A stretch of DNA of 64,000 nt. It comes from a virus. Positions 1-64,000 of this stretch are shown here, one piece after another. The stretch's first letter is position 1, and the number at the start of each line of letters is the position of its first letter. The notes under the pieces are model-generated. The model was given only the letters and a program-made list of their open reading frames with translations. It searched no databases and was not told the origin of the DNA. The stretch covers positions 13,128 to 77,127 of the IMG/VR virus record IMGVR_UViG_3300015371_000016; one strand, written 5' to 3'. The position numbers and the translations under genes were made by a program.

Positions 1-1251
1 ATCAGGTGCGCCTGATAGGAAAGCTGCACCGAGACCTGCGCCGAGAAATGGATGGCCCATCATTAGGCCAGCTATTCCACCCGTTATACCTCCGCCGACC
101 GGTCCGATGGTTTCCTGCGCATCGGCGGCAGGCTTCGCTTCGTCACCCGTTGGGATTAAATGGAGAAAGCGCATGGCAGAGACGATCTTGCTCGCCATCG
201 CCTCGACATTATCGATAAATGTCCTGACGGCGGTCTGGAATGACTCGCTGCCGACCGCATCAGAAAACTGCTTGATATAACCTGCGAGCTTATCGATCGT
301 CCCGGGCGCCGTCAGCTTATCGACGATGGTGTTTGCAAGCGTCGAGAAAGCTTGCACCAGCTTGTCCATGGCCTCGACGAACTTTGGATCACCGAACCGC
401 TCTGTTAGTGTCCGCTCAATCGCCCGCCCTGCTCTATCAAGCCGAGTGACGAATTCCTGAAGCGCTCCTTCTCCTTGCTCCGCCGGTCGGAACTGCTGCT
501 GCATCTGACCGAACAGCCCGGTCATCCGCTGCATCTCTTGAGGCGACGCCCGCTGTAGACGCTGGATCACATCCTGAGGCAGGCCAGGAAAGCGTGCCTC
601 CATCAGTTCAGTCAGGCGCGGCGCCGCTGCCGGATTGGCAGTGATCTCCTGTATTTGCCTCTGAATGAGCGGCAGAACCTGGGATAGCGCTGATGCGGTA
701 TCCTCGTTCTGCATAAGCGGCCGGCCGCGCAACTGACCTAGTATCGACCATGCTGGATTGCGCGAGTCGTTTTGCACGCCACGCATCCAGCTCATCAGTT
801 GGTTCGGATCACCGAACCGACCGAAAGCCGTCTGTGCTGCGAACATGCCGGAGCTTGTGGTGCCCAGGCCCGCAGCTTGCTGCCTAGCGGCTGCCGCGTT
901 GCGAGCTAGAGCATTGAAGCCTAGGCCGCCGAAGGCCGTAGCGAGGCCGGTGAGCGCTGCCCCGGCCTTGGTGATGGAGGTCGCAATCGAGAGGAACCGC
1001 GAGGCTATCTCCCGGACGTTCCGGACGACCTCCCGAGAGTCCTGCCGCATCAGCGCCCAGGCGCGCGTCAGGCGCTCCGCGTGTGGCGCCGCGCGTTCCT
1101 CTGCCGTCTGACCGCCCCGGCCGCCCAGCAGCCCTCCAGCGCCGACGGTGGGCATGGTCCGCGCGAGCTGCTGCGCCCGCTGTAGTTTGGCCACGTAGCG
1201 ATCGACCGCAGCATCGTTTACCTGGACATCGATGATCGGCCGAAGCGCCAT
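1..1251 (-). CDS. Tape measure-like protein, N-terminal part (runs off the window start)
   Basis: Manual translation from ATG at 1251 (MALRPIIDVQVNDAAVDRYVAKLQRAQQLA...) is Ala/Gln-rich, helical and open to position 1; lies after tail tube and chaperone genes. Confidence 0.75.
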   Translation of the reverse strand, partial: MALRPIIDVQVNDAAVDRYVAKLQRAQQLARTMPTVGAGGLLGGRGGQTAEERAAPHAERLTRAWALMRQDSREVVRNVREIASRFLSIATSITKAGAALTGLATAFGGLGFNALARNAAAARQQAAGLGTTSSGMFAAQTAFGRFGDPNQLMSWMRGVQNDSRNPAWSILGQLRGRPLMQNEDTASALSQVLPLIQRQIQEITANPAAAPRLTELMEARFPGLPQDVIQRLQRASPQEMQRMTGLFGQMQQQFRPAEQGEGALQEFVTRLDRAGRAIERTLTERFGDPKFVEAMDKLVQAFSTLANTIVDKLTAPGTIDKLAGYIKQFSDAVGSESFQTAVRTFIDNVEAMASKIVSAMRFLHLIPTGDEAKPAADAQETIGPVGGGITGGIAGLMMGHPFLGAGLGAAFLSGAPD

Positions 1252-1299
1252 CTCAGCCTCCTACCCGCGACGCTCGGATTAGATGGCGCTGGCGGAACT

Positions 1300-1971
1300 C
1301 TACTGCGGAATGGAAGGGAAATTCGCCATCGGCGCGTTCAGTGACACACTCGGCGAACCCGTCGTTGGACGCCCAGTCCAGGATTCCTGCGAGGAGTGAG
1401 CCGGGTGCGTCTCGCCAGTACTGGCGGTCGCGGTCGAGGTCGGCAAACCAGCGGCGAACTCCGATAAGTTCCGCGACGATGTCAAAGCACCCCACAGCGC
1501 ACCAACGCCGTCGATCAGCTCCCGTCTCTCGCTCCGTCGATTCAGCCGCCAAGCGAGCGTAAAAAAAACCAGGGCGCCCTCCACCTCGTCCGCATCGTCC
1601 TGGTCGAGCAGCCCGTCCTTTTTCGCGTCCTCGTAAGGGATCATCTGCCAACCGGTGGAATGGCCGTTGCTACCAGCTCCAGGCGCCACCACGTTGGCCA
1701 GCCGGCGTATCTCCGGCATAAGCCCGCGCTCGACACCCATCGGGCCATCCCAGACGCGGAGCTGTTCAGATACCGACTTCAGCGCCTTAGCAGCGATCCG
1801 TGCACCGAGGACATGCAGTCCCTCGCTGTAGATTTGTGTGAATGCTTTCGAGAGCGGCAGCCAATAGCGATCGAACGCCTCACGCGAGATCGGCGCGGCA
1901 TGCACGTGCAACGTTGTGCCGTCGCTGCGGTCAATCTGCATGACAAGATAAAGGGTCTCGTCGATGTGCAT
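1300..1971 (-). CDS. Tail assembly chaperone-like protein
   Basis: 223 aa; position between tail tube and tape measure; contains a T8 run (GTT TTT TTT). Confidence 0.6.
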   Translation of the reverse strand: MHIDETLYLVMQIDRSDGTTLHVHAAPISREAFDRYWLPLSKAFTQIYSEGLHVLGARIAAKALKSVSEQLRVWDGPMGVERGLMPEIRRLANVVAPGAGSNGHSTGWQMIPYEDAKKDGLLDQDDADEVEGALVFFTLAWRLNRRSERRELIDGVGALWGALTSSRNLSEFAAGLPTSTATASTGETHPAHSSQESWTGRPTTGSPSVSLNAPMANFPSIPQ

Positions 1972-1985
1972 GTTGCTCCTAGTGC

Positions 1986-2210
1986 CTAGCCCTGGACCAC
2001 GTCCCTGGTGGCAGTGCTGAAGCGGTCCGTCTGATCAACATTCCTCTCCACCGTCTCTACCGCTTTCCAGTGCCCTGCGGCCCAGGAAAACCTGATCACG
2101 CCGGCCGGTGCATCGCGAAACACCAGCACACCGTGTTCGATCGCCAGGAATTCCGCCTCGACAAGCTGCGTATACGGCGCGCCATCAAAGCTCACTTGCC
2201 AGCGTGTCAT
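1986..2210 (-). CDS. Hypothetical protein
   Basis: 74 aa ORF tightly packed with its neighbours. Confidence 0.5.
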   Translation of the reverse strand: MTRWQVSFDGAPYTQLVEAEFLAIEHGVLVFRDAPAGVIRFSWAAGHWKAVETVERNVDQTDRFSTATRDVVQG

Positions 2211-2211
2211 T

Positions 2212-2394
2212 TCATGCCGCCTTCTGCTTCATCGCCTGCGCAAAGTGTTCGTCGCAACAACCGCACTTTGATCCGTCATCCGTGCGCACATACCACCAGC
2301 CTTGATCCATCGACCTCACGCGACCCGATGGATCGACCATGGCGATCGATTCCTTGTCGCAGTCGTCTCCGTCACACCGCATGACTAGCGTCAT
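2212..2394 (-). CDS. Small Cys-rich hypothetical protein
   Basis: CDGDDC and CGCCDEH motifs, possible Zn binding. Confidence 0.5.
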   Translation of the reverse strand: MTLVMRCDGDDCDKESIAMVDPSGRVRSMDQGWWYVRTDDGSKCGCCDEHFAQAMKQKAA

Positions 2395-2743
2395 CAGTCG
2401 CGTTCCGACAGGATAAGCGCAATGTATTCGTCCGGTGCGACCGGCCCTTCATGGATTACAGGCTTCGGCGGACGCGTCGGCAACTCGGGCGGTGCGTCAA
2501 GCAGCGGGAACCAAGGCCCGGAGAGCGAAAAGAACCGCCATCGGTAACCATCCCAGACCCACATTGACGCCTCACTGATCCATTAGCGAGAACGGCCAGA
2601 CACCCAGAAGCATGGACCATAACACGATCACTGGCGCCGCGTGAAATCCGCAGAGCACGAGCAAGCACCAGCTCATGTGGAAAACGACGCGGCTGTAGAA
2701 CACCCAACTCGGCGCGGTGTTATCGTATCGCCAATCTTTCATT

Positions 2744-2795
2744 AAAAAAGTCTCCCAGCCCCGTCCCAGGGAGGGGCAGCGTTGAGGCTGGGAGA
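2744..2795 (-). terminator. Intrinsic terminator after tail tube gene
   Basis: TCTCCCAGCC/GGCTGGGAGA 10-bp stem followed by T6 on the minus strand. Confidence 0.55.
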
Positions 2796-2878
2796 AGGAT
2801 CTGAGGAAACGTCAAAAAGACGCAATGCCCCGACATCAGCTCGGGACCACACTATCAGCGCATCCGCGCCGACCTCAC

Positions 2879-3244
2879 CTAGTCCCACATATTTGCGTTC
2901 ACGAGGAAATAGCCCCTTATCCGCACCGAGAAGTCCGCGTCGTCGCCCGCGAAGCTCATCTCGTTTACGCCTTGGATGGCGCAATTGACGATCTGGAACG
3001 GATCGATTCCAGTGCCGGTCTGCACGTCCGGTCGCACCGTGCCGTCACCGATCAACGCGTTAGCTTCCATCTGCCGCTTGTATTGCGAACCCAGCGTCTG
3101 TGTGCGAATCAGATGGATCGTGCACGTGATCATCATGTACGGCTCTGGACTGGTGACTGCGCCCGTCATCGTATTGATGAATGTCGTGCTGTCGCCGTCG
3201 AGCGCGAGAGCTATCCCACGCCTCGATAAGTAGCCGGCCGTCAC
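2879..3244 (-). CDS. Tail tube protein (DUF3277-like); true start may lie upstream
   Basis: GI.LALDG, MTGAVTSPEPY motif typical of Bcep781-like tube proteins; downstream of sheath. Confidence 0.6.
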   Translation of the reverse strand: MTAGYLSRRGIALALDGDSTTFINTMTGAVTSPEPYMMITCTIHLIRTQTLGSQYKRQMEANALIGDGTVRPDVQTGTGIDPFQIVNCAIQGVNEMSFAGDDADFSVRIRGYFLVNANMWD

Positions 3245-3463
3245 GTTCAGTGACGCGTTGCTCGGCCAGACGATCGAAGCCTTCAGTCGGTTGAGGCTTC
3301 CTTGGTTGATCAGTGGGTTTGGAATGGTCGCCTCCTATTTCCGGTGGCCTCATCGTGGGTGTCGGCAGTCCGCCCACCGAGATCGTCTTACAGCGCCGGC
3401 ACTGCCAAATGCCGCCTTGGATGTGCACCCAGTCACATAGCCGGAAATGGCACAGCCAACCCA

Positions 3464-5008
3464 TCATGTCGGCAGAGAGACGCCAACACGAAGGTTCTTG
3501 CTGTCGTCCTTCTGCCAGACCGTGACAGTGTAGATCGTCATGGGATTCTCATTGCACGTGCCGATCATCAAGTGCATGTGCTGACGATCGATGATCGACC
3601 ACGGTGGATCGCCTGGGTCTTGCGCTTTGTTGCCAGAGACATATGGCGTCCATGTGTAAGTCTGTCCGACTTGTTGGCGATCGTAGTAATTTTTGATGTA
3701 GCCCTGCGAATTGGCGGTCGCGGGCACCCAGAGCCAACCGTACTTGTGTCGGACGCCAAAGTTATTGTTGCTAGGCAATCTGACAGTGGAGTCCTGGCCG
3801 ATCACGCCACTATTGAATCGCCAATTAGGATTCTCTGCATCTGACCAGTGGATGATCCCGGCAGAGTATTCGCGATTGTTGGCCGCCATAAATTCAGCCG
3901 CATCGAACTCGATGTGCTGCACCGATGGCCCAGGAGAAACACTGTAGTCGCTGAAGCCACCCTCGACAGCGTCGCACCACCATGCCGGCCAGCCAGATTG
4001 CGGAGGCTCACGATACCCGACGAGCGGGTTTTCGATCAGCATGTCGATCTCGAAGTATCCGCCACCGCCGAAGCCCACGCCACGGAAGGTCGAATTATGG
4101 TTGGTCGCGGTATCGATGTGGCTGTTGTAATGCCAAGAGCCGCCACCGGGTCCGGGATCAGTCACCGATCCATCACTGTTCTGTCGCACGCGCTGGCCAG
4201 GAATGACGAACCAGTTCTGTCCCAGGGTCACGGCAGGACCATGAGTGCGCCTAGTATAGCCCACAGCCGCCGCGTAGGAGGGCGGAGCGTCACCAGTGCT
4301 CGGCGGTGGCGGAGCTGGAGGCGAAGGAGGCGATGGAGGAGGAGTCGGTGGAACGGTGCCGGTCTGTGCACTGCTTACGTTGAGTTGCGAAGTCTTGTCG
4401 CTTTCACCAGAGGAATTTGTGACGGTCATCGTCACGTTATATTGCGTGTTCGCCTTTAGTTGCGTGATCACCGGCTGCGGCTGGCCGGGCGCGGAGCGCC
4501 ACGCGACATTGCCGGTTAATCTGCCGGTCGGCCTGAAACTGTACCACTGATTAGTTTTGTTGACGTGAAAAACTTGGCCGTCACAAAGCAAGACGCTGGT
4601 CGCATTATAGCCGTCGCCATACGAGCCGTTGACCATTACCGCATCGGGCTGCGGGCCGCCGCTCGGAACGATAGTCCATACATTCCCAAAGGCGTCGGTC
4701 ACATTGCCTTTCGCGGGTGAACAGTAAGGCACTGTAGGGCCGATTGACCAGGAACTTGCACTGGCTTCTTTGAATTGGACGCGATACTCGCCGAAATCAA
4801 GCGCACCACCGCTACTCGGAGGACCGGCAGCAATAGTGATGGTCGAGGAGGTCTGCGCTGGTGAGCTAAGATTAGTCGGTGCACCTGGACGATTGCCGCC
4901 AGATGGAGGTGGAGGTGGCGGCGGTGCGGCAGAGGAGGTCAGTGTGCCTCTAAGCACCGTGCCATCGCTCAGCGTGACAACCGCCTGTCCTGTCAGCGTC
5001 CCTGACAT
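3464..5008 (-). CDS. FN3-like + Pro-linker + ConA/GH16-like beta-sandwich protein (virion appendage candidate)
   Basis: PGAPTNLS...LKANTQYNVTMTVTN FN3 pattern; GGGYFEI..GWPAWW..IEFDAAE GH16-like motif; poly-Pro linkers. Confidence 0.65.
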   Translation of the reverse strand: MSGTLTGQAVVTLSDGTVLRGTLTSSAAPPPPPPPSGGNRPGAPTNLSSPAQTSSTITIAAGPPSSGGALDFGEYRVQFKEASASSWSIGPTVPYCSPAKGNVTDAFGNVWTIVPSGGPQPDAVMVNGSYGDGYNATSVLLCDGQVFHVNKTNQWYSFRPTGRLTGNVAWRSAPGQPQPVITQLKANTQYNVTMTVTNSSGESDKTSQLNVSSAQTGTVPPTPPPSPPSPPAPPPPSTGDAPPSYAAAVGYTRRTHGPAVTLGQNWFVIPGQRVRQNSDGSVTDPGPGGGSWHYNSHIDTATNHNSTFRGVGFGGGGYFEIDMLIENPLVGYREPPQSGWPAWWCDAVEGGFSDYSVSPGPSVQHIEFDAAEFMAANNREYSAGIIHWSDAENPNWRFNSGVIGQDSTVRLPSNNNFGVRHKYGWLWVPATANSQGYIKNYYDRQQVGQTYTWTPYVSGNKAQDPGDPPWSIIDRQHMHLMIGTCNENPMTIYTVTVWQKDDSKNLRVGVSLPT

Positions 5009-5022
5009 ACACTAATCCCTTC

Positions 5023-6366
5023 CTAAGCGAGCGCCCCGGTGAGCAACACGACAGTCTCCGATGGCACCGAAATTGAGTTGATGTCTGCTTGCGTGCCGCT
5101 CTGCGGCGTGGGCGTGGTGCCGCCCTGCTTGCCGATCTCCCACCGAGCCACTTGCCCGGTAGGCTTCTTTCCGCCCCAGTCGGGAACGACCGTCCGTGCG
5201 TTCGACGTATCGTAATTGATCAGCACCATCGCGAAGCGCGATGACTCCGGCTGTGTAGTCCATACCACCAATCTCGGCAGCGTGGTCGAGCATGCGACCT
5301 CTGGGCCGGAGAATTCCCGTCCAAGCTTGCCGAGGATGTAGCCTGAGCAGGAAACCCGGGTCAGGTCGTTATTAAGCTGGCTATTACCGATCGCACCTTC
5401 GGTTTGATAGCGCACGATGTTCTGCATCGCGCACGCATCCACGCCGGTCGTGCTGCGCCACAGCCCGAACAGGTAGCAGAGCACATATATGCCGCCTGAA
5501 TACTGCCCGGCTTGATTGACCGTTGTGAGCGCGCCGTTAACCGTCGCCTCGCCCATATTGTAATCGAATGTGCCTAGCGGGATATGCGCGAGCGTCGAGC
5601 CTGAAAGCGCGCTACGCTGCACGAGCGCGTCTGGATTCTGCACGCCCTTCGGCCCGTAGGCGTTGGCGAGATCGGTGACGTTACCCTGACCGTTGCCCGT
5701 GCAGTCATACGAGACCCAGTCCACTCCACCGCAACGCGAGCCGACGCTATTGGCGAAGGTGGCATCGGCGAACTGCCCAGGGTCCCATTGCGCCGGCCCC
5801 CACACACGGTAGATCGGATTCACCGCATGCAGCGCGTCAGCGACGGCGGTGAAGTATTCGATCACTGTGCTCTGTGGCCAGCCGGACTCGCGGTCCCATA
5901 GCGTGCCGACGTGGAAGTCGAGGATGTTGCTGTGACCGTTCTGGTTCAGCCATCGCGCAAAATTTGCAGCCTGACCAGCACGTGTTCCTGCGCCGCCCGT
6001 GGGCTTGTGGCAAACACCCATCACCACGCGCACATCTGGTTGGCAGAAGGATTTATAGTTCCCGAGCAGCGCGTTGATCGTGCCCATGTCGCCGGCTGCA
6101 TACTTCCAGTCCAATTGCCAATCAGCATTGAACGCGAGGAGCGCCGGCTTCAGGTAAGTGTTGGCGGTATTGCGGAACGTCTGATTGCTGAAGAACTCGC
6201 CGCCATAGGTCGAGCAGCTAAATCCGAATAGAGACTTATTGACCGTCTTGCCGGTGGGTAGTGCGAAGTTTATCGTCGTATTGCTCTGCGACGGTTTAGG
6301 ATCGGCGGCCAGTTCTCCGCTAAGCGTCTGCCCGTTGCTTAGAGTGACGGAGAAAATATTTGGCAT
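5023..6366 (-). CDS. Glycoside hydrolase-like protein (clan GH-A TIM barrel + beta-sandwich; GH39/GH79-like)
   Basis: TINF..TGKTVNKSLFG N-terminus, ADALHAVNPIYRVWGP, DWVSY, MVLINYD and SVPSETVVLL C-terminal sandwich. Confidence 0.55.
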   Translation of the reverse strand: MPNIFSVTLSNGQTLSGELAADPKPSQSNTTINFALPTGKTVNKSLFGFSCSTYGGEFFSNQTFRNTANTYLKPALLAFNADWQLDWKYAAGDMGTINALLGNYKSFCQPDVRVVMGVCHKPTGGAGTRAGQAANFARWLNQNGHSNILDFHVGTLWDRESGWPQSTVIEYFTAVADALHAVNPIYRVWGPAQWDPGQFADATFANSVGSRCGGVDWVSYDCTGNGQGNVTDLANAYGPKGVQNPDALVQRSALSGSTLAHIPLGTFDYNMGEATVNGALTTVNQAGQYSGGIYVLCYLFGLWRSTTGVDACAMQNIVRYQTEGAIGNSQLNNDLTRVSCSGYILGKLGREFSGPEVACSTTLPRLVVWTTQPESSRFAMVLINYDTSNARTVVPDWGGKKPTGQVARWEIGKQGGTTPTPQSGTQADINSISVPSETVVLLTGALA

Positions 6367-6388
6367 ATCTGATCCTTGAGAGGAACAT

Positions 6389-6682
6389 ATGAGCGAGGCC
6401 GCACCGCCGACCGTCAGGCAGGTCTACTTCCATTTGAATGCAAAGCATGAGAAGGCGGTCGAGAGCCGACTTAAAGAAAGATGGCCGGATGTCCAAATTG
6501 GATGGACTTATAGTTTGCCCATCTACTTCCTCGTGACGTTCGAAGAGCAGATAGAGCCGTTTGCTCTCCGCGACTTCATTGCTGAAATTGCACCAGAAGT
6601 TAATTCAGAGATGGGAGCCGTTATCCGTATCGGGAATGGGTTCGTTCAACTTGCCCCTAATCCGGCCACGAGACGGCATTAG
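6389..6682 (+). CDS. Hypothetical protein inserted antisense in the tail operon (moron-like)
   Basis: 97 aa, GAGAGGA RBS upstream, lower GC, fills the gap between two minus-strand genes. Confidence 0.6.
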   Translation: MSEAAPPTVRQVYFHLNAKHEKAVESRLKERWPDVQIGWTYSLPIYFLVTFEEQIEPFALRDFIAEIAPEVNSEMGAVIRIGNGFVQLAPNPATRRH

Positions 6683-8061
6683 AACGTGAGGAAGTCGCTC
6701 ACGATCAGCGCTAGTCCGATCTGGGTAAAGCCGCGCTGCGGAATGTAGACGATCGTCAGGCCTCGATAGATACCATCCTTGAAGTCCGAAGGATTGGCGC
6801 TGGCGTAATCCACGAACGGCACGGCATTTACCACAGCCTGCGCGGTGAACTGGTTTTCGTCCAGCGCTTGCACGAAGTCGTTGGTGTTCAACTGTGTGGA
6901 GGTCACAGTGCCGACCGCCAGATTATAGGAGACCTCGTTGCTCATAAGCTGCGTCAGCCGCGCTTGCAGCCGGTTGATACCGTGCTGATCGTAGGACAGC
7001 GGATTCACCCGGTTATTCGATCCGTTGATCACTTCGTTCGCCAGAACCATGTGACCGTTGATCTGTGTGTAATCGACCGAATACCAGTAGGAGAAGTCCC
7101 GGCCGTCCTCATTGGTGCCGTACACGATCATTGTGTTGCTGAGACCACCCTCGGCTCCAGTGGATACCCAGTTGCAATGCCCGTCTTTGAGTGCCTGCAA
7201 TAGAGCGCCGTTGCCGATCGTCGGATATGCCGTCACTCCGAACAGGTACTTAAAGTTCAGAGGCGCCATCCGATTGATCGGCCCAGGTCGATACGAGAGC
7301 GACTGATAGAACGCGGCGGCTAAGGAGAACTCCGCAGCCGGACGGGACGGCGCCTCGACCATCGAGATGACGCACTTCATAGTGTCAGTGTAGCTCGTGT
7401 AATTGCTGGTCGTGGTCGTGACCCAGAAATACGTGAGCGAAGTCGGCGCTTCATAGGACGCGAGAAGAGTGAGGAAACTTGCGACCGCATCCCATGAGCG
7501 AGGCACAAGGAAGGAATATACTGTGGCCGGATTGCTGAGCAGCCACGATGTCAGCGTGGTCACACCATCGGCCGCACCGCCTGGGCCAAGCTCCAACACA
7601 TAGACGCTTTGCATTGTGCCTTGAGCAAAATACGTCGTGGCCATCGATAGCACTTCGGCTACCGAGACCATCGTATAGGTGCCCGGCACCGTCTCAGTTC
7701 CCGGATTTACGGCGACCTGATAGGTGAATGTGCTTGCGCCCGTCACTGTCGCGGTGAATGTACCGTTGTAGCCGCTGGGCGCTGCTCCGGCGATCGTAAC
7801 ATGCACCGTGGATGCGTTAGTAAGACCGTGCGGCGCTGCCGTGGTTGCGGTCACCGTGCCCGTCGCCCACGTTAATGTCGAGATCGCTTTAGAAAGCGAT
7901 CCCGGCTGTATGGCCGCTAGGTCGGCGACGCCAGTGAGCAGCGTCAGCGTGCCCGTCGCAGTATTGGTGCCGCCCTGCGAGATGAACGCACCGGTCTGTT
8001 GGAGCAGCGACGGAGTCGGCGCCTGTACCAGGCTTACAGAGACCTCGACAATTTGAACCAT
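6679..8061 (-). CDS. Tail sheath protein (DUF3383-like)
   Basis: 460 aa; GRDFSYWYSVDY, NEVINGSNN..NPLSYDQHGINRLQ, DFKDGIYRGL motifs of Bcep781-like sheaths. Confidence 0.8.
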   Translation of the reverse strand: MVQIVEVSVSLVQAPTPSLLQQTGAFISQGGTNTATGTLTLLTGVADLAAIQPGSLSKAISTLTWATGTVTATTAAPHGLTNASTVHVTIAGAAPSGYNGTFTATVTGASTFTYQVAVNPGTETVPGTYTMVSVAEVLSMATTYFAQGTMQSVYVLELGPGGAADGVTTLTSWLLSNPATVYSFLVPRSWDAVASFLTLLASYEAPTSLTYFWVTTTTSNYTSYTDTMKCVISMVEAPSRPAAEFSLAAAFYQSLSYRPGPINRMAPLNFKYLFGVTAYPTIGNGALLQALKDGHCNWVSTGAEGGLSNTMIVYGTNEDGRDFSYWYSVDYTQINGHMVLANEVINGSNNRVNPLSYDQHGINRLQARLTQLMSNEVSYNLAVGTVTSTQLNTNDFVQALDENQFTAQAVVNAVPFVDYASANPSDFKDGIYRGLTIVYIPQRGFTQIGLALIVSDFLTF

Positions 8062-8086
8062 GGAAGCAGCTCCGTCGCGTGAGGGA

Positions 8087-8392
8087 CTACGCCAGCGAAA
8101 CCGCGAGCGTCATGCCGGCACCAGGGAATACCGTGACGCCGGTGGCAAACGGGCATTCGATCGTGTAGACGCCGACAGTGGCGGGAATGGTGAAGACCAG
8201 TTTTGCTGCCGCCGTGTTCGCTACTGCGGCGCAATCATAGAGTCCACCGGCTGCGGTGCTAGCAGCATTAACGAACACGCGCGATACTTTGGCTGGCGTC
8301 GTCTTCAGTGCGGTTCCGGCTGTGGCGGTGATGTTCGCGACGTAACCGGTCGCGTGCATAACCTCGCGGATGAGCTGTGCTCCCTGCGGCAT
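8087..8392 (-). CDS. Small virion structural protein
   Basis: 101 aa, beta-rich Ala/Thr composition, GGAG RBS. Confidence 0.6.
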   Translation of the reverse strand: MPQGAQLIREVMHATGYVANITATAGTALKTTPAKVSRVFVNAASTAAGGLYDCAAVANTAAAKLVFTIPATVGVYTIECPFATGVTVFPGAGMTLAVSLA

Positions 8393-8412
8393 GGGTCGAA
8401 CTCCTGTTAGAT

Positions 8413-9414
8413 TTACGAGATGGCGGCGCTAAACCCTGCCACCGCTGCGAAGCGCCCTGCGGTGCGCATAGAACCTTCCGGCATAATCTGGACTGTCGCT
8501 TCGAGGATTAACTGCCTCGCGATGTCGTTGATCCTGGTCTGGACATAGGACACATCCAATTCGATCGTCTTACGCTGAGCGATCACCATGCCTTCTGACC
8601 ACGGCATCTTTTCGTCACGGATCGTCGGCATGCTCATAAGACCGAAGGCATTATAATCGTCCGAGTATTGCAGGATCAGGTCGAGCAGATCGGCTGCAAT
8701 CTCATTATTGCAGCCGTAGAGCGTGATCCGCACATGCTCGCGCGTGAGCTGGTAGTGGCTGTACTTCTGCGAAAGCCACGGGATGTCCTGCAACGCCTCG
8801 GCCGGTTCGATGTGCACCGCACCATAGGGCGGCTCCTGATTGTCCGGCACCAAGTAGGACGGATAGAGCGTGATCTGTGGATTGCGGTTCTTCGGCCAAG
8901 TAACCCAGACCGGCAGGTAACTCACCAGCTTGAGCCACGCCGGCAGGCTGCCTGAGACGATCACCTTCGACGGATCGAGCTGCGAGCTATCGTCCACAAG
9001 CTGCGTCGCCATCGATGGATTGATGCCATCGCCCTGGTAGTGCCACACGCCGGCTTGCGGATAGAACCAGCCATAGCGGCCGAACGCATAGCGCTGATCA
9101 CCAATTTCGCCGATCACCAGAGTCTGGCTGTCCTGCGCGTTCAGGTCTTGAACCTGCTCCTGTGTGGTGAAGATCACCGTGTTGCGCGCGCGGGTCTCAC
9201 TCTCCTCTTGCACCCGCGTTGCGGCATAGTGGATCGACCCTGGCTGTTCAAAGCCTCCGGTGCGTATCCAGAACACGTAGCCGTCTAAGGGAAGAACGAT
9301 CTTTTGGTAGATCGTGAAGCAGACCGTCGTTGCCTGCGAGATATCGGCTATGCCAGCAGCAAGCGCGTCATGCAATGGTCCGCCGGCTGCCGACAATTCC
9401 TCAAGTGTCGGCAT
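8413..9414 (-). CDS. Neck / tail-completion protein
   Basis: VLPLDGYVFW and LYPSYLVPDN.EPPYGAVHI motifs; position upstream of sheath. Confidence 0.65.
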   Translation of the reverse strand: MPTLEELSAAGGPLHDALAAGIADISQATTVCFTIYQKIVLPLDGYVFWIRTGGFEQPGSIHYAATRVQEESETRARNTVIFTTQEQVQDLNAQDSQTLVIGEIGDQRYAFGRYGWFYPQAGVWHYQGDGINPSMATQLVDDSSQLDPSKVIVSGSLPAWLKLVSYLPVWVTWPKNRNPQITLYPSYLVPDNQEPPYGAVHIEPAEALQDIPWLSQKYSHYQLTREHVRITLYGCNNEIAADLLDLILQYSDDYNAFGLMSMPTIRDEKMPWSEGMVIAQRKTIELDVSYVQTRINDIARQLILEATVQIMPEGSMRTAGRFAAVAGFSAAIS

Positions 9415-9634
9415 CTAGCTCGCTCACGATCGGCCACATGGTTGCCTCGCCGTAGAGGTCTGGCTTGCGCCGGATGTAAACCTTGCTCTGGTAGAGGATT
9501 AGATCGTATGCGATCCCGTCGTCCGGGATATGCACAGTCGTGGCGATCTGTCCTGAGCGGATTAGTCGGATGGTCCGCGTTCGCCTTCTAGGCTGAGGCT
9601 TTCGTGGCGCCTCGAATGCAGCCATTCCAGACAT
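9401..9634 (-). CDS. Hypothetical protein
   Basis: 77 aa, overlaps start of next gene. Confidence 0.4.
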   Translation of the reverse strand: MSGMAAFEAPRKPQPRRRTRTIRLIRSGQIATTVHIPDDGIAYDLILYQSKVYIRRKPDLYGEATMWPIVSELDADT

Positions 9635-9733
9635 TGCAAGGTTCCACCCCTCTCACGGCGTATGTGGTCAAGCATCACCCACACCACTGCGCCAAAGAAA
9701 ATCAGGATCATCGCTTGGATCAGTAGAAACACG

Positions 9734-10201
9734 TCAGTCCACCCAGGCACGGAAGCTGCTCGAAAGCAGCCCGGTGTCGAAGAAGCTGGCCCGAGGCTGG
9801 CCGGGCTGCACGTTGCTCTGGCGCCCGCCACGACGCCGATATGGGCGCTTCCACGAGTGCCGCACGCCGTCCAGCGCAGCTTGTGTCGGCACGCCGGGTA
9901 TCCGTCCGTCATAGAGCTGCTTGTCGATCGCGTCGCGGAAGGCTTCCTCGATCTTGCCGGTCGCCGAGGCGAACGCGTTGGCGCGCAGCCGATCGATATC
10001 CGCTCGCGGTCGCATGACCATCGTCTCGACCGTGCCCATCAGGGCATTGGTCACTTCGTCCTGAATTTGCTGGCCGTGCATATCGGCGAACACACTGAAT
10101 AGGCCGTATTTGCCCTCCAGTATGTCGCCGATCTCGCCGGTCGTCTTGGCGCCAGCTTGACCGTAGTGCTGGTCCAGGACGCCCAGATGCAACGTGAGCA
10201 C
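9734..10201 (-). CDS. Neck protein (head-tail joining)
   Basis: LHLGV.D..Y, TTGEIGDILEGKYGL, GVPTQAAL.G, RASFFDTGLLSSSFRAWV motifs. Confidence 0.65.
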   Translation of the reverse strand: MLTLHLGVLDQHYGQAGAKTTGEIGDILEGKYGLFSVFADMHGQQIQDEVTNALMGTVETMVMRPRADIDRLRANAFASATGKIEEAFRDAIDKQLYDGRIPGVPTQAALDGVRHSWKRPYRRRGGRQSNVQPGQPRASFFDTGLLSSSFRAWVD

Positions 10202-10367
10202 GGGATTCAGTCCTCCGGAGCCGTCTCGTCGCTGCTAGGCGCCGGTTGCTGCTCGGCAGCATTGGGCGTGAAGGACTCCGTCGCGACGCTGCCTCGCGGA
10301 AAGGCGTGCGTCTTTCGATAGTGGACGACTTCCGGCGACATGCCCTCGTAAGGAGACTGAGCGACCA

Positions 10368-10913
10368 TCAGGCTGCCGGCGGCTCTGCTGGCGGTTCGGC
10401 CGGCGGCTGGGATGGCGTGTTCGCTGCCACGGCGTCGGCCATGGCATGGGTATCTGCGTCGATGGTGGTGGCTAGGGCATCGAGAGCAGCAAGCTGTTCG
10501 GGCGTCGCGCCCCGAGCCATCGCCTCCTGCACTGCGGTCCTGATCAGCTCAGGCACTCCCGCAATAAAGGCGACAACCGCGTCCTTTTCGTTGGTCAGCG
10601 CTTCGACCTTGGACTTCAGGTTTTCGTAGGCCGCAGAAACCGTCTCAGACATGGTTATGATCTCCTGTTGTATGTTGTCGAACCGTTGATCCACATACTC
10701 AAAGTAAGGCTTGAGCGCAGCGAGGATCGCCGCTGCGTTCTCCTCTGCCGTCGGTGGCGTTACTCCGATCCGGCGAATTAACTGGTGCAGTGTCTTATGC
10801 ACTTCTTCCTGCGCTGCATAGAGTTGCCGCGCAATGTGATCTAACAGACCGATCACATCAGCGATCGTTGTTACCCTTGATCTAGGCTGTGGTTCCCATG
10901 GCGCCTGCGCCAT
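10368..10913 (-). CDS. Hypothetical coiled-coil protein
   Basis: Helical heptads, C-terminal AVAANTP + PPAE repeats; start uncertain. Confidence 0.5.
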   Translation of the reverse strand: MAQAPWEPQPRSRVTTIADVIGLLDHIARQLYAAQEEVHKTLHQLIRRIGVTPPTAEENAAAILAALKPYFEYVDQRFDNIQQEIITMSETVSAAYENLKSKVEALTNEKDAVVAFIAGVPELIRTAVQEAMARGATPEQLAALDALATTIDADTHAMADAVAANTPSQPPAEPPAEPPAA

Positions 10914-11401
10914 TAGAATGCCCTCCGCCCGGTGGTCAGACCCCAGATGTTGCCGCCGTAGTTCTGTGCGTAATCGAGATACGCCCGACCATACGGCGTC
11001 TTCATCATCTGCAAATCAGTCAGCGTCATGCTCTTGGCTGCCGCGATGATCTCCAGCGTTTGCGACGTTCCCTGGTCCGACGATGATACCACAAGCCCAG
11101 CGGAGAAAGAGTGAAGTCCTAGTGACGACCGCAAGTCGCGGAAGAAGCACTGTCCTGCCGCGTCATTCGCTAGATTAAGCAGTCGGTCGGCGCCGTAATT
11201 ATAGACCGCCATGGTATATACCGAGCGTCCACAATCAGCCCAGATCAGCGCGTCGTTGACGGTGGCTCTCGCCATGTCGAACGTCGCTTGCACCCAGAGC
11301 GAATCGTCCGGCAGATACTCTGGGCCTATACCCACGCCTTCGCGCAGGAAGGCAAGATAGCCTTCGATCGTCGGCCCGTTGGTTATCTGCGTGAAGCTCA
11401 T
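10913..11401 (-). CDS. Head-tail adaptor (DUF4054-like)
   Basis: YTMAVYN, AGLVVSSSDQGTS, LQMMKTPYGRAYL motifs. Confidence 0.7.
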   Translation of the reverse strand: MSFTQITNGPTIEGYLAFLREGVGIGPEYLPDDSLWVQATFDMARATVNDALIWADCGRSVYTMAVYNYGADRLLNLANDAAGQCFFRDLRSSLGLHSFSAGLVVSSSDQGTSQTLEIIAAAKSMTLTDLQMMKTPYGRAYLDYAQNYGGNIWGLTTGRRAF

Positions 11402-11874
11402 CCCGTCCTGCTGCGCAGCTCTCTCGGCACTAGGCGATCGATCTTGATGCCCTCACCGAATTTCGGGTTGTCGCTGTCCTCAAGCGTCTCGACGGAGACC
11501 GAGCGAAGCTCAGCGGAACCGCGTATGGCTCCGTTGTGCTGCGCTTCCATTAGGTTCTGTTCCACAGCCAAGCTGAAGGCCGCCGCACCCTCTTGGCGCT
11601 GCTGCAAGGCTAGATCGAACAGAGCACCTTGATTGTGGTCCACGCCATAGTGCAGCTTGTCGAGAGGCACGGGCTCGTCGAACGAATAGACCAGTCGGGC
11701 GAAGCCCTTGAATCTGATCAGATCGCTAGCCTCGACGATACCGTATTGACGGTGCTGCTCTACTATGCGGTCCAGAACGATAAGCGGCGCTTCGCCATAG
11801 ATTTGCTGCTGCGCGCCGCCCGCGATGATCTGCGTCCGCTCTGGACCAAAGGAAAAATCTTCTTCGGCAGGCAC
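11398..11874 (-). CDS. Conserved head-associated hypothetical protein (start likely further upstream)
   Basis: Follows major capsid gene; IVEQHRQYG..LVYSFD pattern. Confidence 0.5.
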   Translation of the reverse strand: MPAEEDFSFGPERTQIIAGGAQQQIYGEAPLIVLDRIVEQHRQYGIVEASDLIRFKGFARLVYSFDEPVPLDKLHYGVDHNQGALFDLALQQRQEGAAAFSLAVEQNLMEAQHNGAIRGSAELRSVSVETLEDSDNPKFGEGIKIDRLVPRELRSRTG

Positions 11875-11940
11875 CCGATACTTGAACTGATGTTCCTGCC
11901 GAGAAAGATTCGCGACGTAAAGCTTAGCTATGGCTGCCTC

Positions 11941-12963
11941 CTATTGATACTGCATCGAGATCACGGTCAGCGCCTCGGGACGGATCAGCCAGCCCGGCGT
12001 CGCGCGCCACTCTGACAGCACGTCGATCGCTCCGCCGGCGAGCGGTGTCGGAATCTCTCTCGGAGCCGCCATGTCGAGATACTGCAACGAGCAAGCGTCC
12101 AGCCCCGGAGAGAGCTGAGCAAACTCATTGGTATTGAACGGACGACCGACAGGCTTCTGCACCTCGGGCATGATCAGCAGAATCGCGTCGGTGCCGCCGG
12201 CACCCTTGCCGATCAGCGTGTCGTCATAGGCCCAGGCGATCTGGTCGCCGTTGTCGGTCTCGACGATATCGATCACGCCCTTGGTGGTCGCGGAGCCTGC
12301 ACCAGGACGCTGGAACGCCGTGAGCTGCACGATGTTTTGCGTCGCCATGCCACCCAAGATGCGTGCCGGACCTAGCACCACGAAGCGGTTCGGCATACCG
12401 AACTGCATCGTCCGTGCCTTCAGCGCGGCGATCTGCGTCAGGAAGAAAATGGCGAGCTGGCCATTGTCGTAAGTGACGAAGGTGGTGTTGCCGCCACCAT
12501 CAGCCGGCAGCGATACGGTAGTGGCACCCGGAGCATTAAGCAGGCCCTCGTTGTTGCCCGGATTCATGCCGTAGAGCAGCATGTTCCGTAGCAACTGGAA
12601 GTGCCCCTGTCGCATACCGAGGCGCTGCACCTCGACGATCGAGGCACCCCACTCGGCGGTGGCCGCAGTGTCGTGATGATCATATTCAGCGCGCACCCTG
12701 TTAAGGTATGTCGGCACTGAGATGGTGTTCATCGCCACGTTGACGTTCGGGAGCTGATTATAGGCGCTCTGTCCCGACGCCACTCTCGTGCGAATGTCGA
12801 ACCTCTTAATGTAGACATAAAGGTCCTCGTTGCCGATGCGCACTCGCGGATCACCGCCCGCGAGCGTTTCGAATGCACCGGATGCTTGATTGTATGGGAG
12901 CAGGATATCCGGCTCGATAAAGCTGGGATGCACCTGCGTCCAAGAGGGCGAGATAGTTGCCAT
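11941..12963 (-). CDS. Major capsid protein (DUF2184-like, HK97 fold)
   Basis: 340 aa; RAEYDHHD, LLYGMNPGNNEGLLN, AAPREIPTPL, GWLIRPEA motifs. Confidence 0.85.
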   Translation of the reverse strand: MATISPSWTQVHPSFIEPDILLPYNQASGAFETLAGGDPRVRIGNEDLYVYIKRFDIRTRVASGQSAYNQLPNVNVAMNTISVPTYLNRVRAEYDHHDTAATAEWGASIVEVQRLGMRQGHFQLLRNMLLYGMNPGNNEGLLNAPGATTVSLPADGGGNTTFVTYDNGQLAIFFLTQIAALKARTMQFGMPNRFVVLGPARILGGMATQNIVQLTAFQRPGAGSATTKGVIDIVETDNGDQIAWAYDDTLIGKGAGGTDAILLIMPEVQKPVGRPFNTNEFAQLSPGLDACSLQYLDMAAPREIPTPLAGGAIDVLSEWRATPGWLIRPEALTVISMQYQ

Positions 12964-13014
12964 CGGACTTTACCTTCTAACTATGTGAGAGGCGCATCAC
13001 CCGCGCCCGGGTTT

Positions 13015-13908
13015 TTAGATCAGAATGACAGCGGTGCTGCCGGTGTTGTCCCAGCGGGCAACGTTGTTCACCGCGTCGTAGACGATCACCTTCGAATTGC
13101 CGATGTTCAGCCCGAGAATCTTGCAGGCCAAAGCACCGCCGCCGTAGTTCAGCAAGATGGTGCCGGCGATCGTGCCCCAGGTGCCCTGGTTGGTCGGCAG
13201 GTTGAAAGTAAACACCGTCGAGGAAACCACACTGGCGATCCTCTGCGCGGTATTCAGCAAGCCAACCGGAGCAGTGCCGGAGTTGGTTGCCCCGGAAATC
13301 ACCACAGTGTCGCCGGCCGTCAGTGTCCAGCCGGAAATCGCACCTGAGAGCGTCGCAGTAGCCACGCCGCTCGCTACCGTGATGCCGGTGATGCTCGCGG
13401 TGCCGGCGGATGCCTGATACGGCTGAAGCACCTGAGCAGTCGTGTCCCAGGAGACCTGTGCGTTCTCGACGCCGCCCTCTAGCGAGGCTAGGGCAGGGTC
13501 GGCTTTGACCACGACACGCGCACCGCTGCCGAGCCTATGGAAGTGCACCGACATCAGATTGCCCGCAGTCGGCGCAATATCGCCGCCCGGCGCGACCATC
13601 ATGTTGTGCGCTTGATTGTAGACGCTGAAGCCCTGAATGAGCGCGGTCGTGGTCGCACGTCCCACGATCGGCCCAAGATTGTCCTGCGGCAAGGCGGTCT
13701 GTATCGGCGGATATCCAAGATTGAGGTACAGACCTACGCCGCCCCACATCGGCAGCGTCTCGGCAGCCGCGAGCACACCACCAGACAACGAGAAGCGCGT
13801 CGCAGGATCGTCGAGCGCCACACCTTGAATGTAGCCCTCGCTCTGAACAGAGAAGGTCCCTGCGGCGGTGGTGACCGCCATAGGGTTGAACGAGATGTTA
13901 GCGGCCAT
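13015..13908 (-). CDS. Capsid decoration/cement protein with inserted beta domain
   Basis: GYIQGVALDDPA.R..L.GG, ETLPMWGGV, HRLGSGARV motifs; immediately upstream of MCP. Confidence 0.7.
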   Translation of the reverse strand: MAANISFNPMAVTTAAGTFSVQSEGYIQGVALDDPATRFSLSGGVLAAAETLPMWGGVGLYLNLGYPPIQTALPQDNLGPIVGRATTTALIQGFSVYNQAHNMMVAPGGDIAPTAGNLMSVHFHRLGSGARVVVKADPALASLEGGVENAQVSWDTTAQVLQPYQASAGTASITGITVASGVATATLSGAISGWTLTAGDTVVISGATNSGTAPVGLLNTAQRIASVVSSTVFTFNLPTNQGTWGTIAGTILLNYGGGALACKILGLNIGNSKVIVYDAVNNVARWDNTGSTAVILI

Positions 13909-13921
13909 TTACGGCGCTCCC

Positions 13922-14932
13922 TTAGTACAGGTTAGGATTGGTGTTGATGCGACGGACGCGCGCCGAAGGCATGCGGAACGGTGCCAAAGCGCCGTTGACC
14001 GCACCGACCGGGCCGACGAATTCGCTGATGACACGACCGGTGCGATCAGTCCTGCGGATTTCCCGCAGCATGCCGCCCTCTGCCGGATCGACCCGATACG
14101 CAGCAGACGCGGTGTCTGCCCTGATCTCGGGAGCGATAATCTTCGAGATCACGTCAGGAGGCATCTGCGAGAGATCGGTGTCCTTCCACTTCGGCGAATA
14201 CTTCTGGAAGGCGCGGGACATGCGGCGGTCATAAGTATTGATCCGCTCGCCATCCATGGGACGGATCGGCGTGGTGCCGTGCATTTGGGCCACACGAGCC
14301 CACTCCTGCTGACGCTCGGCGAGATCGTTCATCTCATCGTCGGTCATAGGACGTGGGCGCTTTACTTCACGCTGCAAGCGAGCGATCTGCTCGCGCATCG
14401 CCTGCATCTCGCGGGCGGTGGCGTCAGCACGCGCATCACTGCGCTCTGCATCCTTTTTCTCGTCCTTGTCCTCTTCGTCCGCGTCACCGCGCCAAGAGGC
14501 TCGATTCTTGGAATTCACGTTGTCGGACTCCCAGTCCTTACGATCCTTGCGACGATCATCATCGGCCGCCATAGGTGCTGGATCACCCGCTTCGTCGTCG
14601 CGCTTCTCTTCTTTGTCGTCCTCGTCCTTATCCTTGTCCTCATCCTCGGACTCGTCGGACTTCGCCTCTTTCTTATCGTCATCGTCGTCTTCGTCTTCAG
14701 CCTCGTCCGCCTTAGACGCGTCGGCCTTGCGCTTGCCACCGAACAGCGTGTCGCGCGCGGCATCCTTAGCCGCCTTATCGTCGGCACGATCGGCATCCGC
14801 CTTAGTGTCAGCGCTGTCTTTGCGGCTCATGATGTAATCGGCCAACTTCTCAAACTTAGTCATGAGGCCGCCGAGGCCGACTTCTAGTGCAGCGATCTTT
14901 TCATCACTGGTTGGCGCCTGGTTGTCAGCCAT
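13922..14932 (-). CDS. Scaffolding protein
   Basis: Very acidic D/E/K low-complexity middle; GGAG RBS before MADNQ; C-terminal GMLREI..DRTGR.ISEF.G. Confidence 0.7.
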   Translation of the reverse strand: MADNQAPTSDEKIAALEVGLGGLMTKFEKLADYIMSRKDSADTKADADRADDKAAKDAARDTLFGGKRKADASKADEAEDEDDDDDKKEAKSDESEDEDKDKDEDDKEEKRDDEAGDPAPMAADDDRRKDRKDWESDNVNSKNRASWRGDADEEDKDEKKDAERSDARADATAREMQAMREQIARLQREVKRPRPMTDDEMNDLAERQQEWARVAQMHGTTPIRPMDGERINTYDRRMSRAFQKYSPKWKDTDLSQMPPDVISKIIAPEIRADTASAAYRVDPAEGGMLREIRRTDRTGRVISEFVGPVGAVNGALAPFRMPSARVRRINTNPNLY

Positions 14933-15041
14933 GGCATCTCTCCTTCGCCGGCAACCCGGCCATGAACCTCGCGCATTAGGCAAGCGCACGGCGGGCGAGG
15001 ATCGCGCCGTGTTCAGAGGAAAGGGATTAGAAGTGCCGAGA

Positions 15042-15467
15042 CTACGTCGGCGGCTCCTTAAAATACGGGTGGACTTGCATGATGTGCCCCTGCAAATCGA
15101 TCCGCATGTCTTGCACTATGCGCGCCAGATTCGAAGTGCTGATGTCCATCGTCGCCAGTTTCTGATTGATCAGCGCTAGCGCCTCGCGGCCATTATCGCG
15201 CGCGCGTTCCATGTCTGACATTCGCTGCGCAAGATTCGTGAGCACCTCAGACTGCTGCGCGTTGGTCGCCATACCGGCCGTAATCGCTTCGTTTGCCCGA
15301 ATCGTCATCGCGCTCATCTGCGCTTCCATCCGGGTCATTCTTTCGGCGTCCCTATCGACGACGCCAGAGATGTGGCCAAAGCCGATCAACAAGCCGGCGG
15401 AAGTAAGCAGCGCCGTAAGGGCATACTTCGCCCACTCGGGAAGCCGTCGAATTGCTTCATCGACCAC
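15042..15467 (-). CDS. Membrane-anchored coiled-coil protein
   Basis: One N-terminal hydrophobic helix followed by heptads. Confidence 0.5.
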   Translation of the reverse strand: MVDEAIRRLPEWAKYALTALLTSAGLLIGFGHISGVVDRDAERMTRMEAQMSAMTIRANEAITAGMATNAQQSEVLTNLAQRMSDMERARDNGREALALINQKLATMDISTSNLARIVQDMRIDLQGHIMQVHPYFKEPPT

Positions 15468-15471
15468 CGCA

Positions 15472-16818
15472 TCAGGCCAAGCGGTCGAGCATGTCGCTCA
15501 ATGCGACGTAGATTGAGGAAAGGCGATCGATCTGATCCACCCGCACGTCAGGCAACAACTCGGCATTCGCCATGATAGGTTCTCCCTTAGCGATGCCCGT
15601 CGGCTCGCCTGATTTATCCCACACACCCAAACTACAGATAGCGAGATGATCGAGCAGCGACGGCTTGCCCTCGATGAGCAGCGTCTTTCCGCCCTCAAGC
15701 TTCCGACTTTCGTTTACCTCAGGATCACGGAACATCACGTCGGGACTGGTCGATAGCGGATAGTCCAGCATAAGCTGCGCCGCGCCTTGGTCATAGATAC
15801 GCGCCACGGCCCACACTTCATCCTCGACAATATAGGGCAGCATCAGCGCGCCGATAATGCGATTCTCGAATTCTTGCTGGTTCAGCACGTCGTCAGGCGG
15901 ATGCTGCCAGATAACAGGCAATCCGTTGCAGCGGGCTAAGAAGTCTGGATTGAGGTACAGACCAGGATCGCGCCAGACGTGTTCATTCAGCTCGGGCCGA
16001 TAGCTCGCGCCTGTTCCTGTGACACGAAGCGCGAAGAGCCATAGGTTCTCATACTGCTGAGGCGACGACAGGCGGCCCTCGGCGATGGCGCGCGCGATGT
16101 CCAGCTCGTCCATCCGGACCCGCTCTAGGACCAACCTGACGCCCGGGTGCATAGGTTCCGGCGGCTGGTCCATCGGCGCCCATTCGAAGTCCTCTAGCTC
16201 GTCGCTGAGCGTCGGTTCGAATGGTTCCGCGACCCGCGCCTGGAACGTGCTGTAATCGGTCCCAGTCAGGCGATCCCGCATCAGCATCGACATCTTGCCG
16301 TGCGTTACTGCGCCAATTTCCTCGCCTACTTCTCGGAGGGCGGCGGTCTCGGCACTCTCTCCGGCCTCGATGATGCCTCCTGGGAACTCCCAGGTGCCAC
16401 GCTCTCTGTGCTTGACGAATAGCGCTTGATCTCCTCCGTCACTCTTGCAGAAGAACATGACGCCGGCCGCGCGACTCTGAGGATCGCCTGTGACAGGCGC
16501 CAGCGTCGCCACTTGCTCATCGGCCCGACCCTCCCTTTCGAAGAGCTTGCACCAATCCTCTGCTTTAATAACTCCTTCGACTAATGCGCAGCCGTCCGGC
16601 TCGATGAAGTGCTTGCAGATACCACAATGGCTCTGCGGCATGCCCTCACCGTAGTCCACAGCCTCTTTGGTCTGCTTCTCCGCATCATGCCGCTCAGCGG
16701 CGAATTCAGATGCCTCGCGCTCGTGCTCTACCTGTGAGATCGACGGCGGGACGTCGCTGGGAACGAAGACCCACGTGAAGCCCTGATTGACGCCTCCAGT
16801 TGGGACTTGGACATACAT
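15472..16818 (-). CDS. Prohead protease (DUF2213-like) fused to HiPIP-like Cys domain and NUDIX domain
   Basis: CGICKHF..CALVEG.I....WC; Nudix box GGIIEAGESAETAALREVGEEIG; ARCNGLPVIWQHP, LSTSP, LDHLAIC..GVWDK. Confidence 0.8.
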   Translation of the reverse strand: MYVQVPTGGVNQGFTWVFVPSDVPPSISQVEHEREASEFAAERHDAEKQTKEAVDYGEGMPQSHCGICKHFIEPDGCALVEGVIKAEDWCKLFEREGRADEQVATLAPVTGDPQSRAAGVMFFCKSDGGDQALFVKHRERGTWEFPGGIIEAGESAETAALREVGEEIGAVTHGKMSMLMRDRLTGTDYSTFQARVAEPFEPTLSDELEDFEWAPMDQPPEPMHPGVRLVLERVRMDELDIARAIAEGRLSSPQQYENLWLFALRVTGTGASYRPELNEHVWRDPGLYLNPDFLARCNGLPVIWQHPPDDVLNQQEFENRIIGALMLPYIVEDEVWAVARIYDQGAAQLMLDYPLSTSPDVMFRDPEVNESRKLEGGKTLLIEGKPSLLDHLAICSLGVWDKSGEPTGIAKGEPIMANAELLPDVRVDQIDRLSSIYVALSDMLDRLA

Positions 16819-16850
16819 GCTGTATTGTTCCTGTCCGGGAGGGTCAAGGC

Positions 16851-17150
16851 ATGTCACTGTCAAACATAGCCCGCGAGCCACGCCGCGAACTGACTGAAAG
16901 CGGTGTCGGTATCGCCCTAGCCGTCTTCATTCTAGCGACGTGGTTCGGCCTCGCTTGGTGGCTAGCGTCGTTCTCTTCCGTCGCTGGCGCGTTTCCAGTT
17001 TCGTTGGTTCTGATCTTACTAGGTGCGCTAATCCTATTTCTCTTTCTTGTCTTGACGCACGGTATCGGCGAGAAAGTCTGCGACGCGCTAGAGCGGCGCG
17101 GCTATCATCTGCGGCCTAAGCGCGCGCCGGTCCAGGTGACCTACCTGTGA
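16851..17150 (+). CDS. Two-TM membrane protein, antisense to late operon
   Basis: GGAGG RBS before ATG at 16851; two hydrophobic helices. Confidence 0.55.
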   Translation: MSLSNIAREPRRELTESGVGIALAVFILATWFGLAWWLASFSSVAGAFPVSLVLILLGALILFLFLVLTHGIGEKVCDALERRGYHLRPKRAPVQVTYL

Positions 17151-17742
17151 GATCGACGGCGCACGGGACATCACTCGATCATCTTCGCCACGGCTTATGG
17201 CTTAGGCGGCTCGGACCATCATAGCCGCTGCATTTGTAACCGAAGCGCCAGATCAAGGGTCCCAAGCTGATTGCGACAAAGCAGCCGACAAGTATGCCCA
17301 ATAAGTCAGGCATCGAGTCCTCCGACGCGCTTGACCCATACATCGCGGCTGTAACGTAGCTCCGGGTCCTCAGCGAGCATGCGTGCTAGCTTGAACATGA
17401 CAGACACCAACGTCGTGTTGGCAAAGCTCTCGACTAGAACACGCTTTCCGTCGTCGGATAATTCGGCAACGAAGTCCATGGTGCCTGCCCCCGCCTATTG
17501 TCTGCTGCCGACGCTGAAGAACCTTATTGTTGTCGTTCCTTCTGCACAGACCGTCATTCCCCAACCGCCACGCATGAAAAGATACGGATCGGTCTCCACG
17601 GTGATTTGGCCGGATTTCGCCACCCAGCCACCACGTTCTTGCCAGCCATCCTCCAGGCGATAGTTGAATACGTAACGGCAACTCGGCTGCGCTGCATCCG
17701 CTGCGCAGGAAGCGATCAAAATTATGGGTATAATGAGATGTT

Positions 17743-18249
17743 TCACGCTGTCGCGTAATATAGGGCCTGACCGGACGGGAACCGAACAGGCGACAGAATG
17801 ATTTCCATCGCTGTTTGGTAGCAGTGCGGCCAGCGGGTTTCGTCGGGCTTCCCTGGCCGCCAGCAGCGAAGATAGTAGTCCCAGGCACCAGCCTGATCGC
17901 CGACGAACGGCAGAGGTGCTGGATCGCTCCACAATAACAGCCGGGCGAACGCTGTCGCTACTGGGTCGTGGTACTGGATTGCCGCATGCGCCTCTGCCAC
18001 TGGAATGTCGTTGGCCGCTAGCACCGCGCGCGACCAGTCAGGCACCGCTTCCAGCACGCCATCCACGCCTATCTTCTCGAACTGATAGTAGCTCAGCGCC
18101 GGGCCGCCGTGTTGCGCCCTAGCGTCCCAGTTACTCTCCTGGCCCGGTATCGCCATGAGCATGACCCTGGCCTCGTTGGTGTCCATGTACTTGGGAAGCA
18201 AATCGAGGCCGGGCACTACGCATCGGATTAGAAACTGACGCGGATTCAC
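17743..18249 (-). CDS. Endolysin-like (lysozyme-fold) protein
   Basis: MLMAI.GQES..RAQ.GGPA..YQFE and ARLLLWSDP.PLP..AWDYYLRCWRPGKP motifs. Confidence 0.6.
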   Translation of the reverse strand: MNPRQFLIRCVVPGLDLLPKYMDTNEARVMLMAIPGQESNWDARAQHGGPALSYYQFEKIGVDGVLEAVPDWSRAVLAANDIPVAEAHAAIQYHDPVATAFARLLLWSDPAPLPFVGDQAGAWDYYLRCWRPGKPDETRWPHCYQTAMEIILSPVRFPSGQALYYATA

Positions 18250-18746
18250 ATCTGAGCCTTCAGCTCATCCAAAGCAGCAGCAACGCGCTCAATGCTTATA
18301 TCGAGTGCACTGGCGATTGCACCAAGGCTCATCGCTGTTCCGTGTTGGCGTATATACTGCTGAACCAGCTCAGCGTCGCGGCTCAACGATGTCTCACAGG
18401 ATTCGCGCGATCCGGCTCAGTTTCTGGCTTCTCCGCTGGCTTCTCCGCCGGCTTCTCTTCCTCTTGCTTCGGAACTCGTGGAGCGCCTGGGTTGTTCGGA
18501 TCGATCGGCTCGACCTCAGAAGGCGGAGCGGCTGGTTCGTCTTCTTGCGGCTTCTTAGCCATAATCATCTCCCTTGGTCTTAACGGTTCATAGTGCCAGT
18601 AATCCCAGCGCATTGCACTCACTAGCGAGGTGCGATCGCTGCCCTCTATCGTAGGAACGAGGTATGTGTGCCCTTCCACCAACGGCGAGATTAACTGGTC
18701 CGCTCGTGGATAATCGCGCCCATCGTCAGGCGGACGGCTGATTTTC

Positions 18747-19616
18747 TTAGGCTCTTTCTGCTTGCGCCGCAGCATGCACGACATCCCTAGACGATGGCCC
18801 ATACATATACGGCAGAGGCCCTAGCATAATGTGTCCGGTCTGCGTCGCGTAGCGCACCGCCTGGATGTCGGGATGCGCAGCGAGCCATTCATTGATCGCG
18901 CTGTTGACCGTGCAATAGGCGATTACGTCGTCCACCAGGATGTATTTCGCTCGGCCGAAGCAGAGCGCGATGTCCTTCAGCGCGCCTTCGTGGCTGTGAT
19001 TGCCGTCAATGTGCGCGAGATCGTACGTCCGTGACAAATGCGTCAAAGTGCCGCTATCGCACCGTGCAAGCCTCAGCTCGTGCTCCGGATACTCCTCGTG
19101 CAGCATCCCGTTCGCGTAGGTGATGTCGCCGATATCGATGCCGTGGTAGATCGTGCCGGCAGCACATCCTCGCAGCATCGCCCAGGCTGAGTAGCCGGCA
19201 CGGACGCCGATTTCAAAGATGCTCTTCGGTCGCAATGCAGAGCATAGCTCGGTGTAGAGGCTGTAACTCGGCGGGAAAAGTTCGGTGCGCTGATACTCGT
19301 CGAGAAAGAAGTCGCCTTGAGCGAAAATGCGTTGCGGTAGCGTGCCGTTGCCTTCCCACTCCACCCACGGCACCGCATTGAGCGCGTCCTGCGGCCCGAT
19401 CGTGCGGATGAATACTATCTGCCGTTCGTCGCTGTCCCAGATTTCCAGGTCCATGATCGGATCGCCGTCCGTGATCAGCTCACGAACCTCGAATCCAACA
19501 TTGGACTCTTTGTGCGGAATACGATCGGACGGGCAAAGATAGACCGTGCAATCCTTGCCATTGCCGAGGCGCTGTCCTTGTCGTGCGATCTCGGCGAGGA
19601 TTTCAGCGTCGGTCAC
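18747..19616 (-). CDS. Class I SAM-dependent methyltransferase (Methyltransf_24-like)
   Basis: IFEIGVRAGYS, YHGID, DLAHIDGNHSHEG, ILVDD; GTG start overlaps upstream TGA. Confidence 0.8.
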   Translation of the reverse strand: MTDAEILAEIARQGQRLGNGKDCTVYLCPSDRIPHKESNVGFEVRELITDGDPIMDLEIWDSDERQIVFIRTIGPQDALNAVPWVEWEGNGTLPQRIFAQGDFFLDEYQRTELFPPSYSLYTELCSALRPKSIFEIGVRAGYSAWAMLRGCAAGTIYHGIDIGDITYANGMLHEEYPEHELRLARCDSGTLTHLSRTYDLAHIDGNHSHEGALKDIALCFGRAKYILVDDVIAYCTVNSAINEWLAAHPDIQAVRYATQTGHIMLGPLPYMYGPSSRDVVHAAAQAERA

Positions 19617-21382
19617 GCAGGCAGTTTCTCCCGTGCGGTATCGAGCGCCTGCCTTCCACGTGCTGTCAACATGTCGTCGGGCAGATCGCGTAGGTGGTAG
19701 ATGTAAACGTAATAGCAGCGGCAGTTGTGCGTTACGACTCCCTGGGCTACATACCAATTATTGATAGTTTGGAGATTGTAGACGTGCCCAGACCAAGGCC
19801 GGTTATTGATGTGGACCACATTGCTGCGCTTCGTAGCGAAGGGAAGGCTGTCTATGAAATTGCTGACGCCATTCACGTAAAGCCGACGACCCTCTGGGAG
19901 TGGCACAGGAATAGATGGATCGATCTCGGGCCAAAGTTGCCCCCTAGCCCGCGTATTTGTCTCGACCAACGCGCTATCCGCGCCGCCCATGACAGCGGTG
20001 AAAGTGTGCTCTCGATAGCCAATAGGTTTGGCGTATCGCGTTTGACGATCAAACGTCATATTCAGAAGGCCGGCGGACAACCTCGTACCCAGACTGAGGC
20101 AAATATCCTCATCGCTAGAAATAAGACGCCCGACCAACATAGTGCTGACGCCAAGGCTGCTCATCAAGCTAGACGAGGCAAAAAGGCTTCGCGCACCGAA
20201 TTGCTGCGTAGAGCAAGAAGTCAGTCCAAGATAATCGGGTACGGAGAGGCCGAACTTGTTACCGCTCTTACTGCTAAGAACCTGCGCCCCGACGTACAAC
20301 GGCCTGTAGGTCCATACAATATCGATATCGCTATCGGTACCATCGCCGTGGAATTGCTGGCGCTGCCCACGCCGTGTCTCAGAGAACCCAAATTTCACGA
20401 GCGAGCTATATATTTGCTCAATGCTGGGTATTGCATCGTTATCGTCAGATTCCGTCCCGGCGACCTCTCCGGTAGCCTCGATGACGTGATCGCCATTATT
20501 CAAAGACTGAATAGGACGCCACCCGCACGGCGTAAGAATTGGATGATTTGGTGTCGCGCGGAGCGTTTTACCCGTGTCCGTAATCAGCTCGGTCAATTGA
20601 CCGCTGTACCAGCGCCGATACGCTACTTCCACACCATCAGCGAATGGAAGCCTGGTATCTCCCGGTAAGCAGAATATTTCTTCGCCCGGCTGAGTGATCT
20701 TGTCCGAGAAGCCCGCGTCTCCGGCCCGCATGAAGCCGCGTGTGTGCGCCCAGCTATTCCGGATCGCATACACCTGCTGGTCGCGCTCCTTGTGGTCCTC
20801 GCGATAATCGTAGCCGGACTGGCGCCAGTGTGAGCGCCAGCGTGCGGCAATCGCTCCCGCGTCCTCTGCTAGGATCGCCGAGACCGAAGCATTCAGCTTG
20901 TGACCCTGATCGATGATCACCCGTCGCTCGACGAACGGCAGCGAGGTCAGACCCTTGCGTATCTCCCGCTTCTGCTCTCTGCGGTCGAGCTGGTCGGTGC
21001 CGCCAATCGGGACACTGGTGGCCCAGCCCTGAAAGCGCCTCAGCGTGTCGTTGATCGCCTGCTCACGGTTCAGTTTGATCAGATCGGCTGACGCCTGGAT
21101 GCGTCGGTTTAGTTCCGCCCGCAGCTTCGGCGCTATCCGCTGTACCGTAAAGCGATCTACACCTGGATGGCGGCGCAGCACCGTTCCTTCATCGATCAAT
21201 CGCGTGTAGGTCGAGCCTAGCACCTTGCGCAGCTCTTCGGCCAATGAACGCTCTGACACCATGTCAGTAATGGCCGCCTCGCGGATCAGATCGATCCAAT
21301 ACTGCAAACGCTCTTCGGACTCATAGCCGTGCTCAGCGATATCGTTCAGCGCGTCAGTGACAACCTGGAAGAACGTGGCCAT
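19613..21382 (-). CDS. Head morphogenesis protein (Mu gpF / SPP1 gp7-like) containing an intein
   Basis: IDQGHKL, W.SHWRQ.GYDYREDHKERD, PGEEIF[intein]CRC motifs. Confidence 0.85.
   Translation of the reverse strand: MATFFQVVTDALNDIAEHGYESEERLQYWIDLIREAAITDMVSERSLAEELRKVLGSTYTRLIDEGTVLRRHPGVDRFTVQRIAPKLRAELNRRIQASADLIKLNREQAINDTLRRFQGWATSVPIGGTDQLDRREQKREIRKGLTSLPFVERRVIIDQGHKLNASVSAILAEDAGAIAARWRSHWRQSGYDYREDHKERDQQVYAIRNSWAHTRGFMRAGDAGFSDKITQPGEEIFCLPGDTRLPFADGVEVAYRRWYSGQLTELITDTGKTLRATPNHPILTPCGWRPIQSLNNGDHVIEATGEVAGTESDDNDAIPSIEQIYSSLVKFGFSETRRGQRQQFHGDGTDSDIDIVWTYRPLYVGAQVLSSKSGNKFGLSVPDYLGLTSCSTQQFGARSLFASSSLMSSLGVSTMLVGRLISSDEDICLSLGTRLSAGLLNMTFDRQTRYAKPIGYREHTFTAVMGGADSALVETNTRARGQLWPEIDPSIPVPLPEGRRLYVNGVSNFIDSLPFATKRSNVVHINNRPWSGHVYNLQTINNWYVAQGVVTHNCRCYYVYIYHLRDLPDDMLTARGRQALDTAREKLPA
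19724..20671 (-). mobile_element. Intein, 316 aa, inserted in PGEEIF^CRC
   Basis: Block A CLPGDT, block B LRATPNHPILT..GW, block F/G VYNLQT..WYVAQGVVTHN followed by Cys+1. Confidence 0.9.
19784..20668 (+). CDS. HTH + DUF559/Vsr-like endonuclease nested antisense within the intein
   Basis: GGAG RBS at 19771 before GTG 19784; two HTH-like segments (GKAVYEIADAIHVKPTTL; GESVLSIANRFGVSRLTI); E.EL..L...Q.PVGPYNIDIA...AVE...R..YLLNAGY.IV.V. Confidence 0.75.
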   Translation: MPRPRPVIDVDHIAALRSEGKAVYEIADAIHVKPTTLWEWHRNRWIDLGPKLPPSPRICLDQRAIRAAHDSGESVLSIANRFGVSRLTIKRHIQKAGGQPRTQTEANILIARNKTPDQHSADAKAAHQARRGKKASRTELLRRARSQSKIIGYGEAELVTALTAKNLRPDVQRPVGPYNIDIAIGTIAVELLALPTPCLREPKFHERAIYLLNAGYCIVIVRFRPGDLSGSLDDVIAIIQRLNRTPPARRKNWMIWCRAERFTRVRNQLGQLTAVPAPIRYFHTISEWKPGISR

Positions 21383-21394
21383 TCGTTCCTACTG

Positions 21395-21619
21395 ACGTTG
21401 CGTTGCGTTGCGTTGCGTTGCGCAGCGGTGCGTGGCGGTGCGTGGCGCTGTGGAGAGGCGCGTTGCGGAGCGGAGCGATGCGGAGCGAAGTGGTGCGGTG
21501 CGGTGCGTTGCGTGGCGGTGCGCAGCGATGCAGCGCGGCGAGGTGCGGTGCGCGGCCGGGCGGAGCGTGGCGTGGCGTGGAGAAGCGCGGCGAGGCGTAG
21601 CGGTGCGTGGCGGCGCGAA
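21395..21619 (-). repeat. Phased pentamer array A, 45 units (plus strand GCG-NN; minus strand NN-CGC)
   Basis: Parsed by hand: unbroken 5-nt register, triplet mostly GCG (variants GAG, GTG, GCA, GCC, ACG), variable dinucleotide. Confidence 0.9.
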
Positions 21620-21623
21620 GACA

Positions 21624-22145
21624 TTACTTCCTGACATGAGAACGTCGTGGCGACAGACTGATCATCCATTCGACTGCATTGAACGCGGGCAGATCGTTGG
21701 ACGATCCGCGTGATACCTTCTCGATAGCTCGTACACCGCGCCTCGAAAGCGTCCATAGCGCCGCTTCGCGCACGATCGAGTCCGTAGAAAACCGTGCCTG
21801 CTCGTCGAGATTTAAAGCGTCTAGCTCCACTACCTCTGCCTGCTTCCGGCCGGCGCCAAGTCGGTTATTGGCTCCCTTAAGATACCAAGAATGCTGTCGC
21901 TCGGCGATCTCTGGATCGGTCAGCCGACGCAGTCCGATCCTCGGACGGATGCAATCCCAAACTTGCAAATGTTCTCTCTCAAGTATGCGGCGCGCGGAAA
22001 TCAGAAAGCCAGTAGAGGAAGTCACAGGTACGCCAGCTATCGACGATAGGTCTTCGTAAGTGAAGACTGATCCTTTCTCGTTCTGGGCCAGATATCGAAC
22101 TAGGGCTGATGTAACCCCCGAACGCTCGAACTTGATCACGATCAA
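21624..22145 (-). CDS. Hypothetical protein with wHTH-like N-terminus, partner of the RAMP-like gene
   Basis: 173 aa; TAAGGA RBS; GSVFTYEDLSSIAG..SARRILERE pattern; bounded by arrays A and B. Confidence 0.65.
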   Translation of the reverse strand: MIVIKFERSGVTSALVRYLAQNEKGSVFTYEDLSSIAGVPVTSSTGFLISARRILEREHLQVWDCIRPRIGLRRLTDPEIAERQHSWYLKGANNRLGAGRKQAEVVELDALNLDEQARFSTDSIVREAALWTLSRRGVRAIEKVSRGSSNDLPAFNAVEWMISLSPRRSHVRK

Positions 22146-22155
22146 TCCTTATATT

Positions 22156-22415
22156 GCGTTGCGTTGCGTGGCGGCGAGATGCGAGGCGTAGCGCGGCGTT
22201 GCGAGGAGGCGATCTGCGTTGCGTTGCGTTGAGGCGAGGTGCGAGGCGGTGCGGAGCGTCGCGTTGCGGTGCGCAGCGGCGAGCGGCGCTGAGGGGTGGC
22301 GCGTGGCGATGCGTAGCGTTGCGTGGCGACGAGCTGCGCGGCGGCGAGTTGCGAAGCGTAGCGTGGCGTCGAGCTGCGAAGCGGTGCGTCGCGAAGCGCT
22401 GCGGGGCGTGGCGCC
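22156..22415 (-). repeat. Phased pentamer array B, 52 units
   Basis: Unbroken 5-nt register GCG/GAG/GTG-NN on plus strand, followed by GATAT. Confidence 0.9.
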
Positions 22416-22419
22416 GATA

Positions 22420-23007
22420 TCAGACTTTTAACTCCTGCCACTCGAACTTGGTTACACGGAAGCGCCCATTGCTGCCGGCATTAGCGGGCCGTCCACGACC
22501 GAGGCCGACGATCATCCCGCCTGATCTGAGAGTATGCTCGAAGACCTCGGCAGTAATAATGTCATCGACAACCGTGAACTCAGCGACGCCGTGCCATTTA
22601 TCGAATACCGGAAAGCGGCGCTTGACGCGCTTTCCTGATCCACGCACGCCGTCAGAATTGGCGTTGATCATAACCATCTTGGCGTCGTCTGGCTTGAGCG
22701 GCTTGCCGTTCGCGATCGGCATATTCCCGTTGCAGATTACGCCGGAGGTAAAGAAGCTCTTATATGTCGCTCCGCGCCGGCCGGGCACCTTGTCGCCCAG
22801 CTTCTGCGCTGCGAGATCGATGCATTGCTTCAGTCCCATCTGTGGAACACAGACTTGCCCTTCCGCTGTCGTGGTGCACTTTTCCCGCCACGTCCGCGCG
22901 TCATAGTCATCGTGAGACTCGCGATCTAGCCACGGCGCTTCGTGCAGCGCGGATTGGCTATAGGGTGAGCCAGGAATCGATTCCAGATATGCTTTGCATG
23001 TCTTCAT
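22420..23007 (-). CDS. Stand-alone Cas7/RAMP-like protein
   Basis: 195 aa; N-terminal strand + SP, VPQMGLKQCI (cf. RAMP IPGSSLKGAL), RFPVF..W.G..EF.V, Gly-rich loop GLGRGRPANAGSNGRF before the final strand. Confidence 0.7.
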   Translation of the reverse strand: MKTCKAYLESIPGSPYSQSALHEAPWLDRESHDDYDARTWREKCTTTAEGQVCVPQMGLKQCIDLAAQKLGDKVPGRRGATYKSFFTSGVICNGNMPIANGKPLKPDDAKMVMINANSDGVRGSGKRVKRRFPVFDKWHGVAEFTVVDDIITAEVFEHTLRSGGMIVGLGRGRPANAGSNGRFRVTKFEWQELKV

Positions 23008-23037
23008 CCTAGATTATTCCTTGTTGCGTGCGTTTTT

Positions 23038-23163
23038 GTGACGGGATGCGGTGCGGTGCGACCGAGTCGCGGTGCGGTGCGTTGCGTCGCGTTGCGATGC
23101 GAGGCGTCGAGGTGCGGAGCGATGCGTGGCGTTGCGGTGCGACGAGATGCGATGCGACGCGTC
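23038..23163 (-). repeat. Phased pentamer array C, 25 units with one 1-nt slip at about 23063
   Basis: GCG-NN register on plus strand, followed by GATAT as in array B. Confidence 0.85.
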
Positions 23164-23183
23164 GATATCCCTCAGAGACCGGC

Positions 23184-23278
23184 CCGTCACGGCTGGTGCA
23201 CGTTCCAGCGGCGCCCATAGCGCCACCGATCCCAAAGGAATTGGTAATATCTATCGTGCTCTCCAGGCACCGTGACGG
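23184..23278 (-). ncRNA. Predicted structured leader upstream of array C
   Basis: CCGTCACGG/CCGTGACGG, CTGG/CCAG and GCACG/CGTGC nested stems enclosing a GGCGC-CCATA-GCGCC hairpin and a second imperfect hairpin. Confidence 0.45.
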
Positions 23279-23342
23279 CGGCGCTTTCGCCGGGCATGAA
23301 GGCACAACTTTATATGCGGGTCAAGCGGTTCCTTCTGTTATG

Positions 23343-23402
23343 GCGAAGCGTTGCGTTGCGTTGCGTGGAGTCGCGCGGTGATGCGTCGCGTGGCGGCGTA
23401 GT
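23343..23402 (-). repeat. Phased pentamer array D, about 12 units
   Basis: GCGAA GCGTT GCGTT GCGTT GCGTG GAGTC GCGCG GTGAT GCGTC GCGTG GCGGC GTAGT. Confidence 0.8.
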
Positions 23403-23419
23403 GACGCACCCTAGCAGAT

Positions 23420-24910
23420 TTATCTCGAACTAGCCAATTTGAAGCTAGGTGGCTTAAGCCCAGCCGCCATTCCGTTGGCGCCCTGGCCGCCCTGGTCCAT
23501 AAGCAAGCTCTTCTGTTGCGCATCCTGCATATCCTGCGCATGCGCGGCAAGGGCCTCGGTATCCAGAGAAAGCGTGCCCTGGAAGATCAGCTCAGCTTTA
23601 TTGACCTCGCTTTGCAGCCACTCGGTCAGCCGAGCCTTATTCTCGGGATCTAAGCTGCCATCGTTCAGTAGCTGGTAAAGCGCCAGCGCCGCCTTCATCT
23701 TTGTATCCTCAACCTTCACCTTCTCGCTGTCGGGCTCTTGGATCAGCGAAGGCCACTCGGCCGTGAAGTTATTCTGCCATGTCTGCAACGCTGAGGCGTA
23801 GCGGACGTTGCCATATTCCTGCGGATACTCCTGCTGGATGCCTCGATAGAATTCTTCGTTCCAGGCACGGTGTTGGACGATGTTGGTCAGCCACTCATAG
23901 ACCGGGTCCATGCTCTCGCGGAAGCCGTCCACAAAGCGAGCAATCACCTTGGCATCCTCGGTGCCCTCGCCGAAGCCCTCGACCATCGTTTCGTTCTCTA
24001 GCAGGATCGCCGGCAGAGCCGCACCGGTCGCTAGATTCTTGAGAATATTATTCCTCGCGAATGTGCCGGCGCCGTCGATATTCGTTAGATTGAGCGAAGA
24101 GATATCTTCGTCCACGCCGATCGACAACACGTTGTCCGTGCGGCCCTCTTGCAGCATCGATCGCTTGCGAGCGAATATGTTGATCATCCCTCTATTAGCG
24201 ATACCACCGGGTGCCTGCATCTTTGCGATCAGCAGTCCCGCTTTCCGGGCGATCATGTCGTCGGTGATCATGCAGTGCAGGTAGCTCTTGAGCGGATAAA
24301 GCACCCGCTGAAAAACCGATCTTCCCGTGAATCCGAACGCGCTGCCGGTATACGATATATACAGCGGCTCCTCGTTCATCACCACACACGTGCGGCTGGG
24401 ATGGTAGGTCTCACCCTGCGTCGTTACCTGCATCGCCTTTTGGAACAGTGGCGAATTCGGGTCCTGGTCGAGCATTAGGCTGCCGGCGGTATTCAGCGGA
24501 TCGAGCACGTTCAGGAATATGCTGTCCGTCGCTAGAGTCCCTACTTCCAACGGTGCCGTCGCTGGCTTGCCCTCGATGCCTAGCACCACCGAAGAAAGGC
24601 CGTAGATGCGCGACTGCTTGATGACGTTCGCGATGACCTTGTCGGCCTTCATCGCACGCCACTGTTTCTGGAATGCCTCGGCTACTCGCTCGGGCGCGCC
24701 TGAGACGGTGATCTCTCGGTCCTGGCTCTGTGCGAGCTGGATCGGCGCTTCGACCATCTTGGCGCCGATCGGATGATACAGATAGATCAGCTTGCAGAGC
24801 TGGTAGCTCACGTCGCTGCCGGGCAGGATATCGTCAGCGGTCAGTATCTGCATCAGCGCCGGCCCGACATTGGAGCCGACGACCGAGATCGATGCTCCGC
24901 TACCGCTCAT
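23420..24910 (-). CDS. Portal protein (DUF1073-like)
   Basis: YQLCKLIYLYHPIGAKM, VLDPLNTAGS, YHPSRT, FGFTGRSV, GFGEGTED motifs; follows TerL. Confidence 0.85.
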   Translation of the reverse strand: MSGSGASISVVGSNVGPALMQILTADDILPGSDVSYQLCKLIYLYHPIGAKMVEAPIQLAQSQDREITVSGAPERVAEAFQKQWRAMKADKVIANVIKQSRIYGLSSVVLGIEGKPATAPLEVGTLATDSIFLNVLDPLNTAGSLMLDQDPNSPLFQKAMQVTTQGETYHPSRTCVVMNEEPLYISYTGSAFGFTGRSVFQRVLYPLKSYLHCMITDDMIARKAGLLIAKMQAPGGIANRGMINIFARKRSMLQEGRTDNVLSIGVDEDISSLNLTNIDGAGTFARNNILKNLATGAALPAILLENETMVEGFGEGTEDAKVIARFVDGFRESMDPVYEWLTNIVQHRAWNEEFYRGIQQEYPQEYGNVRYASALQTWQNNFTAEWPSLIQEPDSEKVKVEDTKMKAALALYQLLNDGSLDPENKARLTEWLQSEVNKAELIFQGTLSLDTEALAAHAQDMQDAQQKSLLMDQGGQGANGMAAGLKPPSFKLASSR

Positions 24911-24911
24911 G

Positions 24912-26249
24912 TCAGAACCCCTTAGCGTCACCCAGCGCGCAGGCTATGCCGTAGCAAAAAGCGTCGAGCAGATCGTCTTCGCGATTGTCGATCCCTACTC
25001 TGTAACCGACCACTTGGCCGAGAAGATGGTTCCGGCTGGTCTCATTATATATGAGTGTGCGATCATAGGCCGGGCCGGATATCTTGACCTCGCCACGGTG
25101 CACGTAGCCGCTCACTGAGACCGCCCTGGCGTCCTTCCCTAGTGCCACAAGCTGGCTGTCGATCGGATCGGCCGGCAGACCTCGGCGCCTTGCTTGCTGG
25201 AGCAGGATCGTGCCTGAGCCCTTGTCCTCGATGTAAGCGCCCGTCGCACCGAAGCGCGCGTGGCACTGTCTCGCCAGCTCTTCCATGCGCTGGTAGACAC
25301 CCGGCAGCCAGACTTCGAGCAGCGAGCCTTCCACCTTAATAATATCGTAGTCCAGGATTATCAGCGGCGTGCCGACATGCTGGCTGCGAGCCCAGTAGAT
25401 CACCGCTGTGCCGTCGTGCTGGCTTCTGTCCTTCAGCGCGGTATCGATCGTGCAGAAGACCAGATCACAGAAGGACGGGTAATCGACCGGCCTGTCGTTA
25501 TCGAGCAGCGCAGGCAGCGGAAAGAACGCTGCTCCGCTAAAGTCCACGAACTCAGCGAGGTACTCTTGCTGATAGACCAGCGGATGCGTCTCCGCCTCGA
25601 TCTGCCGAAGCTCCTCTCTGGGCATGTAGGGATTAGCGCTGGTAGGCGCGTGATACTCGACGAAGCCCATGTCCGCGTTATTGCAGAGCTGCCAAAGGAA
25701 ATTGTCTGGATCGATCCCGTTGGTGTTCGACAGCGCGATACAAGAACCGCGATAGTCCACTAGGGTCGGCCGTATCGCCTTCCGCCAAATGTCCCTCATG
25801 TTCGACTTGGCGAAGGCCGCTTCGTCGATGACGACCTGATGGTAGCGTCGTGACCGGCCCGCCCGCTCATTCTCTAGCGACCAGAAATCTATGCGGCCGC
25901 CCGCATTGGTCCTGATCAGTCCGTCGTTCCTCGATGCCCTGGTGACACAGGGAGCCAACATTGTCGCCAGCTCAGAATATGCCTCGGCGATGAACTTATA
26001 CTCCGGCGCGAACCATCCGACGAATTTACCGCGCAAGGCTGCGTCGGCCGCTATCGTCTGTCCTAATAGGGTCTTGCCCCACCGCCTGCCGCATCGGACG
26101 ACCTTGAACCTCCCTGGCATTTGGAAGGCACGAATCTGATCTTCGTGAAGGACGGGCAAATATACTTCCCGAGTGGAACCGTCCGAGCTGCTGCCGCCTC
26201 TGTTGTATGGTAGCTCAACTCGGAAGACTTGCTCCGTTTCCTCGGTCAT
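24912..26249 (-). CDS. terL: Terminase large subunit
   Basis: Walker A RCGRRWGKT, Walker B VVIDEAA, nuclease IDTA..DG, IEDKGSG, DDLLDA. Confidence 0.92.
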   Translation of the reverse strand: MTEETEQVFRVELPYNRGGSSSDGSTREVYLPVLHEDQIRAFQMPGRFKVVRCGRRWGKTLLGQTIAADAALRGKFVGWFAPEYKFIAEAYSELATMLAPCVTRASRNDGLIRTNAGGRIDFWSLENERAGRSRRYHQVVIDEAAFAKSNMRDIWRKAIRPTLVDYRGSCIALSNTNGIDPDNFLWQLCNNADMGFVEYHAPTSANPYMPREELRQIEAETHPLVYQQEYLAEFVDFSGAAFFPLPALLDNDRPVDYPSFCDLVFCTIDTALKDRSQHDGTAVIYWARSQHVGTPLIILDYDIIKVEGSLLEVWLPGVYQRMEELARQCHARFGATGAYIEDKGSGTILLQQARRRGLPADPIDSQLVALGKDARAVSVSGYVHRGEVKISGPAYDRTLIYNETSRNHLLGQVVGYRVGIDNREDDLLDAFCYGIACALGDAKGF

Positions 26250-26685
26250 GTCCGTTGCTCTGCTCTTCTTCCTCTTCGTCGGCACCGATCTGCGGCTGGT
26301 GATAGACCGTAGCCGGCAGACCGCCATGGATCACGATCGTCGTGGTTCCGGGCTGGCTCGATCCTAACGGTAGGCTAGGATCGTCGGACACTGGCTGCAC
26401 CTTCCATTCCGGCCCACCGAACAGACACATCCAGTATTTAATCGCATTTACGTTGCCGGATATACCTGCCCGGATCAAGGCAGCGATCAGCGTCGCTTTG
26501 ACGGTCTCCCTTCCGCCGTTCAAGTCCTCTCGGAAGTATTTATAGAGCGTCTTCACCGTGATGCCGCCAGACGATCTGCGCACCACATTAGCGATCACGC
26601 CATGGCTTATTCCGTGCGACGATAGCGTCTGCACCAAAAATCGTTCTTCTGGTGTGGGCTCGAAAGTAACTCCGCGACGGGCCAT
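26215..26685 (-). CDS. terS: Terminase small subunit
   Basis: HTH (GISHGVIA..TLYKYFREDL), GNVNAIKYW; directly upstream of terL. Confidence 0.75.
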   Translation of the reverse strand: MARRGVTFEPTPEERFLVQTLSSHGISHGVIANVVRRSSGGITVKTLYKYFREDLNGGRETVKATLIAALIRAGISGNVNAIKYWMCLFGGPEWKVQPVSDDPSLPLGSSQPGTTTIVIHGGLPATVYHQPQIGADEEEEEQSNGHDRGNGASLPS

Positions 26686-26716
26686 GCGCTATTCCTTATT
26701 CATGCAAGAGTCTGAA

Positions 26717-27070
26717 TTATCGCGCACGATCAAAGCGCGGGACGAAGAGGAACGTGTGTCCCTTACAAGGCCGGAAGCGGATTACTCGCGGATTAGCCAA
26801 TACGAACCCATAAGGTCCAGTGAACCAGGGTGACGGGTGCCCGGTGACGCAATCGACAAGTTCGACCGAGCCGATAATACCGCCTCGCTGATCAGGACAA
26901 TCTTTCTCCCACAACTTCCATGTGGCCGGATCCACGTCTCGGTGCCACGCTTGGCCCGCGTGTATCCACACCCGACCACGGAAGGCGGTCTGCCACGTCC
27001 GATTCTCGACGGTCTTTATCCCGCTGATGATTAGCCCTGCATAGGGCTGTCTGATCGATATCGCCTTCAC
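26717..27070 (-). CDS. ASCH domain protein
   Basis: ISIRQPYA.LI..G.KTVENRTW..RGRVWIHA; GGIIGSVELVDC. Confidence 0.9.
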   Translation of the reverse strand: MKAISIRQPYAGLIISGIKTVENRTWQTAFRGRVWIHAGQAWHRDVDPATWKLWEKDCPDQRGGIIGSVELVDCVTGHPSPWFTGPYGFVLANPRVIRFRPCKGHTFLFVPRFDRAR

Positions 27071-27114
27071 TTGGGATATATTCCTGCCACGGCCAGTCGG
27101 ACATAGCCGGTCTC

Positions 27115-28227
27115 CTATTTAATCAGCGCCTTGGCGACATCGCGGTCTTCCATGATCGGTCCGCAATAGGAGAAGATGGCGGAAGGTCTGCCGCCAAACG
27201 CGCCGCGTGGCACCGCTTCGGCCATGGACGGTTCGAGATTCTTCTTGGTCATTCCGGGCTTCTGTTCGAGCCGCCAGCGTGGTGATTTATCGAAGGCCCG
27301 CGTGATCGCCGGATGACTGCTGGGCGTCCGGTATCTGTAGCCGCAAGCACGAAAGGCGGAGGCCACGGTGTCTGTCAGGGCGAAGGCCAGACCGAGGCCC
27401 TGGAAGTCGGGTAGGGTGACCATGCGGGAGCCACGATACAGATCGTCGGCCTTCTGGTGCGGCTGGTGCAGCACAGCGAGGAACGACGCCGGCCGACCAT
27501 TTGCACAGAGAACGAAGCATTTGGCGGCCTGATGCAGCGACGAGTTCAGATAGTGAAAGCGAGCGAAGGTGTGCCATACTTGATGGGCAACACGATTGAC
27601 TGTGCACGGGATGTCAGGTCTTCGTTGAACCGACCTCCAGCGGAAGGTCATGGTGGCCGGCTCCAATACCCAGTCCGGCTGCAACCAGTCTTCCAGATCG
27701 TAGTGACAGGTGGCGGCTACGAATTTCTTGCCCTGCCGCCTGATATATTTCTGCACCGCGTGCGCGCCGATCTGTGCGACCTGACGATCGACCACCGAAG
27801 TGAATTCGTCGCAGACAATATTGTCGTCCGATTGCAGCAGTCGCCGACCGAGGTCAACGCGGAAGCGCTCACCGTTTGACAGCACACCGTAGGGCCTCAG
27901 CCACGCTGGAATTGTATTGAAGCCGACCGCTTGGCAAATGCCGGTTATATCTTCGATGGAATATTCGCTAGGGAAGTCATCGATCACCGAAGCAGCATGC
28001 CATTCGAACTGGCGCGGTGCGCCGAAGCAGCGATTGAGTATCGTGCTCTTGCCTGATCCCGAAGGCCCGACGATCAGTCCGATATTCCAGTCCCTGTCCT
28101 CGATGGGTAGGTTTCCGTGCCATTCGATGTGTGCTCGTTCGCTAGGCGGCACATCGAACATCGAGGAGACCTGAGCGACCCGGATGCTGTCGCTTATCGG
28201 CGTGTCAACGGCGATATCTATTTCCAT
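27115..28227 (-). CDS. ABC-type ATPase fused to GNAT-like acetyltransferase
   Basis: GPSGSGKST, LSNGERFR, CDEFTS, ATCH; C-terminal RMVTLPDFQGLGLA acetyl-CoA motif. Confidence 0.88.
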   Translation of the reverse strand: MEIDIAVDTPISDSIRVAQVSSMFDVPPSERAHIEWHGNLPIEDRDWNIGLIVGPSGSGKSTILNRCFGAPRQFEWHAASVIDDFPSEYSIEDITGICQAVGFNTIPAWLRPYGVLSNGERFRVDLGRRLLQSDDNIVCDEFTSVVDRQVAQIGAHAVQKYIRRQGKKFVAATCHYDLEDWLQPDWVLEPATMTFRWRSVQRRPDIPCTVNRVAHQVWHTFARFHYLNSSLHQAAKCFVLCANGRPASFLAVLHQPHQKADDLYRGSRMVTLPDFQGLGLAFALTDTVASAFRACGYRYRTPSSHPAITRAFDKSPRWRLEQKPGMTKKNLEPSMAEAVPRGAFGGRPSAIFSYCGPIMEDRDVAKALIK

Positions 28228-28232
28228 GGCGT

Positions 28233-28820
28233 TCAGAGAATTAACGGTCGGGCCGGTAATTTACGATCTCGCATCTCTTGCAGCAATTGCGCTTGATGGA
28301 CTTCACCCTCACATTCGATGATCACCTGATATTTCAATCCGCTAGTGAGCTTCGACTCTGCTTGCTGTGTCGTGCCGAGCAGACCTTCGAGCTGCACATC
28401 GGAAAAGCCCGTCAGTCCTAGATCGAAGCCATCGAGCGATAGATCACGGACTTCGAGCTGAAGAAGCTCCCGATCCCAGGCGGCGTCCTCGGCGATGCGA
28501 TTGTCCGCCAGGGCATATGCGCGCTGCTCTGTTTTGGTCAGATGGGAAAGGTCCACGGTGGGCGCCATCGAGGCATCAGCGTTATTAGCGATCGGCTCCT
28601 TGTCCTCTGCCATGGCGACGGCGGCAGCATATCGAGCATGGCCCGCGATGATTTTGCGTCCGCTTCCGATCAGAATGGGATTCGTCCATCCGTAGCGCGC
28701 AAGCGACGCCCTGATCTTCTTTATCTGTTCGCTACCGTGGCGACGTGCATTGCGCTTGTCTGGCACGAGGTCGCGCAACGGCAGGGATTGTATATGCAGA
28801 TGATCGATCATTCGCACCAT
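28233..28820 (-). CDS. ParB/Srx-like N-terminal domain protein
   Basis: NARRH..QIKKIRASL..YGWTNPIL..IIAGHAR..RAYALADNR. Confidence 0.88.
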   Translation of the reverse strand: MVRMIDHLHIQSLPLRDLVPDKRNARRHGSEQIKKIRASLARYGWTNPILIGSGRKIIAGHARYAAAVAMAEDKEPIANNADASMAPTVDLSHLTKTEQRAYALADNRIAEDAAWDRELLQLEVRDLSLDGFDLGLTGFSDVQLEGLLGTTQQAESKLTSGLKYQVIIECEGEVHQAQLLQEMRDRKLPARPLIL

Positions 28821-28925
28821 ATTTCGCTGGGCAATCGTTTGGCTAGCCAAAGGCAGCGTGCGGCTCGTTCGGCTAGCCGAAGACACGCTTGGGAACTCAT
28901 TGATTTTGTTCGCTATTTATTCGGA

Positions 28926-28953
28926 TTGACACTCCTAGCCCGTGTCCTACGCT
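28926..28953 (+). promoter_or_regulatory. Sigma70-type promoter for the early cluster
   Basis: TTGACA-16 nt-TACGCT with AT-rich upstream tract. Confidence 0.5.
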
Positions 28954-29380
28954 TTTATTTACGTTCTTTGACAGATGCATCCGAACAGCGCAGCGCTTCG
29001 ATCGATCGATCGCGGCCCGTGTGCGGGAAACGTCTCGATGACGAATCCGCATAGCAACACGTCTCAATGACGACGCTAATACACGATACCGTTGCGCAAT
29101 CTATGCTGTTCGATTCTGTCCGCTCTTTCGCTGTCGGTGTATACGCTTCTGTTTACCACATCACTGTGAGGGTCTGCCGTTTCGGGGCCGCCCGGATGGG
29201 CCACATGATGTCCGAACAGAGGGTATATACGATCAGGGCGCATCGCGCGCTATGCAGATCAGCACGATACACAATTGAATCAGCAGCCCTACTCTACCCC
29301 AGCGCATAAGCACGGGATGGGTAGGACTTGGTGTGTTCCTCCTCTGGAAAGCGCGTGTAGCCCATTAGGGCGGGATTGCG

Positions 29381-29457
29381 CGCTTGTAATGCAGCAGGAC
29401 CGGTCCCAAGCCCGGCGCCGCAGGGTTTCCCCCCCAAGCGGAATGCAGAGGGAAACG
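29381..29457 (+). ncRNA. Twister ribozyme 1
   Basis: UAA-UGCA-GC..CCGGUCCCAAGCCCGG..(P5 insert)..AAUGCA-GAGGG; P1 weak. Confidence 0.75.
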
Positions 29458-29531
29458 AACCAAACTTGCGGCGGGCGCTCCGGCGTCCGTCGCTCTTTTT
29501 CCTGAAGAGACCCACAGAGGAGCACCGCTTT

Positions 29532-29798
29532 ATGAAGGGAATAATTCCGTATGCCCACGACAATATCCGCGGGAGTCGCGACCAGCCATGCGGGTTCGTC
29601 TATCTAGCGGAAAACGGTCACGGCATCGGACGCATCGGCTACGCTTACACGTCGTCTCTAGAGATTTTCAACTGCAAGGAAACTCCCAACGGAGTCAATA
29701 TCGACGTGCTCCATCGTGTCCGTAGATATATCAAGCAGCAGTTTCCGCATTTGCCGAGAGAGCGTGACTTTATGACGCAGTTACGGGATCAACCCTGA
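29532..29798 (+). CDS. Hypothetical early protein
   Basis: ACAGAGGAG leader then ATG. Confidence 0.6.
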   Translation: MKGIIPYAHDNIRGSRDQPCGFVYLAENGHGIGRIGYAYTSSLEIFNCKETPNGVNIDVLHRVRRYIKQQFPHLPRERDFMTQLRDQP

Positions 29799-29828
29799 CG
29801 ACACCAGCGCGCTGTGACAGCGGCGCGC

Positions 29829-29878
29829 GCGGTCTGCGGATACTCTCCGCACTGAAGAGGCCACGAGGCCGAAACCGC
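29829..29878 (+). ncRNA. Hammerhead ribozyme, type III
   Basis: GCGGUC^ stem I UGCGGA/UCCGCA, CUGAAGA, stem II GGCC/GGCC, GAAA-CCGC; predicted cleavage after 29834. Confidence 0.85.
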
Positions 29879-29902
29879 ACAGTGCATACAGAGGAACACC
29901 AA

Positions 29903-30166
29903 ATGTCGAAGATCATGGACCTACCGCAGGCAGTCAAGCGCGGATATCTACTGGCATGCCGGCCTCAAGGAGTCACACGAGCGCAGCTTACCAGTGAACT
30001 CGACAGCCAAATCGGCTGGAAGCGATATCTTGAGCGTATGGCAAAGTCAGACGCGCGCAGGCTTCTCAAGCCAAAGAAAAGCGACGACGGCTCCGTTCTA
30101 TACCGTGTTGTTGGTCACAAAGCCGCAGCAAGCAGGGTCGGAGTAATGCGAAAGGTGGCTCGATAA
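29903..30166 (+). CDS. Small wHTH-like (DUF3489-like) protein
   Basis: RPQGVTRAQL..IGWKRYL..VLYRV. Confidence 0.55.
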   Translation: MSKIMDLPQAVKRGYLLACRPQGVTRAQLTSELDSQIGWKRYLERMAKSDARRLLKPKKSDDGSVLYRVVGHKAAASRVGVMRKVAR

Positions 30167-30196
30167 TCTTGGAATACAAAAAGGGAAACGGGCACT

Positions 30197-30712
30197 ATGT
30201 CCTCGTCGCACTTTAGAAGCATGAACCAGCTTCGGTCAATGAATTGGGATAGCAAAGAGGCCGCAATCAAGGAACTTAAGCGCAATGGCTTTGCTCCTCA
30301 CGGAGAAGACTACACCATTGCCGAAGTTTCGGACGGTCATTACCAGATCGTTGATCGTGCTAATTCGTCAGACGGCCACCAACAAGCAGCACGTAAAGAG
30401 CCGACAAAGAAAGCGGCCCCTTCTTCAAAGAAGGAAGTCGCGAAGAAGGAAGTCGCGAAGAAGGAAGCTCCGAAGAAGCAAGCGGAGCCTTCTTCTAAGA
30501 AGGGACCAGCTCCTCGCCAAATGTCCGCGTGGACCAAGCAAGCGCTGGAGATGGCAAAGAGCCCAAACGGAGCTAAGCGTGCTAAGCTTAACGAGCTTCG
30601 TGCCAATATCGGCTGGAAATCCTATCTAGCTCGCATTGGCAAAAAAGATGGTCTCGTGATGGTCGTCACTAAAGACGACGAAGGATTAGTCTACGCTCTA
30701 GTAAAGCGGTGA
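30197..30712 (+). CDS. Lys/Ala-rich linker protein with DUF3489-like C-terminal domain
   Basis: KKEVA repeats; SPNGAKRAKL..IGWKSYL..LVYAL. Confidence 0.6.
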   Translation: MSSSHFRSMNQLRSMNWDSKEAAIKELKRNGFAPHGEDYTIAEVSDGHYQIVDRANSSDGHQQAARKEPTKKAAPSSKKEVAKKEVAKKEAPKKQAEPSSKKGPAPRQMSAWTKQALEMAKSPNGAKRAKLNELRANIGWKSYLARIGKKDGLVMVVTKDDEGLVYALVKR

Positions 30713-30716
30713 TTTT

Positions 30717-30790
30717 TGTCGAAACACACGAGCGCCGAAGCGTTCGTGTGTCGCTGGGAGATGCCCTACCCAGCCTGAAGAGACAGGGCA
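30717..30790 (+). ncRNA. Hammerhead ribozyme, type II
   Basis: UGUC-GAAA, stem III CACACGA/UCGUGUG, UC^, stem I GCUGGG/CCCAGC, CUGAAGA-GACA; loop UGCCC can pair with 3' GGGCA; predicted cleavage after 30752. Confidence 0.88.
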
Positions 30791-30807
30791 CTACAGAGGA
30801 ACACCAC

Positions 30808-31101
30808 ATGACAAAGACAAACCCCAATAGACACCGAGCGGCCTTGTCCTATATCGAGGCGGTTAACGACCAGTTGCTCGATCTAGTGGCGCCGATCGAA
30901 TGCTTGAGTAGCTTCGAAGCCGTGTCACCAGACGAGCTGGAGGCGCTGAAGAAGTGCACCAGCGATCTTCTATCGGTCGTGACCATCCTTCGCTCTGTCC
31001 AGAGCTATCACGAGCGCAAGCAACGCGCCTCCTCGATAGTCGTCACCACTTCGTCGCAGGATATAGCGCGGGAGCGGCGAACGCGAGCCGGAGGAAGATG
31101 A
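30808..31101 (+). CDS. Hypothetical early protein
   Basis: ACAGAGGAAC leader then ATG. Confidence 0.55.
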   Translation: MTKTNPNRHRAALSYIEAVNDQLLDLVAPIECLSSFEAVSPDELEALKKCTSDLLSVVTILRSVQSYHERKQRASSIVVTTSSQDIARERRTRAGGR

Positions 31102-31638
31102 TCCCGTATTTGCTTGTATTCTGGTTCCTCTTGCCTGTGTCACAGGCAGGAGACCCGCCTGTAAGCGAAACAATGATCATCGAGATGTCGTCTAAGGAGC
31201 AGTGCGAACGTGCACAACGAGAACTGAACAAGCGTGAAGACTGTGTGGCGGTATGCCACAAGGTCCGCTCGTGAGATGGTTCACTCTGTGCAGCGTAATG
31301 GCGTGGACGATCAGCCTGACCTTCCAGCCCATTAAGCTAATCGCTGCACAGCTCGCGGCGCTGTCTGTTATGTTTATTGTTGGAACGAGACCGATCATGG
31401 GACCGGCGCACGAATTCCGCCGCGCCCTCAGAGAGGGAGTTAATGATGTCTCACGTATGCTCCTCAGAGCACGAACCGCGGTGGCTGATCGATGCTCGTG
31501 GAATAGAGTGCTGTCTGGTGTGCGATCTCTGCGAAGCGGAGAAGCGAAGGCAATACCGCCCGGAGATATTCACTGATCCTGACTATGATCACTATGAAGA
31601 ACTCTAGCGATTCAGGAAGCGGGGCTTCGGCCCCGCTG

Positions 31639-31700
31639 GCTTAATGCAGGAGTGCCGGTCGCAACCCCGGCCACCGCATCGTGCGGGATGCAGAGCGAGC
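31639..31700 (+). ncRNA. Twister ribozyme 2
   Basis: GCU-UAA-UGCA-GG..CCGGUCGCAACCCCGG..AUGCA-GAGCG-AGC; compensatory changes in both pseudoknots. Confidence 0.85.
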
Positions 31701-31714
31701 ACAGAGGAGCACCA

Positions 31715-32194
31715 ATGGCTAGAGCAATCGTGATCGATGCCGAGAAGCGCGAGCTGCGCTATATCGAGATACCAGACGGGTCCAATAGCCTTCCTATACT
31801 GCGCGACATTGTCGATGGATGGATCAGCGTCGCATATACGTGGAACGACAAGGATGTACTTTATGTGGATGACGAAGGACTAATGAAAGGCCGAGAGCAT
31901 TACTTCCGACTTTTCGATCGCACTGATGGCCAACCACTCGCGGGCAATGGCGTTATCCTCGGTGAGGAAGTGATCGACGAAGAAGGCGACTTCGTGAATT
32001 ACCTCGACACGCGACTGACCATCGAATTCCTTTCTAGTCGCGTTCAATTCTTGACTAAGCAACAAGCAATCGCGTGGTTCAAAGGCAACGCTTCAGAGCC
32101 GATGATCACGGTCACCACGATTGATGCTGACAAGATCAAAACCGAAGTCATCGCCCGATATGCGATTTTGATTCCCGAAGATGACGATGATTGA
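31715..32194 (+). CDS. DUF3846-like protein
   Basis: L.DIVDGWI, LYVDDEGL, PLAGNGVILG motifs. Confidence 0.7.
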   Translation: MARAIVIDAEKRELRYIEIPDGSNSLPILRDIVDGWISVAYTWNDKDVLYVDDEGLMKGREHYFRLFDRTDGQPLAGNGVILGEEVIDEEGDFVNYLDTRLTIEFLSSRVQFLTKQQAIAWFKGNASEPMITVTTIDADKIKTEVIARYAILIPEDDDD

Positions 32195-32221
32195 GAATCT
32201 ACCGCGCCGCTTCGGTGGTGC

Positions 32222-32276
32222 GGACTTAATGCAGCCAACGGCGGTTCCAAGCCCGCGTGTAATGCAGAGGAAGCCC
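32222..32276 (+). ncRNA. Twister ribozyme 3
   Basis: UAA-UGCA-GC..GCGGUUCCAAGCCCGC..AAUGCA-GAGGA; T1 covaries UCC/GGA. Confidence 0.85.
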
Positions 32277-32295
32277 CTTACAGAGGAAACACCAC

Positions 32296-32532
32296 ATGAA
32301 GGAAGACTTACTGCAAGCTTCCGCTCGTAGAAAAGCGGCGGCCATGGAGCTGTTCAACAGTCCACGTGGTCGATATCTACTAGGACAGGCCCTAGCGCTT
32401 GCCGTCAAAAGCATGCGCTCCGAACGCTATCCGGAGACCTCGAACATCGCGGACATGGAGCTGCTCGGCAACGAGATATTCGCGTTCGGCTATCGCCTAG
32501 AACTAGTGAAAGGGACACGCGCAACATGCTGA
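32296..32532 (+). CDS. Hypothetical early protein
   Basis: ACAGAGGA leader then ATG. Confidence 0.6.
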   Translation: MKEDLLQASARRKAAAMELFNSPRGRYLLGQALALAVKSMRSERYPETSNIADMELLGNEIFAFGYRLELVKGTRATC

Positions 32533-32948
32533 TCATGTACCACTCGATGGATATCACTGATCTCGCACTAGCTGCTGCCCTTACCGGCGGCCCTAATCCT
32601 AATAGGGCCTATCTCGCCTACGATCTATTCCTCAAAGGCTACTACGAAGCGGTCGCCGGCACTAACGCTGAGCCGAACTTTATCGGTCAACTGAAGCTGC
32701 TTAAGATCACACAAAACAAGCGAGGCAAGTCCTGGTCTCGCTATCGTCACAAGAGCCTTCTGGTCAACGATCCGGTGCGCGCTGTGCTCGGCATACGAGA
32801 ATCACAAACAGGCGACGTGATCGAGGAACAGAACAGTCGGGGCGTCATCAAGATGCGCTGGGTAGTCGATCTGATCAAAGCACCCGAAGACGATCCTGTT
32901 TCGTGGATGGTCGGCTTCACGCCGATGCCCGGAGACTATTCCCACTGA
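32526..32948 (+). CDS. Hypothetical protein
   Basis: 140 aa, coupled to upstream gene. Confidence 0.55.
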   Translation: MLIMYHSMDITDLALAAALTGGPNPNRAYLAYDLFLKGYYEAVAGTNAEPNFIGQLKLLKITQNKRGKSWSRYRHKSLLVNDPVRAVLGIRESQTGDVIEEQNSRGVIKMRWVVDLIKAPEDDPVSWMVGFTPMPGDYSH

Positions 32949-32975
32949 TTGAAGTCGGCGGGATTCCTTCTCGCC

Positions 32976-33033
32976 GATTTAATGCGGCCACCCATAGGGT
33001 GTCGGTCCCAAGCCCGGACAAACGCAGAGGGTC
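32976..33033 (+). ncRNA. Twister ribozyme 4
   Basis: UAA-UGCG-GC, P3 CACCC/GGGUG, CGGUCCCAAGCCCG, AAACGCA-GAGGG; P2 covaries UGCG/CGCA. Confidence 0.85.
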
Positions 33034-33057
33034 CTTCCATACAGAGGAAACATCACT

Positions 33058-33393
33058 ATGCCGAGACGACCTAGAAAGAAGGAGGCGGCTAACGGCGCTT
33101 CTAAAAACGGGGAAACCAGATGGCAAGGCCATGATCCGGTTTTCTTCCATCGACAGCAAGTCAAAGTCGGCGTGCGCTTTGTGAATTTCGGCCGAATGGA
33201 TCACGGCTCGATTTGGGAAGTAATTCAGATTTACACCCACGTCGTGCTGGCGAGCGGCAACATACGTCGCTCGCAGGTCGAACAAGTGGAGCGACTGTCG
33301 GATGACGTTCTGATACGCAGGCAAGGCCGCAATGATCCGCGTCGCTGCAAATTTTCGACGCTCTCTTACTCAGCTATCTGGAGGATATCGTGA
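33058..33393 (+). CDS. Hypothetical early protein
   Basis: ACAGAGGA leader then ATG. Confidence 0.6.
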   Translation: MPRRPRKKEAANGASKNGETRWQGHDPVFFHRQQVKVGVRFVNFGRMDHGSIWEVIQIYTHVVLASGNIRRSQVEQVERLSDDVLIRRQGRNDPRRCKFSTLSYSAIWRIS

Positions 33394-33845
33394 GCCGTTC
33401 ACGCGAGACTTTCGACGTATGGTGCGCCGTGCGAGTCGAAGCTGATGCCGGCACTAGACTTGAGATCGTCAGGAACGAAAAAGGAGATTGGGTTTGCCTC
33501 GGCGCAGCCCCGGTCAATAAGACCCTCGCTCTTCCGGCTCCAAATGCCAAGTCTCAAGGCGCCGAGTTGACCAAGAAACTCCTAGGTGAGCGCAGCAAAC
33601 GCTACAAACCCGGGAATCATCCACTAGATGAAGCAATCTTGGCTGCTATATCAAAGCCGATCGATGCCCAGCATATTCGTGAAGCTTTGGGAATAGCCCC
33701 AGAAAATCCGCTAGCTAAATGTTTGACTCGCAGAGTCGCCAAACTAAAGAGCGAAAAGCTTATAAGGGTTTTCCCTCCTGACAGCCATGTTATGTGGCCT
33801 CGATACGTTCGAGCGTCCAACACCAACCTAAAAGTGGTAGCCTGA
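33390..33845 (+). CDS. Hypothetical protein with C-terminal wHTH-like region
   Basis: GTGA overlap with upstream gene; AILAAIS.PIDAQHIREALG pattern. Confidence 0.5.
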   Translation: MSRSRETFDVWCAVRVEADAGTRLEIVRNEKGDWVCLGAAPVNKTLALPAPNAKSQGAELTKKLLGERSKRYKPGNHPLDEAILAAISKPIDAQHIREALGIAPENPLAKCLTRRVAKLKSEKLIRVFPPDSHVMWPRYVRASNTNLKVVA

Positions 33846-33914
33846 CTAGACGGAAGCGGCTCGCTGTGGCGCGCCGTTTTCGCCCCGTCAGGGGAAACAG
33901 AGGAGCACCAATCT

Positions 33915-34229
33915 ATGAAAACAGCGATTTTGGCTGCTGTCGCTATAGCTATGACCTCACTGCCGGCGCTGGCAAGGTATGATGGCCACCTAAGAACTAA
34001 CTGCCGAGACCCTGCTGTTCTGGAAACGGTTCGTCTCGGTATCGCTAGGCGAGTGAGTCCTGTGTTCCTGCAAGCGTCCTGGCAGAATGTATTTACATTC
34101 CCGAACCCAGGCGGCTGGGACGGCCTAGAATGCTACGGCACACTGAATGCCGGCTCCACCTTTAGAGTCGTTTACTTCGGCAACGTGGAGATCGGCGGCC
34201 AAGAATACATTTCCTGGAGGGCTCGCTGA
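33915..34229 (+). CDS. Secreted/periplasmic protein with signal peptide
   Basis: MKTAILAAVAIAMTSLPALA; two Cys. Confidence 0.65.
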   Translation: MKTAILAAVAIAMTSLPALARYDGHLRTNCRDPAVLETVRLGIARRVSPVFLQASWQNVFTFPNPGGWDGLECYGTLNAGSTFRVVYFGNVEIGGQEYISWRAR

Positions 34230-34318
34230 TCTGACCTGGACGCAGGCTGCTCACTCGCGGGTGCGCAGTCTGCGCCTCGGCCAGAATAGTCTGACTGAGG
34301 AATACAGAGGAACACCAA

Positions 34319-35251
34319 ATGACTGCACGAAACTGGATCGGCGGCAGGAATGGCAACCAAGCCTCTTCTGCTGCCAACTGGTCTCCTACTGGCGCACCGC
34401 TATCGGGCGACACGCTGACGATCGATCACGGCACGATGCAAGTCACTGGCAGCGCGCTCGGAAACGACGATCTGCACGTGACGGGCAATGCGACGGTCAG
34501 TTTTCACCAGAGCTACGGCGATCATCTGATCATCGGCGTGCCTGGACCGACCAAGCTGAACGCGACGGTCAACCTATCGAATTCTGCCGTCGCGATCAAT
34601 CAAGGCTGGGATAATCTGAAGATCAATGCCGCCGGCACCAACTGGCTCGCTCTGTCTAGCTATCCCGGCTACAGAGCGACCAACGGATCGGTGACGATCA
34701 AGAATTCAGGAACCCTAGTCGGGAGCGTCGGCGGCCTAGGCACGAGCGTGCGGATCGATGGCGGGACGTTCTACAATCAGGACTCCCATGTCGGTCTGGA
34801 CGGCGGATCGTTCGTGATCAACTCCAAAGTCGCGGGAGACGGCTCCTGGACTCTGGGCACGTATCACGCACCGTATGCCAAGCTCGAATTCATGCAATCG
34901 GTCAGCTCAGAGCAGACGATAAACCTGGAAAGCGGTGTGGGATACGGGCTCCTACAGATCGACCAGCCATCTACCTTCCGGGCCAAAATCGGGTGGGCGA
35001 GTGAGCAAGCGATCGTCGATCTGAATAAGCTCGCCGCCGATAGCTACAAATATGATGCCTCGGCCGGTGCGCTCGACTTCTTCAGCGGCAACCGGATGAT
35101 CTATCAGCTCCACGTCGAGAAAACGTCGCCCTACGTCGGAACTTACGCGGTCGCCAAAGGAACCTCGACCGGCGGTGCCGGCGTGGAACTCTATTCCAAG
35201 GACTTCGCGTGGAAGCTTCCGCACGGCGCTGATCTGCCAGTGCACACCTAA
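34319..35251 (+). CDS. Beta-rich, autotransporter-passenger-like protein
   Basis: WIGG..ASSAANWSPTGAP.SGD.L.I N-terminus; Gly/Ser/Asn/Thr-rich. Confidence 0.6.
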   Translation: MTARNWIGGRNGNQASSAANWSPTGAPLSGDTLTIDHGTMQVTGSALGNDDLHVTGNATVSFHQSYGDHLIIGVPGPTKLNATVNLSNSAVAINQGWDNLKINAAGTNWLALSSYPGYRATNGSVTIKNSGTLVGSVGGLGTSVRIDGGTFYNQDSHVGLDGGSFVINSKVAGDGSWTLGTYHAPYAKLEFMQSVSSEQTINLESGVGYGLLQIDQPSTFRAKIGWASEQAIVDLNKLAADSYKYDASAGALDFFSGNRMIYQLHVEKTSPYVGTYAVAKGTSTGGAGVELYSKDFAWKLPHGADLPVHT

Positions 35252-35283
35252 CACTACCCGCACCGTGTCGGGGTCGGTGCGGG

Positions 35284-35341
35284 GCTTAATGCAGCAGAGC
35301 TGGTCCCAAGCCCAGCGCCCTACAGGGAATGCAGAGGGAGC
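35284..35341 (+). ncRNA. Twister ribozyme 5
   Basis: GCU-UAA-UGCA-GC..GCUGGUCCCAAGCCCAGC, P5 CCCU/AGGG, AAUGCA-GAGGG-AGC. Confidence 0.88.
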
Positions 35342-35360
35342 AACAGAGGAACATCATCAC

Positions 35361-35555
35361 ATGACTAGCTATGAGATCATGCGGGCAGCGCTCGCGCTGC
35401 TCATGCACGTCACCAATCCGAACAATCCACACTGTCTCGACGATCTGCATAAATGGCAGGACTTTCTGCGCAGCAAATACGCTGAGCAGTGTGAGATGGA
35501 TCGCAATTGCTCATTATGGCTGGAGCACGGCGATCTAATGTGCCGACCACTATAA
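35361..35555 (+). CDS. Hypothetical early protein
   Basis: ACAGAGGA leader then ATG. Confidence 0.5.
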   Translation: MTSYEIMRAALALLMHVTNPNNPHCLDDLHKWQDFLRSKYAEQCEMDRNCSLWLEHGDLMCRPL

Positions 35556-35565
35556 AGGAACAGAA

Positions 35566-35805
35566 ATGGATATTCTCAGCACATTCGGTCTCGTCGTGAC
35601 ATTCGCGACTTTAGCATACTCCATTTTTCAGATGATCCAAATCAGGAAACAGCGCCGTCAAGCTGAGGCGTTAAACCGTCTTCTGATGATACTGGCCGCC
35701 CAGTCATTCATGAACCAGCCCCTGCCGATATGGATCGCGTGGTCGCTAATGACTGGCCTTCGTTTTCATCTGGAAATCGAGAAGAAGGAGGCTGAGAACT
35801 CTTGA
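35566..35805 (+). CDS. Small membrane protein
   Basis: AAGGA RBS; N-terminal TM helix. Confidence 0.55.
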   Translation: MDILSTFGLVVTFATLAYSIFQMIQIRKQRRQAEALNRLLMILAAQSFMNQPLPIWIAWSLMTGLRFHLEIEKKEAENS

Positions 35806-35964
35806 CTAAGGGAGCGCGCTTAGCGTGGCTCTCTTAGCCTGGAGTTCACCCAGGTAACCCCTGACCAGCGGGCCGACCTACCGGCCAACGACACATGGTT
35901 ACGCGGTCTCGGTTGTGGACACTGGTCGGGCCGAGACCAATTTCCTGCAAGCAGAGGACACACA

Positions 35965-36336
35965 ATGCCATTCGATTCAATGAAAAGCGACCTACAGATC
36001 GAGCGCGACGAGAAGGCTCTTGCGATGCTCAACTGGATTTATGCCAGCATGGCCGCGCACCGATACACGTGGTGCCAAGGCTCAATGGGCGTGGGCGGTA
36101 TACACTGCATTATGGGCTGGGCGAGAAGATACGACGGCGTATTTGGTGCCGAACTTTTGGCTGAGTATTTGGGACCGCTTTGTCCAAATATCGCAGACGA
36201 AGGACTCACTATTATTGTTCGTCAAAATTTGCTTGCCCATCGTGTAATAAAAATGAACGACGCCAGATCGACCACAAAAGACACGATGCTTTTATTGCTA
36301 TCTCAAGCAATCACGAACATCAGGCTGGGTAAATAA
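35965..36336 (+). CDS. Hypothetical protein (DUF6197-like)
   Basis: WCQG..HCIMG..ND..TTKD.ML.LL..AI motif. Confidence 0.55.
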   Translation: MPFDSMKSDLQIERDEKALAMLNWIYASMAAHRYTWCQGSMGVGGIHCIMGWARRYDGVFGAELLAEYLGPLCPNIADEGLTIIVRQNLLAHRVIKMNDARSTTKDTMLLLLSQAITNIRLGK

Positions 36337-36379
36337 AGCGGTTGCTACTGAAGGGACACACCAAGAGCTGATTCAGATC

Positions 36380-36410
36380 AGGGCGGTACTTTCGGGTGCC
36401 GCCCTTTTTT
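36380..36410 (+). terminator. Intrinsic terminator ending the early cluster
   Basis: AGGGCGGTAC-TTTCGG-GTGCCGCCC followed by T6. Confidence 0.8.
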
Positions 36411-36784
36411 ATCCTGCTCGATTCGCAAGCGCCTTCACATTGGCGAAGCCAAGAGAGCTTACTGTCGCAATTAGGCTACAGTGCACTGTTACCGCACCAT
36501 TTCACGTGGCCGCTGTCAAGCGGTTTCACGGGTCCGAGAGACCGAATTTCACGGAAACGCGCGTGGCGCCGCACGTTTTGGATATAATCTGTGCACAGTA
36601 TCGCTGCACAAACGAACGGGACCGCCCAGTGACCAGCAAGCGGTCCCGCCCACCAACCTACAGAGGAACGCACCAATGCCACGCTCACGCCCAGCGATCT
36701 CGCGGTAAAGCTCTGGCAGTTCCGTGTTCAATGTAGCGTTTCGCGGGTTTCTTGTCACCACGCTTTCTAATGTAGACGTTCCCT

Positions 36785-37555
36785 CTATGCTGCCTTTGTT
36801 GGTATGTCGGCGCGACGTTCGTCGATCTCTGTCGAGAAGTGCTCCGCTAATAAATCAAGCGCGCCCATCAGCCGCTCGGTCTCCGTCCGCAGTAGACGTT
36901 GACGTTCCCGGCACCACTCCTCCAGCGTTCGGTTCCAGATGACTATGCACAATATAAGCCAGCGCGTCTCGGTGGAAAAGCGCTTCATGGCGCGTATGAA
37001 GTCCCGTCCCGCTCGCTCTGACCTCTGTGCAGCGCTGGTAGGACCCAACCGAGGAAGATGCACTGAGGCGCCAATGGGCAGGATGTTATCGCGTGAGCAG
37101 AGCCCGCCGGCCGCGATGTCAGACAACCAGCGCAGATAGTCTGCTGCCCGGATGTGCTCCTCGGTGACCGAGGACGACGGGTCCTTCGCCATGATCCGCA
37201 GCGGGTCGAAAGTGTGCCACCCGGTGATCTCCCTTACCCTTCGGGCGTTGGGCCGGAGGTCGTCTGGGTCTCGCCAGGAAGCGCGCATGGCCTTTCCGTG
37301 CGTCTGCTGGGCTCGTGGCGGGCCGGAGGGATCGGTGGCCATCATACGGCTGGCAGCGTGCACGACGGCGTCCTGAGCGATCCTAGACCGGTGCACGCGG
37401 GTCACTTCGAGGCGGAGGGTAGCTCCCGAGATGTCAGGCTTCGGGAGAGGCTCGGCTGAGTGGATCAGCCACATCATCCCGCCGTGTCGCTCCTCGACCG
37501 CGTCGCCTGGACTGGGCAATGGTCCCACCCATGGAACCCTGACCACGCGGCTCAT
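36785..37555 (-). CDS. Putative late-gene transcription regulator (Q-like position)
   Basis: Last gene of the replication operon; C-terminal sigma-region-4-like segment (L..ALDLLAEHF). Confidence 0.5.
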   Translation of the reverse strand: MSRVVRVPWVGPLPSPGDAVEERHGGMMWLIHSAEPLPKPDISGATLRLEVTRVHRSRIAQDAVVHAASRMMATDPSGPPRAQQTHGKAMRASWRDPDDLRPNARRVREITGWHTFDPLRIMAKDPSSSVTEEHIRAADYLRWLSDIAAGGLCSRDNILPIGASVHLPRLGPTSAAQRSERAGRDFIRAMKRFSTETRWLILCIVIWNRTLEEWCRERQRLLRTETERLMGALDLLAEHFSTEIDERRADIPTKAA

Positions 37556-37583
37556 GCTGCTTCGTCCAACGTCTCGCGTGTAT

Positions 37584-37841
37584 TCATGCTCTTGCTGTCT
37601 CCCTGATCTTTGCTAGCGCATCCTCGCTTGCCTTGAGGCCATCCTTGGCTCGCCTAAGCACGTCCACGCTTTCCTTGAGGTAATTCACCGTCGCTTCTAA
37701 CAGCTCGATCCGACGATCGGCCTCGCTGCGCGAAAGCTTCTTCGCATCCACCCATTTCGGATACACCCGCTTGCGTAGCACGATCTCGCGCTCTAGCTCG
37801 CCGACCATGTCATCGACGGTGATCGCAAATAAATCGGTCAT
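37584..37841 (-). CDS. Conserved phage hypothetical protein
   Basis: EREI.LRKRVYPKWV...K...EADRRI motif. Confidence 0.65.
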   Translation of the reverse strand: MTDLFAITVDDMVGELEREIVLRKRVYPKWVDAKKLSRSEADRRIELLEATVNYLKESVDVLRRAKDGLKASEDALAKIRETARA

Positions 37842-39601
37842 GTTTCATTCCACGGCTTTGATGGCGGCGGCAGGTCGTCGATCATTGGATCAAGATACCG
37901 ACCGGTTGTCGCGTCGAAACCGAGACGCACGATAGCTCCACGCTGAGCGAACCGCCTGAATCTCGACTTCCAAGCAATTAGCCGCGAAATGGTTTCCTTT
38001 TCAGGTCGCCAGATTGTCAGTCCTAAATCACACTTATTGGCCCAGTGCGCCGATCCCGATATCTCATATCCGGCGGGTGGGTCTCGTTCTTCACCGTTTC
38101 TTTTCGGTTGCGGTTTGGCCGGATGCACCGCTATCCAGACATTACAGCCGTGGCGCAGAGCAAACGCTTTGAAGCGACGCAAACAACGCGCGACATATTC
38201 GGTCTCGGCCAAGTCACCGTAATGGTGTTCAACTTCGTTCCATGGATCGAGCAATAGATCGGTCGTACCGTCGCGTAGCAATAGCATTGTCGCCTGTTCG
38301 ATCAGCCAATCCACCGTGGGCGACGTGCTTTCGGAATCCGACACCAGCATGCTGATCCGACCGTTAAGGAAATCACCGGCTTCTCGCTTGTCTTCTTCCG
38401 ACATTTCGTGAAACGGCTTACCGCGATAGACGGCAGCGCAGTCCTCGGCGAAATCTTCCCAGGGCTGGTGTTCCGGCGAGAATATTGCCCAGCGTCGATC
38501 ATGGTTGCGCGCGGTGTGCACCGCGACAAAGCGTGTCCACGAGGACTTGCCGTGCTGCGGAAAACCGGTCAGCACGATCAGACGCCCTTCGGTCGGTAGC
38601 TTAATTTCCCTGTCGGTGCCTATCGTGCCTGCGCCCATAGTCGCATAGCGAGGACGATCCTTAAGAAGCACGTCCGAATTAATTTTGCGCACGCCCTCGA
38701 TCGGATAGGGCTCGGCGCTATCGATTGCTTGCTGAAGATATTCGAAGCCCTTGCGTAGGGCGTCGCAGGCATCCTTGCAGCCCTCCGGCCACGTCACTAT
38801 CGACACGCGATGTCGGCCAAGCCGGCGGGCAAGTTCCTCGCGTAAGGCCAGCCCAGGCTTGTCCATATCGCCCGCAAGTACGAAATTCTTAACCCTCGTC
38901 AATTCCTCGGCGTGGGTTTCTAGTGCGGCAAAGCGAAGATCACTGGGATTAGCTTTGACGGTCGCAGGAGCGCCATCCCGCAGAGATACCGTCGCGGGAT
39001 ATCCGCATTCGTGCATCGCCATCACGTCCGGTTCGCCCTCGACGAAATAAACCGTTTCCGCCTTGGCAATCGCGTCGATATTGAACAGCGTCGGAGTCCC
39101 GTTATTTTCCTGACTCTGCGGCTGCTTCTCGGGATACGGACGATATTTTCGGGCCACGTCCTCGCCGCGAAAGCGATACGGGAACACGATCGCTGGCCGT
39201 TGCCCTAGACCAGGGAAAGTGCGGTTCATAGCGTAGACACCGAATCGATCGACCGTGACCTTGCCAATGTGCCGCTCAGCAAAGAATTCGTAAAGCCAGT
39301 CAGGCTGATTGGTCGTGTCCCAGTAGGTATGCTCAGGCAAAACCTTTTCCTTCGACGCCGAGGATCGTGTCCTCGGGAAATCGCTATTTGCGCGGATACT
39401 GTCTTTCCAGCCACACGTACCGCGATGACAAATCCATACCGCGCCCTGTCCGTCCTCGTCGAGCTTGACCGAAAGCGACTTCTCCCGGTGAGACCCGCCA
39501 CCACAGCGCGGGCAAATTATTTGCTCGCTCCACGCTCCCAGCAATAGGCGGCGAACCCTGATGCCGTGGTCTAGGAGCTGACCGAGAATATCGCCGTTCA
39601 C
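37838..39601 (-). CDS. Primase-helicase (T7 gp4/Twinkle-like)
   Basis: Zn ribbon CPRC..CHRGTC, TOPRIM VEGEPD..DMD..G..KDACD, Walker A GFPQHGKS, DPWN, HP.K, ISGSAHW. Confidence 0.9.
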   Translation of the reverse strand: MNGDILGQLLDHGIRVRRLLLGAWSEQIICPRCGGGSHREKSLSVKLDEDGQGAVWICHRGTCGWKDSIRANSDFPRTRSSASKEKVLPEHTYWDTTNQPDWLYEFFAERHIGKVTVDRFGVYAMNRTFPGLGQRPAIVFPYRFRGEDVARKYRPYPEKQPQSQENNGTPTLFNIDAIAKAETVYFVEGEPDVMAMHECGYPATVSLRDGAPATVKANPSDLRFAALETHAEELTRVKNFVLAGDMDKPGLALREELARRLGRHRVSIVTWPEGCKDACDALRKGFEYLQQAIDSAEPYPIEGVRKINSDVLLKDRPRYATMGAGTIGTDREIKLPTEGRLIVLTGFPQHGKSSWTRFVAVHTARNHDRRWAIFSPEHQPWEDFAEDCAAVYRGKPFHEMSEEDKREAGDFLNGRISMLVSDSESTSPTVDWLIEQATMLLLRDGTTDLLLDPWNEVEHHYGDLAETEYVARCLRRFKAFALRHGCNVWIAVHPAKPQPKRNGEERDPPAGYEISGSAHWANKCDLGLTIWRPEKETISRLIAWKSRFRRFAQRGAIVRLGFDATTGRYLDPMIDDLPPPSKPWNET

Positions 39602-40392
39602 AGCGCGACCCTCTGTCCCACATCCGCGAATAAATCGTGGCCGTTCGGCTTTCGTGGCAGCCGCTCGCTGGCCGTGATCAGCCAGATCCTAAATCGGGAA
39701 TCCCAACGAATGCATTTTGCTCCCTTGGCCTCCGCCCAGCTTCGCATTTTATCCACTTCGAGATTGAAGCCGCGTTCGTCGAAGCCGAGCGATTTGGCCA
39801 GGGCGATGTGCTTGACAGTGGGAACCCAATCGTCAGGCAATTCCGTCTCGCGTGCGCGTGCGCGTGCGCGCGCGGAGTCCGAACGAAGTGAGGACTCTCT
39901 CTCTTGGGAGTCCTTGGGGGATTCTTTCTTAGGGGGATTCTCTGCAAAGTTTGCAGGTTCGAATTGCAGTGTTTTGCAGGTAAAGTTTGCAGAATTTGCA
40001 GGTTCAGACGAGGTTGCTGTCTGCAAATCTTGCATATCATGCTGCGAATCTTGCACCTTTGCTGCCTGCAAATCTTGCATATCACGCTGCAAATCTTGCA
40101 CCGTTTGATCTGCGGATTTTTCAGTCTTGGGAGGGTCTGCCGGTCGCAGAATGTGGTAGTGGTGCACCTGTCGCTTACGCGCTTCGATACGAATTAGTTT
40201 GGCTTCGGCTAGTCTGTGTACCGCACTATGGACAGTTCGCTGGCACAATTCCGTCTCGACGGAAATGGTCGATATAGACGGCCAACAGATCATAGAGCCG
40301 TTCGCCTTGTCGGCGAGGTAAATCAGGACGACGCGCTCTGAGGCTGAAAGGCCACGTTGACGCAATGCCCAAACGACGTGAGGACAGCTCAT
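39598..40392 (-). CDS. Replication initiator (HTH_36, lambda O-like)
   Basis: VLIYLADKAN..CWPSISTI..RTV; internal DNA repeats; LPDDW.P C-terminal domain. Confidence 0.8.
   Translation of the reverse strand: MSCPHVVWALRQRGLSASERVVLIYLADKANGSMICWPSISTISVETELCQRTVHSAVHRLAEAKLIRIEARKRQVHHYHILRPADPPKTEKSADQTVQDLQRDMQDLQAAKVQDSQHDMQDLQTATSSEPANSANFTCKTLQFEPANFAENPPKKESPKDSQERESSLRSDSARARARARETELPDDWVPTVKHIALAKSLGFDERGFNLEVDKMRSWAEAKGAKCIRWDSRFRIWLITASERLPRKPNGHDLFADVGQRVAL
39942..40102. repeat. Iteron-like repeats (putative replication origin)
   Basis: Four CTGC(A/G)AATCTTGCA copies plus four TTTGCAG copies inside the initiator gene. Confidence 0.7.
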
Positions 40393-40907
40393 GCCCGGCC
40401 TCCCTTGAGGGAGATCATTTGTCGCATCGCCGAGGCGGTGGCCTCTATTTCCTCGATCAGAAGATCAGCGGGAATGGCTCCTGCTTCGATCGCCGCGCCG
40501 AGCGTCCAGAGCATGATGTGCCGGGCATGATCGAAGTCGTCGGCGATATTTTCAGAATTACGTGAATAATTCGAGAACATGACATTTCTCCCATTGCGTT
40601 TCGGCCCGGAAGCTGCCATGTCTCACGTGCTATTGCGAGAACATGGCAATCACTTAGAGGGTCGTCCGTTACCAAGGCGGCCCTCTCTTCTTTTCAGAGA
40701 AAACACATACTATGACAGCTCACGAGGCTGTGCAAACAACAAGACATTTCAAGCACGTGTTGTGATCTGATGATCCGCCGCTTAAAGGAAGCGTTTCCGG
40801 TCCCATAGGGCGGTAAGGATTAGTGCCCGGGCAAACCGAGACGACTCCAGCTCTGCCGCAACTTGAGCAGCGGCGGGCAGCGAAGGCAGTAGCGAACTGA
40901 TCCAGCG

Positions 40908-41177
40908 TCATGGCATATCCCTGTCGATCTGAGCTAGTTCCTTGGCGATCTCAACGAGACTGATCCGGTAGCGCTTCTCGAACCTCTGCCAGCCGATCTT
41001 GTGTCCCTCCATGTGGTGCATGTGGCACATGGGCACGATCCACTTGTCGGATGGTTTCATGCCCATGCCAGAGTTGGCTGCCGTGCGGACATGGTGACGC
41101 TCAGGCTCCCGCCAGCAGGCTGGAACGCAGCATCCCAGGCTGAGGATTATCTCCTGGCGGACAGCTTCAGAGGTCAT
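40908..41177 (-). CDS. DUF968-like HNH-type Zn-finger protein
   Basis: CCVPAC..HHVR..GMGMKPSDKWIVPMCHMHH. Confidence 0.75.
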   Translation of the reverse strand: MTSEAVRQEIILSLGCCVPACWREPERHHVRTAANSGMGMKPSDKWIVPMCHMHHMEGHKIGWQRFEKRYRISLVEIAKELAQIDRDMP

Positions 41178-41656
41178 CGGCCGGGAAGCGCGGTATTCAA
41201 TAGAACGCCCTCCTCTAGGACTTCGACCAGGACCATAGATCGCAGTGCATAAAGTCGTTCGACGTAATCTCGCTCGCTTAGTAGTTCGGCGTCGGTGAAA
41301 TACTTCTGGGCACGATCGTTCATCGTATAGACGCGGAAGGCCCAGATATCTGGCCAATAGTAAGCGACAAGAAAAGGCAATGACGCTCTGTTGGCCAATT
41401 CAGTAATGGCGACCATTGATCTTTCATGGCGCCTCAGTGCGATTGCCTTGAAATGCTTGTAATCTATTAGCGCGACCGGCTTGGCATGATTGTATTCAAT
41501 CATCAGAAAGTCCACATCGACAGCAGGGCAATTGAATCCCCACTGCCGATGCCGCGCGCTAAGCTCTTGATCGCGCCACTCCGTCCGCTCCAATCGAACA
41601 TCATTCACGAAGCGTGCCGCCTTCCAGATATGCCTCGGATGATCAGTCCGGGGCAT
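41174..41656 (-). CDS. Hypothetical protein (PD-(D/E)xK-like)
   Basis: DVDFL.IEY..PVALIDYK. Confidence 0.55.
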   Translation of the reverse strand: MPRTDHPRHIWKAARFVNDVRLERTEWRDQELSARHRQWGFNCPAVDVDFLMIEYNHAKPVALIDYKHFKAIALRRHERSMVAITELANRASLPFLVAYYWPDIWAFRVYTMNDRAQKYFTDAELLSERDYVERLYALRSMVLVEVLEEGVLLNTALPGR

Positions 41657-41694
41657 ATCGCATTATTATAGCAAATTGCGCTTTCTGCAAATTA

Positions 41695-42249
41695 CTAGTC
41701 CGCCGCGTCCCTTACCCAGAGCGATCCGGGAGCATGACGTAATCGCGCCCGGTGCCACATCCAGATTAGCACCGCGTCCGCCGCGTTGTGGTCAATGACG
41801 TTCAGTTTCAATATCTTACGGCAGAACATCACCACCTCACGCGGCTTGTCCTTAGATCGCAGCCGCGTCATACCCATGATCTCCTTGCGGACAGTGTGAC
41901 AATCGATCGAGCTTCTACCGATCGGATGAATTTTTCCGTTCGGCAGATCGACACCGCGCCACGTCTCCTCGATAACGATCCCACGAAGCGCGAACGCTTG
42001 GGACGCGGCAAAGTAATTATTCATTGCCGGCAGATTGAGCGTGCTCTCCTGGACCACGTGATCCGGTAGATTTGCCTTCAGGAACGCGACCAGCTCGTTG
42101 CGGAAGCTCGCATATCGCGCTCCCTCAGATTCCTTGTTCAGCCTCCATGTGCCGAAGTAGGGCGGCTCGTTGCCGTGAGGATTGCCGTAGCACCAGCCTG
42201 TGTCGCCGGCTGGGTCCAGGGCAAGCGTGCCGCCCACTGGCATGCGCAT
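41695..42249 (-). CDS. RuvC-like Holliday junction resolvase
   Basis: LALDP...GWC, VVQE, DHNAADA acidic motifs. Confidence 0.75.
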   Translation of the reverse strand: MRMPVGGTLALDPAGDTGWCYGNPHGNEPPYFGTWRLNKESEGARYASFRNELVAFLKANLPDHVVQESTLNLPAMNNYFAASQAFALRGIVIEETWRGVDLPNGKIHPIGRSSIDCHTVRKEIMGMTRLRSKDKPREVVMFCRKILKLNVIDHNAADAVLIWMWHRARLRHAPGSLWVRDAAD

Positions 42250-42954
42250 CTAGTAGACCGCTACCCCGTCCTCAGCCACCACCGGGCCATTGCGTCGGCC
42301 ACGCTTGATTCCTTTGTCTGCCCGAGGCTTGCGTGGCTTCCCGGACATCTTGCGCTTCCGCTTAGCCGGCGCGGTCATCTGAGGCTCTTCGTCGTCCTCT
42401 TCGTAAGGCAGTAGAGCTGGAGCAGAAGGATTGACTGTCGTAGGCGCTCGCTCCGGCCTCCGCCGCGAGCTATCCGCCGCCCTGGTGTTGGGACCCAGTC
42501 CACGGCCGAGAGCATGCTGTCCTTCGCGCCATCCAGAATGCCACTCAGCATACCGCTCAGTGCCCGGCTCATGTGGGCAATCTTCGGTCGGCACACCCGC
42601 GCGGCCAGCCTCGTATCCCGCTTGCTGTGCGTCCCAAAGCTGGTCCTCCTCAGTGCCAGCTTCGACCTCGAATGTGAAGATCGCATCGGCCGTCACTGGG
42701 ATATTGCGCAAGCGCATATAGAAGAGAAGATCACGCTCGTCCGTGATCACAGTCGTTGAGTCCTGCTTAGTCGCGGCGATTGCCCGACGCATCTGCGCTA
42801 CATTCTCGCCCGCCGCCTTGGCCTGCTTGTACAGATTGCGCAGCACGCCGTTCTCTTCGTCGGCTCGACGCTGCTGAATCTGAATACGCTGCATCCATCC
42901 CGTTGCTTCCCGTGCCCTGGTCTGATTTGTTCCACTCATGTTTTGTCCTATCAT
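42250..42954 (-). CDS. GapR/DUF2312-like protein with Rmf-like C-terminal motif
   Basis: RI..E..LRNLYKQAKAAG..MRRAI..K.D; GYEAG..CPH..EW..GW..G. Confidence 0.6.
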   Translation of the reverse strand: MIGQNMSGTNQTRAREATGWMQRIQIQQRRADEENGVLRNLYKQAKAAGENVAQMRRAIAATKQDSTTVITDERDLLFYMRLRNIPVTADAIFTFEVEAGTEEDQLWDAQQAGYEAGRAGVPTEDCPHEPGTERYAEWHSGWREGQHALGRGLGPNTRAADSSRRRPERAPTTVNPSAPALLPYEEDDEEPQMTAPAKRKRKMSGKPRKPRADKGIKRGRRNGPVVAEDGVAVY

Positions 42955-43159
42955 TCGTTAGCCGATCCAGTGCTCCCTTGGAGAGCTTAATCCCACGTCT
43001 CGCGGCAGACTGAAGCACCAAGGATCGCCAATAAATCGGTATTCTGTTTCTATTGCTCCAAGCAACGACCGTCCAGTAGGAAATACCTAAATCACGAGCA
43101 AGCGCCGCCACGCTGGGCCACCTGCGCAACACATGACCTATCGTCGATTGTCTGGGCAT
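42767..43159 (-). CDS. Cro-like HTH regulator (only about the first 67 codons are non-overlapping)
   Basis: WPSVAALARDLGISYWTVVAWSNRNRIP..W. Confidence 0.7.
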   Translation of the reverse strand: MPRQSTIGHVLRRWPSVAALARDLGISYWTVVAWSNRNRIPIYWRSLVLQSAARRGIKLSKGALDRLTNDRTKHEWNKSDQGTGSNGMDAAYSDSAASSRRRERRAAQSVQAGQGGGRECSADASGNRRD

Positions 43160-43172
43160 ATAATTATCGCTA

Positions 43173-43201
43173 TTGCGACTCGCGCGAATCGCGCGTAAAT
43201 A
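43173..43201 (+). promoter_or_regulatory. Promoter with palindromic operator in the divergence gap
   Basis: TTGCGA-17 nt-TAAATA; spacer contains the inverted repeat CGCGCGA-A-TCGCGCG. Confidence 0.45.
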
Positions 43202-43205
43202 ATTT

Positions 43206-43577
43206 ATGCGCTTTCGCGGTAATCAACAACGAGATGTCTGGCCTCCTAGGGCAGGGCATTTCCGTCTCCGTCTGTGCCGCCGCGGTTGGTCCGTGCCGGC
43301 TAAGATTCAGTATTCTCCCATAGAGGGATGGCGGGCAATCGTCGATGAAAGAGAGTTCCCGTGGCATGACGATCCCGCTTACGCCGAGAGCGTGCCGCGC
43401 GTCTGGCACTACGGTCTGATCGTCGATAAATCGGTTTACGATTGGTGCCTCGACGTAAAGCGCTGGGCAGAGAAGGAGATCGCCGAGAGGCGACTGGACT
43501 ACCATCCTACATTGTCGCCGGAGGAGCCGATTAAGCGCATGAGGCTACCACCCTTCCTACCACAGAGGAGCACATAA
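43206..43577 (+). CDS. Hypothetical protein
   Basis: PGHFRLRL..GW.VPA.I motif; coupled to next gene. Confidence 0.6.
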   Translation: MRFRGNQQRDVWPPRAGHFRLRLCRRGWSVPAKIQYSPIEGWRAIVDEREFPWHDDPAYAESVPRVWHYGLIVDKSVYDWCLDVKRWAEKEIAERRLDYHPTLSPEEPIKRMRLPPFLPQRST

Positions 43578-44311
43578 TGAGCGAAAATATTCCGAAGCCA
43601 CCTCGTCCGCTCACCCCTGAAGAAATCCGCGCATGGCTGGATTATCAGGCAGAAGAACTGGTGAAGCGCAGCGACGACCTCGTCGAGGCCCTGCGCGAGA
43701 TGGCGCGGGCGCATCCCATGATTGCAGATGGTGACGATGAAACAGCCGGCAGATTTATCGATAATCTCGGGATGGCTAAGGCACTGGTGAAATCAGCCGA
43801 AGCGCTGCATACCCGCGAGAAAGCTCCATACCTACAGGGCGGCAAAACCGTCGATGCCTGGAAGGCTAATTTCCTCGGTATTCTTGCACGCGCTATGGAC
43901 CCTGTCAGCAAGATCGTCTTCAACTACTCTGCCCGCAAGGACGCAATCGAGCGCAGGCAACGCGAAGAGGAAGCGCGTCGTTCCGAAGAGGCCGCCGCCC
44001 AGGCGGTCAAGAATGACGCATTCAGCGAGGAGGCGGATATTGCCTTAATGAATGCGGCGCGCGCCAAGCGGGATACCATGGCCAAGCCTGCGGAAAGATC
44101 GCAGACTAGAGGCGTTTACGGCACACTGGCATCAATCAGACAGACATGGACCTGGGAAGTCACCGACATCGAAAGCGTGCCGCGCAAGTATCTCACGATC
44201 GATTCTGCTAAGATACGCGAGGCCATGAAGACGCGCGACAAGCTCGGCAAACCAGTGGCCATGATACCGGGCATTTCCTGGGTAACGGAACGTAGTTTAG
44301 GAGTTCGCTAA
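43577..44311 (+). CDS. Coiled-coil recombination-associated protein (Gp157/Gam-like)
   Basis: EKAPYL.GGK.VD, W.WEVTD..VPRKYL..IPGI; upstream of recT. Confidence 0.6.
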   Translation: MSENIPKPPRPLTPEEIRAWLDYQAEELVKRSDDLVEALREMARAHPMIADGDDETAGRFIDNLGMAKALVKSAEALHTREKAPYLQGGKTVDAWKANFLGILARAMDPVSKIVFNYSARKDAIERRQREEEARRSEEAAAQAVKNDAFSEEADIALMNAARAKRDTMAKPAERSQTRGVYGTLASIRQTWTWEVTDIESVPRKYLTIDSAKIREAMKTRDKLGKPVAMIPGISWVTERSLGVR

Positions 44312-44949
44312 TGTCACAAAACATCATTCCATTTCGCGAGCAGAGCCAGACCATTCGTTACGATGAGATGTGCCGGGCGATCGCGGCGGCTTACTCGATA
44401 GATGAAGTCCGCGAAATGAAGAATCAAGCGACAGCGATCCAGCAGTATCAACGTATGGCGCATAACACGGAAGCTGAGCGGCAGGCTTGTGAAATCAGAT
44501 TGCGGGCAGAGAGGCGGCTGGGCGAATTACTGCGGGAGATGGAGAAGGCAAAAGGAAGCGCCCAGCCTGGAGTGGGGCGCGCTGGAATGCCCTCACAGGC
44601 GGATAGGGCATTAGGCGAAACGACTTTAGCGGGCTTGGGCATTAGCTACAACGAGTCATCTCGCGCTCAGCGTCTCGCTGATGTGCCGGAGTGTTTGTTT
44701 GAACAGGAACTACGTACCGGCTCCATGCCATCCGCATCCGGTATCATTGCTGCAAGTCGCGAAAAGCCAAAGAATGTGGTGGATGACGGCGCGCTGTGGC
44801 TGTGGGGAAGATTGCAGGATTTTCAGCGTGAGCATCATCTTCTAGATCGTGATCCTAATACTGTCGTCGATGGAATGCTACCGCACATGCAAGAGACGGT
44901 TCGTGAATTGGCTCCAAAGATCGCCGAATGGCTAGGGAGAATAAAATGA
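44311..44949 (+). CDS. Conserved phage hypothetical protein
   Basis: EIRLRAERRLGELL..TLAGLGIS..SSR.QRLA motif. Confidence 0.65.
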   Translation: MSQNIIPFREQSQTIRYDEMCRAIAAAYSIDEVREMKNQATAIQQYQRMAHNTEAERQACEIRLRAERRLGELLREMEKAKGSAQPGVGRAGMPSQADRALGETTLAGLGISYNESSRAQRLADVPECLFEQELRTGSMPSASGIIAASREKPKNVVDDGALWLWGRLQDFQREHHLLDRDPNTVVDGMLPHMQETVRELAPKIAEWLGRIK

Positions 44950-45380
44950 AGAACTACGAACAGCACATCGATATCGTGATCGAGGTGTCGAAAAAGACGA
45001 TCGATCTGAGTCCAGCATGGGTCGCCACCGAGGTCATGGTTCGCCTTGGATTTGGACCAAACAGCCCAAAAGCGTTATCTGATGCGGATGTATACGAACT
45101 GGCACATGGCCAATTGCGGCAGATCGTGCGAGGCCGCTTACGCAAGCATGATCCAATAGAAGCCGCCAACGAAGATGACGATTTATTCCCAGAGACATTG
45201 CAAGAACGCTATCCGCGTGTACCGCTTGAAAACGCCGAGCCGATCTATGCATTACGTGATCACTTGACTAATGCTGATGTTAATTACAACGTCAAGCGAA
45301 TGCGCAGGGTATCAAATGCCCTAGCAAAGCACGCCGATGCTTTAGAGGTGTGGCATCGATCTCGCGGTGATGTCGCATAA
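44946..45380 (+). CDS. Hypothetical protein
   Basis: ATGA overlap; LQERYP..HADAL motif. Confidence 0.6.
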   Translation: MKNYEQHIDIVIEVSKKTIDLSPAWVATEVMVRLGFGPNSPKALSDADVYELAHGQLRQIVRGRLRKHDPIEAANEDDDLFPETLQERYPRVPLENAEPIYALRDHLTNADVNYNVKRMRRVSNALAKHADALEVWHRSRGDVA

Positions 45381-45408
45381 AGAAACCCAACGTCACATAG
45401 GAACAGCA

Positions 45409-46932
45409 ATGAGCGACAACGTTTCACAGCTTCCGACCCAGTCTTCGACGAAGCTGCTCCGCGACTGCAAGACACTCGGTGAGGCTTTTCAAACCAAGGA
45501 GCTGAAAGAGCGCATCGCCGGCACGCTTCCCAAGCACATGAACCCGGACACCATGTTGCACGCTTTCATTAACGCTGCCGGACGCACGCCAGAGCTACGG
45601 GAATGTCCCGTCAAGCAAGTGCTCGGCGCGTTCGTGCAACTGTCCTATCTCGGCCTCCCTCCCGGCACTATGCAGGGTCTCGCGCACATGATCCCGTTTG
45701 CGCGATACAAGGGATACGGCGACAATCGGCGCATCGATCACTACGATCTACAGATCGTTATCGGGTATCCCGGCTACATCGAACTAGCGCATCGGTCCGG
45801 CTTCGTTACCGGCTTCTCCGCTGCCTGTGTGCTGCCGGATGACGATTTCGATTTTATGAAGGGCAGCGGGCAGTTCATCCGTCACAAGCAAAACATGGGA
45901 GCTTGGCGAGCTGACGTGGACCCGATCGCATGCTGGGCGCGAGCTGAGTTCACGACCGGCCATGAAGAGTTCGAGGTAATGTCGTGGAATGAAGTGCTGT
46001 CGATCCGCGACATGAGCGCCGGATATCGAGCCGCTATGGCCGCTTACAATCATGCCAAGGATAAGGGCTGGCGCATTCCGCCGGCCTACAGCGAGGCGCC
46101 CTGGATCAAGCATGCTCGCAGGATGGGCGTGAAGACGGCGATCATCCGCCTCGCTCACCTGCTACCGAAGTGTCCAGAACTACGTCAGGGCGCTGAGATC
46201 GAAAGCGCGCAAGAGGGCGGCAAGGCGATGGACTTCAGTCCGATCATTGACGGCGACGTGCTTCCCGAGGAAGGCCCGATCATTATCGATATCCCGGAGG
46301 ACGAAGACCATACTTCTCCTGTCGAGCCACTCGTGCAACCAAAGACACGGCAGAGGCGCGCGCGTAAGGCAGAGGTCGAACCCCAAGTAGAGGCCGAACC
46401 TGAGCAAGTAGCTCCAAGTCCCATCGAAGAAGAGGATGCGCCGGTCGATACCGGCTTCGATTACTACTTAGTGGACGAGTTTGGCGAAATCCTCGGCGGC
46501 GCTAAGTATGGCGATCCTGCTGCGTTCATCGAGGACTTCCTTGAATACAGCCGTGGCCTCGACGATGGTCTGGTTAATCAATTCCAGGATGCTAACACCA
46601 AAGCATTGCATGCGGCTATGCGCGACCCAGAGGCCGCGAAGCTCATGCGCGGCGATACGAAAACTCCCGCTGAAGAGCCAGAGCCAGCGCAGACAGTCAG
46701 TGCCGAGCCGCCGAAGCCAGGAACGCCAGAGCACGACGAGATGGTCGCCGATGGCTTTATCTCTGATCTGAACAGTCTGAGTATCGATGCGGATGGCAGG
46801 AGGGCTTTTAATAACTGGGTCAGTGATCCGCGAGTGCGCCAGACTATGGGAGGATGGCGCAAGACTAATAAGGCGATGTTCGATCGCGTCGATCTCCTAG
46901 CGAAGAAGAAGAACGAGCAGCTTCCGAGATGA
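45409..46932 (+). CDS. recT: RecT-family ssDNA annealing protein with long acidic C-terminal extension
   Basis: LPKHM.P, P.L.EC, LGL.P, AHMIPF, Q.VIGY.GYIELA.RSG, PW...M..KTAI.RL...LPK. Confidence 0.85.
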   Translation: MSDNVSQLPTQSSTKLLRDCKTLGEAFQTKELKERIAGTLPKHMNPDTMLHAFINAAGRTPELRECPVKQVLGAFVQLSYLGLPPGTMQGLAHMIPFARYKGYGDNRRIDHYDLQIVIGYPGYIELAHRSGFVTGFSAACVLPDDDFDFMKGSGQFIRHKQNMGAWRADVDPIACWARAEFTTGHEEFEVMSWNEVLSIRDMSAGYRAAMAAYNHAKDKGWRIPPAYSEAPWIKHARRMGVKTAIIRLAHLLPKCPELRQGAEIESAQEGGKAMDFSPIIDGDVLPEEGPIIIDIPEDEDHTSPVEPLVQPKTRQRRARKAEVEPQVEAEPEQVAPSPIEEEDAPVDTGFDYYLVDEFGEILGGAKYGDPAAFIEDFLEYSRGLDDGLVNQFQDANTKALHAAMRDPEAAKLMRGDTKTPAEEPEPAQTVSAEPPKPGTPEHDEMVADGFISDLNSLSIDADGRRAFNNWVSDPRVRQTMGGWRKTNKAMFDRVDLLAKKKNEQLPR

Positions 46933-47268
46933 AGGTCCTAGCCACCGCAATTGTTTAGCGCGCTTATCCCGGTCGTAGCCATGCTGATTTGCGCGGCGCA
47001 TGGCCGGGACAAAGCGACCGGATCGCGCCGGTCGAAGCGTAACTTTCACCCCGGTGGAGGATCTCGTGGCACAGCAGGGTAGAGGAGGTATGGGCTCGCA
47101 TAAACACGGAACCTCTGGTCATGCACCACGCTCTCCGGCCTATAAACAGCAGAGGACCCGTGAAGCCAATCGTCTCGCTGAAGAAGAAAAGGCCAAGAAG
47201 CCAAAAGCGAAGACCTATGCTTCGGTCAAAGACGCAATGAAAGACAGGCACTAACCCCGGAGCGGAAC

Positions 47269-47505
47269 ATGGCAATCGAGATCAAGGGCGGATGGCTGGA
47301 TGGGCACATGATCCGCCGCGCACGGAAAGTGGTCTCGTGCAATGACTTCCGACATTGTCAGACGACGATCAAGGTTGGCGATCATTATGCGGAAAGCGAG
47401 TGCGACCCATATTACGCGGGAGGCTTCGGCATGACGAAGCTATGCATGAACTGCGCGGGCGAAGAGGCTAAAGCATCCCTGCGCGCTGCGCTCGAAATAG
47501 CCTAA
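47269..47505 (+). CDS. Small Zn-finger protein
   Basis: RRARK..C..C..I..GDHY..CMNC. Confidence 0.6.
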   Translation: MAIEIKGGWLDGHMIRRARKVVSCNDFRHCQTTIKVGDHYAESECDPYYAGGFGMTKLCMNCAGEEAKASLRAALEIA

Positions 47506-47525
47506 ATACTACCCCGGAGCGGAAT

Positions 47526-47780
47526 ATGGATTATTTGATGGACTGGATCGTTTGCGGTCGCAAGATAGGCAAGGCGACCGGGTGGAGTGTGGCAGACACA
47601 TTCACCATGCACCTATACGGCCTTCAGCCAGCGCCGGAATACACTGGCCCAGTTGCTGAGTGCGTGACGATCTGCTTTGAGCGTGGCGTGATCGAGGTCT
47701 TAGACGAAGATGGGAACGTCACCCAGTCGTCCGATCTTATCGAGTCCATCCGCGCTTGTCAGGTGGCTCGGATGGAGTAG
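47526..47780 (+). CDS. Hypothetical protein
   Basis: GGAG RBS within a duplicated leader. Confidence 0.55.
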   Translation: MDYLMDWIVCGRKIGKATGWSVADTFTMHLYGLQPAPEYTGPVAECVTICFERGVIEVLDEDGNVTQSSDLIESIRACQVARME

Positions 47781-47831
47781 CAACCCAACCCCGATTGCGT
47801 AACCGGCGCCTCGCGGATCAGGGGCAGGAGA

Positions 47832-48380
47832 GTGCAAATGGTCAACCATTCGACCACCATGACGACGAGTAATCTCCTGACTCATCTATACCAAGCGATG
47901 GATCATAACCTTGCGCGGCTCGTAGCTACGCAAGTCGAAATTGCTCGCTTAAATGATGTGCGGATCAATTCCTACACGCCGGTGCTGACTACCGCAAATG
48001 CCTGGCTGGCTACCCTCGAAGCGCGTATTCGCGCATCGATCCGACCCGACGACCTCGAAGAGTCCACGGAGTGGCTGAACCGTTATGCGGCCGACGCGGC
48101 TATCAGTTTCTTTCGCAACGTAGCCGACCTGTTGCCAACGGAGCCGCATATTGCCGCGACGCGGTCGGGCGATCTTGTGGCGGAGTTCGAGACATCAGCC
48201 AGCAGCATGACGACTGTCGTTTCGGGTGCCGAGACAATCCTTTTTGGCGTCCGGAGTGCGGACCAGTCCCCGATACACGCCGTCATCCGGCGCGGCAGCA
48301 ATCGACTGAGGGATGAAGTGAAAACCTTCGCACGGGAGCTACGCTCGGAGTCACATGGCAATATGGATGCCTCCCGATAA
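47832..48380 (+). CDS. Hypothetical protein
   Basis: AGGAG RBS; 182 aa. Confidence 0.6.
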   Translation: MQMVNHSTTMTTSNLLTHLYQAMDHNLARLVATQVEIARLNDVRINSYTPVLTTANAWLATLEARIRASIRPDDLEESTEWLNRYAADAAISFFRNVADLLPTEPHIAATRSGDLVAEFETSASSMTTVVSGAETILFGVRSADQSPIHAVIRRGSNRLRDEVKTFARELRSESHGNMDASR

Positions 48381-49340
48381 AGTCGGAATGAACGAGCGAT
48401 GCCGACGTGGTGCACCTTCCGCGACGCGGCGCGCGCCCGTGGAAAGACTGAAACCTTGCCTCGGCAAGCGACCGGATTGATGAACAAGCCTCCACCCGAG
48501 TATGTCGGGCATGAGTTTCATTGGATACAATTCTGTGACGACAAGCCTATTGTGTGGGAATGGAACCGACTGCACGAGTTCTGGATAGGAACGCCTTGGC
48601 ATTATAAGTCCGCACCCGGCAAGCCAAATGCAGGCTGGTTTTACCTTGGCCCAGCCCTACCTCCCCAAAGCGGAGGTGAGCGAGTGGGAAACATGTCTCA
48701 GACCACCGAACAGCCAGAAGTAGTGCCAATTACCCATGAAGTGATGGAGTTATGGGAGAAGGCGGCTATAAAGTCTTTTCCTCATGTCGTCGGAGGTCAA
48801 ATCAACTGGCCGATGATGGTGTGCTCTCTCATTGCTGAAATCAGAGCGGCCGGCAGGTTTTCGGATGCCGAGTGAAGATCAGCGCGCGCGTTCCGAGATC
48901 ATGGTGCCCGGTCCAGCAGCGGACGCCATATTTCGAGCCGGCTATGAGGCTGGGAAGGCTGATGCCATTGACCGCTGCATGATTGAGCGGCGAGCGCTTG
49001 CTAAGGAGCACAATGCCGCTATTGGCTTGTGCGTCGTTGCTATTCGCGCTCTGGACGTGCGCCACGCTTTGCAGAAGTGGATATCAGCATGAGCAATAAT
49101 CCAACCACGGCTGGATATCGTCCGGCCGAGGAGCTTGCGGCTGATATGCTTCGGCATCCCGAGAAGTATCGTGGGCTGCTGCGGCCTCATGGATCGGAAG
49201 ATAACCGGGCAGCGATACTTCGAGCCGCCATATGGCGCGCGATGATGGAGATTGAGAACGACAGCGCGAACGCCGCTTTCGAAACCCTACAGCACGCTTG
49301 GGAGAACAGCCGATGAGCAACCAGACGACCGTGAGCGCCG

Positions 49341-50018
49341 ATGCCTCACATTGAGACGTTCGGCGCGGCCACGCTGATCTTGGGCGACTGCCGGGAGATT
49401 ATCCCAACGCTTAGCGGTATCTCATGCGTGCTGACAGACCCGCCATTCGGGATCGATTACAGGTCAGGCTATCGGACTGATACACTCTGGACCGAGGATG
49501 CAATTCGCGGTGACGAAGACGTGGCAATGCGGAATGCCGCTCTGTCGCTGTTCCCGGCAGAGATGCCCAAGCTGGTATTTGGCTCACGTAAGGCGCCGTT
49601 ACCGCACGGCACTAAGATGACGCTGACCTGGGAAAAGGGGTCGGCGCTCGGCATGGGCGATCTGAGCCTGCCATGGAAGCCGAGCACCGAGGAAATCTAT
49701 GTGATCGGACGGGGCTTTGCAGGAAAGCGCGACTGCGGCTCGACGCTCTACCATCCACCAGTTCAGAGCATGGCAAAGAACGGACGGCGGCATCCGAACG
49801 AGAAGCCGGTGGGACTGCTTGCCATGCTCTTGCGGAAGCTGCCCGCAGGAAACGTCTGCGATCCATTCATGGGCAGCGCTAGTTGTGGAGAGGCCGCTGT
49901 AAAGATGGGCAGGAGATTTGTCGGGATCGAGGTTGATCCAGGCTACTACAGCATCGCCTGCGAACGAATGCACGCCCTCACGCTGCAGGGCGACCTATGG
50001 GAGTGTAAATCGGCATGA
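49341..50018 (+). CDS. DNA amino-methyltransferase (N6_N4_Mtase, beta class)
   Basis: GDC, TDPPF, HPNEKPV, DPFMGSAS, FVGIE. Confidence 0.88.
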   Translation: MPHIETFGAATLILGDCREIIPTLSGISCVLTDPPFGIDYRSGYRTDTLWTEDAIRGDEDVAMRNAALSLFPAEMPKLVFGSRKAPLPHGTKMTLTWEKGSALGMGDLSLPWKPSTEEIYVIGRGFAGKRDCGSTLYHPPVQSMAKNGRRHPNEKPVGLLAMLLRKLPAGNVCDPFMGSASCGEAAVKMGRRFVGIEVDPGYYSIACERMHALTLQGDLWECKSA

Positions 50019-50602
50019 GCAAAGACCAGACGACCGCAATCGAACCAGTAGAGAGCCTGACGCTATACGGGTTGCAGATTGGCTTTGAGCCAAAAGTGGG
50101 AGCGCTTGTTGAGCTTTCTGGCGATACGACTTGGCTCTCGTGGGACGAGACAGTGGAGTTGGCTGAGTGGCTGGCAGCGCGGGTGCGGGAGTGCAAATCA
50201 GATGAGCGATAAAGCAACCACGACTGGTTGCTGGGAATATTCCGGCCGGCCTTGTCCGATACCGCAACATTGCGGAGAGACTAACCGATGTCTCGTCCAT
50301 GAATTGAGGCTCGTTGGTTGGAAAGTGCTGGAACCATGGACGGAGCTAAAGTCTGGTGAGCATCGGCAGATCGGGCCTCACGCTGCCGCATTCCGACCGT
50401 CAATCGATCCACAGCCGTGGAATGAACAGCAGAGGCTAGAGAACGAGCCGGACACCGTCAGATGGTATTTCGGCCCAATATACTGCGGTCAATTTCGAGA
50501 TCACCGATCTCGGAGCGGGCTACCGTGCGACACGGCGTGCAAAGACCCGATGTGGTGCATTCAGCGAAAGCTATGCAAGCAGCAGAATGAGGAAGATCAT
50601 AA

Positions 50603-50875
50603 ATGGCTGATTCCGATACCACCGACTGGCGGTCCATAGACACCCTAGGAGGCGAGGCTGTTTTCGATGTGCTCGCAAAATACTGGGAGCCAGAGATGGA
50701 CAAGTTCCTTTATCAAAGGTTCTGCGGCTGTGTGCAAAACGATGGCGTCATTCTGTGGTCACATCCATTCTGGAAACTTCACGAAGCGCCAAAGTCAGAC
50801 TATGTGAACCTGATCGAGCACGGGTTTAAGCCGGTCTACTGGATGCCATTCCCGGAGATGCCGCCTCATGAGTGA
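50603..50875 (+). CDS. DUF551-like small protein
   Basis: WRSIDT..PVYWMPFPEMP. Confidence 0.6.
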   Translation: MADSDTTDWRSIDTLGGEAVFDVLAKYWEPEMDKFLYQRFCGCVQNDGVILWSHPFWKLHEAPKSDYVNLIEHGFKPVYWMPFPEMPPHE

Positions 50876-51530
50876 AAATCACCCGACCACGAACCCAATG
50901 ACCGACAAGCAGATAGAAGCGATGCGCCCTCCTCCCCTATGGCTGTGTGTCCTGCGGCCAGCCGTCGTGCCAATGATAACCATGATAGGGACAACGTTCC
51001 TTCTGCTTTGGATGGAAGGAAAGCTTTGAATGTCTGATCGTGAAAACCAGATCACCAAGAAGGCGTGGCATCCCCGCGTTGAAATGCGCTGGCGTTCGCC
51101 TCCGACGAACAGAGCGGAACGTCCAATCCTGGAGCAACTATGGCAATGTGAACAGACGGGAGAACTGTGGTGGCGTCGCGTGCCTAATGTTGCCGCATGG
51201 GAGAGTGATGAGCCATGAGTGCGAGACAAAAGAAAAGCCCTCCCGATGCGCTCGGAAGGGCGGTAGACAATCCACATGATTGAGCTGCGGGCCAAGATCT
51301 CTGGGAGTGAGGCCCAAAGGTGACCCTCCGGTGGAAGCATGCTCGGCGAGGAGCACTCGCATCGGACTCGTCGAGCGTCGTCCGTCAAGCTGGCTCCGCC
51401 GGAGGCGATCACCAACGTAAGTGTGAGTATTACGGCTGCACCACGTATCCTCGCTTCGGCTACGGACCACCTTTCTGCAAGAAAGAGGTCTGGGTGTGCC
51501 GAGAACACAGAAAATGGTTAGAGGATCGAG

Positions 51531-52070
51531 CTAATATAGCGACCGCATGAAGCGAGCCGGGTCGCTAGTGAACCAAGTCAGCGCCGAGTATCGAGCGCCG
51601 CTCTCAATCGGATCAACCATGTGCCTAAAGCCTCGACCGGCAGGAAACGCGAGCAGCGTGCCCGGTTGCGGCCTAAGCTCGATATCCAGATCAGGGAAAG
51701 AGAACATGCCGCCTGAATAGTCGCCACCGAAGTATAGATTGCACGTGTGCGTCCGCCACGGCGTATGGTTCGGCCCGCCATCATCAGCGCAATTGTCGCA
51801 GTGAGGCACGATGGAATCGCCCGCGAGGTTGGTGTTCATCACGCAGTATTCCATCGCCACACCGGAATCGAAGTACCGGTTCATTAGCTCGGTTGCGCGT
51901 TGCCGAAAGTCATGGATCAACACACGCGCTTCCGGCGGCATTTCCCAAGCATGGATTTCGTGTCGGTGCGCCCATTTTTGGCCGACGCCGAGACCGGCCG
52001 TGTAGTTCATTATAGTGATCAGCTCGGCGCATTTATCGGTCGAAAGGAAGTCGGGAACTATCAGAATCAT
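51531..52070 (-). CDS. 2OG-Fe(II) oxygenase (prolyl-hydroxylase-like)
   Basis: PHCD, NLY..DYSGG.F.F, PGTLLAF, H.V.PI.SG.RYS. Confidence 0.88.
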   Translation of the reverse strand: MILIVPDFLSTDKCAELITIMNYTAGLGVGQKWAHRHEIHAWEMPPEARVLIHDFRQRATELMNRYFDSGVAMEYCVMNTNLAGDSIVPHCDNCADDGGPNHTPWRTHTCNLYFGGDYSGGMFSFPDLDIELRPQPGTLLAFPAGRGFRHMVDPIESGARYSALTWFTSDPARFMRSLY

Positions 52071-52423
52071 GTTTTCTCGCTTGCTGACTGTTCTTCGGCG
52101 ATCATCGCGGCAGCACGTTCTAACGACGGCTGAAGGATTTGCGCAATCCGGAACGCAATCCGCAGTGCAGGCGGCAGAGGCAGCGCGCTGAGTATGTCGA
52201 GCACGATATTAGCATCCCGCACGATTCGCTGAAGCGTCTCGGTCTTGTCGGGAGACGACGCGAATGCACGGGCGTTCTGCCGCAGCTCTTCGATCGACGA
52301 GCTGAGTGTGCTATGCACTGTGTCACTGACATCCGGGAGGGAGCCTAGCTGGTCGCGGATATCCTCGAAGCGCCCGGCCACGCGCTGAAGCATCTCGCCG
52401 ATGTCGGTAGGAGTGAAAGGCAT
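52067..52423 (-). CDS. Hypothetical protein
   Basis: GAGG RBS; ATGA overlap with the oxygenase. Confidence 0.6.
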   Translation of the reverse strand: MPFTPTDIGEMLQRVAGRFEDIRDQLGSLPDVSDTVHSTLSSSIEELRQNARAFASSPDKTETLQRIVRDANIVLDILSALPLPPALRIAFRIAQILQPSLERAAAMIAEEQSASEKT

Positions 52424-52611
52424 GCAGACCTCATGACCGAAGACCGTATCGAACGGATCGTAGAAGCCAAGACCAACTCACTGGACCGCCGTTACATGGC
52501 TGGCGAGCTGACCGAAGCAGAATATCACCGCGAGATGGCAGCGCTGGATCGGTGGGCCGAGCGGCAATATCGGGTGGCGGCATAAGCCGCCGCTCACCCC
52601 GGAGGAAACTC

Positions 52612-53112
52612 ATGAACTGGCCAATTGGAACGAGCACTAGAATTCAACAAGCAGATCTTCTGGTGTGGATGCCGGATGTAGGGTCTACGATCCACATCCA
52701 AGCGGCCGGCAACAAGACTTATTGTGGTCAGGATATAAAGGAACTAGCGATAGCCGACCCAAAGTGCTGTTACTTGCCGCGTGTGGCGTCCACCGTTCGA
52801 TACAACGATGCTGCGACCCTACGTCAGCAAACGAAGTATTGGCTTCAGAGTTCGAACTGTCCTGAGTGCCAGCGTCGAGCGCGAGAGGAGCTGGAGGCGT
52901 GGATCGCTCAGTCCAAGTTGCCGAGCTACCCAGCGACACCGCTTCTTTATAAGAAGCCCGGTAAGGTCTGGAAGAAGATAAATAACCATCGGACCAGAGT
53001 GATCATCACTCCGCCCGGAGTGCCGCAGCCCTACTACGCGCACCTTTCCCCGGAAGAGATCAGCCGCATCGAGCAGAAGCACCGAGAGTGGGGCATTTCC
53101 CTGGAGGCATAA
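52612..53112 (+). CDS. Hypothetical protein
   Basis: GGAGG RBS before MNWPIG; TYCG and CPEC motifs. Confidence 0.5.
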   Translation: MNWPIGTSTRIQQADLLVWMPDVGSTIHIQAAGNKTYCGQDIKELAIADPKCCYLPRVASTVRYNDAATLRQQTKYWLQSSNCPECQRRAREELEAWIAQSKLPSYPATPLLYKKPGKVWKKINNHRTRVIITPPGVPQPYYAHLSPEEISRIEQKHREWGISLEA

Positions 53113-53371
53113 ATGAACTGCTACGAAACGATAAGCATCGCGGATTTACTTATCGGGTTGGGAATAGGCGTCGCCATCTGTCTGGTCTACAGTCTTATCT
53201 GCGAATTCCTCAGATTAAATTAGGCCATATCGATGAACGGAATTGCCCATGGTGCGATCAGCGGCGCTGACGCCTTTCGGCAAGGATTGCCGCGTAGCGC
53301 GTGCCCTTATCCGTATGTCGAGGCCCGCGGGTTGGAATGGCTAGCGCAGTGGGACAAAGCCAGCCGCGACC

Positions 53372-53770
53372 TTAGCCCATCAGCGACAGCACATCCATAT
53401 TCACGTCGCGGACCCGCAAGCGACCTTGCATCGTGGTGTCGATCGTCACCGTGAGACGATACTTTGATCCGCCTGAGGCCGAAGGAGCATTGAGCCAGAA
53501 GGTCAGAATCAGATTGGTCGCGTCCAGTTCCATGTCGCCGTTGGTGCCGGCTAGCGCCAGATCATCGACCGTCATCGGAAACCCGTCGCGGCGCTTGATG
53601 GCGATCGTCACGTCGTTGACCGACGATATTTGGTCTTCGATCGTGCCGAGGTCTTGGCGGAAGTCGATATATCTGCCGTCTAGCTCACCGGCGCGCATCG
53701 GCGGCATAGTGGGAGGCGGACTGTTACCGTAGCACGCGCTGCCGCTACATCCGGCACGAATTACGCTCAT
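53372..53770 (-). CDS. Fibre-tail adaptor-like protein
   Basis: ELD...IDF..DL, FWL..GG..YRLTVTIDT..GR pattern. Confidence 0.6.
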   Translation of the reverse strand: MSVIRAGCSGSACYGNSPPPTMPPMRAGELDGRYIDFRQDLGTIEDQISSVNDVTIAIKRRDGFPMTVDDLALAGTNGDMELDATNLILTFWLNAPSASGGSKYRLTVTIDTTMQGRLRVRDVNMDVLSLMG

Positions 53771-55932
53771 ACCGCTACCCCTCTAGTCGGCGGTGGCAAG
53801 CGCACACCATGGATCGAGCTGGAAACAGTGACACCGAGATTGCCCGGCGACAACAGTGTGCCTTCAGCGACGATCCGCTTCCAATGCATAGCGAAGCCGG
53901 CCTCAGCGTCGAACGAACCGGACAGGAAGATCATCCTGCCTTCGAGCATGTAGAAGTCGGCAGCAGCGTCGAAGGTGCCAGTGAGAGGCACCAGCAAGCT
54001 GTAGGTCGCATCCAGTGTCGCGACGGCGTCGAGCTGTCCCGTGAGGCTCTGGAGCAGCACGACCCGGCCAAGCGTCAGACCTGCTTCGATATCGAGCGAG
54101 ACGCTGCCCAGATCGGCGAGCAGCGCTGGGCCGCTTATGGTGGTCGAGGTCACTGCATCCAGCGAACCGCCCGCGAAGGTGACCCGCATAGGAGCGGACG
54201 AGAAACCCGCTGATGCCGCGAGCTGGGCGGCTGCCCGCAGTAGGTAGACCGGAGCAGCTACTTGACCAGCGACCGCCTGGAAGGAGCCGCCAGCGGCCAT
54301 CCTAGCCGCAGCAGCAGCAGCTACGGAAGCGACCGCGTCGAACCTTCCCGCAGCAGTCCAGAACGTGACGCCCGTCGTCTGCCCAGCGATGCCGGCGAGT
54401 GCGTCGAACCGACCGGCGAAGACCAGTCTCGCGTTGACTGTCCCGGTCGATATGCCAGCGAGCGCGTCGGTGCGCCCGGCCATGACCATCCACTGATTGG
54501 CGCGCGCGGAGAACCCTGCCAATGCGTCGAGCTGGGCGCTCGCATAGGTCACCCGGAGCGCATCACCAGCATAACTAGCGACACCAGGGAACGTGCCGCC
54601 CAGGACCGCCCAGAGCCGCGCAGCGGCGGCCATTCCGGCAGTCGCGTCCATCCGCCCGCTGGTGACAGCTCTAAGGATCGGTGCTGCAAGAGCTACGGAC
54701 GCGGCGCTGTCAAAGCGACCGGCCATCGTGGCCCACAGATCAACGTCAGCGACCGAAAATCCTGCCGAGGCATTGAGCGTAGCCGCGCCATAGGTGACGC
54801 GCATCGGATTGGCGCTGACTGCGGTGCTCGCCGCTGCCGTGGCAGCAAGTGTCGCTCGGATGTTGGCAAGACTGCTCAGCCCGGCCGTAACATCAAGCTG
54901 CCCGCCGGCTACAGCACGGAGGTCTACATCATTGACGGAGATCGCCGCCGCTGCATCCATACGAGCCGCGGCGAAAGTGACTCGCATCGGGTTGGCGGCA
55001 GCGTCAGCAGTCGCATCCAGGCGGCCTGCCGTCAGCGCTCTTAGATTCGCGTAGCTTCTAATGCCGGCTAAGGCGCCCGGTCCGGCACCAGCCGCCGCGC
55101 GCAATGTCAGCCAGCCCGCCGTCGCTGCAAGCGCATCCATGCTGCCGGCGACCGTGTAAGCCGTGCCGGACGGCACGTAGATTGGAATCACCCGCCCAGG
55201 TAGCCACAGCGGCGCTAACGGATCGATATATAGACGTTTGATCTCGCTTTCTTTTAGCGCACGGTTCCAAATGCCTAGATGAGCCATTCCGCCCGCGTGC
55301 CACGCATTGGAGATGCTGTTATCGCCAATGATCAGCGGTTGCGTGGGCTGGCTATTATTGACCGTCGTGACGGCAGCCGCGCTGGCACCCTGCACACCGT
55401 TCAGCCAAACCGAAACGGTCGCACCATCAAAAACACCGACAACGTTGTTCCAAGTTTGCTCGACCATCGCAGTCGAGCCATCAGTCGTGCCGAACGAAGT
55501 CCCTGAGCTGTCGCTGATTTCAAATTTAGGCGCACCAGTCACATTGTCTGAATAGCTAATGGCGAACTGATCGGAAGAAGTGCCTCCGCCATTGGCCGTG
55601 ATGGGAAATGTCCAGTGTGCCGGCGAGAAGTTCGGCCGCATCCACACCGACACCGTTAGCGCATTCAACGGTAGTTTGACGGAATAGTTGGTGTTGATCC
55701 GCGACTCAGAGACCGAAAACTCGTAAGCCCGACCGAAGCGGCTCCCGGTCCTGCCTATCGTGCCGGACCAAGTCGGTGCCGTCGTGCACCGACCACAAAG
55801 GTCCACCACTTTTGTGCCGCCAGCATCATTCAGTGAAAACCAATGCAAGAGCTGAGATGTCAGACCGTCAGCCCAATTTATACTGGCGCCCTCATGCGCG
55901 ACTGCCAGCTTGCTAGCTCTGATCCCAAACAC
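53767..55932 (-). CDS. LamG/ConA-like domain + Ala-rich repeat fibre protein
   Basis: TVSVW, WNNVVGVFDG..VWLNG, IWNRAL..EI..LY; about 20 AG(R/S)(F/L/M)DA.A repeats. Confidence 0.8.
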   Translation of the reverse strand: MFGIRASKLAVAHEGASINWADGLTSQLLHWFSLNDAGGTKVVDLCGRCTTAPTWSGTIGRTGSRFGRAYEFSVSESRINTNYSVKLPLNALTVSVWMRPNFSPAHWTFPITANGGGTSSDQFAISYSDNVTGAPKFEISDSSGTSFGTTDGSTAMVEQTWNNVVGVFDGATVSVWLNGVQGASAAAVTTVNNSQPTQPLIIGDNSISNAWHAGGMAHLGIWNRALKESEIKRLYIDPLAPLWLPGRVIPIYVPSGTAYTVAGSMDALAATAGWLTLRAAAGAGPGALAGIRSYANLRALTAGRLDATADAAANPMRVTFAAARMDAAAAISVNDVDLRAVAGGQLDVTAGLSSLANIRATLAATAAASTAVSANPMRVTYGAATLNASAGFSVADVDLWATMAGRFDSAASVALAAPILRAVTSGRMDATAGMAAAARLWAVLGGTFPGVASYAGDALRVTYASAQLDALAGFSARANQWMVMAGRTDALAGISTGTVNARLVFAGRFDALAGIAGQTTGVTFWTAAGRFDAVASVAAAAAARMAAGGSFQAVAGQVAAPVYLLRAAAQLAASAGFSSAPMRVTFAGGSLDAVTSTTISGPALLADLGSVSLDIEAGLTLGRVVLLQSLTGQLDAVATLDATYSLLVPLTGTFDAAADFYMLEGRMIFLSGSFDAEAGFAMHWKRIVAEGTLLSPGNLGVTVSSSIHGVRLPPPTRGVAV

Positions 55933-55935
55933 GGG

Positions 55936-56421
55936 TCACACAGTCGTATAGGTTACGCCGGTATAAGTCTTCTGATGGTTTCCCTCTGTGGAATCTAGAT
56001 TTTGCCCGGTGTAGTTCTGCAAAACAAAGCCCCACTTTCTCGGCATAACCCCACCAAAGAACGACGCAATCGATATTACCGCACGATACGTTGTGGCTGA
56101 CGCGGGACAGGACAGGACAAATGGTCGCATATTGGACGGCGAGGCCAACGTCACCGCGCCGTCAGTGCCAACCGATTCACCAGAGCTTGCATTGTAGACC
56201 GTGCCGTCTTCCGAGCCGAAGATGTGAATATAGCAGGCTTTGTCGTTTGCCAGGGCGCTGGCGCTGGTCTTGACCGAGACCGTCAGCAATGCATCATCGT
56301 ACAGATTGCTGGTATTATCGACCGCCGTACAGCCTCGCCCGGCCGTGCTCGAAGAGGCAAGTGAGGCAAGCGTGCATGTGATCGATGTGCTCGTGCCATA
56401 GGTGATTTTGGTGACGGCCAT
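55936..56421 (-). CDS. Virion structural protein
   Basis: TLASLASS, VDNTSNLY.D, FGG.MP..WG motif; fibre cluster. Confidence 0.6.
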   Translation of the reverse strand: MAVTKITYGTSTSITCTLASLASSSTAGRGCTAVDNTSNLYDDALLTVSVKTSASALANDKACYIHIFGSEDGTVYNASSGESVGTDGAVTLASPSNMRPFVLSCPASATTYRAVISIASFFGGVMPRKWGFVLQNYTGQNLDSTEGNHQKTYTGVTYTTV

Positions 56422-56422
56422 C

Positions 56423-56776
56423 TTACGCCACCGTCACCTGAGTCCACGACGTGCCGTCGTAGTATGACCCGTATCGGTTCCACGGGTTTTGATTGGTGAT
56501 GAAATCCTGTAGCTCGGCATAGCGCTTCTCCAATGCCGTGGCTATCGCAGCCATACCAGTGCCTTTCTGGAATGGAACGTCCTCGACCTGCTCCCATACT
56601 TGGCCTTGCTGCAAAGCAGTTATCTCAGCCGCACTGGCACCAAGGAATTGAGTCGTGAATTCCGGGTTAGCGTAGTACGGCCATCTGCTCTGAGGCACCG
56701 AGAGCCAGAAGCACACACGGTAGCGCAAATCAGATGGCAGGCCCGGCTGGTTCAAGATGATGATCTGTCGCGCCAT
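56423..56776 (-). CDS. Hypothetical structural protein
   Basis: GAGGAG RBS; fibre cluster. Confidence 0.55.
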   Translation of the reverse strand: MARQIIILNQPGLPSDLRYRVCFWLSVPQSRWPYYANPEFTTQFLGASAAEITALQQGQVWEQVEDVPFQKGTGMAAIATALEKRYAELQDFITNQNPWNRYGSYYDGTSWTQVTVA

Positions 56777-56807
56777 AATCGCTCCTCGGATCGACGCCCT
56801 CGCCAAT

Positions 56808-57203
56808 CTAAGACAGCGTGCAAGACAGCGATCCGCTGTTAAAGATCACACTGTCGCCGGAGCTGATCGCACGTGCTGCCGTCACCGTGCCGAAGCGCAG
56901 ATTATTCCCGGCCGTCGCTGCTGTGGTATCCCACAGATGCATGCCTTGGATCGTACAAGCGGCCGAGAACGGGCCGAACGTCATATTGTTCGTATTGCTT
57001 GCCGTACCGCCTGACGCCGAGCCGAACGTCGCGATGATCCGTGAATAGCCGCTACCGGTGCCGATCTCGACATACGTGCCGATCACCGGTGTGCCGGTCG
57101 CCAGACCGAGCGCACGTTGCGCCGGCGACGACGCGGTCACCACCGCTCCGCCAAGTTCGAAGTTCAGCAGTAGATTTGCATTGGGCGTGTTGATGCCGGG
57201 CAC
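56808..57203 (-). CDS. Small tail-fibre/collar-associated structural protein
   Basis: E...GYSR..F, N...TF, LWD..TAGN, ISSGDS..F..GSL motif. Confidence 0.65.
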   Translation of the reverse strand: MPGINTPNANLLLNFELGGAVVTASSPAQRALGLATGTPVIGTYVEIGTGSGYSRIIATFGSASGGTASNTNNMTFGPFSAACTIQGMHLWDTTAATAGNNLRFGTVTAARAISSGDSVIFNSGSLSCTLS

Positions 57204-57289
57204 TGGTGGCTCTCCTTTAGGCTCGTGTTGTGAAAGGGACGCGCGTCGCTATGCGGCAGAGAGCCGCTGCACTTCGCAGACTTTAGCTA

Positions 57290-58462
57290 TTAGGCGGTGA
57301 CGAAAGCTGGCGCTTGCTCGAAACTTTCGCGCAAAATGGTGCCGTTCGCACCGAGACGGTGGCGTAGTGGCGCGATGTCATAAGGTTGATTGAGCAACGT
57401 CCTCGCCGCCTCGACCACAAGCTCAGGCGAGATATCGCTGATGCACGCTGCGCCGTCATTGCCCTTGTTCGGCCGACAGAACTCGATCGTGTCGTGGAGC
57501 TGGTGACAGGGCCAGCAATCCACCCGCTTCTGGTCGGCATGCAGCGACACGGTGTTCAGCCAATACTTGGAGATATTCTCCACGGACGCGTGCGACAGCA
57601 TGACGATCTTCGGCACTTGCTCGAATGCTACTGACCATAGTGCACCGGTATCCGGGCCGATCACTAAATCGCAGTGAATGAGCTGCGTCAGCGAACGGCG
57701 AATGTCCCACTCGATAACGATGCTCTTCCCGTCCTCTGTGCGGGTTGTCCATGCCGTGTGCAATCCTTCGATGGAGCCGTTTGCTCGTTCGATGTGCTCC
57801 ATCGTGGCCTTGCCGACTTGCTGCTCCCGTTCACTGGCGCCGAACATGATCACCGGAATACCCAGTTCGCGGATCAAGCGCTGCACCACATACATGCTGT
57901 TTGGGTAAAACTTGTCTAGCCGCGAACCGGCAATGCACCATCCGATGCAACGATCGCCGACCTTCTTCTTGGTCTCTATTGCCTTTTCGTGTTCAGCTTC
58001 GGTCGGATAGAATAGTGGTTCAGTGAAGTCGGGCTTCACATCGACGATTTCCGCCACCGCGTCGAGGTAATTCATCCCTCCATACTTGCGACGCCACTTC
58101 GCCGAGCGGGTGAATGTGGTCTGTGTCTGCGGGAAAGCGAGTTGGCATTCGCAACTATGCGAGAGATTGTGGAACACGTGGTATTCGCGCGCGCGCTTGT
58201 GCCAGAAGCTCTGCCAGTTCTCCATCGAGTCGGTCGGGATGTCCTTGTCCTTGATCTTTGTGATCTTGGAAATCCACGGATTGTTCTCGTACAGCCTCCA
58301 AAACCCGCCCTCAGCATCGTTGGTCAGCACGTCGATCTGATGGGTTCGTGACAGCGCCGGGAACACCGAAGCGGCCATCAGGTTGTCACCCACTCCTCCA
58401 CAGCGGGCGATACCCGCCCACGGCTTTATTGTCGGACGCACAAGCTCAGAAATGGCATCCAC
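57290..58462 (-). CDS. Glycosyltransferase family 9 (GT-B)
   Basis: GGVGDNL, ENNPWI, CDLVIGPDTG..VA..VPKIV.L, C.PCH..C..CI.DISPE.V. Confidence 0.85.
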   Translation of the reverse strand: MDAISELVRPTIKPWAGIARCGGVGDNLMAASVFPALSRTHQIDVLTNDAEGGFWRLYENNPWISKITKIKDKDIPTDSMENWQSFWHKRAREYHVFHNLSHSCECQLAFPQTQTTFTRSAKWRRKYGGMNYLDAVAEIVDVKPDFTEPLFYPTEAEHEKAIETKKKVGDRCIGWCIAGSRLDKFYPNSMYVVQRLIRELGIPVIMFGASEREQQVGKATMEHIERANGSIEGLHTAWTTRTEDGKSIVIEWDIRRSLTQLIHCDLVIGPDTGALWSVAFEQVPKIVMLSHASVENISKYWLNTVSLHADQKRVDCWPCHQLHDTIEFCRPNKGNDGAACISDISPELVVEAARTLLNQPYDIAPLRHRLGANGTILRESFEQAPAFVTA

Positions 58463-58698
58463 TATCCAATGCCTCCCGACGCAATACCATCGAAGGTCAC
58501 CGACATCTCGTGCACATGCCCGCCCGAGACGATCGCTGAAGTGAAGAATACCGACTTCTCGTCCAATTCATCGAGCACCGCGTCGATTGTCGGAACTCCC
58601 TGCGGCAAGTGACGTCGAAGCTCGTGCACTAGCATCTTGAACCGCGAAGTCGGATCAGGTTCGTCGGCGATCCGGTTAACTACGTCAATCATGGCCAC
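58462..58698 (-). CDS. Hypothetical protein
   Basis: 78 aa, coupled to the GT9 gene. Confidence 0.5.
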   Translation of the reverse strand: MAMIDVVNRIADEPDPTSRFKMLVHELRRHLPQGVPTIDAVLDELDEKSVFFTSAIVSGGHVHEMSVTFDGIASGGIG

Positions 58699-58704
58699 CC
58701 TTCC

Positions 58705-59421
58705 CTATATTGCCGAACGCTCATAGCGCCTAAACCAAGCGCCCTCAGCGCACAGCGTCAACGGCATCGGCTCGTCATGCACCAACACGAAGCCACCAGA
58801 CTCCAAACGCTCGCCGATATCGACACCGTCGTTGACCCAGGTGAAGTCGCCATCATTACGCGCCGGCACATAGCGATTGTCGCGATTGACCACATAGAGC
58901 GATGAGCCAACAACTAGCGCATTGAACAGCAAACGGATCGTTGCGTCAGGATCAAGCACGTGCTGCAAAGACCAGATCGCCATAGCGCCCTGCGCTCTCA
59001 ATCCTCGCTCAATAAGCAGTTGCATGCATTCCGGCGAGACGAAAGCACAATCATGTCGATCTTGCAGGTAACCGACACCATGTGCGCGCATGGTCGGCGA
59101 TATATCGACACCGAGCACGGTCGGAATAGATGGCTTCATCATCCGGCCGATGCCGCAACCGTAATCGATGATCAGCCTATCATCGTCGCGCCATTCGATC
59201 CGATCGATCAGGTAGGCGGTCTCTCGGTCCCAGCGTTGATTGGTGTTTAGATCAGCCTCGGGCGTGAGGATAATCGAGCGCGCTTGCTCCGCCGTCCGGC
59301 AGAGAAACACGGATGGATCGTATGTAGCTATGGTATCACCGTTGGCTGTGTAGGCAATGTGCCCTGATTGGTTCCGGAAATAGTCTGAAGTGCCTGCTGA
59401 TAGGTAAGCTTCGCTTGACAA
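58705..59421 (-). CDS. Class I SAM-dependent methyltransferase (start uncertain)
   Basis: IDYGCGIGR, VLGVDIS..M, WSLQH. Confidence 0.8.
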   Translation of the reverse strand: MSSEAYLSAGTSDYFRNQSGHIAYTANGDTIATYDPSVFLCRTAEQARSIILTPEADLNTNQRWDRETAYLIDRIEWRDDDRLIIDYGCGIGRMMKPSIPTVLGVDISPTMRAHGVGYLQDRHDCAFVSPECMQLLIERGLRAQGAMAIWSLQHVLDPDATIRLLFNALVVGSSLYVVNRDNRYVPARNDGDFTWVNDGVDIGERLESGGFVLVHDEPMPLTLCAEGAWFRRYERSAI

Positions 59422-59870
59422 TAAGTCTTGAATTCTTCCGGCGTGAAGTCGTGCGGCTGCCCTGACGTATCGACACGGGTTGCCACACCGTTTGGTAGCT
59501 CAAGACCCGCATTGATCGCCGACAGCAATCCAGTCTCCTCCGCGCTGGCAGCCAGACTGCATGAATAGGTGCCGTCTAGTCCAGGATTGCTCACACTGAT
59601 GATCGCAATCCCAGCAGCCAGCATAGCATCAGCTTGCTGCGCCAAGGTGGGTGGTGGTGGTGGCGGCCGATCAATCCATGTCGGCTGACCAGTTACCGGG
59701 TCGCTACCGAGCATCTTACCGGTCGGCGGGCTGGCGTAGGCGAATTCTGCCCATACCTGATCGGTGATTTCGACCGCATCGGATGGCCATGTGTTGGTCG
59801 CAATATACCGTTCCTGAAGAAGAACAGCATAAAAGCCCATCTGCTTCGGCGACCAAACGTGCGATCCCAT
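59328..59870 (-). CDS. Tail fibre assembly protein
   Basis: WSP..GFY, WPSDAVEIT, P.GKML, PTWIDRPPPP; follows tail fibre. Confidence 0.75.
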   Translation of the reverse strand: MGSHVWSPKQMGFYAVLLQERYIATNTWPSDAVEITDQVWAEFAYASPPTGKMLGSDPVTGQPTWIDRPPPPPPTLAQQADAMLAAGIAIISVSNPGLDGTYSCSLAASAEETGLLSAINAGLELPNGVATRVDTSGQPHDFTPEEFKTYCQAKLTYQQALQTISGTNQGTLPTQPTVIP

Positions 59871-59871
59871 G

Positions 59872-61248
59872 CTAAAATCCCATAGCAATCCAAGAGAATC
59901 CTATCTGCGCCGGATGTAGCGGATTGACCAAATTATTGCCCCACACCGCGAAGCCAGTCGGGTCCCAGCGGAACACTTGCACCGTGTTGCCATTGAAACC
60001 CGCATTTGCAATCACCGCTACTGCCCCGGCTATATTTTGGGTAGCGAACGCGGTGCCATAGAAGATGTTATTGCCCGTGTCAGTCGCTACGCCAGTTCCC
60101 CACTGTAGCAGAAATCCATTCGGCCCAAACTGCCACGAGCCGTTCGCGTTGGCGCCACCGGGAAAATCCGCAAGCAACGTCGCCGCATTAGGATCGCCTG
60201 AATTCGATGCGCCAAGAGAGGCGCGCAATCGACCATTGTTCGCGGTAACGTTGCCATTCAAGGAGGAAAGAGTCGCTCCAGTGACCTGACCGCCAGCGGC
60301 GATAGAGGCGCCGACGTTCAGCAGGCCCGATATACCGATAGTGGCGCCCGGCATGATAACATTGCCGGCATCGTCGATAGAGAATATAGCAGCCGTGTAA
60401 GCCGCGTTGACGACCTCAAATCGATTATTGATCGCTCGGATGAATTTGCTTGTCGTGGTCGGCGCACCGCGAAGTATGATATTCGCTCCGGTCGGCCCTG
60501 GATTTATTGCCAGACCAGCGAGACCCGTATCTGTGCCCGTGAGCGGCCCGCCGGAATTGATAGGCCCGGCGACATTAAAGCTACCAGTGGCGGTGATGCC
60601 TCGGACGACACTGATGTCGCCGAAGTCATTCATTTGGAAAATAATATTCTGGTAATTGCTATTGATGATCTCTAAAACGCCATCCCGCGCACGAATATAT
60701 TTGTTCGGCGTCGGGTTGCTACCGGTGTTTCCGAAAAGCGCGAGGCCGGCACCATTCGCTCCGGTGCTACGAACGTTAAGTCCTGCAACCGTGGCAGTGT
60801 TCGGATCAGTGACGGTGACCGAATTACTGAACGAACCAACACCTCCGACGCTCGTATTGCCAAGTACGGTCAGATTGCCAGTGACTCCAGTGACGTTAAA
60901 TGTCGGCGAGATCGACGCATCGGTCATGTGCGGCGTCTGCACCATGTTGCCCATCTGGCCCATAGTGACGCCGTTCCAGCAAAAATCACCGATCAGCCAA
61001 GAGCGCGCGGCGGTGCCTTCTTGAGCGCGCTGCACCGTGAGCACATCACCAGCTCGCGCGGTGCACCAGACCACCTCAAAATTCGCCTGTGTCGCCTGAT
61101 CATTTAAGGTCAGCGCGAACGCTTGTCCCGGCGCAGGATTAGGAAACAGTGATCCAGTCCCGGAGGCTAACGTGATCTGTGAGCCGCCCAGAGAAAGCGC
61201 AGCGCCAAGCGTCGATCGAGCATTATCGGCGAACAGAAAAATGGCCAT
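59872..61248 (-). CDS. Tail fibre protein
   Basis: FADNA.STL, GTGSLFP, EVV.CTAR.GD.LTV.RAQEGT N-terminus; internal repeat KY/FIRA..EIIN/EVVN; PNGFLLQWG and FSWIAMG C-terminus. Confidence 0.8.
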   Translation of the reverse strand: MAIFLFADNARSTLGAALSLGGSQITLASGTGSLFPNPAPGQAFALTLNDQATQANFEVVWCTARAGDVLTVQRAQEGTAARSWLIGDFCWNGVTMGQMGNMVQTPHMTDASISPTFNVTGVTGNLTVLGNTSVGGVGSFSNSVTVTDPNTATVAGLNVRSTGANGAGLALFGNTGSNPTPNKYIRARDGVLEIINSNYQNIIFQMNDFGDISVVRGITATGSFNVAGPINSGGPLTGTDTGLAGLAINPGPTGANIILRGAPTTTSKFIRAINNRFEVVNAAYTAAIFSIDDAGNVIMPGATIGISGLLNVGASIAAGGQVTGATLSSLNGNVTANNGRLRASLGASNSGDPNAATLLADFPGGANANGSWQFGPNGFLLQWGTGVATDTGNNIFYGTAFATQNIAGAVAVIANAGFNGNTVQVFRWDPTGFAVWGNNLVNPLHPAQIGFSWIAMGF

Positions 61249-61258
61249 TGATGGCTCC

Positions 61259-63055
61259 TCAATAGACGTAACGCGTGAAGCCACCTTCTTCGGGTATGTT
61301 GCCGATCTTCGGCACAACGATGTACTGCGGACCGTGTGCTGTAGCGGCCTGCTCCGTGCGCATACCGCCGATCCGTATCGTAAAGTCCACCGGCCCCTCT
61401 TGGTTCATAATATTCAGAACCGCCTGCACCGTCTGCATGCCATCATCGGCGATATTGACGCCATCGAACGTGGTCCAGCGGTTGAACAGAGAGCCACCGA
61501 GCGGCGGCAGCGGTATGTCAGGCCCGTCATAGAAACCCAGAGCCGCACCGTCTGCTCCGGAGGAGAACACGATCCGCATGTCGAGCACATTGTTCCACGA
61601 TCCAGCCTGAAGCTTGAGGAACATCCCGAATGACCAAGTGATGCCCGGTGAAGCGAGTATGTTGTTATCGAACTGTATACCGGTCGCGCCGCCGGCAGAG
61701 AAGCCATTCTGGAACCGTAAATCGACATAAGGGATTTGATTCTCGGTGCCAGTGCCGACGATGGTGCGCTCAAGATCGTCGGACCACTGGTCCCAGTCTC
61801 CGGGCAGATCGCCGGGAGTGCCGGGAGTGATGTTTTCTGGTCGCGGGTTTCGGGTGTAGTTGCTTACCCGCACGACCGACTGACCGCCAAACGGTATGAT
61901 GCCCGCTGTGGCACTCCAGCGACCGGCTAGGTTGAACGTGGAGCCGCGCGGCGAAGGATTGCCTACGATCCCAGCCGAAGCGTTGAACGAGCCACCCAGC
62001 GGCCACGTAGCCGCGCCACCGGCTACGGCAGCACGGATCGTCGGCGTCGCGGCGAAGAGACCTCCAGCCCTGAGCAGCGAGACGGGCTGAGCAGCTATGC
62101 CCGCAGCGGCGTCGAATCTGCCGCCAGTCATCCACTTCTGCGGTCCGCTGATCGTCGCCCTCACGTCGGCGCTTCCATCGAAACGGCCGGCCATCTGAAA
62201 GAAGGCAGGGAAGTTCGTCGGCGGTGACCAGATCAGCGAAAAGCTCTCCCACTGGATCAGGTCGGTCGGGCTGGGTGGAGGAGGCGGAGGAGTGGGTGGT
62301 GGCGGCGTCGGCGGCGGAGTAGGCGGAGGTGGTGGTGGAGGCGGCGGAACGCCCTGGCCTGGGAATACATCGTAGGCCAAGACGTTAGTGACGTGTGCGC
62401 CCTTGGGCAGTAAGCTGTTATCTGGAATAAAGTTGCCGGCCGCTGGCCCGAAATTCGTCTGGCAATACATCCGGTTATAGAGCCCAAAGCCCTGATTCCA
62501 GATGCCGCCGGGATTTGCGATCTCAAAGACTATCGAACGATCCCGATAGAAGCGGACCACCGATGGTGTGACTTCGAGTCCGTAGCTATGGAGTTGCCGG
62601 ATGTCCCAGCCCTGATCACTCGTGATATCGATCAAAGTGTCGCCGGGAAAGTCGTATGCCGACTGCGTCGCGTGCATGACGTTATTGTTGTCGGTCCACA
62701 GCGCGACATAGAAAGCCGGCGGCCACGTATCATGCGCTTGTGTTTCGAAGGCGTACAGCAGTCCCGGTAGCTGGTCCATCGCCACCGTTACTTCCCAGTA
62801 GCCGAACGGCAGCTCGAAATGGTTCGGCGACTGCCAGTTGTCCTGGATACCGGAAGTGTAAGGGTAAGGGATGTTGAAGCCGCCGGGCGTCACGAAGAGG
62901 TTCTGATTGAGACGCCCGCCAGTGTAATTATAGACCTGCCCGACTAGCGCTGGATCATTGGTCCACCACGCATCACCAGTGCCGTCATAGAAGCTGTCGC
63001 GGAACCACAGGTTTGAATTGAAGGACCCGAAAGTGTCGGAGAAGAGCAGTGCCAT
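61259..63055 (-). CDS. GH16-like + Pro-linker + AGRF-repeat + carbohydrate-binding-like structural protein
   Basis: LLFSDTF..W, FGYWEV, HSYGLE..VRFY.D; poly-Pro linker; five AGRFD-like repeats. Confidence 0.65.
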   Translation of the reverse strand: MALLFSDTFGSFNSNLWFRDSFYDGTGDAWWTNDPALVGQVYNYTGGRLNQNLFVTPGGFNIPYPYTSGIQDNWQSPNHFELPFGYWEVTVAMDQLPGLLYAFETQAHDTWPPAFYVALWTDNNNVMHATQSAYDFPGDTLIDITSDQGWDIRQLHSYGLEVTPSVVRFYRDRSIVFEIANPGGIWNQGFGLYNRMYCQTNFGPAAGNFIPDNSLLPKGAHVTNVLAYDVFPGQGVPPPPPPPPPTPPPTPPPPTPPPPPPSPTDLIQWESFSLIWSPPTNFPAFFQMAGRFDGSADVRATISGPQKWMTGGRFDAAAGIAAQPVSLLRAGGLFAATPTIRAAVAGGAATWPLGGSFNASAGIVGNPSPRGSTFNLAGRWSATAGIIPFGGQSVVRVSNYTRNPRPENITPGTPGDLPGDWDQWSDDLERTIVGTGTENQIPYVDLRFQNGFSAGGATGIQFDNNILASPGITWSFGMFLKLQAGSWNNVLDMRIVFSSGADGAALGFYDGPDIPLPPLGGSLFNRWTTFDGVNIADDGMQTVQAVLNIMNQEGPVDFTIRIGGMRTEQAATAHGPQYIVVPKIGNIPEEGGFTRYVY

Positions 63056-63058
63056 GGC

Positions 63059-64000
63059 TTATGTCGGGAAAGGCACGCCGGCACGTAGGTTTGCGCTGTC
63101 ATTCCGCTGCCATACGGTCACGGTATGTATGGTGAGCGGGTTCTCATTATTGGTGCCGATCATTAGCTTGAAACGCAAAGCATCCATCGGACTCCATGGA
63201 TCGATGTCGCGAGTTTGTGCCCAAGTACGATTTTGGACATATCTGGACCACGTGTAAGTGTTGCCGCGCTGCACACCGTCGATGTAGTTCTTGATGTAAC
63301 CCTGCGTGGTGCTCGTCGCGGGCACCCAGAGCCACGCATATTTATGCCGCTGCGTCAGGGTCGGGACCGGCAGCATGCCGCCGGGCTGGCCATTGTCGAG
63401 CGAGGTCCACATATCGCCCGTGGCGTCCCACAAGATTATTCCTGCATTGATGCCATCGGGTCCAGGCTGGGTGTTGAGGAATTCGGCCGCGTCATACTCG
63501 ATGCCGATGCCCTCCGGCAGAAATCCTGGAGTGTTGGGAAAAGCGTCTTCGATATTGTTGGCCCACCACGCCGGCCAACCTGAGCCCGTCTGTGATGTGG
63601 TCGGATTCTGGAACGACATATCGATTTCAAAATACCCACCACCGCCGAATGCGATGCCATGAAAGGTCGTGCCATTCGGACTACAGGTGCGCACATGGTC
63701 GTTCGCGTCGTAACCAGCGCTGCCCGGGCCGGGATCGATTAGCTCTTGATTTGCTAGCTGAGAAACCCGCTGCCCCGGCTGGACAAACCAATTCGTGTTC
63801 AGGATCAGCCCCGGCCCGTGCGTGCGCATATTATATCCCTGCGCCGCCGCTAGTGACGGCACCCCTGACGGTGGAGGTGGTGGTGGCGTAGGAGGAGGAG
63901 GCGTGGGCGGTGGCGGCGTGGGCGGTGGAGGTGTTGGTGGAGGAGGTGTTGGCGGTGGCGGCGTGGGCGGTGGCGGCGTGGGCGGTGGCGGCGGAGCCAA
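63059..64000 (-). CDS. Paralogue of the 3464..5008 C-terminal domain (5'-truncated by window end)
   Basis: Shared RTHGP, DPGPG, FGGGGYFEIDM, SGWPAWW, IE.DAAEF, RHKY.WLWVPAT..QGYIKNY, VTVWQ. Confidence 0.8.
   Translation of the reverse strand: MAPPPPPTPPPPTPPPPTPPPPTPPPPTPPPPTPPPPTPPPPPPSGVPSLAAAQGYNMRTHGPGLILNTNWFVQPGQRVSQLANQELIDPGPGSAGYDANDHVRTCSPNGTTFHGIAFGGGGYFEIDMSFQNPTTSQTGSGWPAWWANNIEDAFPNTPGFLPEGIGIEYDAAEFLNTQPGPDGINAGIILWDATGDMWTSLDNGQPGGMLPVPTLTQRHKYAWLWVPATSTTQGYIKNYIDGVQRGNTYTWSRYVQNRTWAQTRDIDPWSPMDALRFKLMIGTNNENPLTIHTVTVWQRNDSANLRAGVPFPT
63870..63996 (-). repeat. 15-bp coding repeat for (PPPPT)n linker
   Basis: GGCGGTGGCGGCGTG-like units encoding eight PPPPT units. Confidence 0.8.

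Follow-up and report, generated by a model that had tools for sequence, protein, structure and literature searches.

The head gene and its intein

The window, which is the whole stretch of 64,000 nucleotides that was analysed, belongs to an IMG/VR record of 77,127 bases from an uncultured phage of rhizosphere metagenomes, whose completeness is estimated at about 93%. The minus strand encodes the terminase and the portal protein, then two small ORFs, the MuF-like gene and a methyltransferase-like ORF, in this order, and its main features are the following:

24912-26327, minus strand: large terminase gene, upstream of the MuF-like gene
23420-24931, minus strand: portal gene, upstream of the MuF-like gene and on the same strand
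19613-21382, minus strand: MuF-like head-morphogenesis (minor head) gene, encoding a 589-aa precursor that includes the intein, identified by its ORF and PHROG matches
20672-21382, minus strand: N-extein of 237 aa, ending in ...PGEEIF, delimited by intein-free relatives
19724-20671, minus strand: predicted class 1 intein of 316 aa, with Cys1, block B T40..H43, C-terminal His-Asn and +1 Cys
19877-20281, minus strand: low-confidence intein linker, residues 131-265 (about 135 aa), pLDDT 34-52 and mostly below 50
19613-19723, minus strand: C-extein (CRCYYVYIYHLRDLP..., 36 aa) and stop codon, delimited by the ORF and intein-free relatives

The 589-aa ORF matched phrog_15127 (E 1.2e-48) and phrog_324 (E 1e-19), annotated as head protein and head morphogenesis. 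Its 25 nearest extein relatives in IMG/VR display 39-73% identity, and 20 of them are intein-free proteins of 265-284 aa that run from ...PGE(L/F)(V/I)F directly into CRC, which fixes the splice junctions. The insert-free relatives and these junctions together identify the 316-aa insert as an intein, placed in frame and immediately ahead of the first Cys of the conserved CRC, a host position that is itself conserved and is empty in the intein-free homologues. It begins with CLPGDT and ends with VVTHN followed by CRC, in agreement with an earlier note on this DNA, which had described a 316-aa intein of the form C1...HN/C. Cys1 was observed in all 74 family members as well as in the window, T40 and H43 of the block B Thr-x-x-His motif are invariant in 61 sequences, and the terminal Asn and the +1 Cys were each found in 66 of 66 members, with the window exhibiting THN and then C, while the penultimate residue across the family is His in 33 and Ser in 25. 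The predicted fold is the Hint fold of class 1 inteins, and from its sequence the insert in the MuF-like gene appears to be an intact class 1 intein, contiguous and unsplit, with a single frame open throughout in the window and in all 65 unique members.

The AlphaFold model of the intein, built from a 61-sequence alignment, is confident at residues 1-72, 80-130 and 266-316. A Pfam domain search found no endonuclease domain in the intein frame of the window. The linker at residues 131-265 lies antisense to the DNA-binding region of the endonuclease described below and shows identities of 0.12-0.20 in the intein frame against 0.21-0.36 in the endonuclease frame; the absence of stop codons is the only visible constraint on it. 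The earlier note had described about 200 aa of the intein as reading like an antisense translation; such a region does exist, but it is limited to about these 135 aa, since residues 80-130 are confidently modelled and exhibit conservation that is specific to the intein frame.

The antisense gene, its product and its family

The strand opposite to the intein harbors a second gene, which is assigned on the basis of its family, its structural model and its selection pattern. Its features are as follows:

19784-20668, plus strand: putative antisense homing-endonuclease gene, 294 aa and TAA, nested in the intein and codon-aligned with it
19771-19786, plus strand: endonuclease translation start, with GGAG at 19771-19774, a 9-nt spacer and GTG at 19784-19786
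19817-19912, plus strand: first helix-turn-helix, residues about 12-43, HTH_23 at 28.4 bits, model helices at 10-42
19955-20068, plus strand: second helix-turn-helix, residues about 58-95, HTH_38 at 40.0 bits
20228-20518, plus strand: Vsr/DUF559-like nuclease core, residues about 149-245, with E155, D181 and E190 invariant
20246-20248, 20324-20326 and 20351-20353, plus strand: invariant acidic codons of E155, D181 and E190, respectively
20537-20647, plus strand: C-terminal beta-hairpin, residues 252-288, pLDDT about 97, antisense to intein blocks A and B

The plus-strand frame is open from 19694 to 20668 and contains an in-frame GTG at 19784, which was placed as the start by family alignment. 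The two frames use common triplets (both 19613 and 19694 leave a remainder of 2 when divided by 3), the TAA stop at 20666-20668 pairs with intein codon 2 (TTA), and the next triplet, 20669-20671, pairs with the Cys1 codon. Both the coordinates and the triplet register agree with what had been claimed earlier, namely a wholly nested, codon-aligned 294-aa ORF with its own GGAG and a TAA stop opposite intein codon 2. Such a codon-aligned antisense register is workable because each gene need avoid only TTA, CTA and TCA. A scan of 19300-21000 revealed no sigma-70-like promoter, and no RNA run was found to contain the sequence.

The two HTH-like segments and the DUF559/Vsr-like domain proposed from the bare sequence were both recovered. 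HTH_38 and HTH_23 exceed their Pfam gathering cut-offs of 27 and 24.6 bits, and in Foldseek the N-terminal part matched the bipartite DNA-binding domains of Tc3 transposase and SETMAR only weakly (E 0.03-0.04) and with a poor superposition (rmsd about 12). The AlphaFold model of the 294-aa protein has a mean pLDDT of 93.8 and a Vsr-like fold, with the structural alignment to Vsr extending to residue 289, and the family profile matches by sequence alone the DUF559 protein 3hrl (E 1.1e-6) as well as 3r3p (E 0.0064). The single endonuclease sequence returned neither Vsr (PF03852) nor DUF559 (PF04480) at E <= 1 in Pfam, so that the homology is visible only in the profile match to 3hrl and in the fold; a single-sequence search of solved structures likewise gave nothing useful. 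The homodimer prediction for two copies of the nuclease domain (residues 147-294) scored 0.00. Both folds, that of the intein and that of the endonuclease, are predicted with confidence.

Six residues of the nuclease (E155, Q172, Y178, N179, D181 and E190) are invariant among 67 endonuclease sequences, while neither the DUF559/Vsr element DG..H nor the last Asp of EDxHD is seen anywhere in the family in the profile alignment to 3hrl, which exhibits no conserved His/Asp at DG..H and no conserved Asp before R207; the active-site residues were placed via sequence and profile alignment, not by residue-level structural superposition. The earlier note had observed that DG..H is missing after AVE and suspected a degenerate nuclease. 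The absence is real, but it is found across the family and is therefore a trait of the family and not a decay of the window copy. Catalysis may nevertheless be altered or absent, because two residues of the EDxHD/Vsr site, the His general base and the last Asp, are missing from the family. This same absence, together with the fact that no sequence feature outscores the two HTH domains, suits a maintained antisense protein that does not cut and acts as a site-specific DNA binder on a Vsr-like scaffold, for example as a late-gene regulator or a recombination aid. We regard such a function as improbable, since E155, D181 and E190 occupy the expected metal-binding positions and are invariant in 67 divergent sequences, and since Q172, Y178 and N179 are invariant as well, an invariance that one would not expect to see in a mere scaffold; the distribution of the element, given in the last section, also speaks against it.

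Relatives of the endonuclease were found to be encoded at no fewer than 403 IMG/VR loci, and the 65 unique inteins are stop-free. In 83 of 83 IMG/VR loci examined, the ORF is nested in and codon-aligned with an opposite-strand ORF of 470-1140 aa, and with an Anaerolineae MAG locus, where the same antisense layout occurs in a MuF intein, the layout was observed in 84 of 84 loci. The inverted endonuclease gene inside an intein, as first read from the window, is conserved, recurrent and equipped with its own start site. By tblastn against phage genomes, the protein was located antisense to annotated MuF/head genes in Aaphi23, Klebsiella KpTDp1 and Gordonia Vivi2, with both strands open and a common codon phase in all three; related antisense ORFs are present in the MuF genes of the Gordonia actinophages Vivi2, Fosterous and Malisha, and the family ranges over phages of Aggregatibacter, Klebsiella, Vibrio and Edwardsiella and hundreds of metagenome loci. 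No free-standing relative was found among the best 150 matches listed, in which the long-contig member P0012 was traced: it has no IMG/VR relative, and its sole genome match, in the Anaerolineae MAG, lies antisense inside a MuF intein. The antisense ORF is unannotated in the three phage records inspected (Aaphi23, KpTDp1 and Vivi2), ten database matches that were looked up bear only the name 'hypothetical protein', and 1,811 representative clusters at 50% identity match at E <= 1e-30, which exposes a large unnamed gene family of at least 1,800 such clusters that gene callers have missed.

Differential conservation was observed for the two frames. Over plus-frame codons 40-200, identity ranges from 0.21 to 0.39 in the endonuclease frame against 0.12 to 0.25 in the intein frame, and in the splicing blocks the order is reversed, with 0.31-0.54 in the intein frame against 0.19-0.31 in the endonuclease frame; the profile is nearly the same whichever protein guided the alignment. 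Substitutions were counted per strand, a comparison also proposed earlier, in 10 independent pairs, with the following result:

Centre: 780 changed codons, 315 silent in the endonuclease frame and 102 silent in the intein frame
N-terminal splicing domain: 277 changed codons, 58 silent in the endonuclease frame and 113 silent in the intein frame
C-terminal splicing domain: 146 changed codons, 30 silent in the endonuclease frame and 59 silent in the intein frame

Both frames have been kept open, and purifying selection acts on each of them. That both strands stay open over the overlap, as the earlier note had seen, is borne out by 0 stops in the window against 14.4 (plus) and 9.4 (minus) expected from the codon usage of its own exteins, and by 0 stops in each frame of the 65 unique inteins, for which the codon usage of the exteins leads one to expect 454.7 and 354.3 in the plus and intein frames, respectively. 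An antisense frame in codon register stays open more easily than any other, and conservation leaks between frames, from which the plus-strand ORF might be taken for a chance open frame with a conservation that mirrors selection on the intein. The missing stops, in the window and likewise in the 65 members, exclude such a chance frame, and with a centre about twice as conserved in the plus frame, changes mostly silent there, HTH domains above the Pfam cut-offs and a confidently modelled Vsr fold (pLDDT 93.8), we consider it refuted and give it virtually no weight. The same stop counts bear on a 'fractured' MuF gene, that is, a split intein with a free-standing endonuclease between the half genes, which is the very arrangement in which Vsr-like endonucleases were first linked to inteins (PMC2677866). 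For the present family this arrangement is refuted with near certainty: the intein frame is stop-free in 65 of 65 unique members against the 354.3 stops expected, restart signals are unnecessary, and the intein-frame motifs F88 and FHGD are under selection inside the overlap.

Codons shared by the two strands

The start codon and the Shine-Dalgarno sequence of the endonuclease arise when intein block F (GHVYNLQT) is read as its reverse complement, over the codons His to Leu-Gln. The His codon of block F is CAT in 49 of 53 sequences, which yields ATG, and CAC in 4 of 53, which yields GTG as in the window, while CAT makes up 34% of the His codons in exteins (p 1e-18 for the block F excess, a value that is overstated because the codon-usage tests assume an independence that the family members do not have). 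The Leu codon is CTC in 33 of 51 sequences against 26% in exteins (p 5e-9, overstated likewise) and provides the GAG of GGAG at the 9-nt spacing, and a Shine-Dalgarno-like motif was observed in 33 of 53 family members.

A more extensive overlap involves endonuclease residues from about 167 to 294, which are antisense to intein residues 1-130, and includes the following feature:

20342-20353, both strands: interlocked motif, endonuclease I187-A188-V189-E190 (plus) and intein F107-H108-G109-D110 (minus)

The synonymous choices at I/V-A-V-E190 are near-fixed (GAA in 61 of 65, GTG in 56 of 59, GCC in 60 of 62 and third base C in 65 of 65), with p from 3e-9 to 3e-34, again overstated by the assumed independence of the members, although synonymous sites should be saturated at protein identities of 25-50%. 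Intein D110 is invariant whereas the endonuclease alternates between I and V opposite to it, and intein F88 is kept whereas the endonuclease alternates between K and E. Both synonymous codons are freely used for Y178, N179, D181 and Q172 of the endonuclease. The endonuclease I-R-C motif is the complement of T-P-N in intein block B, where the Thr40 codon is ACA in 49 of 65 sequences against a baseline of 16% (p 4e-26, with the same overstatement) and gives endonuclease Cys257. These codon patterns indicate that the intein-frame FHGD motif is under selection and shares codons with the catalytic AVE, while the confidence with which the two mirrored segments are modelled may owe something to covariation leaking from one frame into the other.

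The earlier idea of the intein as a neutral shelter for the endonuclease does not hold, as the intein segments opposite the whole nuclease domain (residues about 167-294) are folded and under selection, and the motifs of the two proteins interlock. We lean toward the reading that the endonuclease gene and the intein form one long co-evolved interlocked unit and not a recent invasion of a neutral linker, with codons shared at AVE/FHGD, at IRC/TPN of block B and at the endonuclease ATG and Shine-Dalgarno sequence in block F. If this is true, about 130 codons would specify a folded protein part on each strand, each under selection of its own; the locus would then represent a selfish element that packs two proteins into the same triplets and would serve as a natural test case for the limits of antisense double coding.

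Mobility and relation to known systems

The element has spread sporadically among MuF genes and is patchy among close relatives, with 20 of the 25 nearest extein relatives being without the intein. In some pairs the endonucleases are more similar than the exteins, such as L043 and L044 (identities of 0.55 for the endonuclease and 0.29 for the extein) and L026 and L033 (0.59 and 0.37), an excess that fits horizontal transfer. Both this mismatch and the patchiness are consistent with ongoing homing, which argues against the non-cutting DNA binder considered above. In four rhizosphere DNA runs of low coverage, no intein-free allele of the window's own phage was found; the contigs assembled from them were short, of low depth and identical to the window, with no variant and no junction across the intein.

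We are therefore left with a reading that we hold to be very probable, in which a contiguous class 1 intein resides in the MuF-like gene and its mobility enzyme is a separate, codon-aligned antisense protein of 294 aa. The intein would splice itself out of the MuF-like precursor after translation, while the enzyme would be produced as a protein of its own from the same triplets of the opposite strand, with a bipartite helix-turn-helix region, a Vsr/DUF559-like (EDxHD-related) nuclease and a C-terminal beta-hairpin. It would cut intein-free MuF alleles in co-infecting phages near the junction of ...GAAGAAATATTC with TGCCGCTGC..., and recombinational repair would then copy the intein and the endonuclease in together. 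We infer antisense transcription and translation, DNA cleavage and splicing from the features of the locus. With the endonuclease as a separate polypeptide, splicing and cutting would be uncoupled at the protein level, and the expression of the endonuclease would presumably be uncoupled from that of the late head gene and may, as the earlier note suggested, be timed to replication.

Canonical bifunctional inteins such as PI-SceI and PI-PfuI likewise combine a Hint domain and a homing endonuclease as one mobile unit and occupy a conserved position in an essential gene, but their LAGLIDADG or HNH domain lies in frame, whereas here the other strand encodes the endonuclease as a polypeptide of its own. 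The novelty that the earlier note implied does not stand, as the antisense layout is already published as a 2025 preprint: Gosselin, Arsenault and Gogarten described antisense VSR-like endonucleases in full inteins of actinobacteriophage genes and listed minor capsid (MuF-like) proteins as one of four host gene types (bioRxiv 10.1101/2025.01.02.630785). Their inteins resemble the present one in being contiguous, in the antisense endonuclease ORF with its Vsr-like product, in the MuF host type and in an intein frame without recognisable structure across the endonuclease region, and the scope of their PhagesDB survey covers Gordonia phages such as Vivi2, which are direct relatives of the window's protein. 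The window copy differs in that it resides in an uncultured rhizosphere-metagenome phage and not in an actinophage, the family is broader, the entire nuclease domain coincides with intein sequence under selection, and block F contains the start signals. The searched text of the preprint contained no mention of a start codon, of ribosome-related terms or of block F, nor was a residue-level double constraint found in that text. The interlocked motifs and the start signals are the only observations that may add to the published account, and the practical gain from the window is small with the layout already in the preprint.

Earlier antisense LAGLIDADG cases (Gorbalenya 1998; Gogarten 2002) are cited in the preprint, which names Synechocystis DnaX and a Chloroflexus SpoVR-like protein as their hosts (bioRxiv 10.1101/2025.01.02.630785). 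By that account, these inteins also carry the endonuclease on the strand opposite a full intein, and they differ in the nuclease family and in the host genes. The antisense arrangement is unmentioned in Dassa et al. 2009 and in the TliVMA intein paper, and unlike the fractured genes of Dassa et al. 2009, the MuF-like gene here is not broken into two ORFs.

The closest parallels for the enzyme itself are I-Bth0305I (PMC3239194) and the fractured-gene endonucleases (PMC2677866), which are similarly bipartite, with an N-terminal DNA-binding region and a C-terminal Vsr-like nuclease, and are tied to phage introns or inteins; the window's gene lies antisense within a contiguous intein, not in an intron or between split-intein halves, and its product would bind DNA through HTH_23 and HTH_38 in place of the NUMODs of I-Bth0305I. 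The EDxHD motif of I-Bth0305I comprises Glu170, Asp196, His213 and Asp222, and a further conserved acidic residue has been noted (PMC3239194). The first Glu (E155) and the first Asp (D181) are shared, whereas neither the His general base nor the last Asp is conserved in the window's family, whose E190 appears, by alignment, to occupy the site of that additional acidic residue.

Insertion points and size classes of the inteins

In the IMG/VR family loci L027/L028 and L048/L097, a related intein of the MuF-like head-morphogenesis gene (MuF) was found two codons further on (...FCR/C..., the slash marking the junction), where it precedes the second and not the first cysteine of the conserved CRC motif, so that the family has two adjacent MuF insertion points, with Cys at +1 in each. 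Intein sizes across family loci L004-L083 fall into two classes, the larger of about 316-329 aa with a two-HTH endonuclease and the smaller of about 262-294 aa; in the latter, the tblastn match begins only at query residue ~45-75, so that the first HTH seems to be missing from its endonuclease.

Intein residues 80-130

20282-20434, - strand: intein residues 80-130, pLDDT 94-97

This segment of the window's MuF intein was confidently modeled, but probably lies outside the alignment to known inteins, which covers ~110 residues. Both intein-frame motifs, F88 and FHGD(107-110), the latter sharing codons with the AVE motif of the antisense endonuclease, lie within it.

Antisense ORF in deposited phages

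The antisense ORF of 285-338 aa is unannotated in the deposited genomes of Aaphi23, Klebsiella KpTDp1 and Gordonia Vivi2, where the sole gene annotated at its position is the enclosing head or MuF gene.

Other features of the head module

The window contains four arrays in which a GCGNN unit is repeated (e.g., GCGTTGCGTTGCG...) with a strict period of 5 nt:

21400-21617, + strand: GCGNN repeat array
22181-22413, + strand: GCGNN repeat array
23069-23141, + strand: GCGNN repeat array
23343-23365, + strand: GCGNN repeat array

The pattern gave 32 matches against 0.02 expected, and the arrays occupy gaps separating the listed head-module ORFs, one of them immediately upstream of the MuF start. Directly downstream of MuF, the module also carries a predicted SAM methyltransferase:

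18747-19610, - strand: Methyltransf_24-type SAM methyltransferase ORF (Pfam E 1.2e-8)

What the first reader, a model, noticed from the sequence alone, without database searches (positions are those of the whole stretch)
21395..23402. Candidate RNA-guided system: orphan Cas7/RAMP-like gene and partner interleaved with four phased CGC-NN pentamer arrays
Seen: a 2-kb cassette sits between portal and head-morphogenesis genes, which are normally neighbours. On the minus strand it reads array D, structured leader, array C, 195-aa RAMP-like gene, array B, 173-aa wHTH-like gene, array A. The arrays (12, 25, 52 and 45 units) keep a 5-nt register with only one slip in about 134 units. The triplet is near-invariant (CGC on the coding strand, variants mostly CTC/CAC) while the dinucleotide varies non-periodically, which is unlike slippage microsatellites and like an information-carrying code. 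Established: Cas7 RAMPs polymerise on guide RNA at a fixed nucleotide step and have the IP..LK motif and C-terminal Gly loop seen here. No cas1/2/3/5/6/8/10 or repeat-spacer array is in the window. Inference: one subunit binds each CGC and presents the NN, so the dinucleotides spell a gapped target, for example to silence competing phage or host genes. From memory, phage systems with a Cas7-like protein and GGY-NN RNAs (VIPR) have been reported; I could not verify this, and the CGC triplet would be a different variant.
Basis: partly seen in the sequence, partly recalled or inferred. Interest (0 to 1): 0.95.

Follow-up and report, generated by a model that had tools for sequence, protein, structure and literature searches.

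The report
Phage VIPR system with CGC-NN guides
This 2-kb cassette is a real copy of VIPR, the CRISPR-related phage system first described in 2026 in which a small Cas7-like protein reads five-letter-repeat guide RNAs; this copy uses C-G-C instead of G-G-Y as the fixed letters, so it is an untested variant of a known kind, and I found no target for its guides.

Summary
Four 5-nt-periodic arrays (about 130 units of CGC-NN, coding strand only) interleave with a 195-aa and a 173-aa gene between the portal and MuF head genes of a 77-kb phage.

The 195-aa protein folds as a Cas7-type RAMP (pLDDT 97; Z 12.5 to Csm3/Cmr4). It is a sequence homologue of the published SUSP1 Vipr: hhalign probability 98%, and PDB 36PP is the only solved-structure match. 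The 173-aa partner has a winged-helix N-terminus, as the published DNA-binding Vap proteins do, but shows no similarity to SUSP1 Vap1.

All nine family loci I could read carry vipr, this vap and CGC-NN arrays on the coding strand. The fixed letters are 84-98% conserved. The NN letters are near-random and differ between phages whose genes are 90% identical.

It differs from the characterised type II system in four ways:
- The scaffold is C-G-C, and two pocket residues differ in step with it.
- Guides end in a (CGCAA)2-5 cap, not a pseudoknot tail.
- Capped guide modules run up to 52 units.
- The cassette is inserted in the head-gene module.

Twelve seed searches and local scans found no target. 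This scan has already noted CGC-type VIPRs on other DNA (at least 56 genomes). Verdict: genuine, but a variant of a published class.

The parts
23341..23400 (-). Array D: 11-12 CGC-NN units. The NN letters are CA GA AT CG GA CA, then a (CGCAA)3 cap, then two further units.
23172..23340 (-). Spacer between arrays D and C. It is structured as RNA and holds a possible 36-aa ORF (ATG at 23297) with no clear ribosome-binding site. Its role is unresolved: it could be a 3' tail of D, a leader of C, or unrelated.
   Evidence: MFE -70.1 kcal/mol, z -2.97, 0 of 200 shuffles as stable. No Rfam match at E<=1. Not conserved in five related cassettes.
23046..23161 (-). Array C: 20 in-phase units, a +1 slip at 23061, then 3 more units. 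It ends just before the ribosome-binding site of vipr.
22420..23007 (-). vipr: a 195-aa Cas7-type RAMP. G-loop GLGRGRP...NGRF (residues 168-183), thumb segment RVKRRFP (127-133).
   Evidence: AF2 pLDDT 97.2, pTM 0.91. All listed Foldseek matches are Cas7-type RAMP subunits, best E 6.7e-07. VIA-align Z 12.5 to Cmr4/Csm3. hhalign to SUSP1 Vipr probability 98%, E 1.4e-13. The only PDB profile hit is 36pp 'SUSP1 Vipr protein', E 1.6e-11. phrog_4652 E 1.7e-07.
22154..22413 (-). Array B: 52 units. An internal (CGCAA) run at about 22216-22230 splits it into a module of about 36 variable units and one of 8-9, each ending in a cap.
21624..22145 (-). vap-like accessory gene, 173 aa from TTG 22145 (more likely 171 aa from GTG 22139). 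It has an N-terminal winged helix followed by a helical hairpin.
   Evidence: AF2 pLDDT 82. Residues 7-75 match the PurR winged helix at Z 7.0, rmsd 2.8. Foldseek gives mostly winged-helix regulators (MarR, GntR, SarA) at E 0.03-0.3. It co-occurs with vipr in 9 of 9 loci. No similarity to SUSP1 Vap1 (hhalign probability 0.2%). P0271 (99% identical, 171 aa) supports the later start.
21393..21617 (-). Array A: 45 units ending in (CGCAA)5, directly before the ribosome-binding site and ATG of the MuF-like gene.
23420..24931 (-). Portal gene; upstream boundary of the inserted cassette.
   Evidence: PF06381 E 2e-16, phrog_146 E 6e-53.
19613..21382 (-). MuF-like head morphogenesis gene, interrupted by an intein; downstream boundary of the cassette.
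   Evidence: phrog_15127 and phrog_324. The homologue in Shewanella phage vB_Sb_QDWS starts 4 nt after that phage's portal gene.

Best explanation
This is a VIPR (Viral Interference Programmable Repeat) system carried as a mobile cassette inserted between the portal and MuF genes of a 77-kb phage.

Shown here:
- The 195-aa protein is a Vipr-family RAMP.
- The 173-aa protein is a co-inherited accessory protein with a winged-helix N-terminus.
- The four arrays have the vrRNA-gene form: a fixed triplet alternating with a hypervariable dinucleotide, on the vipr coding strand.

Inferred from the published type II mechanism:
- The arrays are transcribed with the genes.
- One Vipr protomer binds each CGC and flips it out of the way.
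- The NN pairs are presented to double-stranded DNA and read a target of the form NNxNNx (one base skipped per unit).
- Binding silences transcription, most likely of a rival phage, prophage or satellite in the same host.

Specific to this branch:
- The scaffold is C-G-C (C1 and C3 nearly invariant, G2 looser) instead of G-G-Y.
- The residue aligned with SUSP1 Asp177, which reads G1, is Arg.
- The residue aligned with thumb Arg138, which salt-bridges G2, is Phe.
- Each guide module ends in 2-5 invariant CGCAA units rather than a structured pseudoknot tail. In sister phages the modules are separated by short T-rich linkers that could be processing sites.
For: Fold: AF2 model pLDDT 97. All listed Foldseek PDB matches are Cas7-type RAMP subunits of type VII, III-A and III-B complexes. 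VIA-align run against 48,161 chains without Foldseek gives Z 12.5-9.1 for 21 RAMP chains before any other fold appears.

Family:
- The family profile hits exactly one ORF in phage SUSP1 (E 1.7e-13).
- That ORF carries the published residues H17, K33, E71, M72, R138, D177, W178 and R179 at the published numbers. GGY-NN arrays flank it on its own strand.
- hhalign gives probability 98% over 167 columns.
- The only PDB sequence-profile match is 36pp, 'SUSP1 Vipr protein'.

Arrays:
- Logo of 948 units from six phages: C .98, G .84, C .97, and NN carrying 0.03-0.07 bit.
- All nine loci of the family that I could read have CGC arrays on the coding strand next to vipr, together with the same vap. They are the window, five IMG/VR phages, and Acetobacteraceae, Xanthobacteraceae and Kiritimatiellia MAGs, the last at 49% identity.
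- Hypervariability: phages G002 and G003 share 90% (vipr) and 89% (vap) nucleotide identity, but their NN strings align at only 43%.

Strand: read on the coding strand, CGC keeps two of the three published scaffold features (G2 and a pyrimidine at position 3). The opposite-strand reading, GCG, would put a purine in the pocket that the structure paper says excludes purines.

Pocket differences:
- Two independent GGY lineages, SUSP1 (GVGDWRP) and Gordonia phage UmaThurman gp39 (GVGEWRP, GGY-NN array directly behind it), have an acid plus Trp in the G-loop and Arg in the thumb.
- The 120 closest CGC-family proteins have Arg plus Phe/Tyr in the G-loop (Gly in the window copy, Leu in one other). 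117 of them have Phe and 2 have Tyr at the thumb position.

Cap: AA makes up 47% of the last four units of arrays and 9% elsewhere.

Mobility:
- The five sister phages share only vipr and vap with this phage. In at least four of them the cassette lies beside recombination genes (RecT-like or exonuclease VIII), and in one also near an integrase.
- Portal and MuF are 4 nt apart in the nearest cultured relative.
Against: Nothing here shows transcription, processing, RNA binding or DNA targeting.

The window's own Vipr has Gly172 where 118 of the 119 other close homologues checked have Phe or Tyr. This position aligns with SUSP1 Trp178, which stacks on G2. This copy could therefore be weakened.

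There is no conserved structured 3' tail, which is part of every characterised type II vrRNA.

The pocket-residue mapping rests on a profile alignment at 19% identity, not on a structure of this protein with RNA.

Module lengths of up to 52 variable units (52 in a sister phage, 39 in the window) far exceed the published 9-16, so the real RNA units may be cut differently from how I parsed them.
Confidence: 0.88

Rival explanations
1. A decaying or disabled VIPR cassette. The arrays and genes are inherited from a working system, but this copy no longer works because its Vipr has lost the aromatic G-loop residue.
For: G172 occurs only in the window protein among the 120 closest homologues checked. 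All but one of the others have F or Y there. The position aligns with SUSP1 W178, which stacks on G2.
Against: Both ORFs are intact and full length. All other conserved G-loop and thumb residues are kept. The arrays are as clean as in the sister phages: G2 frequency is 0.85 here against 0.84 overall, with a single phase slip. The paper reports mutagenesis of D177 and R138, not of W178.
Confidence: 0.08
2. The arrays act at the DNA level, as iteron- or centromere-like binding sites for the winged-helix protein, and are not guide RNAs.
For: The partner has a winged-helix DNA-binding fold. CGC recurs every half helical turn.
Against: A repeated protein-binding site would not need two maximally variable letters per unit (3.91 of 4 bits). 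It would also not turn over completely between phages that are 90% identical. The neighbouring gene is a homologue of a protein shown to bind exactly this kind of repeat as RNA. Arrays lie on the vipr coding strand in 9 of 9 loci.
Confidence: 0.03
3. The guide RNA is read from the opposite strand, as GCG-NN.
For: No promoter or terminator was identified on either strand, so the direction is not proven.
Against: In SUSP1 and UmaThurman the arrays are on the vipr strand, and the same holds for all nine CGC loci. GCG would put a purine at scaffold position 3, where the published pocket excludes purines. The conserved CGCAA cap sits at the gene-proximal 3' end of each module in the coding-strand reading.
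Confidence: 0.04
4. The arrays are slippage microsatellites or repetitive coding sequence.
For: Open frames cross the arrays in several phases on both strands, because CGCNN rarely makes stop codons.
Against: The NN letters are near-random, unlike slippage products. Array lengths between vipr and vap are 274, 645, 261, 146, 193 and 166 nt in the six phages, so only two are multiples of three and no frame is conserved. The 5-nt period cannot keep a reading frame.
Confidence: 0.01

Closest known systems
Type II VIPR of Escherichia phage SUSP1 (Vipr, Vap1, four vrRNAs; bioRxiv 10.64898/2026.04.26.720920 and .720927; PDB 36PP)
   Same: A homologous Vipr RAMP of the same size (191 against 195 aa), with a G-loop, thumb and helical insertion. 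A two-gene vipr-accessory operon. Pentamer arrays (three fixed letters, two hypervariable) on the coding strand both upstream and downstream. Phage-borne, with no CRISPR array.
   Different: The scaffold is CGC, not GGY. The G-loop has Arg where SUSP1 has Asp177, and the thumb has Phe where SUSP1 has Arg138. Guides end in a (CGCAA)n cap, not a conserved pseudoknot tail. Capped modules hold 3-52 variable units (median 14) against 9-16. The accessory protein is not detectably related to Vap1. The cassette sits between the portal and MuF genes.
Other published VIPR types (I, III-VII) with 'a related consensus' (NNNGG, YNNNG, NNNNG repeats)
   Same: The preprint states that non-GGY pentamers and winged-helix or HTH accessory proteins exist in some types. 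In its notation this array is C-N-N-C-G, which is compatible with YNNNG in a loose sense.
   Different: Here the fourth letter is an almost invariant C (0.98), which none of the three printed consensus strings conveys. The logos (fig. S17) and locus tables are not held as text, so I could not tell whether this branch is among the seven types.
CRISPR-Cas backbone subunits Cas7: Csm3 (III-A), Cmr4 (III-B), type VII Cas7
   Same: The same RAMP fold (Z 12.2-12.5, Foldseek E about 1e-06) and the same principle of one subunit per fixed step of guide RNA, with a thumb that flips bases.
   Different: No sequence-level family match (Pfam and NCBIfam give nothing). The step is 5 nt with three bases sequestered, against 6 nt with one. 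There is no repeat-spacer array and no recognisable cas gene in the 2-kb cassette or its two flanking genes. It is carried by a phage.

Membership tests
VIPR | Vipr protein: a homologue of the characterised Vipr RAMP | tested here: met
   The family profile against the SUSP1 genome gives one hit, E 1.7e-13. hhalign probability 98%, E 1.4e-13. The only PDB profile hit is 36pp 'SUSP1 Vipr protein', E 1.6e-11. Both proteins match phrog_4652.
VIPR | RAMP fold with RRM core, glycine-rich loop and thumb | tested here: met
   pLDDT 97 model. Cas7-type matches only at the top of both fold searches. G168, G170, G178 and G181 are invariant or nearly so in 90 family members.
VIPR | Tandem 5-nt repeats, three conserved plus two hypervariable letters, next to vipr on its strand | tested here: met
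   948 units in six phages with NN at 0.03-0.07 bit. 9 of 9 loci. Found nowhere else in the 77-kb genome.
VIPR | Conserved triplet is GGY (the canonical consensus) | tested here: not met
   The triplet is C(.98) G(.84) C(.97). The preprint allows 'a related consensus', so this does not exclude membership. It does set the locus apart from the characterised type II.
VIPR | Adjacent accessory (vap) gene with a predicted DNA-interacting domain | tested here: met
   Winged-helix N-terminus. Co-inherited in 9 of 9 loci. Not related to Vap1. Which of vap1-6 it is could not be checked.
VIPR | Invariant structured 3' tail capping each vrRNA (type II) | tested here: not met
   Modules end in (CGCAA)2-5 and then a ribosome-binding site or a T-rich linker. 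There is no conserved hairpin or pseudoknot. Only array D is followed by a structured stretch, and that stretch is not conserved.
VIPR | Natural targets that match the NN letters under the 1-nt skip rule | tested here: inconclusive
   No excess over shuffled guides in six phage genomes. Twelve seed scans of large collections gave only chance-level hits that do not extend beyond the seed.
VIPR | vrRNAs expressed and bound by Vipr; RNA-guided DNA binding and repression | not testable with these tools
   This needs small-RNA sequencing, pull-down and reporter assays.
VIPR | Mostly virus-borne, outside CRISPR loci | tested here: met
   The genome is a 77-kb virus record. The cassette lies next to the large terminase, portal and MuF genes.
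CRISPR-Cas (class 1) | Repeat-spacer array and further cas genes beside the Cas7 | tested here: not met
   The cassette holds only vipr and vap between structural genes. PADLOC and NCBIfam give nothing for either protein. The tandem-repeat scan shows no CRISPR-like array. The rest of the window was not searched gene by gene.

The most novel reading that the evidence does not exclude
The CGC branch is a naturally orthogonal VIPR code that is not yet described in print. A charge-swapped scaffold pocket (G-loop Asp to Arg, thumb Arg to Phe) reads C-G-C instead of G-G-Y. A repeat cap replaces the pseudoknot tail. Guides can run to 40-50 units, which would give DNA footprints above 100 bp. If so, Vipr scaffold specificity is evolvable by a few residues. 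Several non-cross-talking VIPR systems could then coexist in one cell, or be used side by side as tools.
Probability: 0.3. Interest if true: 0.55.

Novelty: new variant of a known kind. Interest (0 to 1): 0.4.

Why it matters
VIPR is a months-old class of RNA-guided DNA-binding system, and only its GGY type II form has been characterised.

This locus and its family show a branch with a different scaffold triplet, together with matching differences at the protein positions that read that triplet in the solved structure. The family is large: 889 clusters at 50% identity, found in phages and MAG contigs assigned to Alphaproteobacteria and Kiritimatiellia.

That gives a concrete hypothesis, testable by mutation, for how scaffold specificity is set. 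It also suggests that mutually orthogonal VIPR systems exist in nature.

The cassette's presence in phages that share no other detectable genes, and its insertion between two normally adjacent head genes, show that it moves as a self-contained module.

It does not change the picture of what VIPR is.

Tried and rejected
Direct searches:
- Sequence searches of both proteins against PDB, Pfam, NCBIfam and PADLOC gave nothing useful.
- Rfam found no ribozyme or known RNA in 21000-23800 at E<=1.
- The promoter and terminator scan gave nothing above shuffled expectation.

Target searches under the published rule, with 0-3 skipped bases tested locally:
- 943 units against six phage genomes showed no excess over shuffled guides. 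For the 1-nt skip there were three windows at 18 of 20 matches against 1.7 expected.
- Codon-level matching of the window's guides against 347 Vipr and Vap proteins and all long ORFs of the six phages gave no 8-of-8 window.
- Seven seeds of ten units were scanned in IMG/VR.
- Three seeds were scanned in GTDB genomes.
- Two seeds were scanned in JGI metagenomes.
- One 14-unit seed with three mismatches allowed was scanned in 301 genomes drawn from the family of the Acetobacteraceae MAG that carries a sister cassette.

Only two sequences matched in all these scans. One is an AT-rich gene shared by three contigs, one of them labelled a giant-virus MAG. The other is a Paludibacter intergenic repeat. 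Outside the seed both match at the random rate (16 of 60 and 6 of 18), so I treat them as chance.

The NN composition is close to uniform and fits no codon phase better than a flat model.

The preprint's supplementary tables are not held, so the VIPR type could not be assigned.

I did not run a complex prediction, because I make no claim that Vipr and Vap bind each other.
Full report
**What is there.** On the minus strand, between the portal gene (23420-24931) and a MuF-like head-morphogenesis gene (19613-21382), lie in order:
- array D;
- a 167-nt spacer;
- array C;
- a 195-aa gene (22420-23007);
- array B;
- a 173-aa gene (21624-22145, more likely starting at GTG 22139);
- array A.

Written in 5-nt units the arrays read CGC-NN.

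Over 126 window units the three fixed positions are C 0.98, G 0.85 (T 0.12, A 0.03, never C) and C 0.99. The two N positions carry 0.14 bit each.

In the whole 77-kb virus genome such arrays exist only here and only on this strand. Fifty second-order Markov genomes never exceeded 5 of 8 in-phase CGC.

**The 195-aa protein.** Pfam, NCBIfam, PADLOC and a direct PDB sequence search name nothing. The one signal is PHROG family 4652, of unknown function (E 1.7e-07).

The protein belongs to a large family: 889 clusters at 50% identity, 652 of them below E 1e-10.

With a 90-sequence alignment AlphaFold gives pLDDT 97.2 and pTM 0.91. All listed Foldseek matches are Cas7-type RAMP subunits of CRISPR effector complexes (type VII Cas7, Csm3, Cmr4), with a best E of 6.7e-07. 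An all-against-all structural scan that does not depend on Foldseek ranks 21 RAMP chains first, at Z 12.5 down to 9.1. The RAMP fold is established.

**Link to VIPR.** Three 2026 preprints describe VIPR systems:
- A Vipr RAMP, an accessory vap gene and vrRNAs made of alternating GGY and NN letters.
- One protomer binds each repeat. The GGY bases are flipped out and held by the G-loop, thumb and helix 1.
- The NN pairs read double-stranded DNA with one base skipped per unit.
- The result is transcriptional silencing of rival phages and satellites.

I fetched the SUSP1 genome and searched it with the profile of this window's family. Exactly one ORF matched (E 1.7e-13), and it is also the phrog_4652 member (E 2e-98). 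That ORF has H17, K33, E71, M72, R138, D177, W178 and R179 at the numbers given in the structure paper. It is flanked on its own strand by one upstream and three downstream GGY-NN arrays, so it is SUSP1 Vipr.

Profile-to-sequence alignment gives probability 98%, E 1.4e-13, over 167 columns. A profile search of all PDB sequences returns one entry only: 36pp, 'SUSP1 Vipr protein', E 1.6e-11. Membership of the Vipr family therefore rests on sequence as well as fold.

**Co-occurrence.** I could read nine loci:
- the window;
- five IMG/VR phages at 67-80% protein identity;
- three GTDB MAG contigs, from Acetobacteraceae, Xanthobacteraceae and a Kiritimatiellia member at only 49% identity.

All nine have CGC-NN arrays on the coding strand flanking vipr. 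All nine have a homologue of the 173-aa gene.

Pooled over six phages (948 units) the logo is C .98, G .84, C .97, with NN at 0.03-0.07 bit.

The NN letters turn over fast. Phages G002 and G003 are 90% (vipr) and 89% (vap) identical in nucleotides, but their NN strings align at 43%, which is about background. This is the pattern expected of guides and not of slippage repeats or protein-binding sites.

**How this branch differs from the characterised type II.**

*Scaffold.* The triplet is C-G-C. Read on the coding strand it keeps the published G2 and a pyrimidine at position 3, and changes G1 to C. Read on the other strand (GCG) it would place a purine in the pocket that the structure paper says excludes purines. 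Together with strand co-orientation in all loci, this favours the coding-strand reading.

*Pocket residues.* In the alignment, SUSP1 D177 (hydrogen bonds to G1) corresponds to R171 here. R138 (thumb salt bridge to G2) corresponds to F132. W178 (stacks on G2) corresponds to an aromatic residue in the family. R179 is kept.
- Among the 120 closest homologues the G-loop has Arg followed by Phe or Tyr in all but two. 117 have Phe and 2 have Tyr at the thumb position.
- A second, independent GGY lineage behaves like SUSP1. Gordonia phage UmaThurman gp39 is a distant Vipr (hhalign 95%) with G-loop GVGEWRP and a thumb Arg. A GGY-NN array lies directly behind it on the same strand, annotated there as a protein-coding 'gene 40'.
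- So acid plus Trp, with Arg in the thumb, goes with GGY. Arg plus Phe/Tyr, with Phe in the thumb, goes with CGC.
- It is my inference that an Asp-to-Arg change would suit a G-to-C change. It is reasonable chemistry, and from my own knowledge it parallels engineered PUF repeats that read cytosine through arginine. It is not shown here.

*3' end.* No module has a conserved structured tail. Modules instead end in two to five invariant CGCAA units. AA makes up 47% of the last four units of arrays and 9% elsewhere. In phages L001 and L004 successive modules are separated by short T-rich linkers, which could be processing sites. That too is inference.

*Length.* When arrays are split at the caps, the variable parts of capped modules run from 3 to 52 units, with a median of 14. 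The published range is 9-16.

*Accessory protein.* Its model (pLDDT 82) has a winged helix in residues 7-75 and then a helical hairpin. The winged helix matches the PurR N-terminal domain at Z 7.0, rmsd 2.8. Foldseek gives mostly winged-helix regulators such as MarR, GntR and SarA at E 0.03-0.3. It has no detectable similarity to SUSP1 Vap1. The preprint says some types have winged-helix or HTH-like Vaps. I could not determine which of vap1-6, if any, this one is.

**Genomic setting.**
- In the nearest cultured relative by portal protein (Shewanella phage vB_Sb_QDWS, 49% identity), the MuF homologue starts 4 nt after the portal gene. The 2-kb cassette is therefore an insertion.
- The five sister cassettes sit in phages that share no other detectable protein with this one. 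In at least four of them the cassette lies beside recombination genes (RecT-like or exonuclease VIII), and in one also near an integrase.
- The cassette is thus a mobile, self-contained module.
- No promoter or terminator stands out. Every array ends just before the next gene's ribosome-binding site. Co-transcription with the structural operon is the simplest assumption.

**Open points and caveats.**
- The window's Vipr is the only one of the 120 close homologues checked with Gly (G172) at the aromatic G-loop position. This copy may be weakened.
- The 167-nt stretch after array D folds better than all 200 shuffles (z -2.97). It is not conserved in relatives and matches no Rfam family. Its role is unknown.

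**Targets.** I applied the published rule (NN, one skipped base, both strands).
- Locally, all guides against six phage genomes, with 0-3 skipped bases and shuffled controls, showed no enrichment.
- A codon-level search against Vipr and Vap proteins and phage ORFs found nothing.
- Twelve seed patterns were scanned against IMG/VR, GTDB genomes, JGI metagenomes and 301 genomes from the family of one sister-cassette host (an Acetobacteraceae MAG). Only two sequences matched, and neither extends beyond the seed.
- The seeds needed exact matches and covered about half of the units, so this is a weak negative.

**Novelty and score.** The class, its mechanism, the existence of non-GGY repeats and DNA-binding Vaps are all in print. 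This scan has already recorded CGC-type VIPRs on other DNA (70 notes in at least 56 genomes).

The preprint text I could read does not convey an invariant C at the fourth letter, the cap, the long modules or the pocket differences. Its figures and tables were not available.

I therefore rate this a new variant of a known kind, with interest 0.4. I put 0.88 on it being a genuine VIPR system. I put about 0.6 on it working by the same 1-nt-skip silencing mechanism against a rival mobile element.

Noticed in passing
window 19613-21382 (-): The MuF-like head gene carries an intein of about 300 aa. Its exteins align to residues 3-238 and 542-588 against the uninterrupted 278-aa homologue of Shewanella phage vB_Sb_QDWS. 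Pfam Intein_splicing matches at E 1.4e-08, just under its cut-off.
   Followed up: partly
L028 (Gordonia phage UmaThurman NC_031249.1), record 32723-33685: gp39 is a distant Vipr homologue (hhalign 95%). The stretch annotated as protein-coding 'gene 40' (33362-33685) is a GGY-NN vrRNA array: 30 forward pattern matches and none in reverse. This looks like a mis-annotated VIPR locus in a cultured actinophage.
   Followed up: partly
G001 (IMGVR_UViG_3300021475_000045) 855-924; G005 (IMGVR_UViG_3300050821_003438) 11477-11591, opposite strand: Extra CGC-NN arrays lie away from the vipr-vap cassette. In G001 a 13-unit capped array sits about 19 kb upstream. In G005 one sits about 0.7 kb downstream on the other strand. 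They may be solo vrRNAs like those reported for SUSP1-family phages.
   Followed up: no
L002 3740-4000 and 5365-5575: Arrays contain exact internal tandem duplications, one of 13 units and one of 5 units. This suggests that guide arrays grow by duplication followed by divergence of the NN letters.
   Followed up: no
window 22492-22494 (codon of G172 in vipr): The window's Vipr has GLGRGRP where 118 of the 119 other close homologues checked have G[ILV]GR[FY]R[PAV] (one has Leu). The codon GGA is three changes away from the usual Phe or Tyr codons, so this is not a trivial sequencing error.
   Followed up: partly
window 23187-23297 (-): A 36-aa ORF (MPGESAAVTVPGEHDRYYQFLWDRWRYGRRWNVHQP) lies inside the structured D-C spacer. 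It has no clear ribosome-binding site and no homologue in the five sister phages.
   Followed up: partly
L024 7127-7155, L025, L026 (IMG/VR contigs): The first ten units of array B match an AT-rich gene (...IGYIEGPGLPGSGERMDY...) exactly at all 20 NN positions. The gene is shared by three contigs, one of them labelled a giant-virus MAG. The match stops after unit 10 (unit 12 also matches), and the skipped base falls on codon position 1. I judge it to be chance.
   Followed up: yes
all arrays, six phages: G is under-represented at both NN positions (0.16 and 0.17). This may limit pairing of the guide letters with the C-rich scaffold. No codon-phase signal was found.
   Followed up: partly

Follow-up and report, generated by a model that had tools for sequence, protein, structure and literature searches.

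Between the portal and MuF-type genes of a 77-kb phage, four gaps around two small genes are occupied by arrays of pentamers. The question that this locus raises is whether these arrays are guides that work with a neighbouring protein and, if so, where one guide ends and the next begins. We analysed a 64,000-nt stretch (the window) of the source assembly, which is a single 77-kb virus record. The first-pass annotation had proposed that the arrays share fixed 5′ and 3′ signatures that bound separate guide units, and that the longest of them, array B, holds two such units.

Pentamer arrays between phage head genes

On the minus strand, the order is terminase large subunit, portal, array D, a 179-nt gap, array C, the 195-aa gene, array B, the 173-aa gene (p173), array A and MuF. 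The features are given below in this order.

24912–26327, minus: terminase large subunit gene
23420–24931, minus: portal gene (PF06381, phrog_146), upstream flank of the cassette
23343–23407, minus: array D, 11–13 units right after the portal stop codon, ending in (AACGC)3-TTCGC
23166–23342, minus: non-repeat gap of 179 nt between arrays D and C
23048–23165, minus: array C, GATATC, 20 in-phase units, a 1-nt slip, three more units and a degenerate AACGC-like end
22420–23007, minus: vipr-like gene, 195 aa, stand-alone Cas7-type RAMP with the G-loop GLGRGRP...NGRF
22156–22420, minus: array B, pseudo-unit ATATC and 52 units NNC[G/T]C, candidate vrRNA array
22216–22230, minus: internal (AACGC)3 of array B, followed by AGATC at 22211–22215; candidate in-phase boundary, suggestive only
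21624–22145, minus: vap-like accessory gene, 173 aa, winged-helix-like N-terminal domain followed by long helices
21395–21624, minus: array A, ATGTC and 44 units, with an (AACGC)4-AACGT end 13 nt before the MuF ATG
19613–21382, minus: MuF-type head-morphogenesis gene (phrog_15127/324, PF14890), downstream flank

Array B has the vipr stop codon on one side and the p173 ribosome-binding site (RBS) on the other. It consists of 53 in-phase pentamers NNC[G/T]C that keep a fixed 5-nt register from 22420 to 22156 (minus strand) with zero indels. Position 5 is C in 53/53 pentamers and position 3 is C in 51/53; position 4 is G in 41/53 and T in 11/53. Positions 1 and 2 are free, with all four bases occurring. 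The CGC triplet is expected by chance at ∼2.4% of positions (C = G = 0.29) and fills 41 of the 53 in-phase slots; its phasing is therefore not due to chance. When both strands of the 64-kb window were scanned, phased CGC arrays were found in these four gaps only, all on the minus strand. Together with the fixed triplet, the arrays use all 16 NN pairs.

The four arrays differ in length: 11–13 units in D, ∼20–23 in C, 52 in B and 44 in A. The register of array C is broken by a single 1-nt phase slip close to its 3′ end, and its degenerate end reaches the vipr RBS. Array A is of low complexity in parts (many AC and CA units). The sequence features reported in the first-pass annotation were all recovered on the minus strand. 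Array B begins GATATC-GG-CGC, array C GATATC-GA-CGC and array A ATGTC-TT-CGC, and AACGC runs close arrays A, B and D, with (AACGC)2 followed by AA as the last bases of B. The internal (AACGC)3 of array B and the AGATC after it were also as described. Arrays A, B and C end just upstream of AGGA sites, stopping 7–30 nt short of the AGGA-type ribosome site or start region of the next gene, which is MuF (ATG), p173 (GTG) and p195 (ATG), respectively.

The RNA of array B folds worse than its own shuffled versions (z +2.7). The 179-nt gap between arrays D and C folds slightly better than its shuffles (z −1.64) and has no counterpart in the layout of the closest relatives. Rfam gave no match in the cassette, this gap included, and nothing at gathering scores across the whole window. 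A scan for promoters and terminators returned background level only. As perfect NNCGC repeats cannot hold a stop codon in any of the three sense frames, the ORFs that cross the arrays are mechanical and spurious. Three of them on the minus strand (22142–22441, 21346–21756 and 23009–23305; 98–136 aa) are likely to be annotated falsely by gene callers.

The surroundings are those of a phage: terminase, portal and MuF genes are the neighbours, and no cas genes lie beside the arrays. A search of the window for a CRISPR-like repeat-spacer array (period ∼60–79 nt) found none, the only arrays being those of period 5. CRISPR-Cas identity was ruled out by the absence of such an array and by the phage head genes on either side. 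Residues 249–553 of the MuF-type protein (19613–21382, minus) form an intein splicing domain (PF14890). The gene at 27115–28227, minus, which lies upstream of the terminase genes, encodes a 370-aa fusion of a P-loop ATPase with a GNAT acetyltransferase (phrog_11143, E 2e-98). On the plus strand, the region 29345–35342 has five twister-like matches (three twister-P1 and two Twister-P5; four at E 9e-10 to 4e-5 and the fifth at E 0.49) and a type III hammerhead match (E 7e-7), all below the Rfam gathering scores. These matches support the view that ribozymes may punctuate the early operon.

A Vipr homologue beside the arrays

An AlphaFold (AF2) model of the 195-aa protein, built from a 50-sequence alignment, has a pLDDT of 95. 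Its top structural matches are Cas7-type RAMPs (Cmr4/Csm3, type VII Cas7 and gRAMP domains; Z 10–12.7 over 150–170 residues), to which Foldseek assigned an E of 2e-7. The alignment of the family shows a conserved C-terminal G-rich loop. When the family profile was compared with all PDB sequences, the sole match with E ≤ 1 was the 'SUSP1 Vipr protein' (36pp_D, E 5.6e-9). An hhalign comparison with the SUSP1 vipr product gave a probability of 96.3% (E 1.7e-9) over the C-terminal 65 aa, which include the G-loop; the N-terminal half aligns with SUSP1 Vipr by fold only. These results make the 195-aa protein a homologue of Vipr that has a Cas7-type fold. The earlier assignment of the arrays to a RAMP protein was thus borne out by the AF2 fold, by the Foldseek matches to Cas7 proteins and by the profile match to SUSP1 Vipr. 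At least 396 protein clusters belong to this family, all annotated as hypothetical and none with a Pfam domain. A tblastn search of 50,697 GenBank phages with p195 found no relative.

VIPR systems combine a ∼20-kDa stand-alone RAMP (Vipr), an accessory vap gene and vrRNAs of 9–16 pentamers, in which GGY is fixed, NN is hypervariable and the 3′ tail is invariable. One Vipr protomer sits on each repeat, and the NN pairs read double-stranded DNA with every third base skipped. Phages deploy VIPR against satellites, prophages and other phages (10.64898/2026.04.26.720920, 10.64898/2026.04.26.720927 and 10.64898/2026.10.15.759431). In these systems, a guide consists of a run of repeats with a fixed 3′ element at its end (10.64898/2026.04.26.720920). 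Because the 195-aa protein has a Cas7-type RAMP fold and its profile matches only SUSP1 Vipr in the PDB, we assigned the locus to VIPR. We estimate a probability of about three in four that the four arrays with the 195-aa and 173-aa genes are a phage VIPR system inserted between portal and MuF. We counted against this reading that no target was found in the searches made, that the arrays have no SUSP1-type tail, that two of them run to 44–52 units, that array A is of low complexity, that internal AACGC runs are not significantly enriched and that p173 has no detectable sequence homology to vap1.

The nearest known system is the Type II VIPR of Escherichia phage SUSP1 (Vipr YP_009199429, vap1 and four vrRNAs; PDB 36pp). 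Reading its locus directly, we found a 195-aa vipr, a 146-aa vap1 and gene-strand TNNGG arrays in the gaps to either side. The present locus shares with it a stand-alone RAMP of ∼195 aa with detectable homology and a small partner gene directly downstream. In the flanking gaps, both have gene-strand pentamer arrays whose triplet and 3′ end are fixed and whose NN is free, and both belong to phages and lack cas genes. The two differ in the following respects. The triplet is C[G/T]C here and GGY in SUSP1; in the published register G1 G2 Y3 N4 N5, G2 and Y3 are kept and G1 is changed to C. The arrays have 11–52 units compared with the 9–16 published, those of 44–52 units being 3–5 times longer. 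They end in (AACGC)n-AACG, whereas SUSP1 vrRNAs carry a ∼40-nt pseudoknot tail; Rfam and comparison of folds with shuffles found no structured 3′ tail of the SUSP1 kind after the arrays of the window. Unlike in SUSP1, the arrays abut ribosome sites inside a head-gene operon.

The change of triplet may have a counterpart in the protein. In SUSP1 Vipr, G1 is contacted by H17 and D177, G2 by R138 and W178, and Y3 by R179 among others (10.64898/2026.04.26.720927). In the hhalign alignment, D177 corresponds to R171 of the present protein (invariant in the family), W178 to G172 (F in most members) and R179 to R173 (invariant). The Asp-to-Arg swap at the G1-reading residue, with the Y3 contact kept, fits a putative G-to-C switch in specificity.

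The 173-aa partner is less clearly placed. Residues 10–75 of its AF2 model form an H-E-H-H-E-E arrangement at pLDDT 85–94, and its Foldseek matches, weak as they are (best E 8e-3), are every one a wHTH regulator. Its position is kept in ∼25 related loci. Some published vap genes carry a winged-helix-like or DNA-interacting domain (2026 VIPR preprints); between p173 and SUSP1 vap1, no sequence homology was detectable.

The CGC triplet puts the locus outside the canonical GGY motif and inside the VIPR class, as the papers allow 'a related consensus' and report other triplets. Seven VIPR types have been published, with the related repeats NNNGG, YNNNG and NNNNG and with staggered and ribozyme-interspersed arrays (2026 VIPR preprints; YNNNG: 10.64898/2026.04.26.720920). 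Against the register Y-NN-G-G of the YNNNG repeats, the unit found here reads C-NN-C-G and fits YNNNG. A genome-wide survey of non-coding sequence recovers VIPR arrays and gives 21 clusters with other triplets, such as GAC, CAC, WGT and TGH (10.64898/2026.10.21.760802). These non-canonical arrays likewise have a period of 5 and another fixed triplet and lie beside a Vipr-like fold; they are said to repeat ∼10 times, and CGC is not among the triplets named in the available text. The locus is a member of the class published in 2026, with the CGC triplet, very long tail-less arrays and placement in a head-gene operon as its variant features.

With the Class 1 CRISPR backbone (Cas7/Csm3/Cmr4 on crRNA), the system shares the RRM core, the G-rich loop and thumb, and one protomer per fixed RNA step. 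It differs in having neither a repeat-spacer array nor other cas or adaptation genes. The step of VIPR is 5 nt with three bases held, compared with 6 nt with one base flipped in Class 1 CRISPR, and, unlike that of Class 1 CRISPR, its guide code is non-contiguous.

We examined whether arrays and protein occur together elsewhere. IMG/VR was scanned at the DNA level alone for ten CGC spaced 5 nt apart, which gave at least 119 contigs. Of the 119 listed, 66 encode a homologue of the 195-aa protein (33–80% identity) beside the arrays, nearly always on the same strand. The remaining 53 listed contigs comprise 17 monotonous microsatellites, 19 in which less than 1 kb of fetched sequence lies beyond the array, and 17 with varied units. 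The last 17 (L003, L014, L023, L030, L031, L045, L058, L063, L067, L071, L077, L088, L094, L098, L099, L116 and L117) have varied CGC/NN units and flanks that each exceed 1 kb, with no Vipr gene detected by the family HMM. Their arrays are possibly solo vrRNAs or partners of a more distant Vipr. In the reverse test, eight loci were found by protein alone in bacterial MAGs (Acetobacteraceae, at 75% identity, Beijerinckiaceae, Roseomonas, Hyphomicrobiales, Rhodobacteraceae and others); same-strand arrays were present in 8/8 and opposite-strand arrays in 0/8.

The usual layout in the relatives is [arrays]-gene-[arrays]-(∼500-nt gene)-[arrays]. Array lengths among them range from 7 to 79 units, being 20–79 in the clade at least 62% identical to the window and 7–30 in more distant clades. 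In one upstream array (L084, 2658–2857), a block of ∼13 units is duplicated, indicating that arrays also grow by multi-unit duplication.

Array boundaries across the family

Boundary statistics were collected from 252 arrays of 65 vipr-positive loci. The final unit is AACGC in 147/252 arrays (58%), compared with 12% of all units. AACGC is also the penultimate unit in 33% of the 252 arrays, compared with 5–10% at internal positions. The 4 nt after the last unit are AACG in 117/252 arrays (46%), and the next two are AA in 61%. Among the eight protein-found loci, AACGC is the final unit in 22 of 29 arrays. The 58% figure and the protein-found loci together make the 3′ signature a feature of the family: (AACGC)1–4-AACG is a conserved 3′ handle in the putative role of the repeat-tail junction.

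The 5′ side is much less uniform. Across the 252 arrays it shows C at −1 (80%), G at +1 (46%) and a weak T at −4; GATATC is a feature of this phage, not of the family. Thus, of the fixed 5′ and 3′ signatures proposed earlier, the comparison of termini across homologous loci (the 65 and the eight protein-found) upheld the 3′ motif, while the GATATC start did not extend beyond this phage.

Many relatives have arrays divided into discrete units of 8–37 repeats, with a separator directly after AACGC-AACG. Separators are of two classes. One is AU-rich and 18–26 nt long, with a consensus near AACGWTTY-TTTTGGC-ATTT-CC; the other is GC-rich, strongly self-complementary and 56–80 nt long. This order of handle, separator and next array makes discrete guide units the rule in the family. 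The GC-rich separators of 56–80 nt are conserved in clades of ∼40% identity (L055 1300–4000; L008, L011, L021, L068, L075 and L104). They have several stems that cannot all form at once; in one example, an 8-bp hairpin with a GNRA cap precedes a long bulged hairpin. Rfam gave no match on 13 related loci with long separators, and these elements may be structured vrRNA tails or unrecognised self-cleaving elements.

The general claim of separate guide units is thus supported by the separators of many relatives, and the internal boundary of array B is plausible only. The internal mark leaves 40 units before AGATC and 11 after it (12 with AGATC), and array D has 11; these counts agreed with those given before. 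As judged from the array sequence, array B may comprise a 40-unit and an 11-unit guide that follow each other in phase with no separator between them, a reading to which we give close to an even chance. The evidence across the family is mixed. Internal adjacent AACGC pairs were not significantly enriched in the 65 loci (28 vs 20.8 ± 4.0 in shuffles). The unit that follows an internal AACGC run was without CGC in 11/20 cases, compared with a background of 18.5% (Fisher p 3e-4); 3–5 of those 11 degenerate cases are true array ends overrun by array calling, and without them the effect is marginal. AGATC in array B fits this pattern and resembles the ATATC and ATGTC pseudo-units at array starts. 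Because the pairs are not significantly enriched and the degenerate-unit effect weakens after cleaning, the 40 + 11 split is plausible only.

The principal alternative is that array B forms a single uninterrupted guide of 52 units, or remains unprocessed as the scaffold of a long Vipr filament, with the (AACGC)3 being simply three AA units. The absence of significant enrichment of internal AACGC pairs agrees with it, as do the long separator-less arrays (26–79 units) of the whole clade at ≥62% identity. The filament is reported to grow by one protomer per repeat, with no reported ruler (10.64898/2026.04.26.720927). However, a single guide of 52 units would read ∼156 bp, far beyond any described vrRNA, and the tendency of the unit after an internal AACGC run to be degenerate, as at array starts, argues for a boundary. 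Moreover, the closest relative (L004, Vipr 80% identical) has five discrete arrays of 13–30 repeats where the window has the 52-unit array B. We regard a single continuous guide as a tenable reading with roughly a one-in-three standing, and the two-guide reading of array B as the one set out above.

Putative guide content and significance of the variant

We compared two loci (L004 and L124) in which vipr is 86% identical at the nucleotide level. Their arrays are 69% identical, which is the baseline set by the fixed triplet, and unit-level alignment shows partial homology only, with indels of whole units (5 nt). The NN pairs thus turn over faster than the vipr gene. Across loci, no 4-unit words are common beyond the AA handle. 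Fast NN turnover, the lack of shared words and the poorly folding array RNA fit a single-stranded guide that would be held by protein. NN usage correlates with the reverse complement of codon positions 1–2 (r 0.53) and not with the sense frame (r 0.03); in the comparison with codon positions, no model beats a uniform one.

Searches for targets gave no match above chance. Seed-and-extend searches with a skip of 0–3 in 1.2 Mb of related loci returned background only, and in a full scan of six related whole phage genomes real guides scored like shuffled ones. Exact searches with six seeds of 9–10 units, drawn from a relative and from arrays A, B and C, found three matches in IMG/VR, all due to chance and none extending, and zero in metagenomes. 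A 14-unit pattern with ≤3 mismatches had no match in five MAGs or 401 Acetobacteraceae genomes. These searches cover a small part of guide space, mostly with no mismatch allowed, and are no test of the skip rule.

That no targets were found in the searches made would also suit arrays that are mainly cis-acting or decoys, where Vipr binding tunes late-gene translation or soaks up the Vipr of a rival phage. The short distance of 7–30 nt between array ends and the following start codon, seen in most relatives as well as in the window, and the partly low complexity of array A point the same way, and decoy-like solo vrRNAs occur in satellites (10.64898/2026.10.15.759431). A pure binding site, however, needs no hypervariable NN beside a strictly conserved triplet, which is the signature of a guide code, and the relatives have many tandem discrete units far from start codons. 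We therefore consider a mainly cis-acting or decoy role improbable.

That the arrays act only as DNA, without any role as RNA (as a slippage-prone microsatellite, as a signal for recombination or packaging, or as a Rho- or TRAP-like protein site that has no connection with the RAMP gene), is very improbable: ∼17 of the 119 listed IMG/VR pattern matches are indeed true monotonous microsatellites, but here all 16 NN accompany the fixed triplet, the arrays are strand-locked to vipr in 65 + 8 loci with a conserved handle at their end, and the neighbouring protein is homologous to one shown to bind exactly such RNA. The 5-nt spacing of triplets is reminiscent of TRAP sites, and an RNA rich in C and poor in G is reminiscent of rut sites. 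Given the RAMP fold and the VIPR papers, we dropped the following candidates: TRAP-like triplet + 2 spacing, Rho rut sites, Chi-like clusters and translated pentapeptide repeats.

On the preferred reading of the locus as a phage VIPR system, and by analogy with SUSP1, the arrays would be transcribed with the late operon. Each fixed triplet would be gripped by one Vipr protomer, so that the NN pairs are presented. These pairs would read the double-stranded DNA of a rival element, with one base skipped per unit, and lead to its silencing. (AACGC)n-AACG would mark the 3′ boundary of each guide, and the G-to-C change of the first fixed base would go with SUSP1 Asp177 being an invariant Arg here.

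More speculatively, and with the odds against it, the clade of alphaproteobacterial phages may represent a distinct VIPR design. In this design the G-to-C change would be brought about by the Asp-to-Arg exchange in the G-loop, and tail-less guides would be bounded only by in-phase (AACGC)n. Arrays of 44–79 units would lie in the late mRNA against ribosome sites, either as piecewise poly-guides or as filaments of >130 bp, with Vipr loading coupled to the translation of head genes.

VIPR, a class of RNA-guided DNA binders whose code is non-contiguous, became known only months ago, and natural variants can therefore reveal which parts of the design are changeable. The present family suggests that the grip of Vipr on RNA can use CGC, for which the change of Asp177 to Arg is a possible, testable basis. 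(AACGC)n-AACG offers a simple rule for calling guide ends in a phage family that is widespread in soil and freshwater (at least 396 protein clusters and at least 66 IMG/VR contigs). The tail-less arrays of 40–80 units could hold several guides each, and they raise the question of whether guide length has any limit.

Follow-up and report, generated by a model that had tools for sequence, protein, structure and literature searches.

What would seven ribozyme-like motifs do to the RNA of a phage when they lie between its small genes? The question arises in an uncultured tailed phage of 77 kb, recognized as a phage by portal, terminase, RecT and primase matches and by its IMG/VR record. We analyzed a 64,000-nucleotide stretch of its DNA (the window), of which a plus-strand block at 29.3-36.4 kb holds about 17 small genes, mostly ORFans. 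Judged jointly, it is probable that this block is one operon and that its RNA would be cut co-transcriptionally by seven functional ribozymes into units with structured ends. Judging only by gene size, orientation and position, the operon may be early. A terminator lies at its end.

36380..36411, plus strand, intrinsic terminator closing the putative operon, an 11-bp stem then TTTTTT, with terminator-like sRNA matches in Rfam

Twister motifs

An earlier note on this DNA had placed five twisters and two hammerheads between genes on the plus strand, and our descriptors find exactly these seven. The strict twister descriptor comprises N-AA, a 4-bp P2, a 3-bp P4, a 3-bp T1 and a 2-bp T2, with pairing obligatory in all. 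It returns five cores, all intergenic and on the plus strand (29387-29452, 31642-31697, 32227-32271, 32980-33031 and 35287-35338), and no match in 200 Markov shuffles. A lineage-specific covariance model, run over the whole window with filters off, finds no twister beyond the five.

29383..29456, plus strand, twister 1, P5 present, P1 weak, predicted cut U29387/A29388; precedes the first operon gene
31638..31701, plus strand, twister 2, T1 CGC/GCG, T2 GG/CC, P5 present, predicted cut U31642^A31643
32223..32275, plus strand, twister 3, T1 UCC/GGA, without P3 or P5, predicted cut U32227^A32228
32976..33035, plus strand, twister 4, P2 UGCG/CGCA, P3 present, P1 unpaired, predicted cut U32980^A32981
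35283..35342, plus strand, twister 5, P4 CUG/CAG, P5 present, predicted cut U35287^A35288

Twisters 2-5 are each identified by descriptor, Rfam, covariation and lineage model. Twister 1, also a descriptor match, scores 30 bits with twister-P1, 37.3 bits with Twister-P5 and 50.8 bits with the lineage model. The Rfam twister-P1 model (RF03160) matches all five at 20.8-52.3 bits (per-genome E values of 2e-12 to 2e-3), with twister 4 at 52.3 bits (E 1e-9). All five fall below the gathering score of 67.2 bits, mainly because they lack a paired P1, and an Rfam scan of the window at the gathering threshold returned nothing. Pairing of the P1 helix, which closes a twister, is seen in just 48% of cells and is absent from twister 4.

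The conserved core (N-A cleavage step, AA, GC after P2, G-U...AAGC loop, GA before T1) is present in all five copies, including two residues that we take to be catalytic or invariant, the A at the cleavage site and the GA-step G. In twister 2, AAGC is changed to AACC, offset by a compensating GC to GG change. The optional stems P3 and P5 are present in some copies and absent from others, which argues against recent copying among the window twisters.

Hammerhead motifs

A hammerhead descriptor covering three permutations finds exactly two motifs in the window, both intergenic on the plus strand, and none in 100 shuffles.

29827..29880, plus strand, type III hammerhead (motif 29829-29878), predicted cut after C29834 (GUC^U), found by Rfam RF00008 and the descriptor
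30714..30790, plus strand, type II hammerhead (descriptor 30714-30788), predicted cut after C30752 (GUC^G), found by the descriptor with core nucleotides read

CUGANGA, GAAA and GUC, presumably the invariant hammerhead residues, are all present. The type III motif has stems of 6, 4 and 5 bp (I and II closed, III open) around its core of CUGANGA, GAAA and UH triplet; its RF00008 score of 42.5 bits (E 8e-7) stays under the gathering threshold of 48.5. The type II motif has the full core, a 6-bp stem I, a closed 12-bp stem III and an open stem II. Its stem III (30724-30751) would also form the hairpin at the 3′ end of the upstream piece. In loop I, GCCCU is complementary to the AGGGC that follows GAC directly beyond the 3′ side of stem II, allowing a pseudoknot like the one in the type II consensus of PMC3088659 (4 bp or more joining loop I to the nucleotides directly 3′ of stem II). 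At this site RF02276 gives no match at E<=10, likely because of the long stem III. Rfam models, named earlier as a check, thus agree in part: twister-P1 (5/5) and RF00008 match, but all below gathering and with RF02276 silent.

Covariation and recurrence in related contigs

Three soil-metagenome contigs, L271, L272 and L273, share the module, with 6, 10 and 3 ribozymes, respectively. L271 has 6 twisters in 2.7 kb; L272 has 9 twisters and a type II hammerhead with a GCCC/GGGC pseudoknot; and L273 has a twister, a type II and a type III hammerhead before three consecutive genes.

Covariation was measured over the 21 twisters of the window and these contigs, the mean column identity of which is 53%. 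P2, P4 and T2 are paired in 100% of cells and T1 in 98.4%, against at most 39% in slid controls for T1 and T2. Both sides have changed in 12 of 15 pairs overall (by helix, 2 of 4 pairs in P2, 2 of 2 in P4, 3 of 3 in T1 and both pairs of T2). The covariation score is 0.374 versus 0.125 in shuffles, none of 500 reaching 0.374, and slid controls stay at or below 0.10. The compensatory changes listed in the earlier note are exact (T1 CCC/GGG, TCC/GGA and CGC/GCG; T2 GC/GC and GG/CC; P2 TGCA/TGCA and TGCG/CGCA), and its reading of selected structure rather than recent duplication is upheld by this covariation and by the P3/P5 differences. The alignments thus mark the motifs as genuine, with their structure under selection.

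Layout of the junctions

The junctions share one order: stop codon, very stable hairpin, predicted cut, ribozyme body and ACAGAGGA ribosome-binding leader. At all six internal junctions, the predicted cut lies 32-40 nt past the stop codon, and the leader starts 42-62 nt past the predicted cut when cleavage sites are compared with mapped leaders. When the 50 nt upstream of each cut were folded with RNAfold and compared with 1000 random 50-nt windows of the same sequence, the hairpins ranked in the lowest-energy 1-5%, in accord with the earlier remark that the twisters follow a strong hairpin. Two of them (twisters 2 and 3) carry UUCG loops.

29349..29385, plus strand, hairpin ending 1 nt before the twister 1 cut, -23.0 kcal/mol, lowest 1%
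29805..29829, plus strand, hairpin preceding the type III hammerhead, -21.5 kcal/mol (50 nt upstream of the cut), lowest 2%
31618..31637, plus strand, 8-bp hairpin before twister 2, C(UUCG)G tetraloop, -19.0 kcal/mol, lowest 5%
32202..32223, plus strand, 9-bp hairpin before twister 3, UUCG loop, -18.5 kcal/mol, lowest 5%
32953..32979, plus strand, 11-bp hairpin ending at the twister 4 cut, -19.1 kcal/mol, lowest 5%
35257..35283, plus strand, 9-bp hairpin upstream of twister 5, -20.6 kcal/mol, lowest 2.5%

The ACAGAGGA leader occurs 12 times versus 1.4 expected, and precedes these genes:

29514..29521, plus strand, leader of g1 (29532-29798, 88 aa)
29888..29895, plus strand, leader of g2 (29903-30166, 87 aa)
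30793..30800, plus strand, leader of g4 (30808-31101, 97 aa)
31701..31708, plus strand, leader of g7 (31715-32194, 159 aa, DUF3846)
32280..32287, plus strand, leader of g8 (32296-32532, 78 aa)
33041..33048, plus strand, leader of g10 (33058-33393, 111 aa)
33897..33904, plus strand, leader of g12 (33915-34229, 104 aa)
34304..34311, plus strand, leader of g13 (34319-35251, 310 aa)
35343..35350, plus strand, leader of g14 (35361-35555, 64 aa)

As had been claimed, this leader lies no more than 10 nt from the end of six of the seven ribozymes; the exception is twister 1, at about 60 nt. A CAGAGGA inside twister 3, 38 nt past the predicted cut, is not the leader. Between twister 1 and its leader lies another hairpin, which the processing model leaves unexplained and which counts against it.

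29468..29503, plus strand, 11-bp GC hairpin resembling a terminator, U-rich tail, after twister 1 and before the g1 leader; top match of a terminator scan, also folded

The predicted units are seven, of 447-2307 nt and 1-4 genes each, so that not all are single-gene. The layout also appears in other viral contigs, many being near-duplicates: of 93 twisters there, 91 have the upstream hairpin and 82 a Shine-Dalgarno sequence with a start codon.

Junctions without a known ribozyme

Three leader-bearing and several leaderless junctions carry no known ribozyme. Processing would therefore not be one cut per gene, which counts against the model. Three such places are structured:

33846..33896, plus strand, slot A, leader-bearing junction, a long hairpin and a short CCCC-GUCA-GGGG hairpin, -28.8 kcal/mol, z -1.8
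34230..34303, plus strand, slot B, leader-bearing junction, two abutting hairpins, -38.8 kcal/mol, z -3.3, 0/200 shuffles as stable
35806..35950, plus strand, slot C, hairpin after the stop codon, second hairpin GCCUGG/CCAGG and a region of about 85 nt, -62.6 kcal/mol, z -2.8

The region of about 85 nt in slot C could form four helices with crossing pairs, and the slot directly precedes the GCAGAGGA leader of g16 (35965-36336). Against Rfam, slots A and C have no match at E<=10, and slot B has no match. L272 carries three RCCAGG-loop elements, and an orthologue of g10 (54% identity) is preceded by a twister in the window and by an unclassified element in L272. Pistol, hatchet and twister-sister were found through the same clue, the swap of a twister for an unclassified element before an orthologous gene. 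We tentatively suggest, while holding it unlikely, that slots A, B and C and the RCCAGG-loop elements may be RNAs, so far unrecognised, that cleave themselves or define ends in another way, in place of twisters and hammerheads.

A proposed model of RNA processing

In the proposed processing, each ribozyme would cut itself as the RNA is made, 32-40 nt past the preceding stop codon. The upstream piece would end with the very stable hairpin and a 2′,3′-cyclic phosphate, the hairpin at the type II hammerhead junction being stem III. The downstream piece would start with a 5′-OH buried in the folded ribozyme body, and the ribozyme 3′ end would be followed, about 0-10 nt on, by the Shine-Dalgarno leader with the start codon. 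Seven units with structured ends would result, each translation start being insulated from upstream RNA. Cleavage in vivo, with an effect on stability or translation, may be expected from the motifs, covariation, geometry and recurrence in relatives. Points against the model are the sub-gathering Rfam scores and the mostly unpaired P1; activity of the twisters without P1 is presumed from published mini-twister work, in which P1 is reportedly dispensable for catalysis.

The junction modules might instead serve mainly as boundaries of exchangeable gene cassettes, their conserved repeats promoting recombination and a reshuffling of genes among phages, with cleavage secondary. This reading, which is compatible with the processing model, would fit the varying gene content of the window, L271 and L272 under a constant junction design and leader, and the different elements upstream of the g10 orthologues. 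It would also fit the phages closest by terminase (54-63% identity), which have no twisters and no array at all, so that the array is dispensable for this phage type, a point that also counts against the processing model. We nevertheless think it improbable, since recombination needs sequence identity alone, which leaves the catalytic nucleotides and the compensatory changes in two pseudoknots over 21 copies unexplained, and the twisters are too divergent to make good recombination substrates. It is hardly credible that the motifs are relics without activity or resemble ribozymes by chance. The sub-gathering Rfam scores and the RF02276 miss would be expected of relics, but strong covariation, fixed placement, recurrence of the module in related contigs and the absence of descriptor matches in shuffles would not.

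The ribozymes could also lower or time expression, through decay of 5′-OH ends or through a conditional cut in which the upstream hairpin competes with P1. P1 is indeed weak or missing, with a 5′ strand that adjoins or overlaps that hairpin. Moreover, the fate of 5′-OH RNA depends on the host, and glmS cleavage leads to decay via RNase J1 (as cited in PMC6765202), a precedent for this reading and a point against the protected ends of the processing model. On the other hand, stable structure at both new ends, directly followed by an optimal leader, points to protection and efficient translation rather than decay, and nothing like a ligand-binding domain is attached to the ribozymes; we regard expression control as rather doubtful. 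RtcB joins 5′-OH and 2′,3′-cyclic phosphate ends, so the predicted ends would be substrates for a host RtcB-type ligase that circularises the units between consecutive ribozymes. Such circles, raised in the earlier note, are very unlikely. The first and last 25 nt of the units pair no better than shuffled controls (0.25-0.94 of shuffles as good), and the twister fold should enclose the 5′ end (PMC8782182, which also cites RtcB). The unit-cutting proposal of the earlier note thus loses the circles but is otherwise favored by co-orientation, by placement of the hairpins and ribozyme bodies and by its fit to a published proposal.

Comparison with known systems

That proposal is of Perreault et al. 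2011, who reported multiple hammerheads that flank prophage genes and cleave in vitro and in vivo, and suggested that ribozyme clusters divide long phage transcripts into mRNAs of gene length (PMC3088659). The processing model is plausible by our analysis, and is the same hypothesis. Both cases have several coding-strand self-cleavers between small phage genes, the type II pseudoknot joining loop I to the 3′ tail, and the same proposed role. Here, the ribozymes are mostly twisters with classes mixed, number seven in 6 kb rather than two or three per ~2 kb, accompany a fixed post-stop hairpin and a conserved leader, and are known from sequence alone, whereas cleavage was assayed there. The type-P1 twister (RF03160), described by Roth et al. 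2014 as cited in PMC6765202, resembles the window copies in core, P2, P4, T1, T2, optional P3/P5 and a genomic neighbourhood with hammerheads; the window copies differ in being mostly without a paired P1 and in having a separate hairpin abutting the cut site. Thus, the window is a dense, well-supported example of a layout proposed for phages since 2011, and the phenomenon itself is not new.

As in RiboJ-type insulators and the twister expression platforms that PMC6765202 cites, a self-cleaver just 5′ of the ribosome-binding site would remove upstream RNA and standardise the 5′ end, but those are engineered and the window arrangement is natural and repeated. Intergenic cuts and hairpin 3′ ends are what the window would share with phage T7, and the cut here would be made by the RNA itself, giving 5′-OH and cyclic-phosphate ends with no host enzyme. 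The early mRNA of T7 is polycistronic and is cut between genes by RNase III, which leaves hairpin 3′ ends. If the processing model is true, this phage would have protein-free mRNA processing, comparable to that by RNase III on T7 early RNA or by synthetic ribozyme insulators.

Detection of seven ribozymes

The five twisters and two hammerheads named in the earlier note, all intergenic, were sought with motif descriptors. A twister descriptor that demands pairing in all of P2, P4, T1 and T2 matched the window exactly five times, always on the plus strand, and never in 200 shuffled windows. A hammerhead descriptor covering three permutations matched exactly twice, with no match in 100 shuffles. 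The seven ribozymes are therefore taken as real, and the compensatory changes that the note had listed reappear in the twister descriptor output.

The Rfam scan suggested in the note agreed only in part. At the gathering threshold the window gave zero matches; when reporting was by E-value instead, weaker matches recovered the five twisters and the type III hammerhead but missed the type II hammerhead.

Ribozyme matches in the window (plus strand)
29345-29415, twister, Rfam P5 model, 37.3 bits (gathering score 37.6)
29829-29878, hammerhead type III, descriptor and RF00008 (42.5 bits)
30714-30788, hammerhead type II, descriptor, full core present
31611-31670, twister, Rfam P5 model
32223-32275, twister, Rfam twister-P1 model, 41.7 bits
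32976-33035, twister, Rfam twister-P1 model, 52.3 bits
35283-35342, twister, Rfam twister-P1 model, 39.0 bits

When the P1 model was run on the whole genome, all five twisters were recovered (E from 2e-12 to 2e-3) with no other match. RF02276, the Rfam type II hammerhead, has no match at the 30714 motif, probably owing to its 12-bp stem III, and its two weak matches elsewhere have the appearance of noise. Loop I of the type II hammerhead (GCCCU) is complementary to AGGGC directly 3′ of stem II, and a pseudoknot between these elements is typical of the class (Perreault et al., PMC3088659). A lineage-specific covariance model with filters off found no sixth twister (next match, 12.9 bits), and pistol, hatchet and twister-sister models found nothing on the whole 77-kb genome.

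Twister structure under selection

No close relative was found in IMG/VR. A search by signature through metagenome contigs yielded three from soil that carry the same module. L271 has six twisters within 2.7 kb, and is regarded as syntenic with the window because the two have a divergent upstream gene in common. L272 has nine twisters and one type II hammerhead over ~6 kb, and in L273 three consecutive genes are preceded by one twister, one type II hammerhead and one type III hammerhead. An alignment of 21 twisters was scored on the twister fold including both pseudoknots.

Pairing in the alignment of 21 twisters
P2, 100% of cells paired, both-side changes in 2 of 4 pairs
P4 (two pairs scored), 100%, both-side changes in 2 of 2
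T2, 100%, both-side changes in 2 of 2
T1, 98.4%, both-side changes in 3 of 3
P1, 48%, both-side changes in 3 of 4

T1 alone occurs as eight distinct Watson-Crick triplet pairs. The covariation score is 0.374 versus 0.125 in shuffles, a value reached by none of 500, and it is at most 0.10 in every slid register. With P1 paired in just 48% of cells, the twisters are for the most part P1-less, and this accounts for Rfam scores below threshold. Optional stems also differ among the window copies: twister 3 has neither P3 nor P5, twister 4 has P3, and the other three (1, 2 and 5) have P5; the five are therefore not recent duplicates. Together with the covariation, this bears out the note's argument for selected structure over recent duplication. 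A twister variant at L272:12586-12650 has CA replacing the conserved AA of loop L4, with every helix compensated (P2 UGUC/GACA, T1 UGG/CCA).

Phage and operon

The source record is a 77,127-bp IMG/VR virus, 93% complete by CheckV. The window encodes a portal, a terminase-like protein, an intein-containing protein, a Nudix fusion, a Toprim primase-helicase and RecT, a gene set that indicates a tailed phage. The intein-splicing-domain match lies in a 589-aa protein (19613-21382), and the Nudix domain belongs to a protein of 469 aa from the structural region (15472-16881). The nearest named phages have terminase identity of 50% or less and mixed hosts, allowing no host call, and the region had no nucleotide match among named phages.

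The ribozyme operon is a plus-strand block from 29.3 to 36.4 kb, divergent from the minus-strand packaging and structural genes and closed by a clear intrinsic terminator (36380-36411, plus strand). It is probably early, judging by its position and gene type. About 17 small genes were called in it (g1 to g16 below, numbered 5′ to 3′). The sole family match is that of g7 to DUF3846, the others having no match in Pfam or PHROGs. Homologues of g13 and g16 were not found in viral contigs, nor those of g13 in metagenome contigs. Incidentally, g2 (29903-30166) and the C-terminal third of g3 (30197-30712) have a common ~60-aa domain (38% identity, E 1e-9; motif IGWK.YL.R), making them paralogues within one predicted processed unit, and a g3 relative is present in L272.

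Anatomy of the junctions

Each ribozyme was placed relative to the preceding stop codon, with the ribozyme body lying 3′ of the predicted cut.

Predicted cuts and resulting units (plus strand)
After 29387, twister 1, no upstream gene, unit of 447 nt (g1)
After 29834, hammerhead type III, 36 nt past stop, unit of 918 nt (g2, g3)
After 30752, hammerhead type II, 40 nt past stop, unit of 890 nt (g4-g6)
After 31642, twister 2, 35 nt past stop, unit of 585 nt (g7)
After 32227, twister 3, 33 nt past stop, unit of 753 nt (g8, g9)
After 32980, twister 4, 32 nt past stop, unit of 2307 nt (g10-g13)
After 35287, twister 5, 36 nt past stop, unit of 1124 nt (g14-g16, to the terminator)

The strong hairpin noted earlier before the twisters is found in the stop-to-cut gap of all six internal junctions, where its stability lies within the top 1-5% of random 50-nt windows. 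C(UUCG)G tetraloops cap two of the six, and at the type II hammerhead stem III doubles as this hairpin. Downstream, the ribosome-binding leader ACAGAGGA begins 0-10 nt past the end of the ribozyme body in six of the seven, in agreement with the note, and the start codon is 13-17 nt from the leader's first base. The window has 12 copies of the leader versus 1.4 expected, nine of them inside the operon block. As twister 1 precedes the first gene, cleavage would strip the triphosphate 5′ end from the first unit as well.

Twister 1 and the first leader are separated by a strong hairpin resembling a terminator, its tail rich in U (29468-29503). It might act as an attenuator of the entire operon; in the syntenic L271, the first twister is not followed by a hairpin of this sort. 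The leader is also found at 43562-43569, with no ribozyme upstream, heading a gene (43577-44311) that opens a second plus-strand block, the RecT region. Past the operon terminator, 36412-36710 contains a TATAAT-like box (~36585-36590), the leader at 36660 and only a 10-codon ORF. It may specify a regulatory RNA or leader peptide, and a transcript from it would enter the minus-strand gene 36785-37555 antisense.

Junctions without a known ribozyme

Three leader-bearing junctions lack a known ribozyme, and none matched an Rfam family at E ≤ 10.

Slot A, 33846-33896, plus strand, one long and one short hairpin
Slot B, 34230-34303, plus strand, two abutting hairpins (z = -3.3)
Slot C, 35806-35950, plus strand, just before the g16 leader, two hairpins and a ~85-nt region with crossing helices

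The slot C hairpins are one post-stop and one GCCUGG/CCAGG; its ~85-nt region can pair as GUAACC/GGUUAC, CCUGACCAG/CUGGUCGGG, GGCCG/CGGCC and GGUCUCGG/CCGAGACC, some of which cross. An HDV-like fold was rejected for slot C on inspection, as P3 and P1 are 10 nt apart, an adjacent P1.1 is missing, J4/2 is just 1-2 bases long and P2 is crossed by the strongest helix, with no Rfam HDV family matching at E ≤ 10. Slot B was rejected as a type II hammerhead, since it has CUGAGGA but not GAAA.

L272 contains an unclassified junction element in three copies (10800-10928, 13113-13186 and 13830-13914). A long hairpin, with the upstream stop codon in its outer stem, precedes a 4-5 bp hairpin whose conserved RCCAGG loop is complementary to CCUGG in the first. 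One copy precedes the g10 orthologue (54% identity), a place held by twister 4 in the window, a suggestive substitution. The RCCAGG pattern hit 138 loci in viral and genome collections, where the three passing a stem filter all look chance-like and no further genuine copy was found.

Occurrence in other phages

The same twister flavour is present in 63 other IMG/VR contigs, 33 of which have two or three same-strand ribozymes within the stretch fetched. A hairpin ends within 6 nt of the cut at 91 of their 93 twisters, and a Shine-Dalgarno sequence with a start codon follows within 45 nt at 82 of the 93, counts that are not independent because many of the contigs are near-duplicates. Twisters were absent from 80 terminase-related phages (~1 Mb), whose type II hammerheads numbered only three, and whole-record searches of the five closest large relatives gave a single doubtful hammerhead and no twister. 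This makes the array an accessory trait belonging to one lineage. When viral contigs were searched for a twister 3′ end joined to the leader, only chance matches appeared, inside genes of low-GC phages, and a longer twister/leader signature had none in the genome collection.

Proposed function and significance

The geometry fits co-transcriptional self-cleavage, and we consider it likely that the ribozymes are functional and process the operon RNA. The upstream piece would keep a cyclic-phosphate end protected by the hairpin, and the downstream piece would have its 5′-OH inside the ribozyme fold, immediately before an optimised ribosome-binding site. After twister cleavage, the 3′ product is known to retain its pseudoknots and conceal the 5′ end (PMC8782182). 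A purpose of stabilisation and insulation, and not of decay, is proposed with less confidence, because the fate of 5′-OH ends is host-dependent. Circularisation of the units, also raised in the earlier note, gained no support, as pairing between unit ends did not exceed that of shuffled controls.

The processing model, already put forward in the note, is the same as that published by Perreault et al. (PMC3088659), in which long phage transcripts are proposed to be processed by hammerheads. There, multiple prophage hammerheads flank single genes or short gene blocks, native ~2-kb transcripts were cleaved in vitro, and a triple arrangement of A. tumefaciens was cleaved in vivo. Reviews describe hammerheads and twisters in common gene neighbourhoods, with their purpose still unsettled. 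The ribozyme-punctuated layout is thus of an already known kind, and existing beliefs on such arrays are unchanged by the window case.

The window case contributes a clean junction grammar, with P1-less twisters and a separate abutting hairpin, as well as a few unclassified junction elements worth assaying as possible new catalytic RNAs. The operon and its three metagenomic relatives have a compact, rule-like design of stop codon, tetraloop hairpin, cut ~35 nt past the stop, folded 5′ end and fixed leader, within which three ribozyme types are exchangeable in one lineage. Owing to this regularity, a heterologous host would offer an easy test of the processing and insulation hypothesis.
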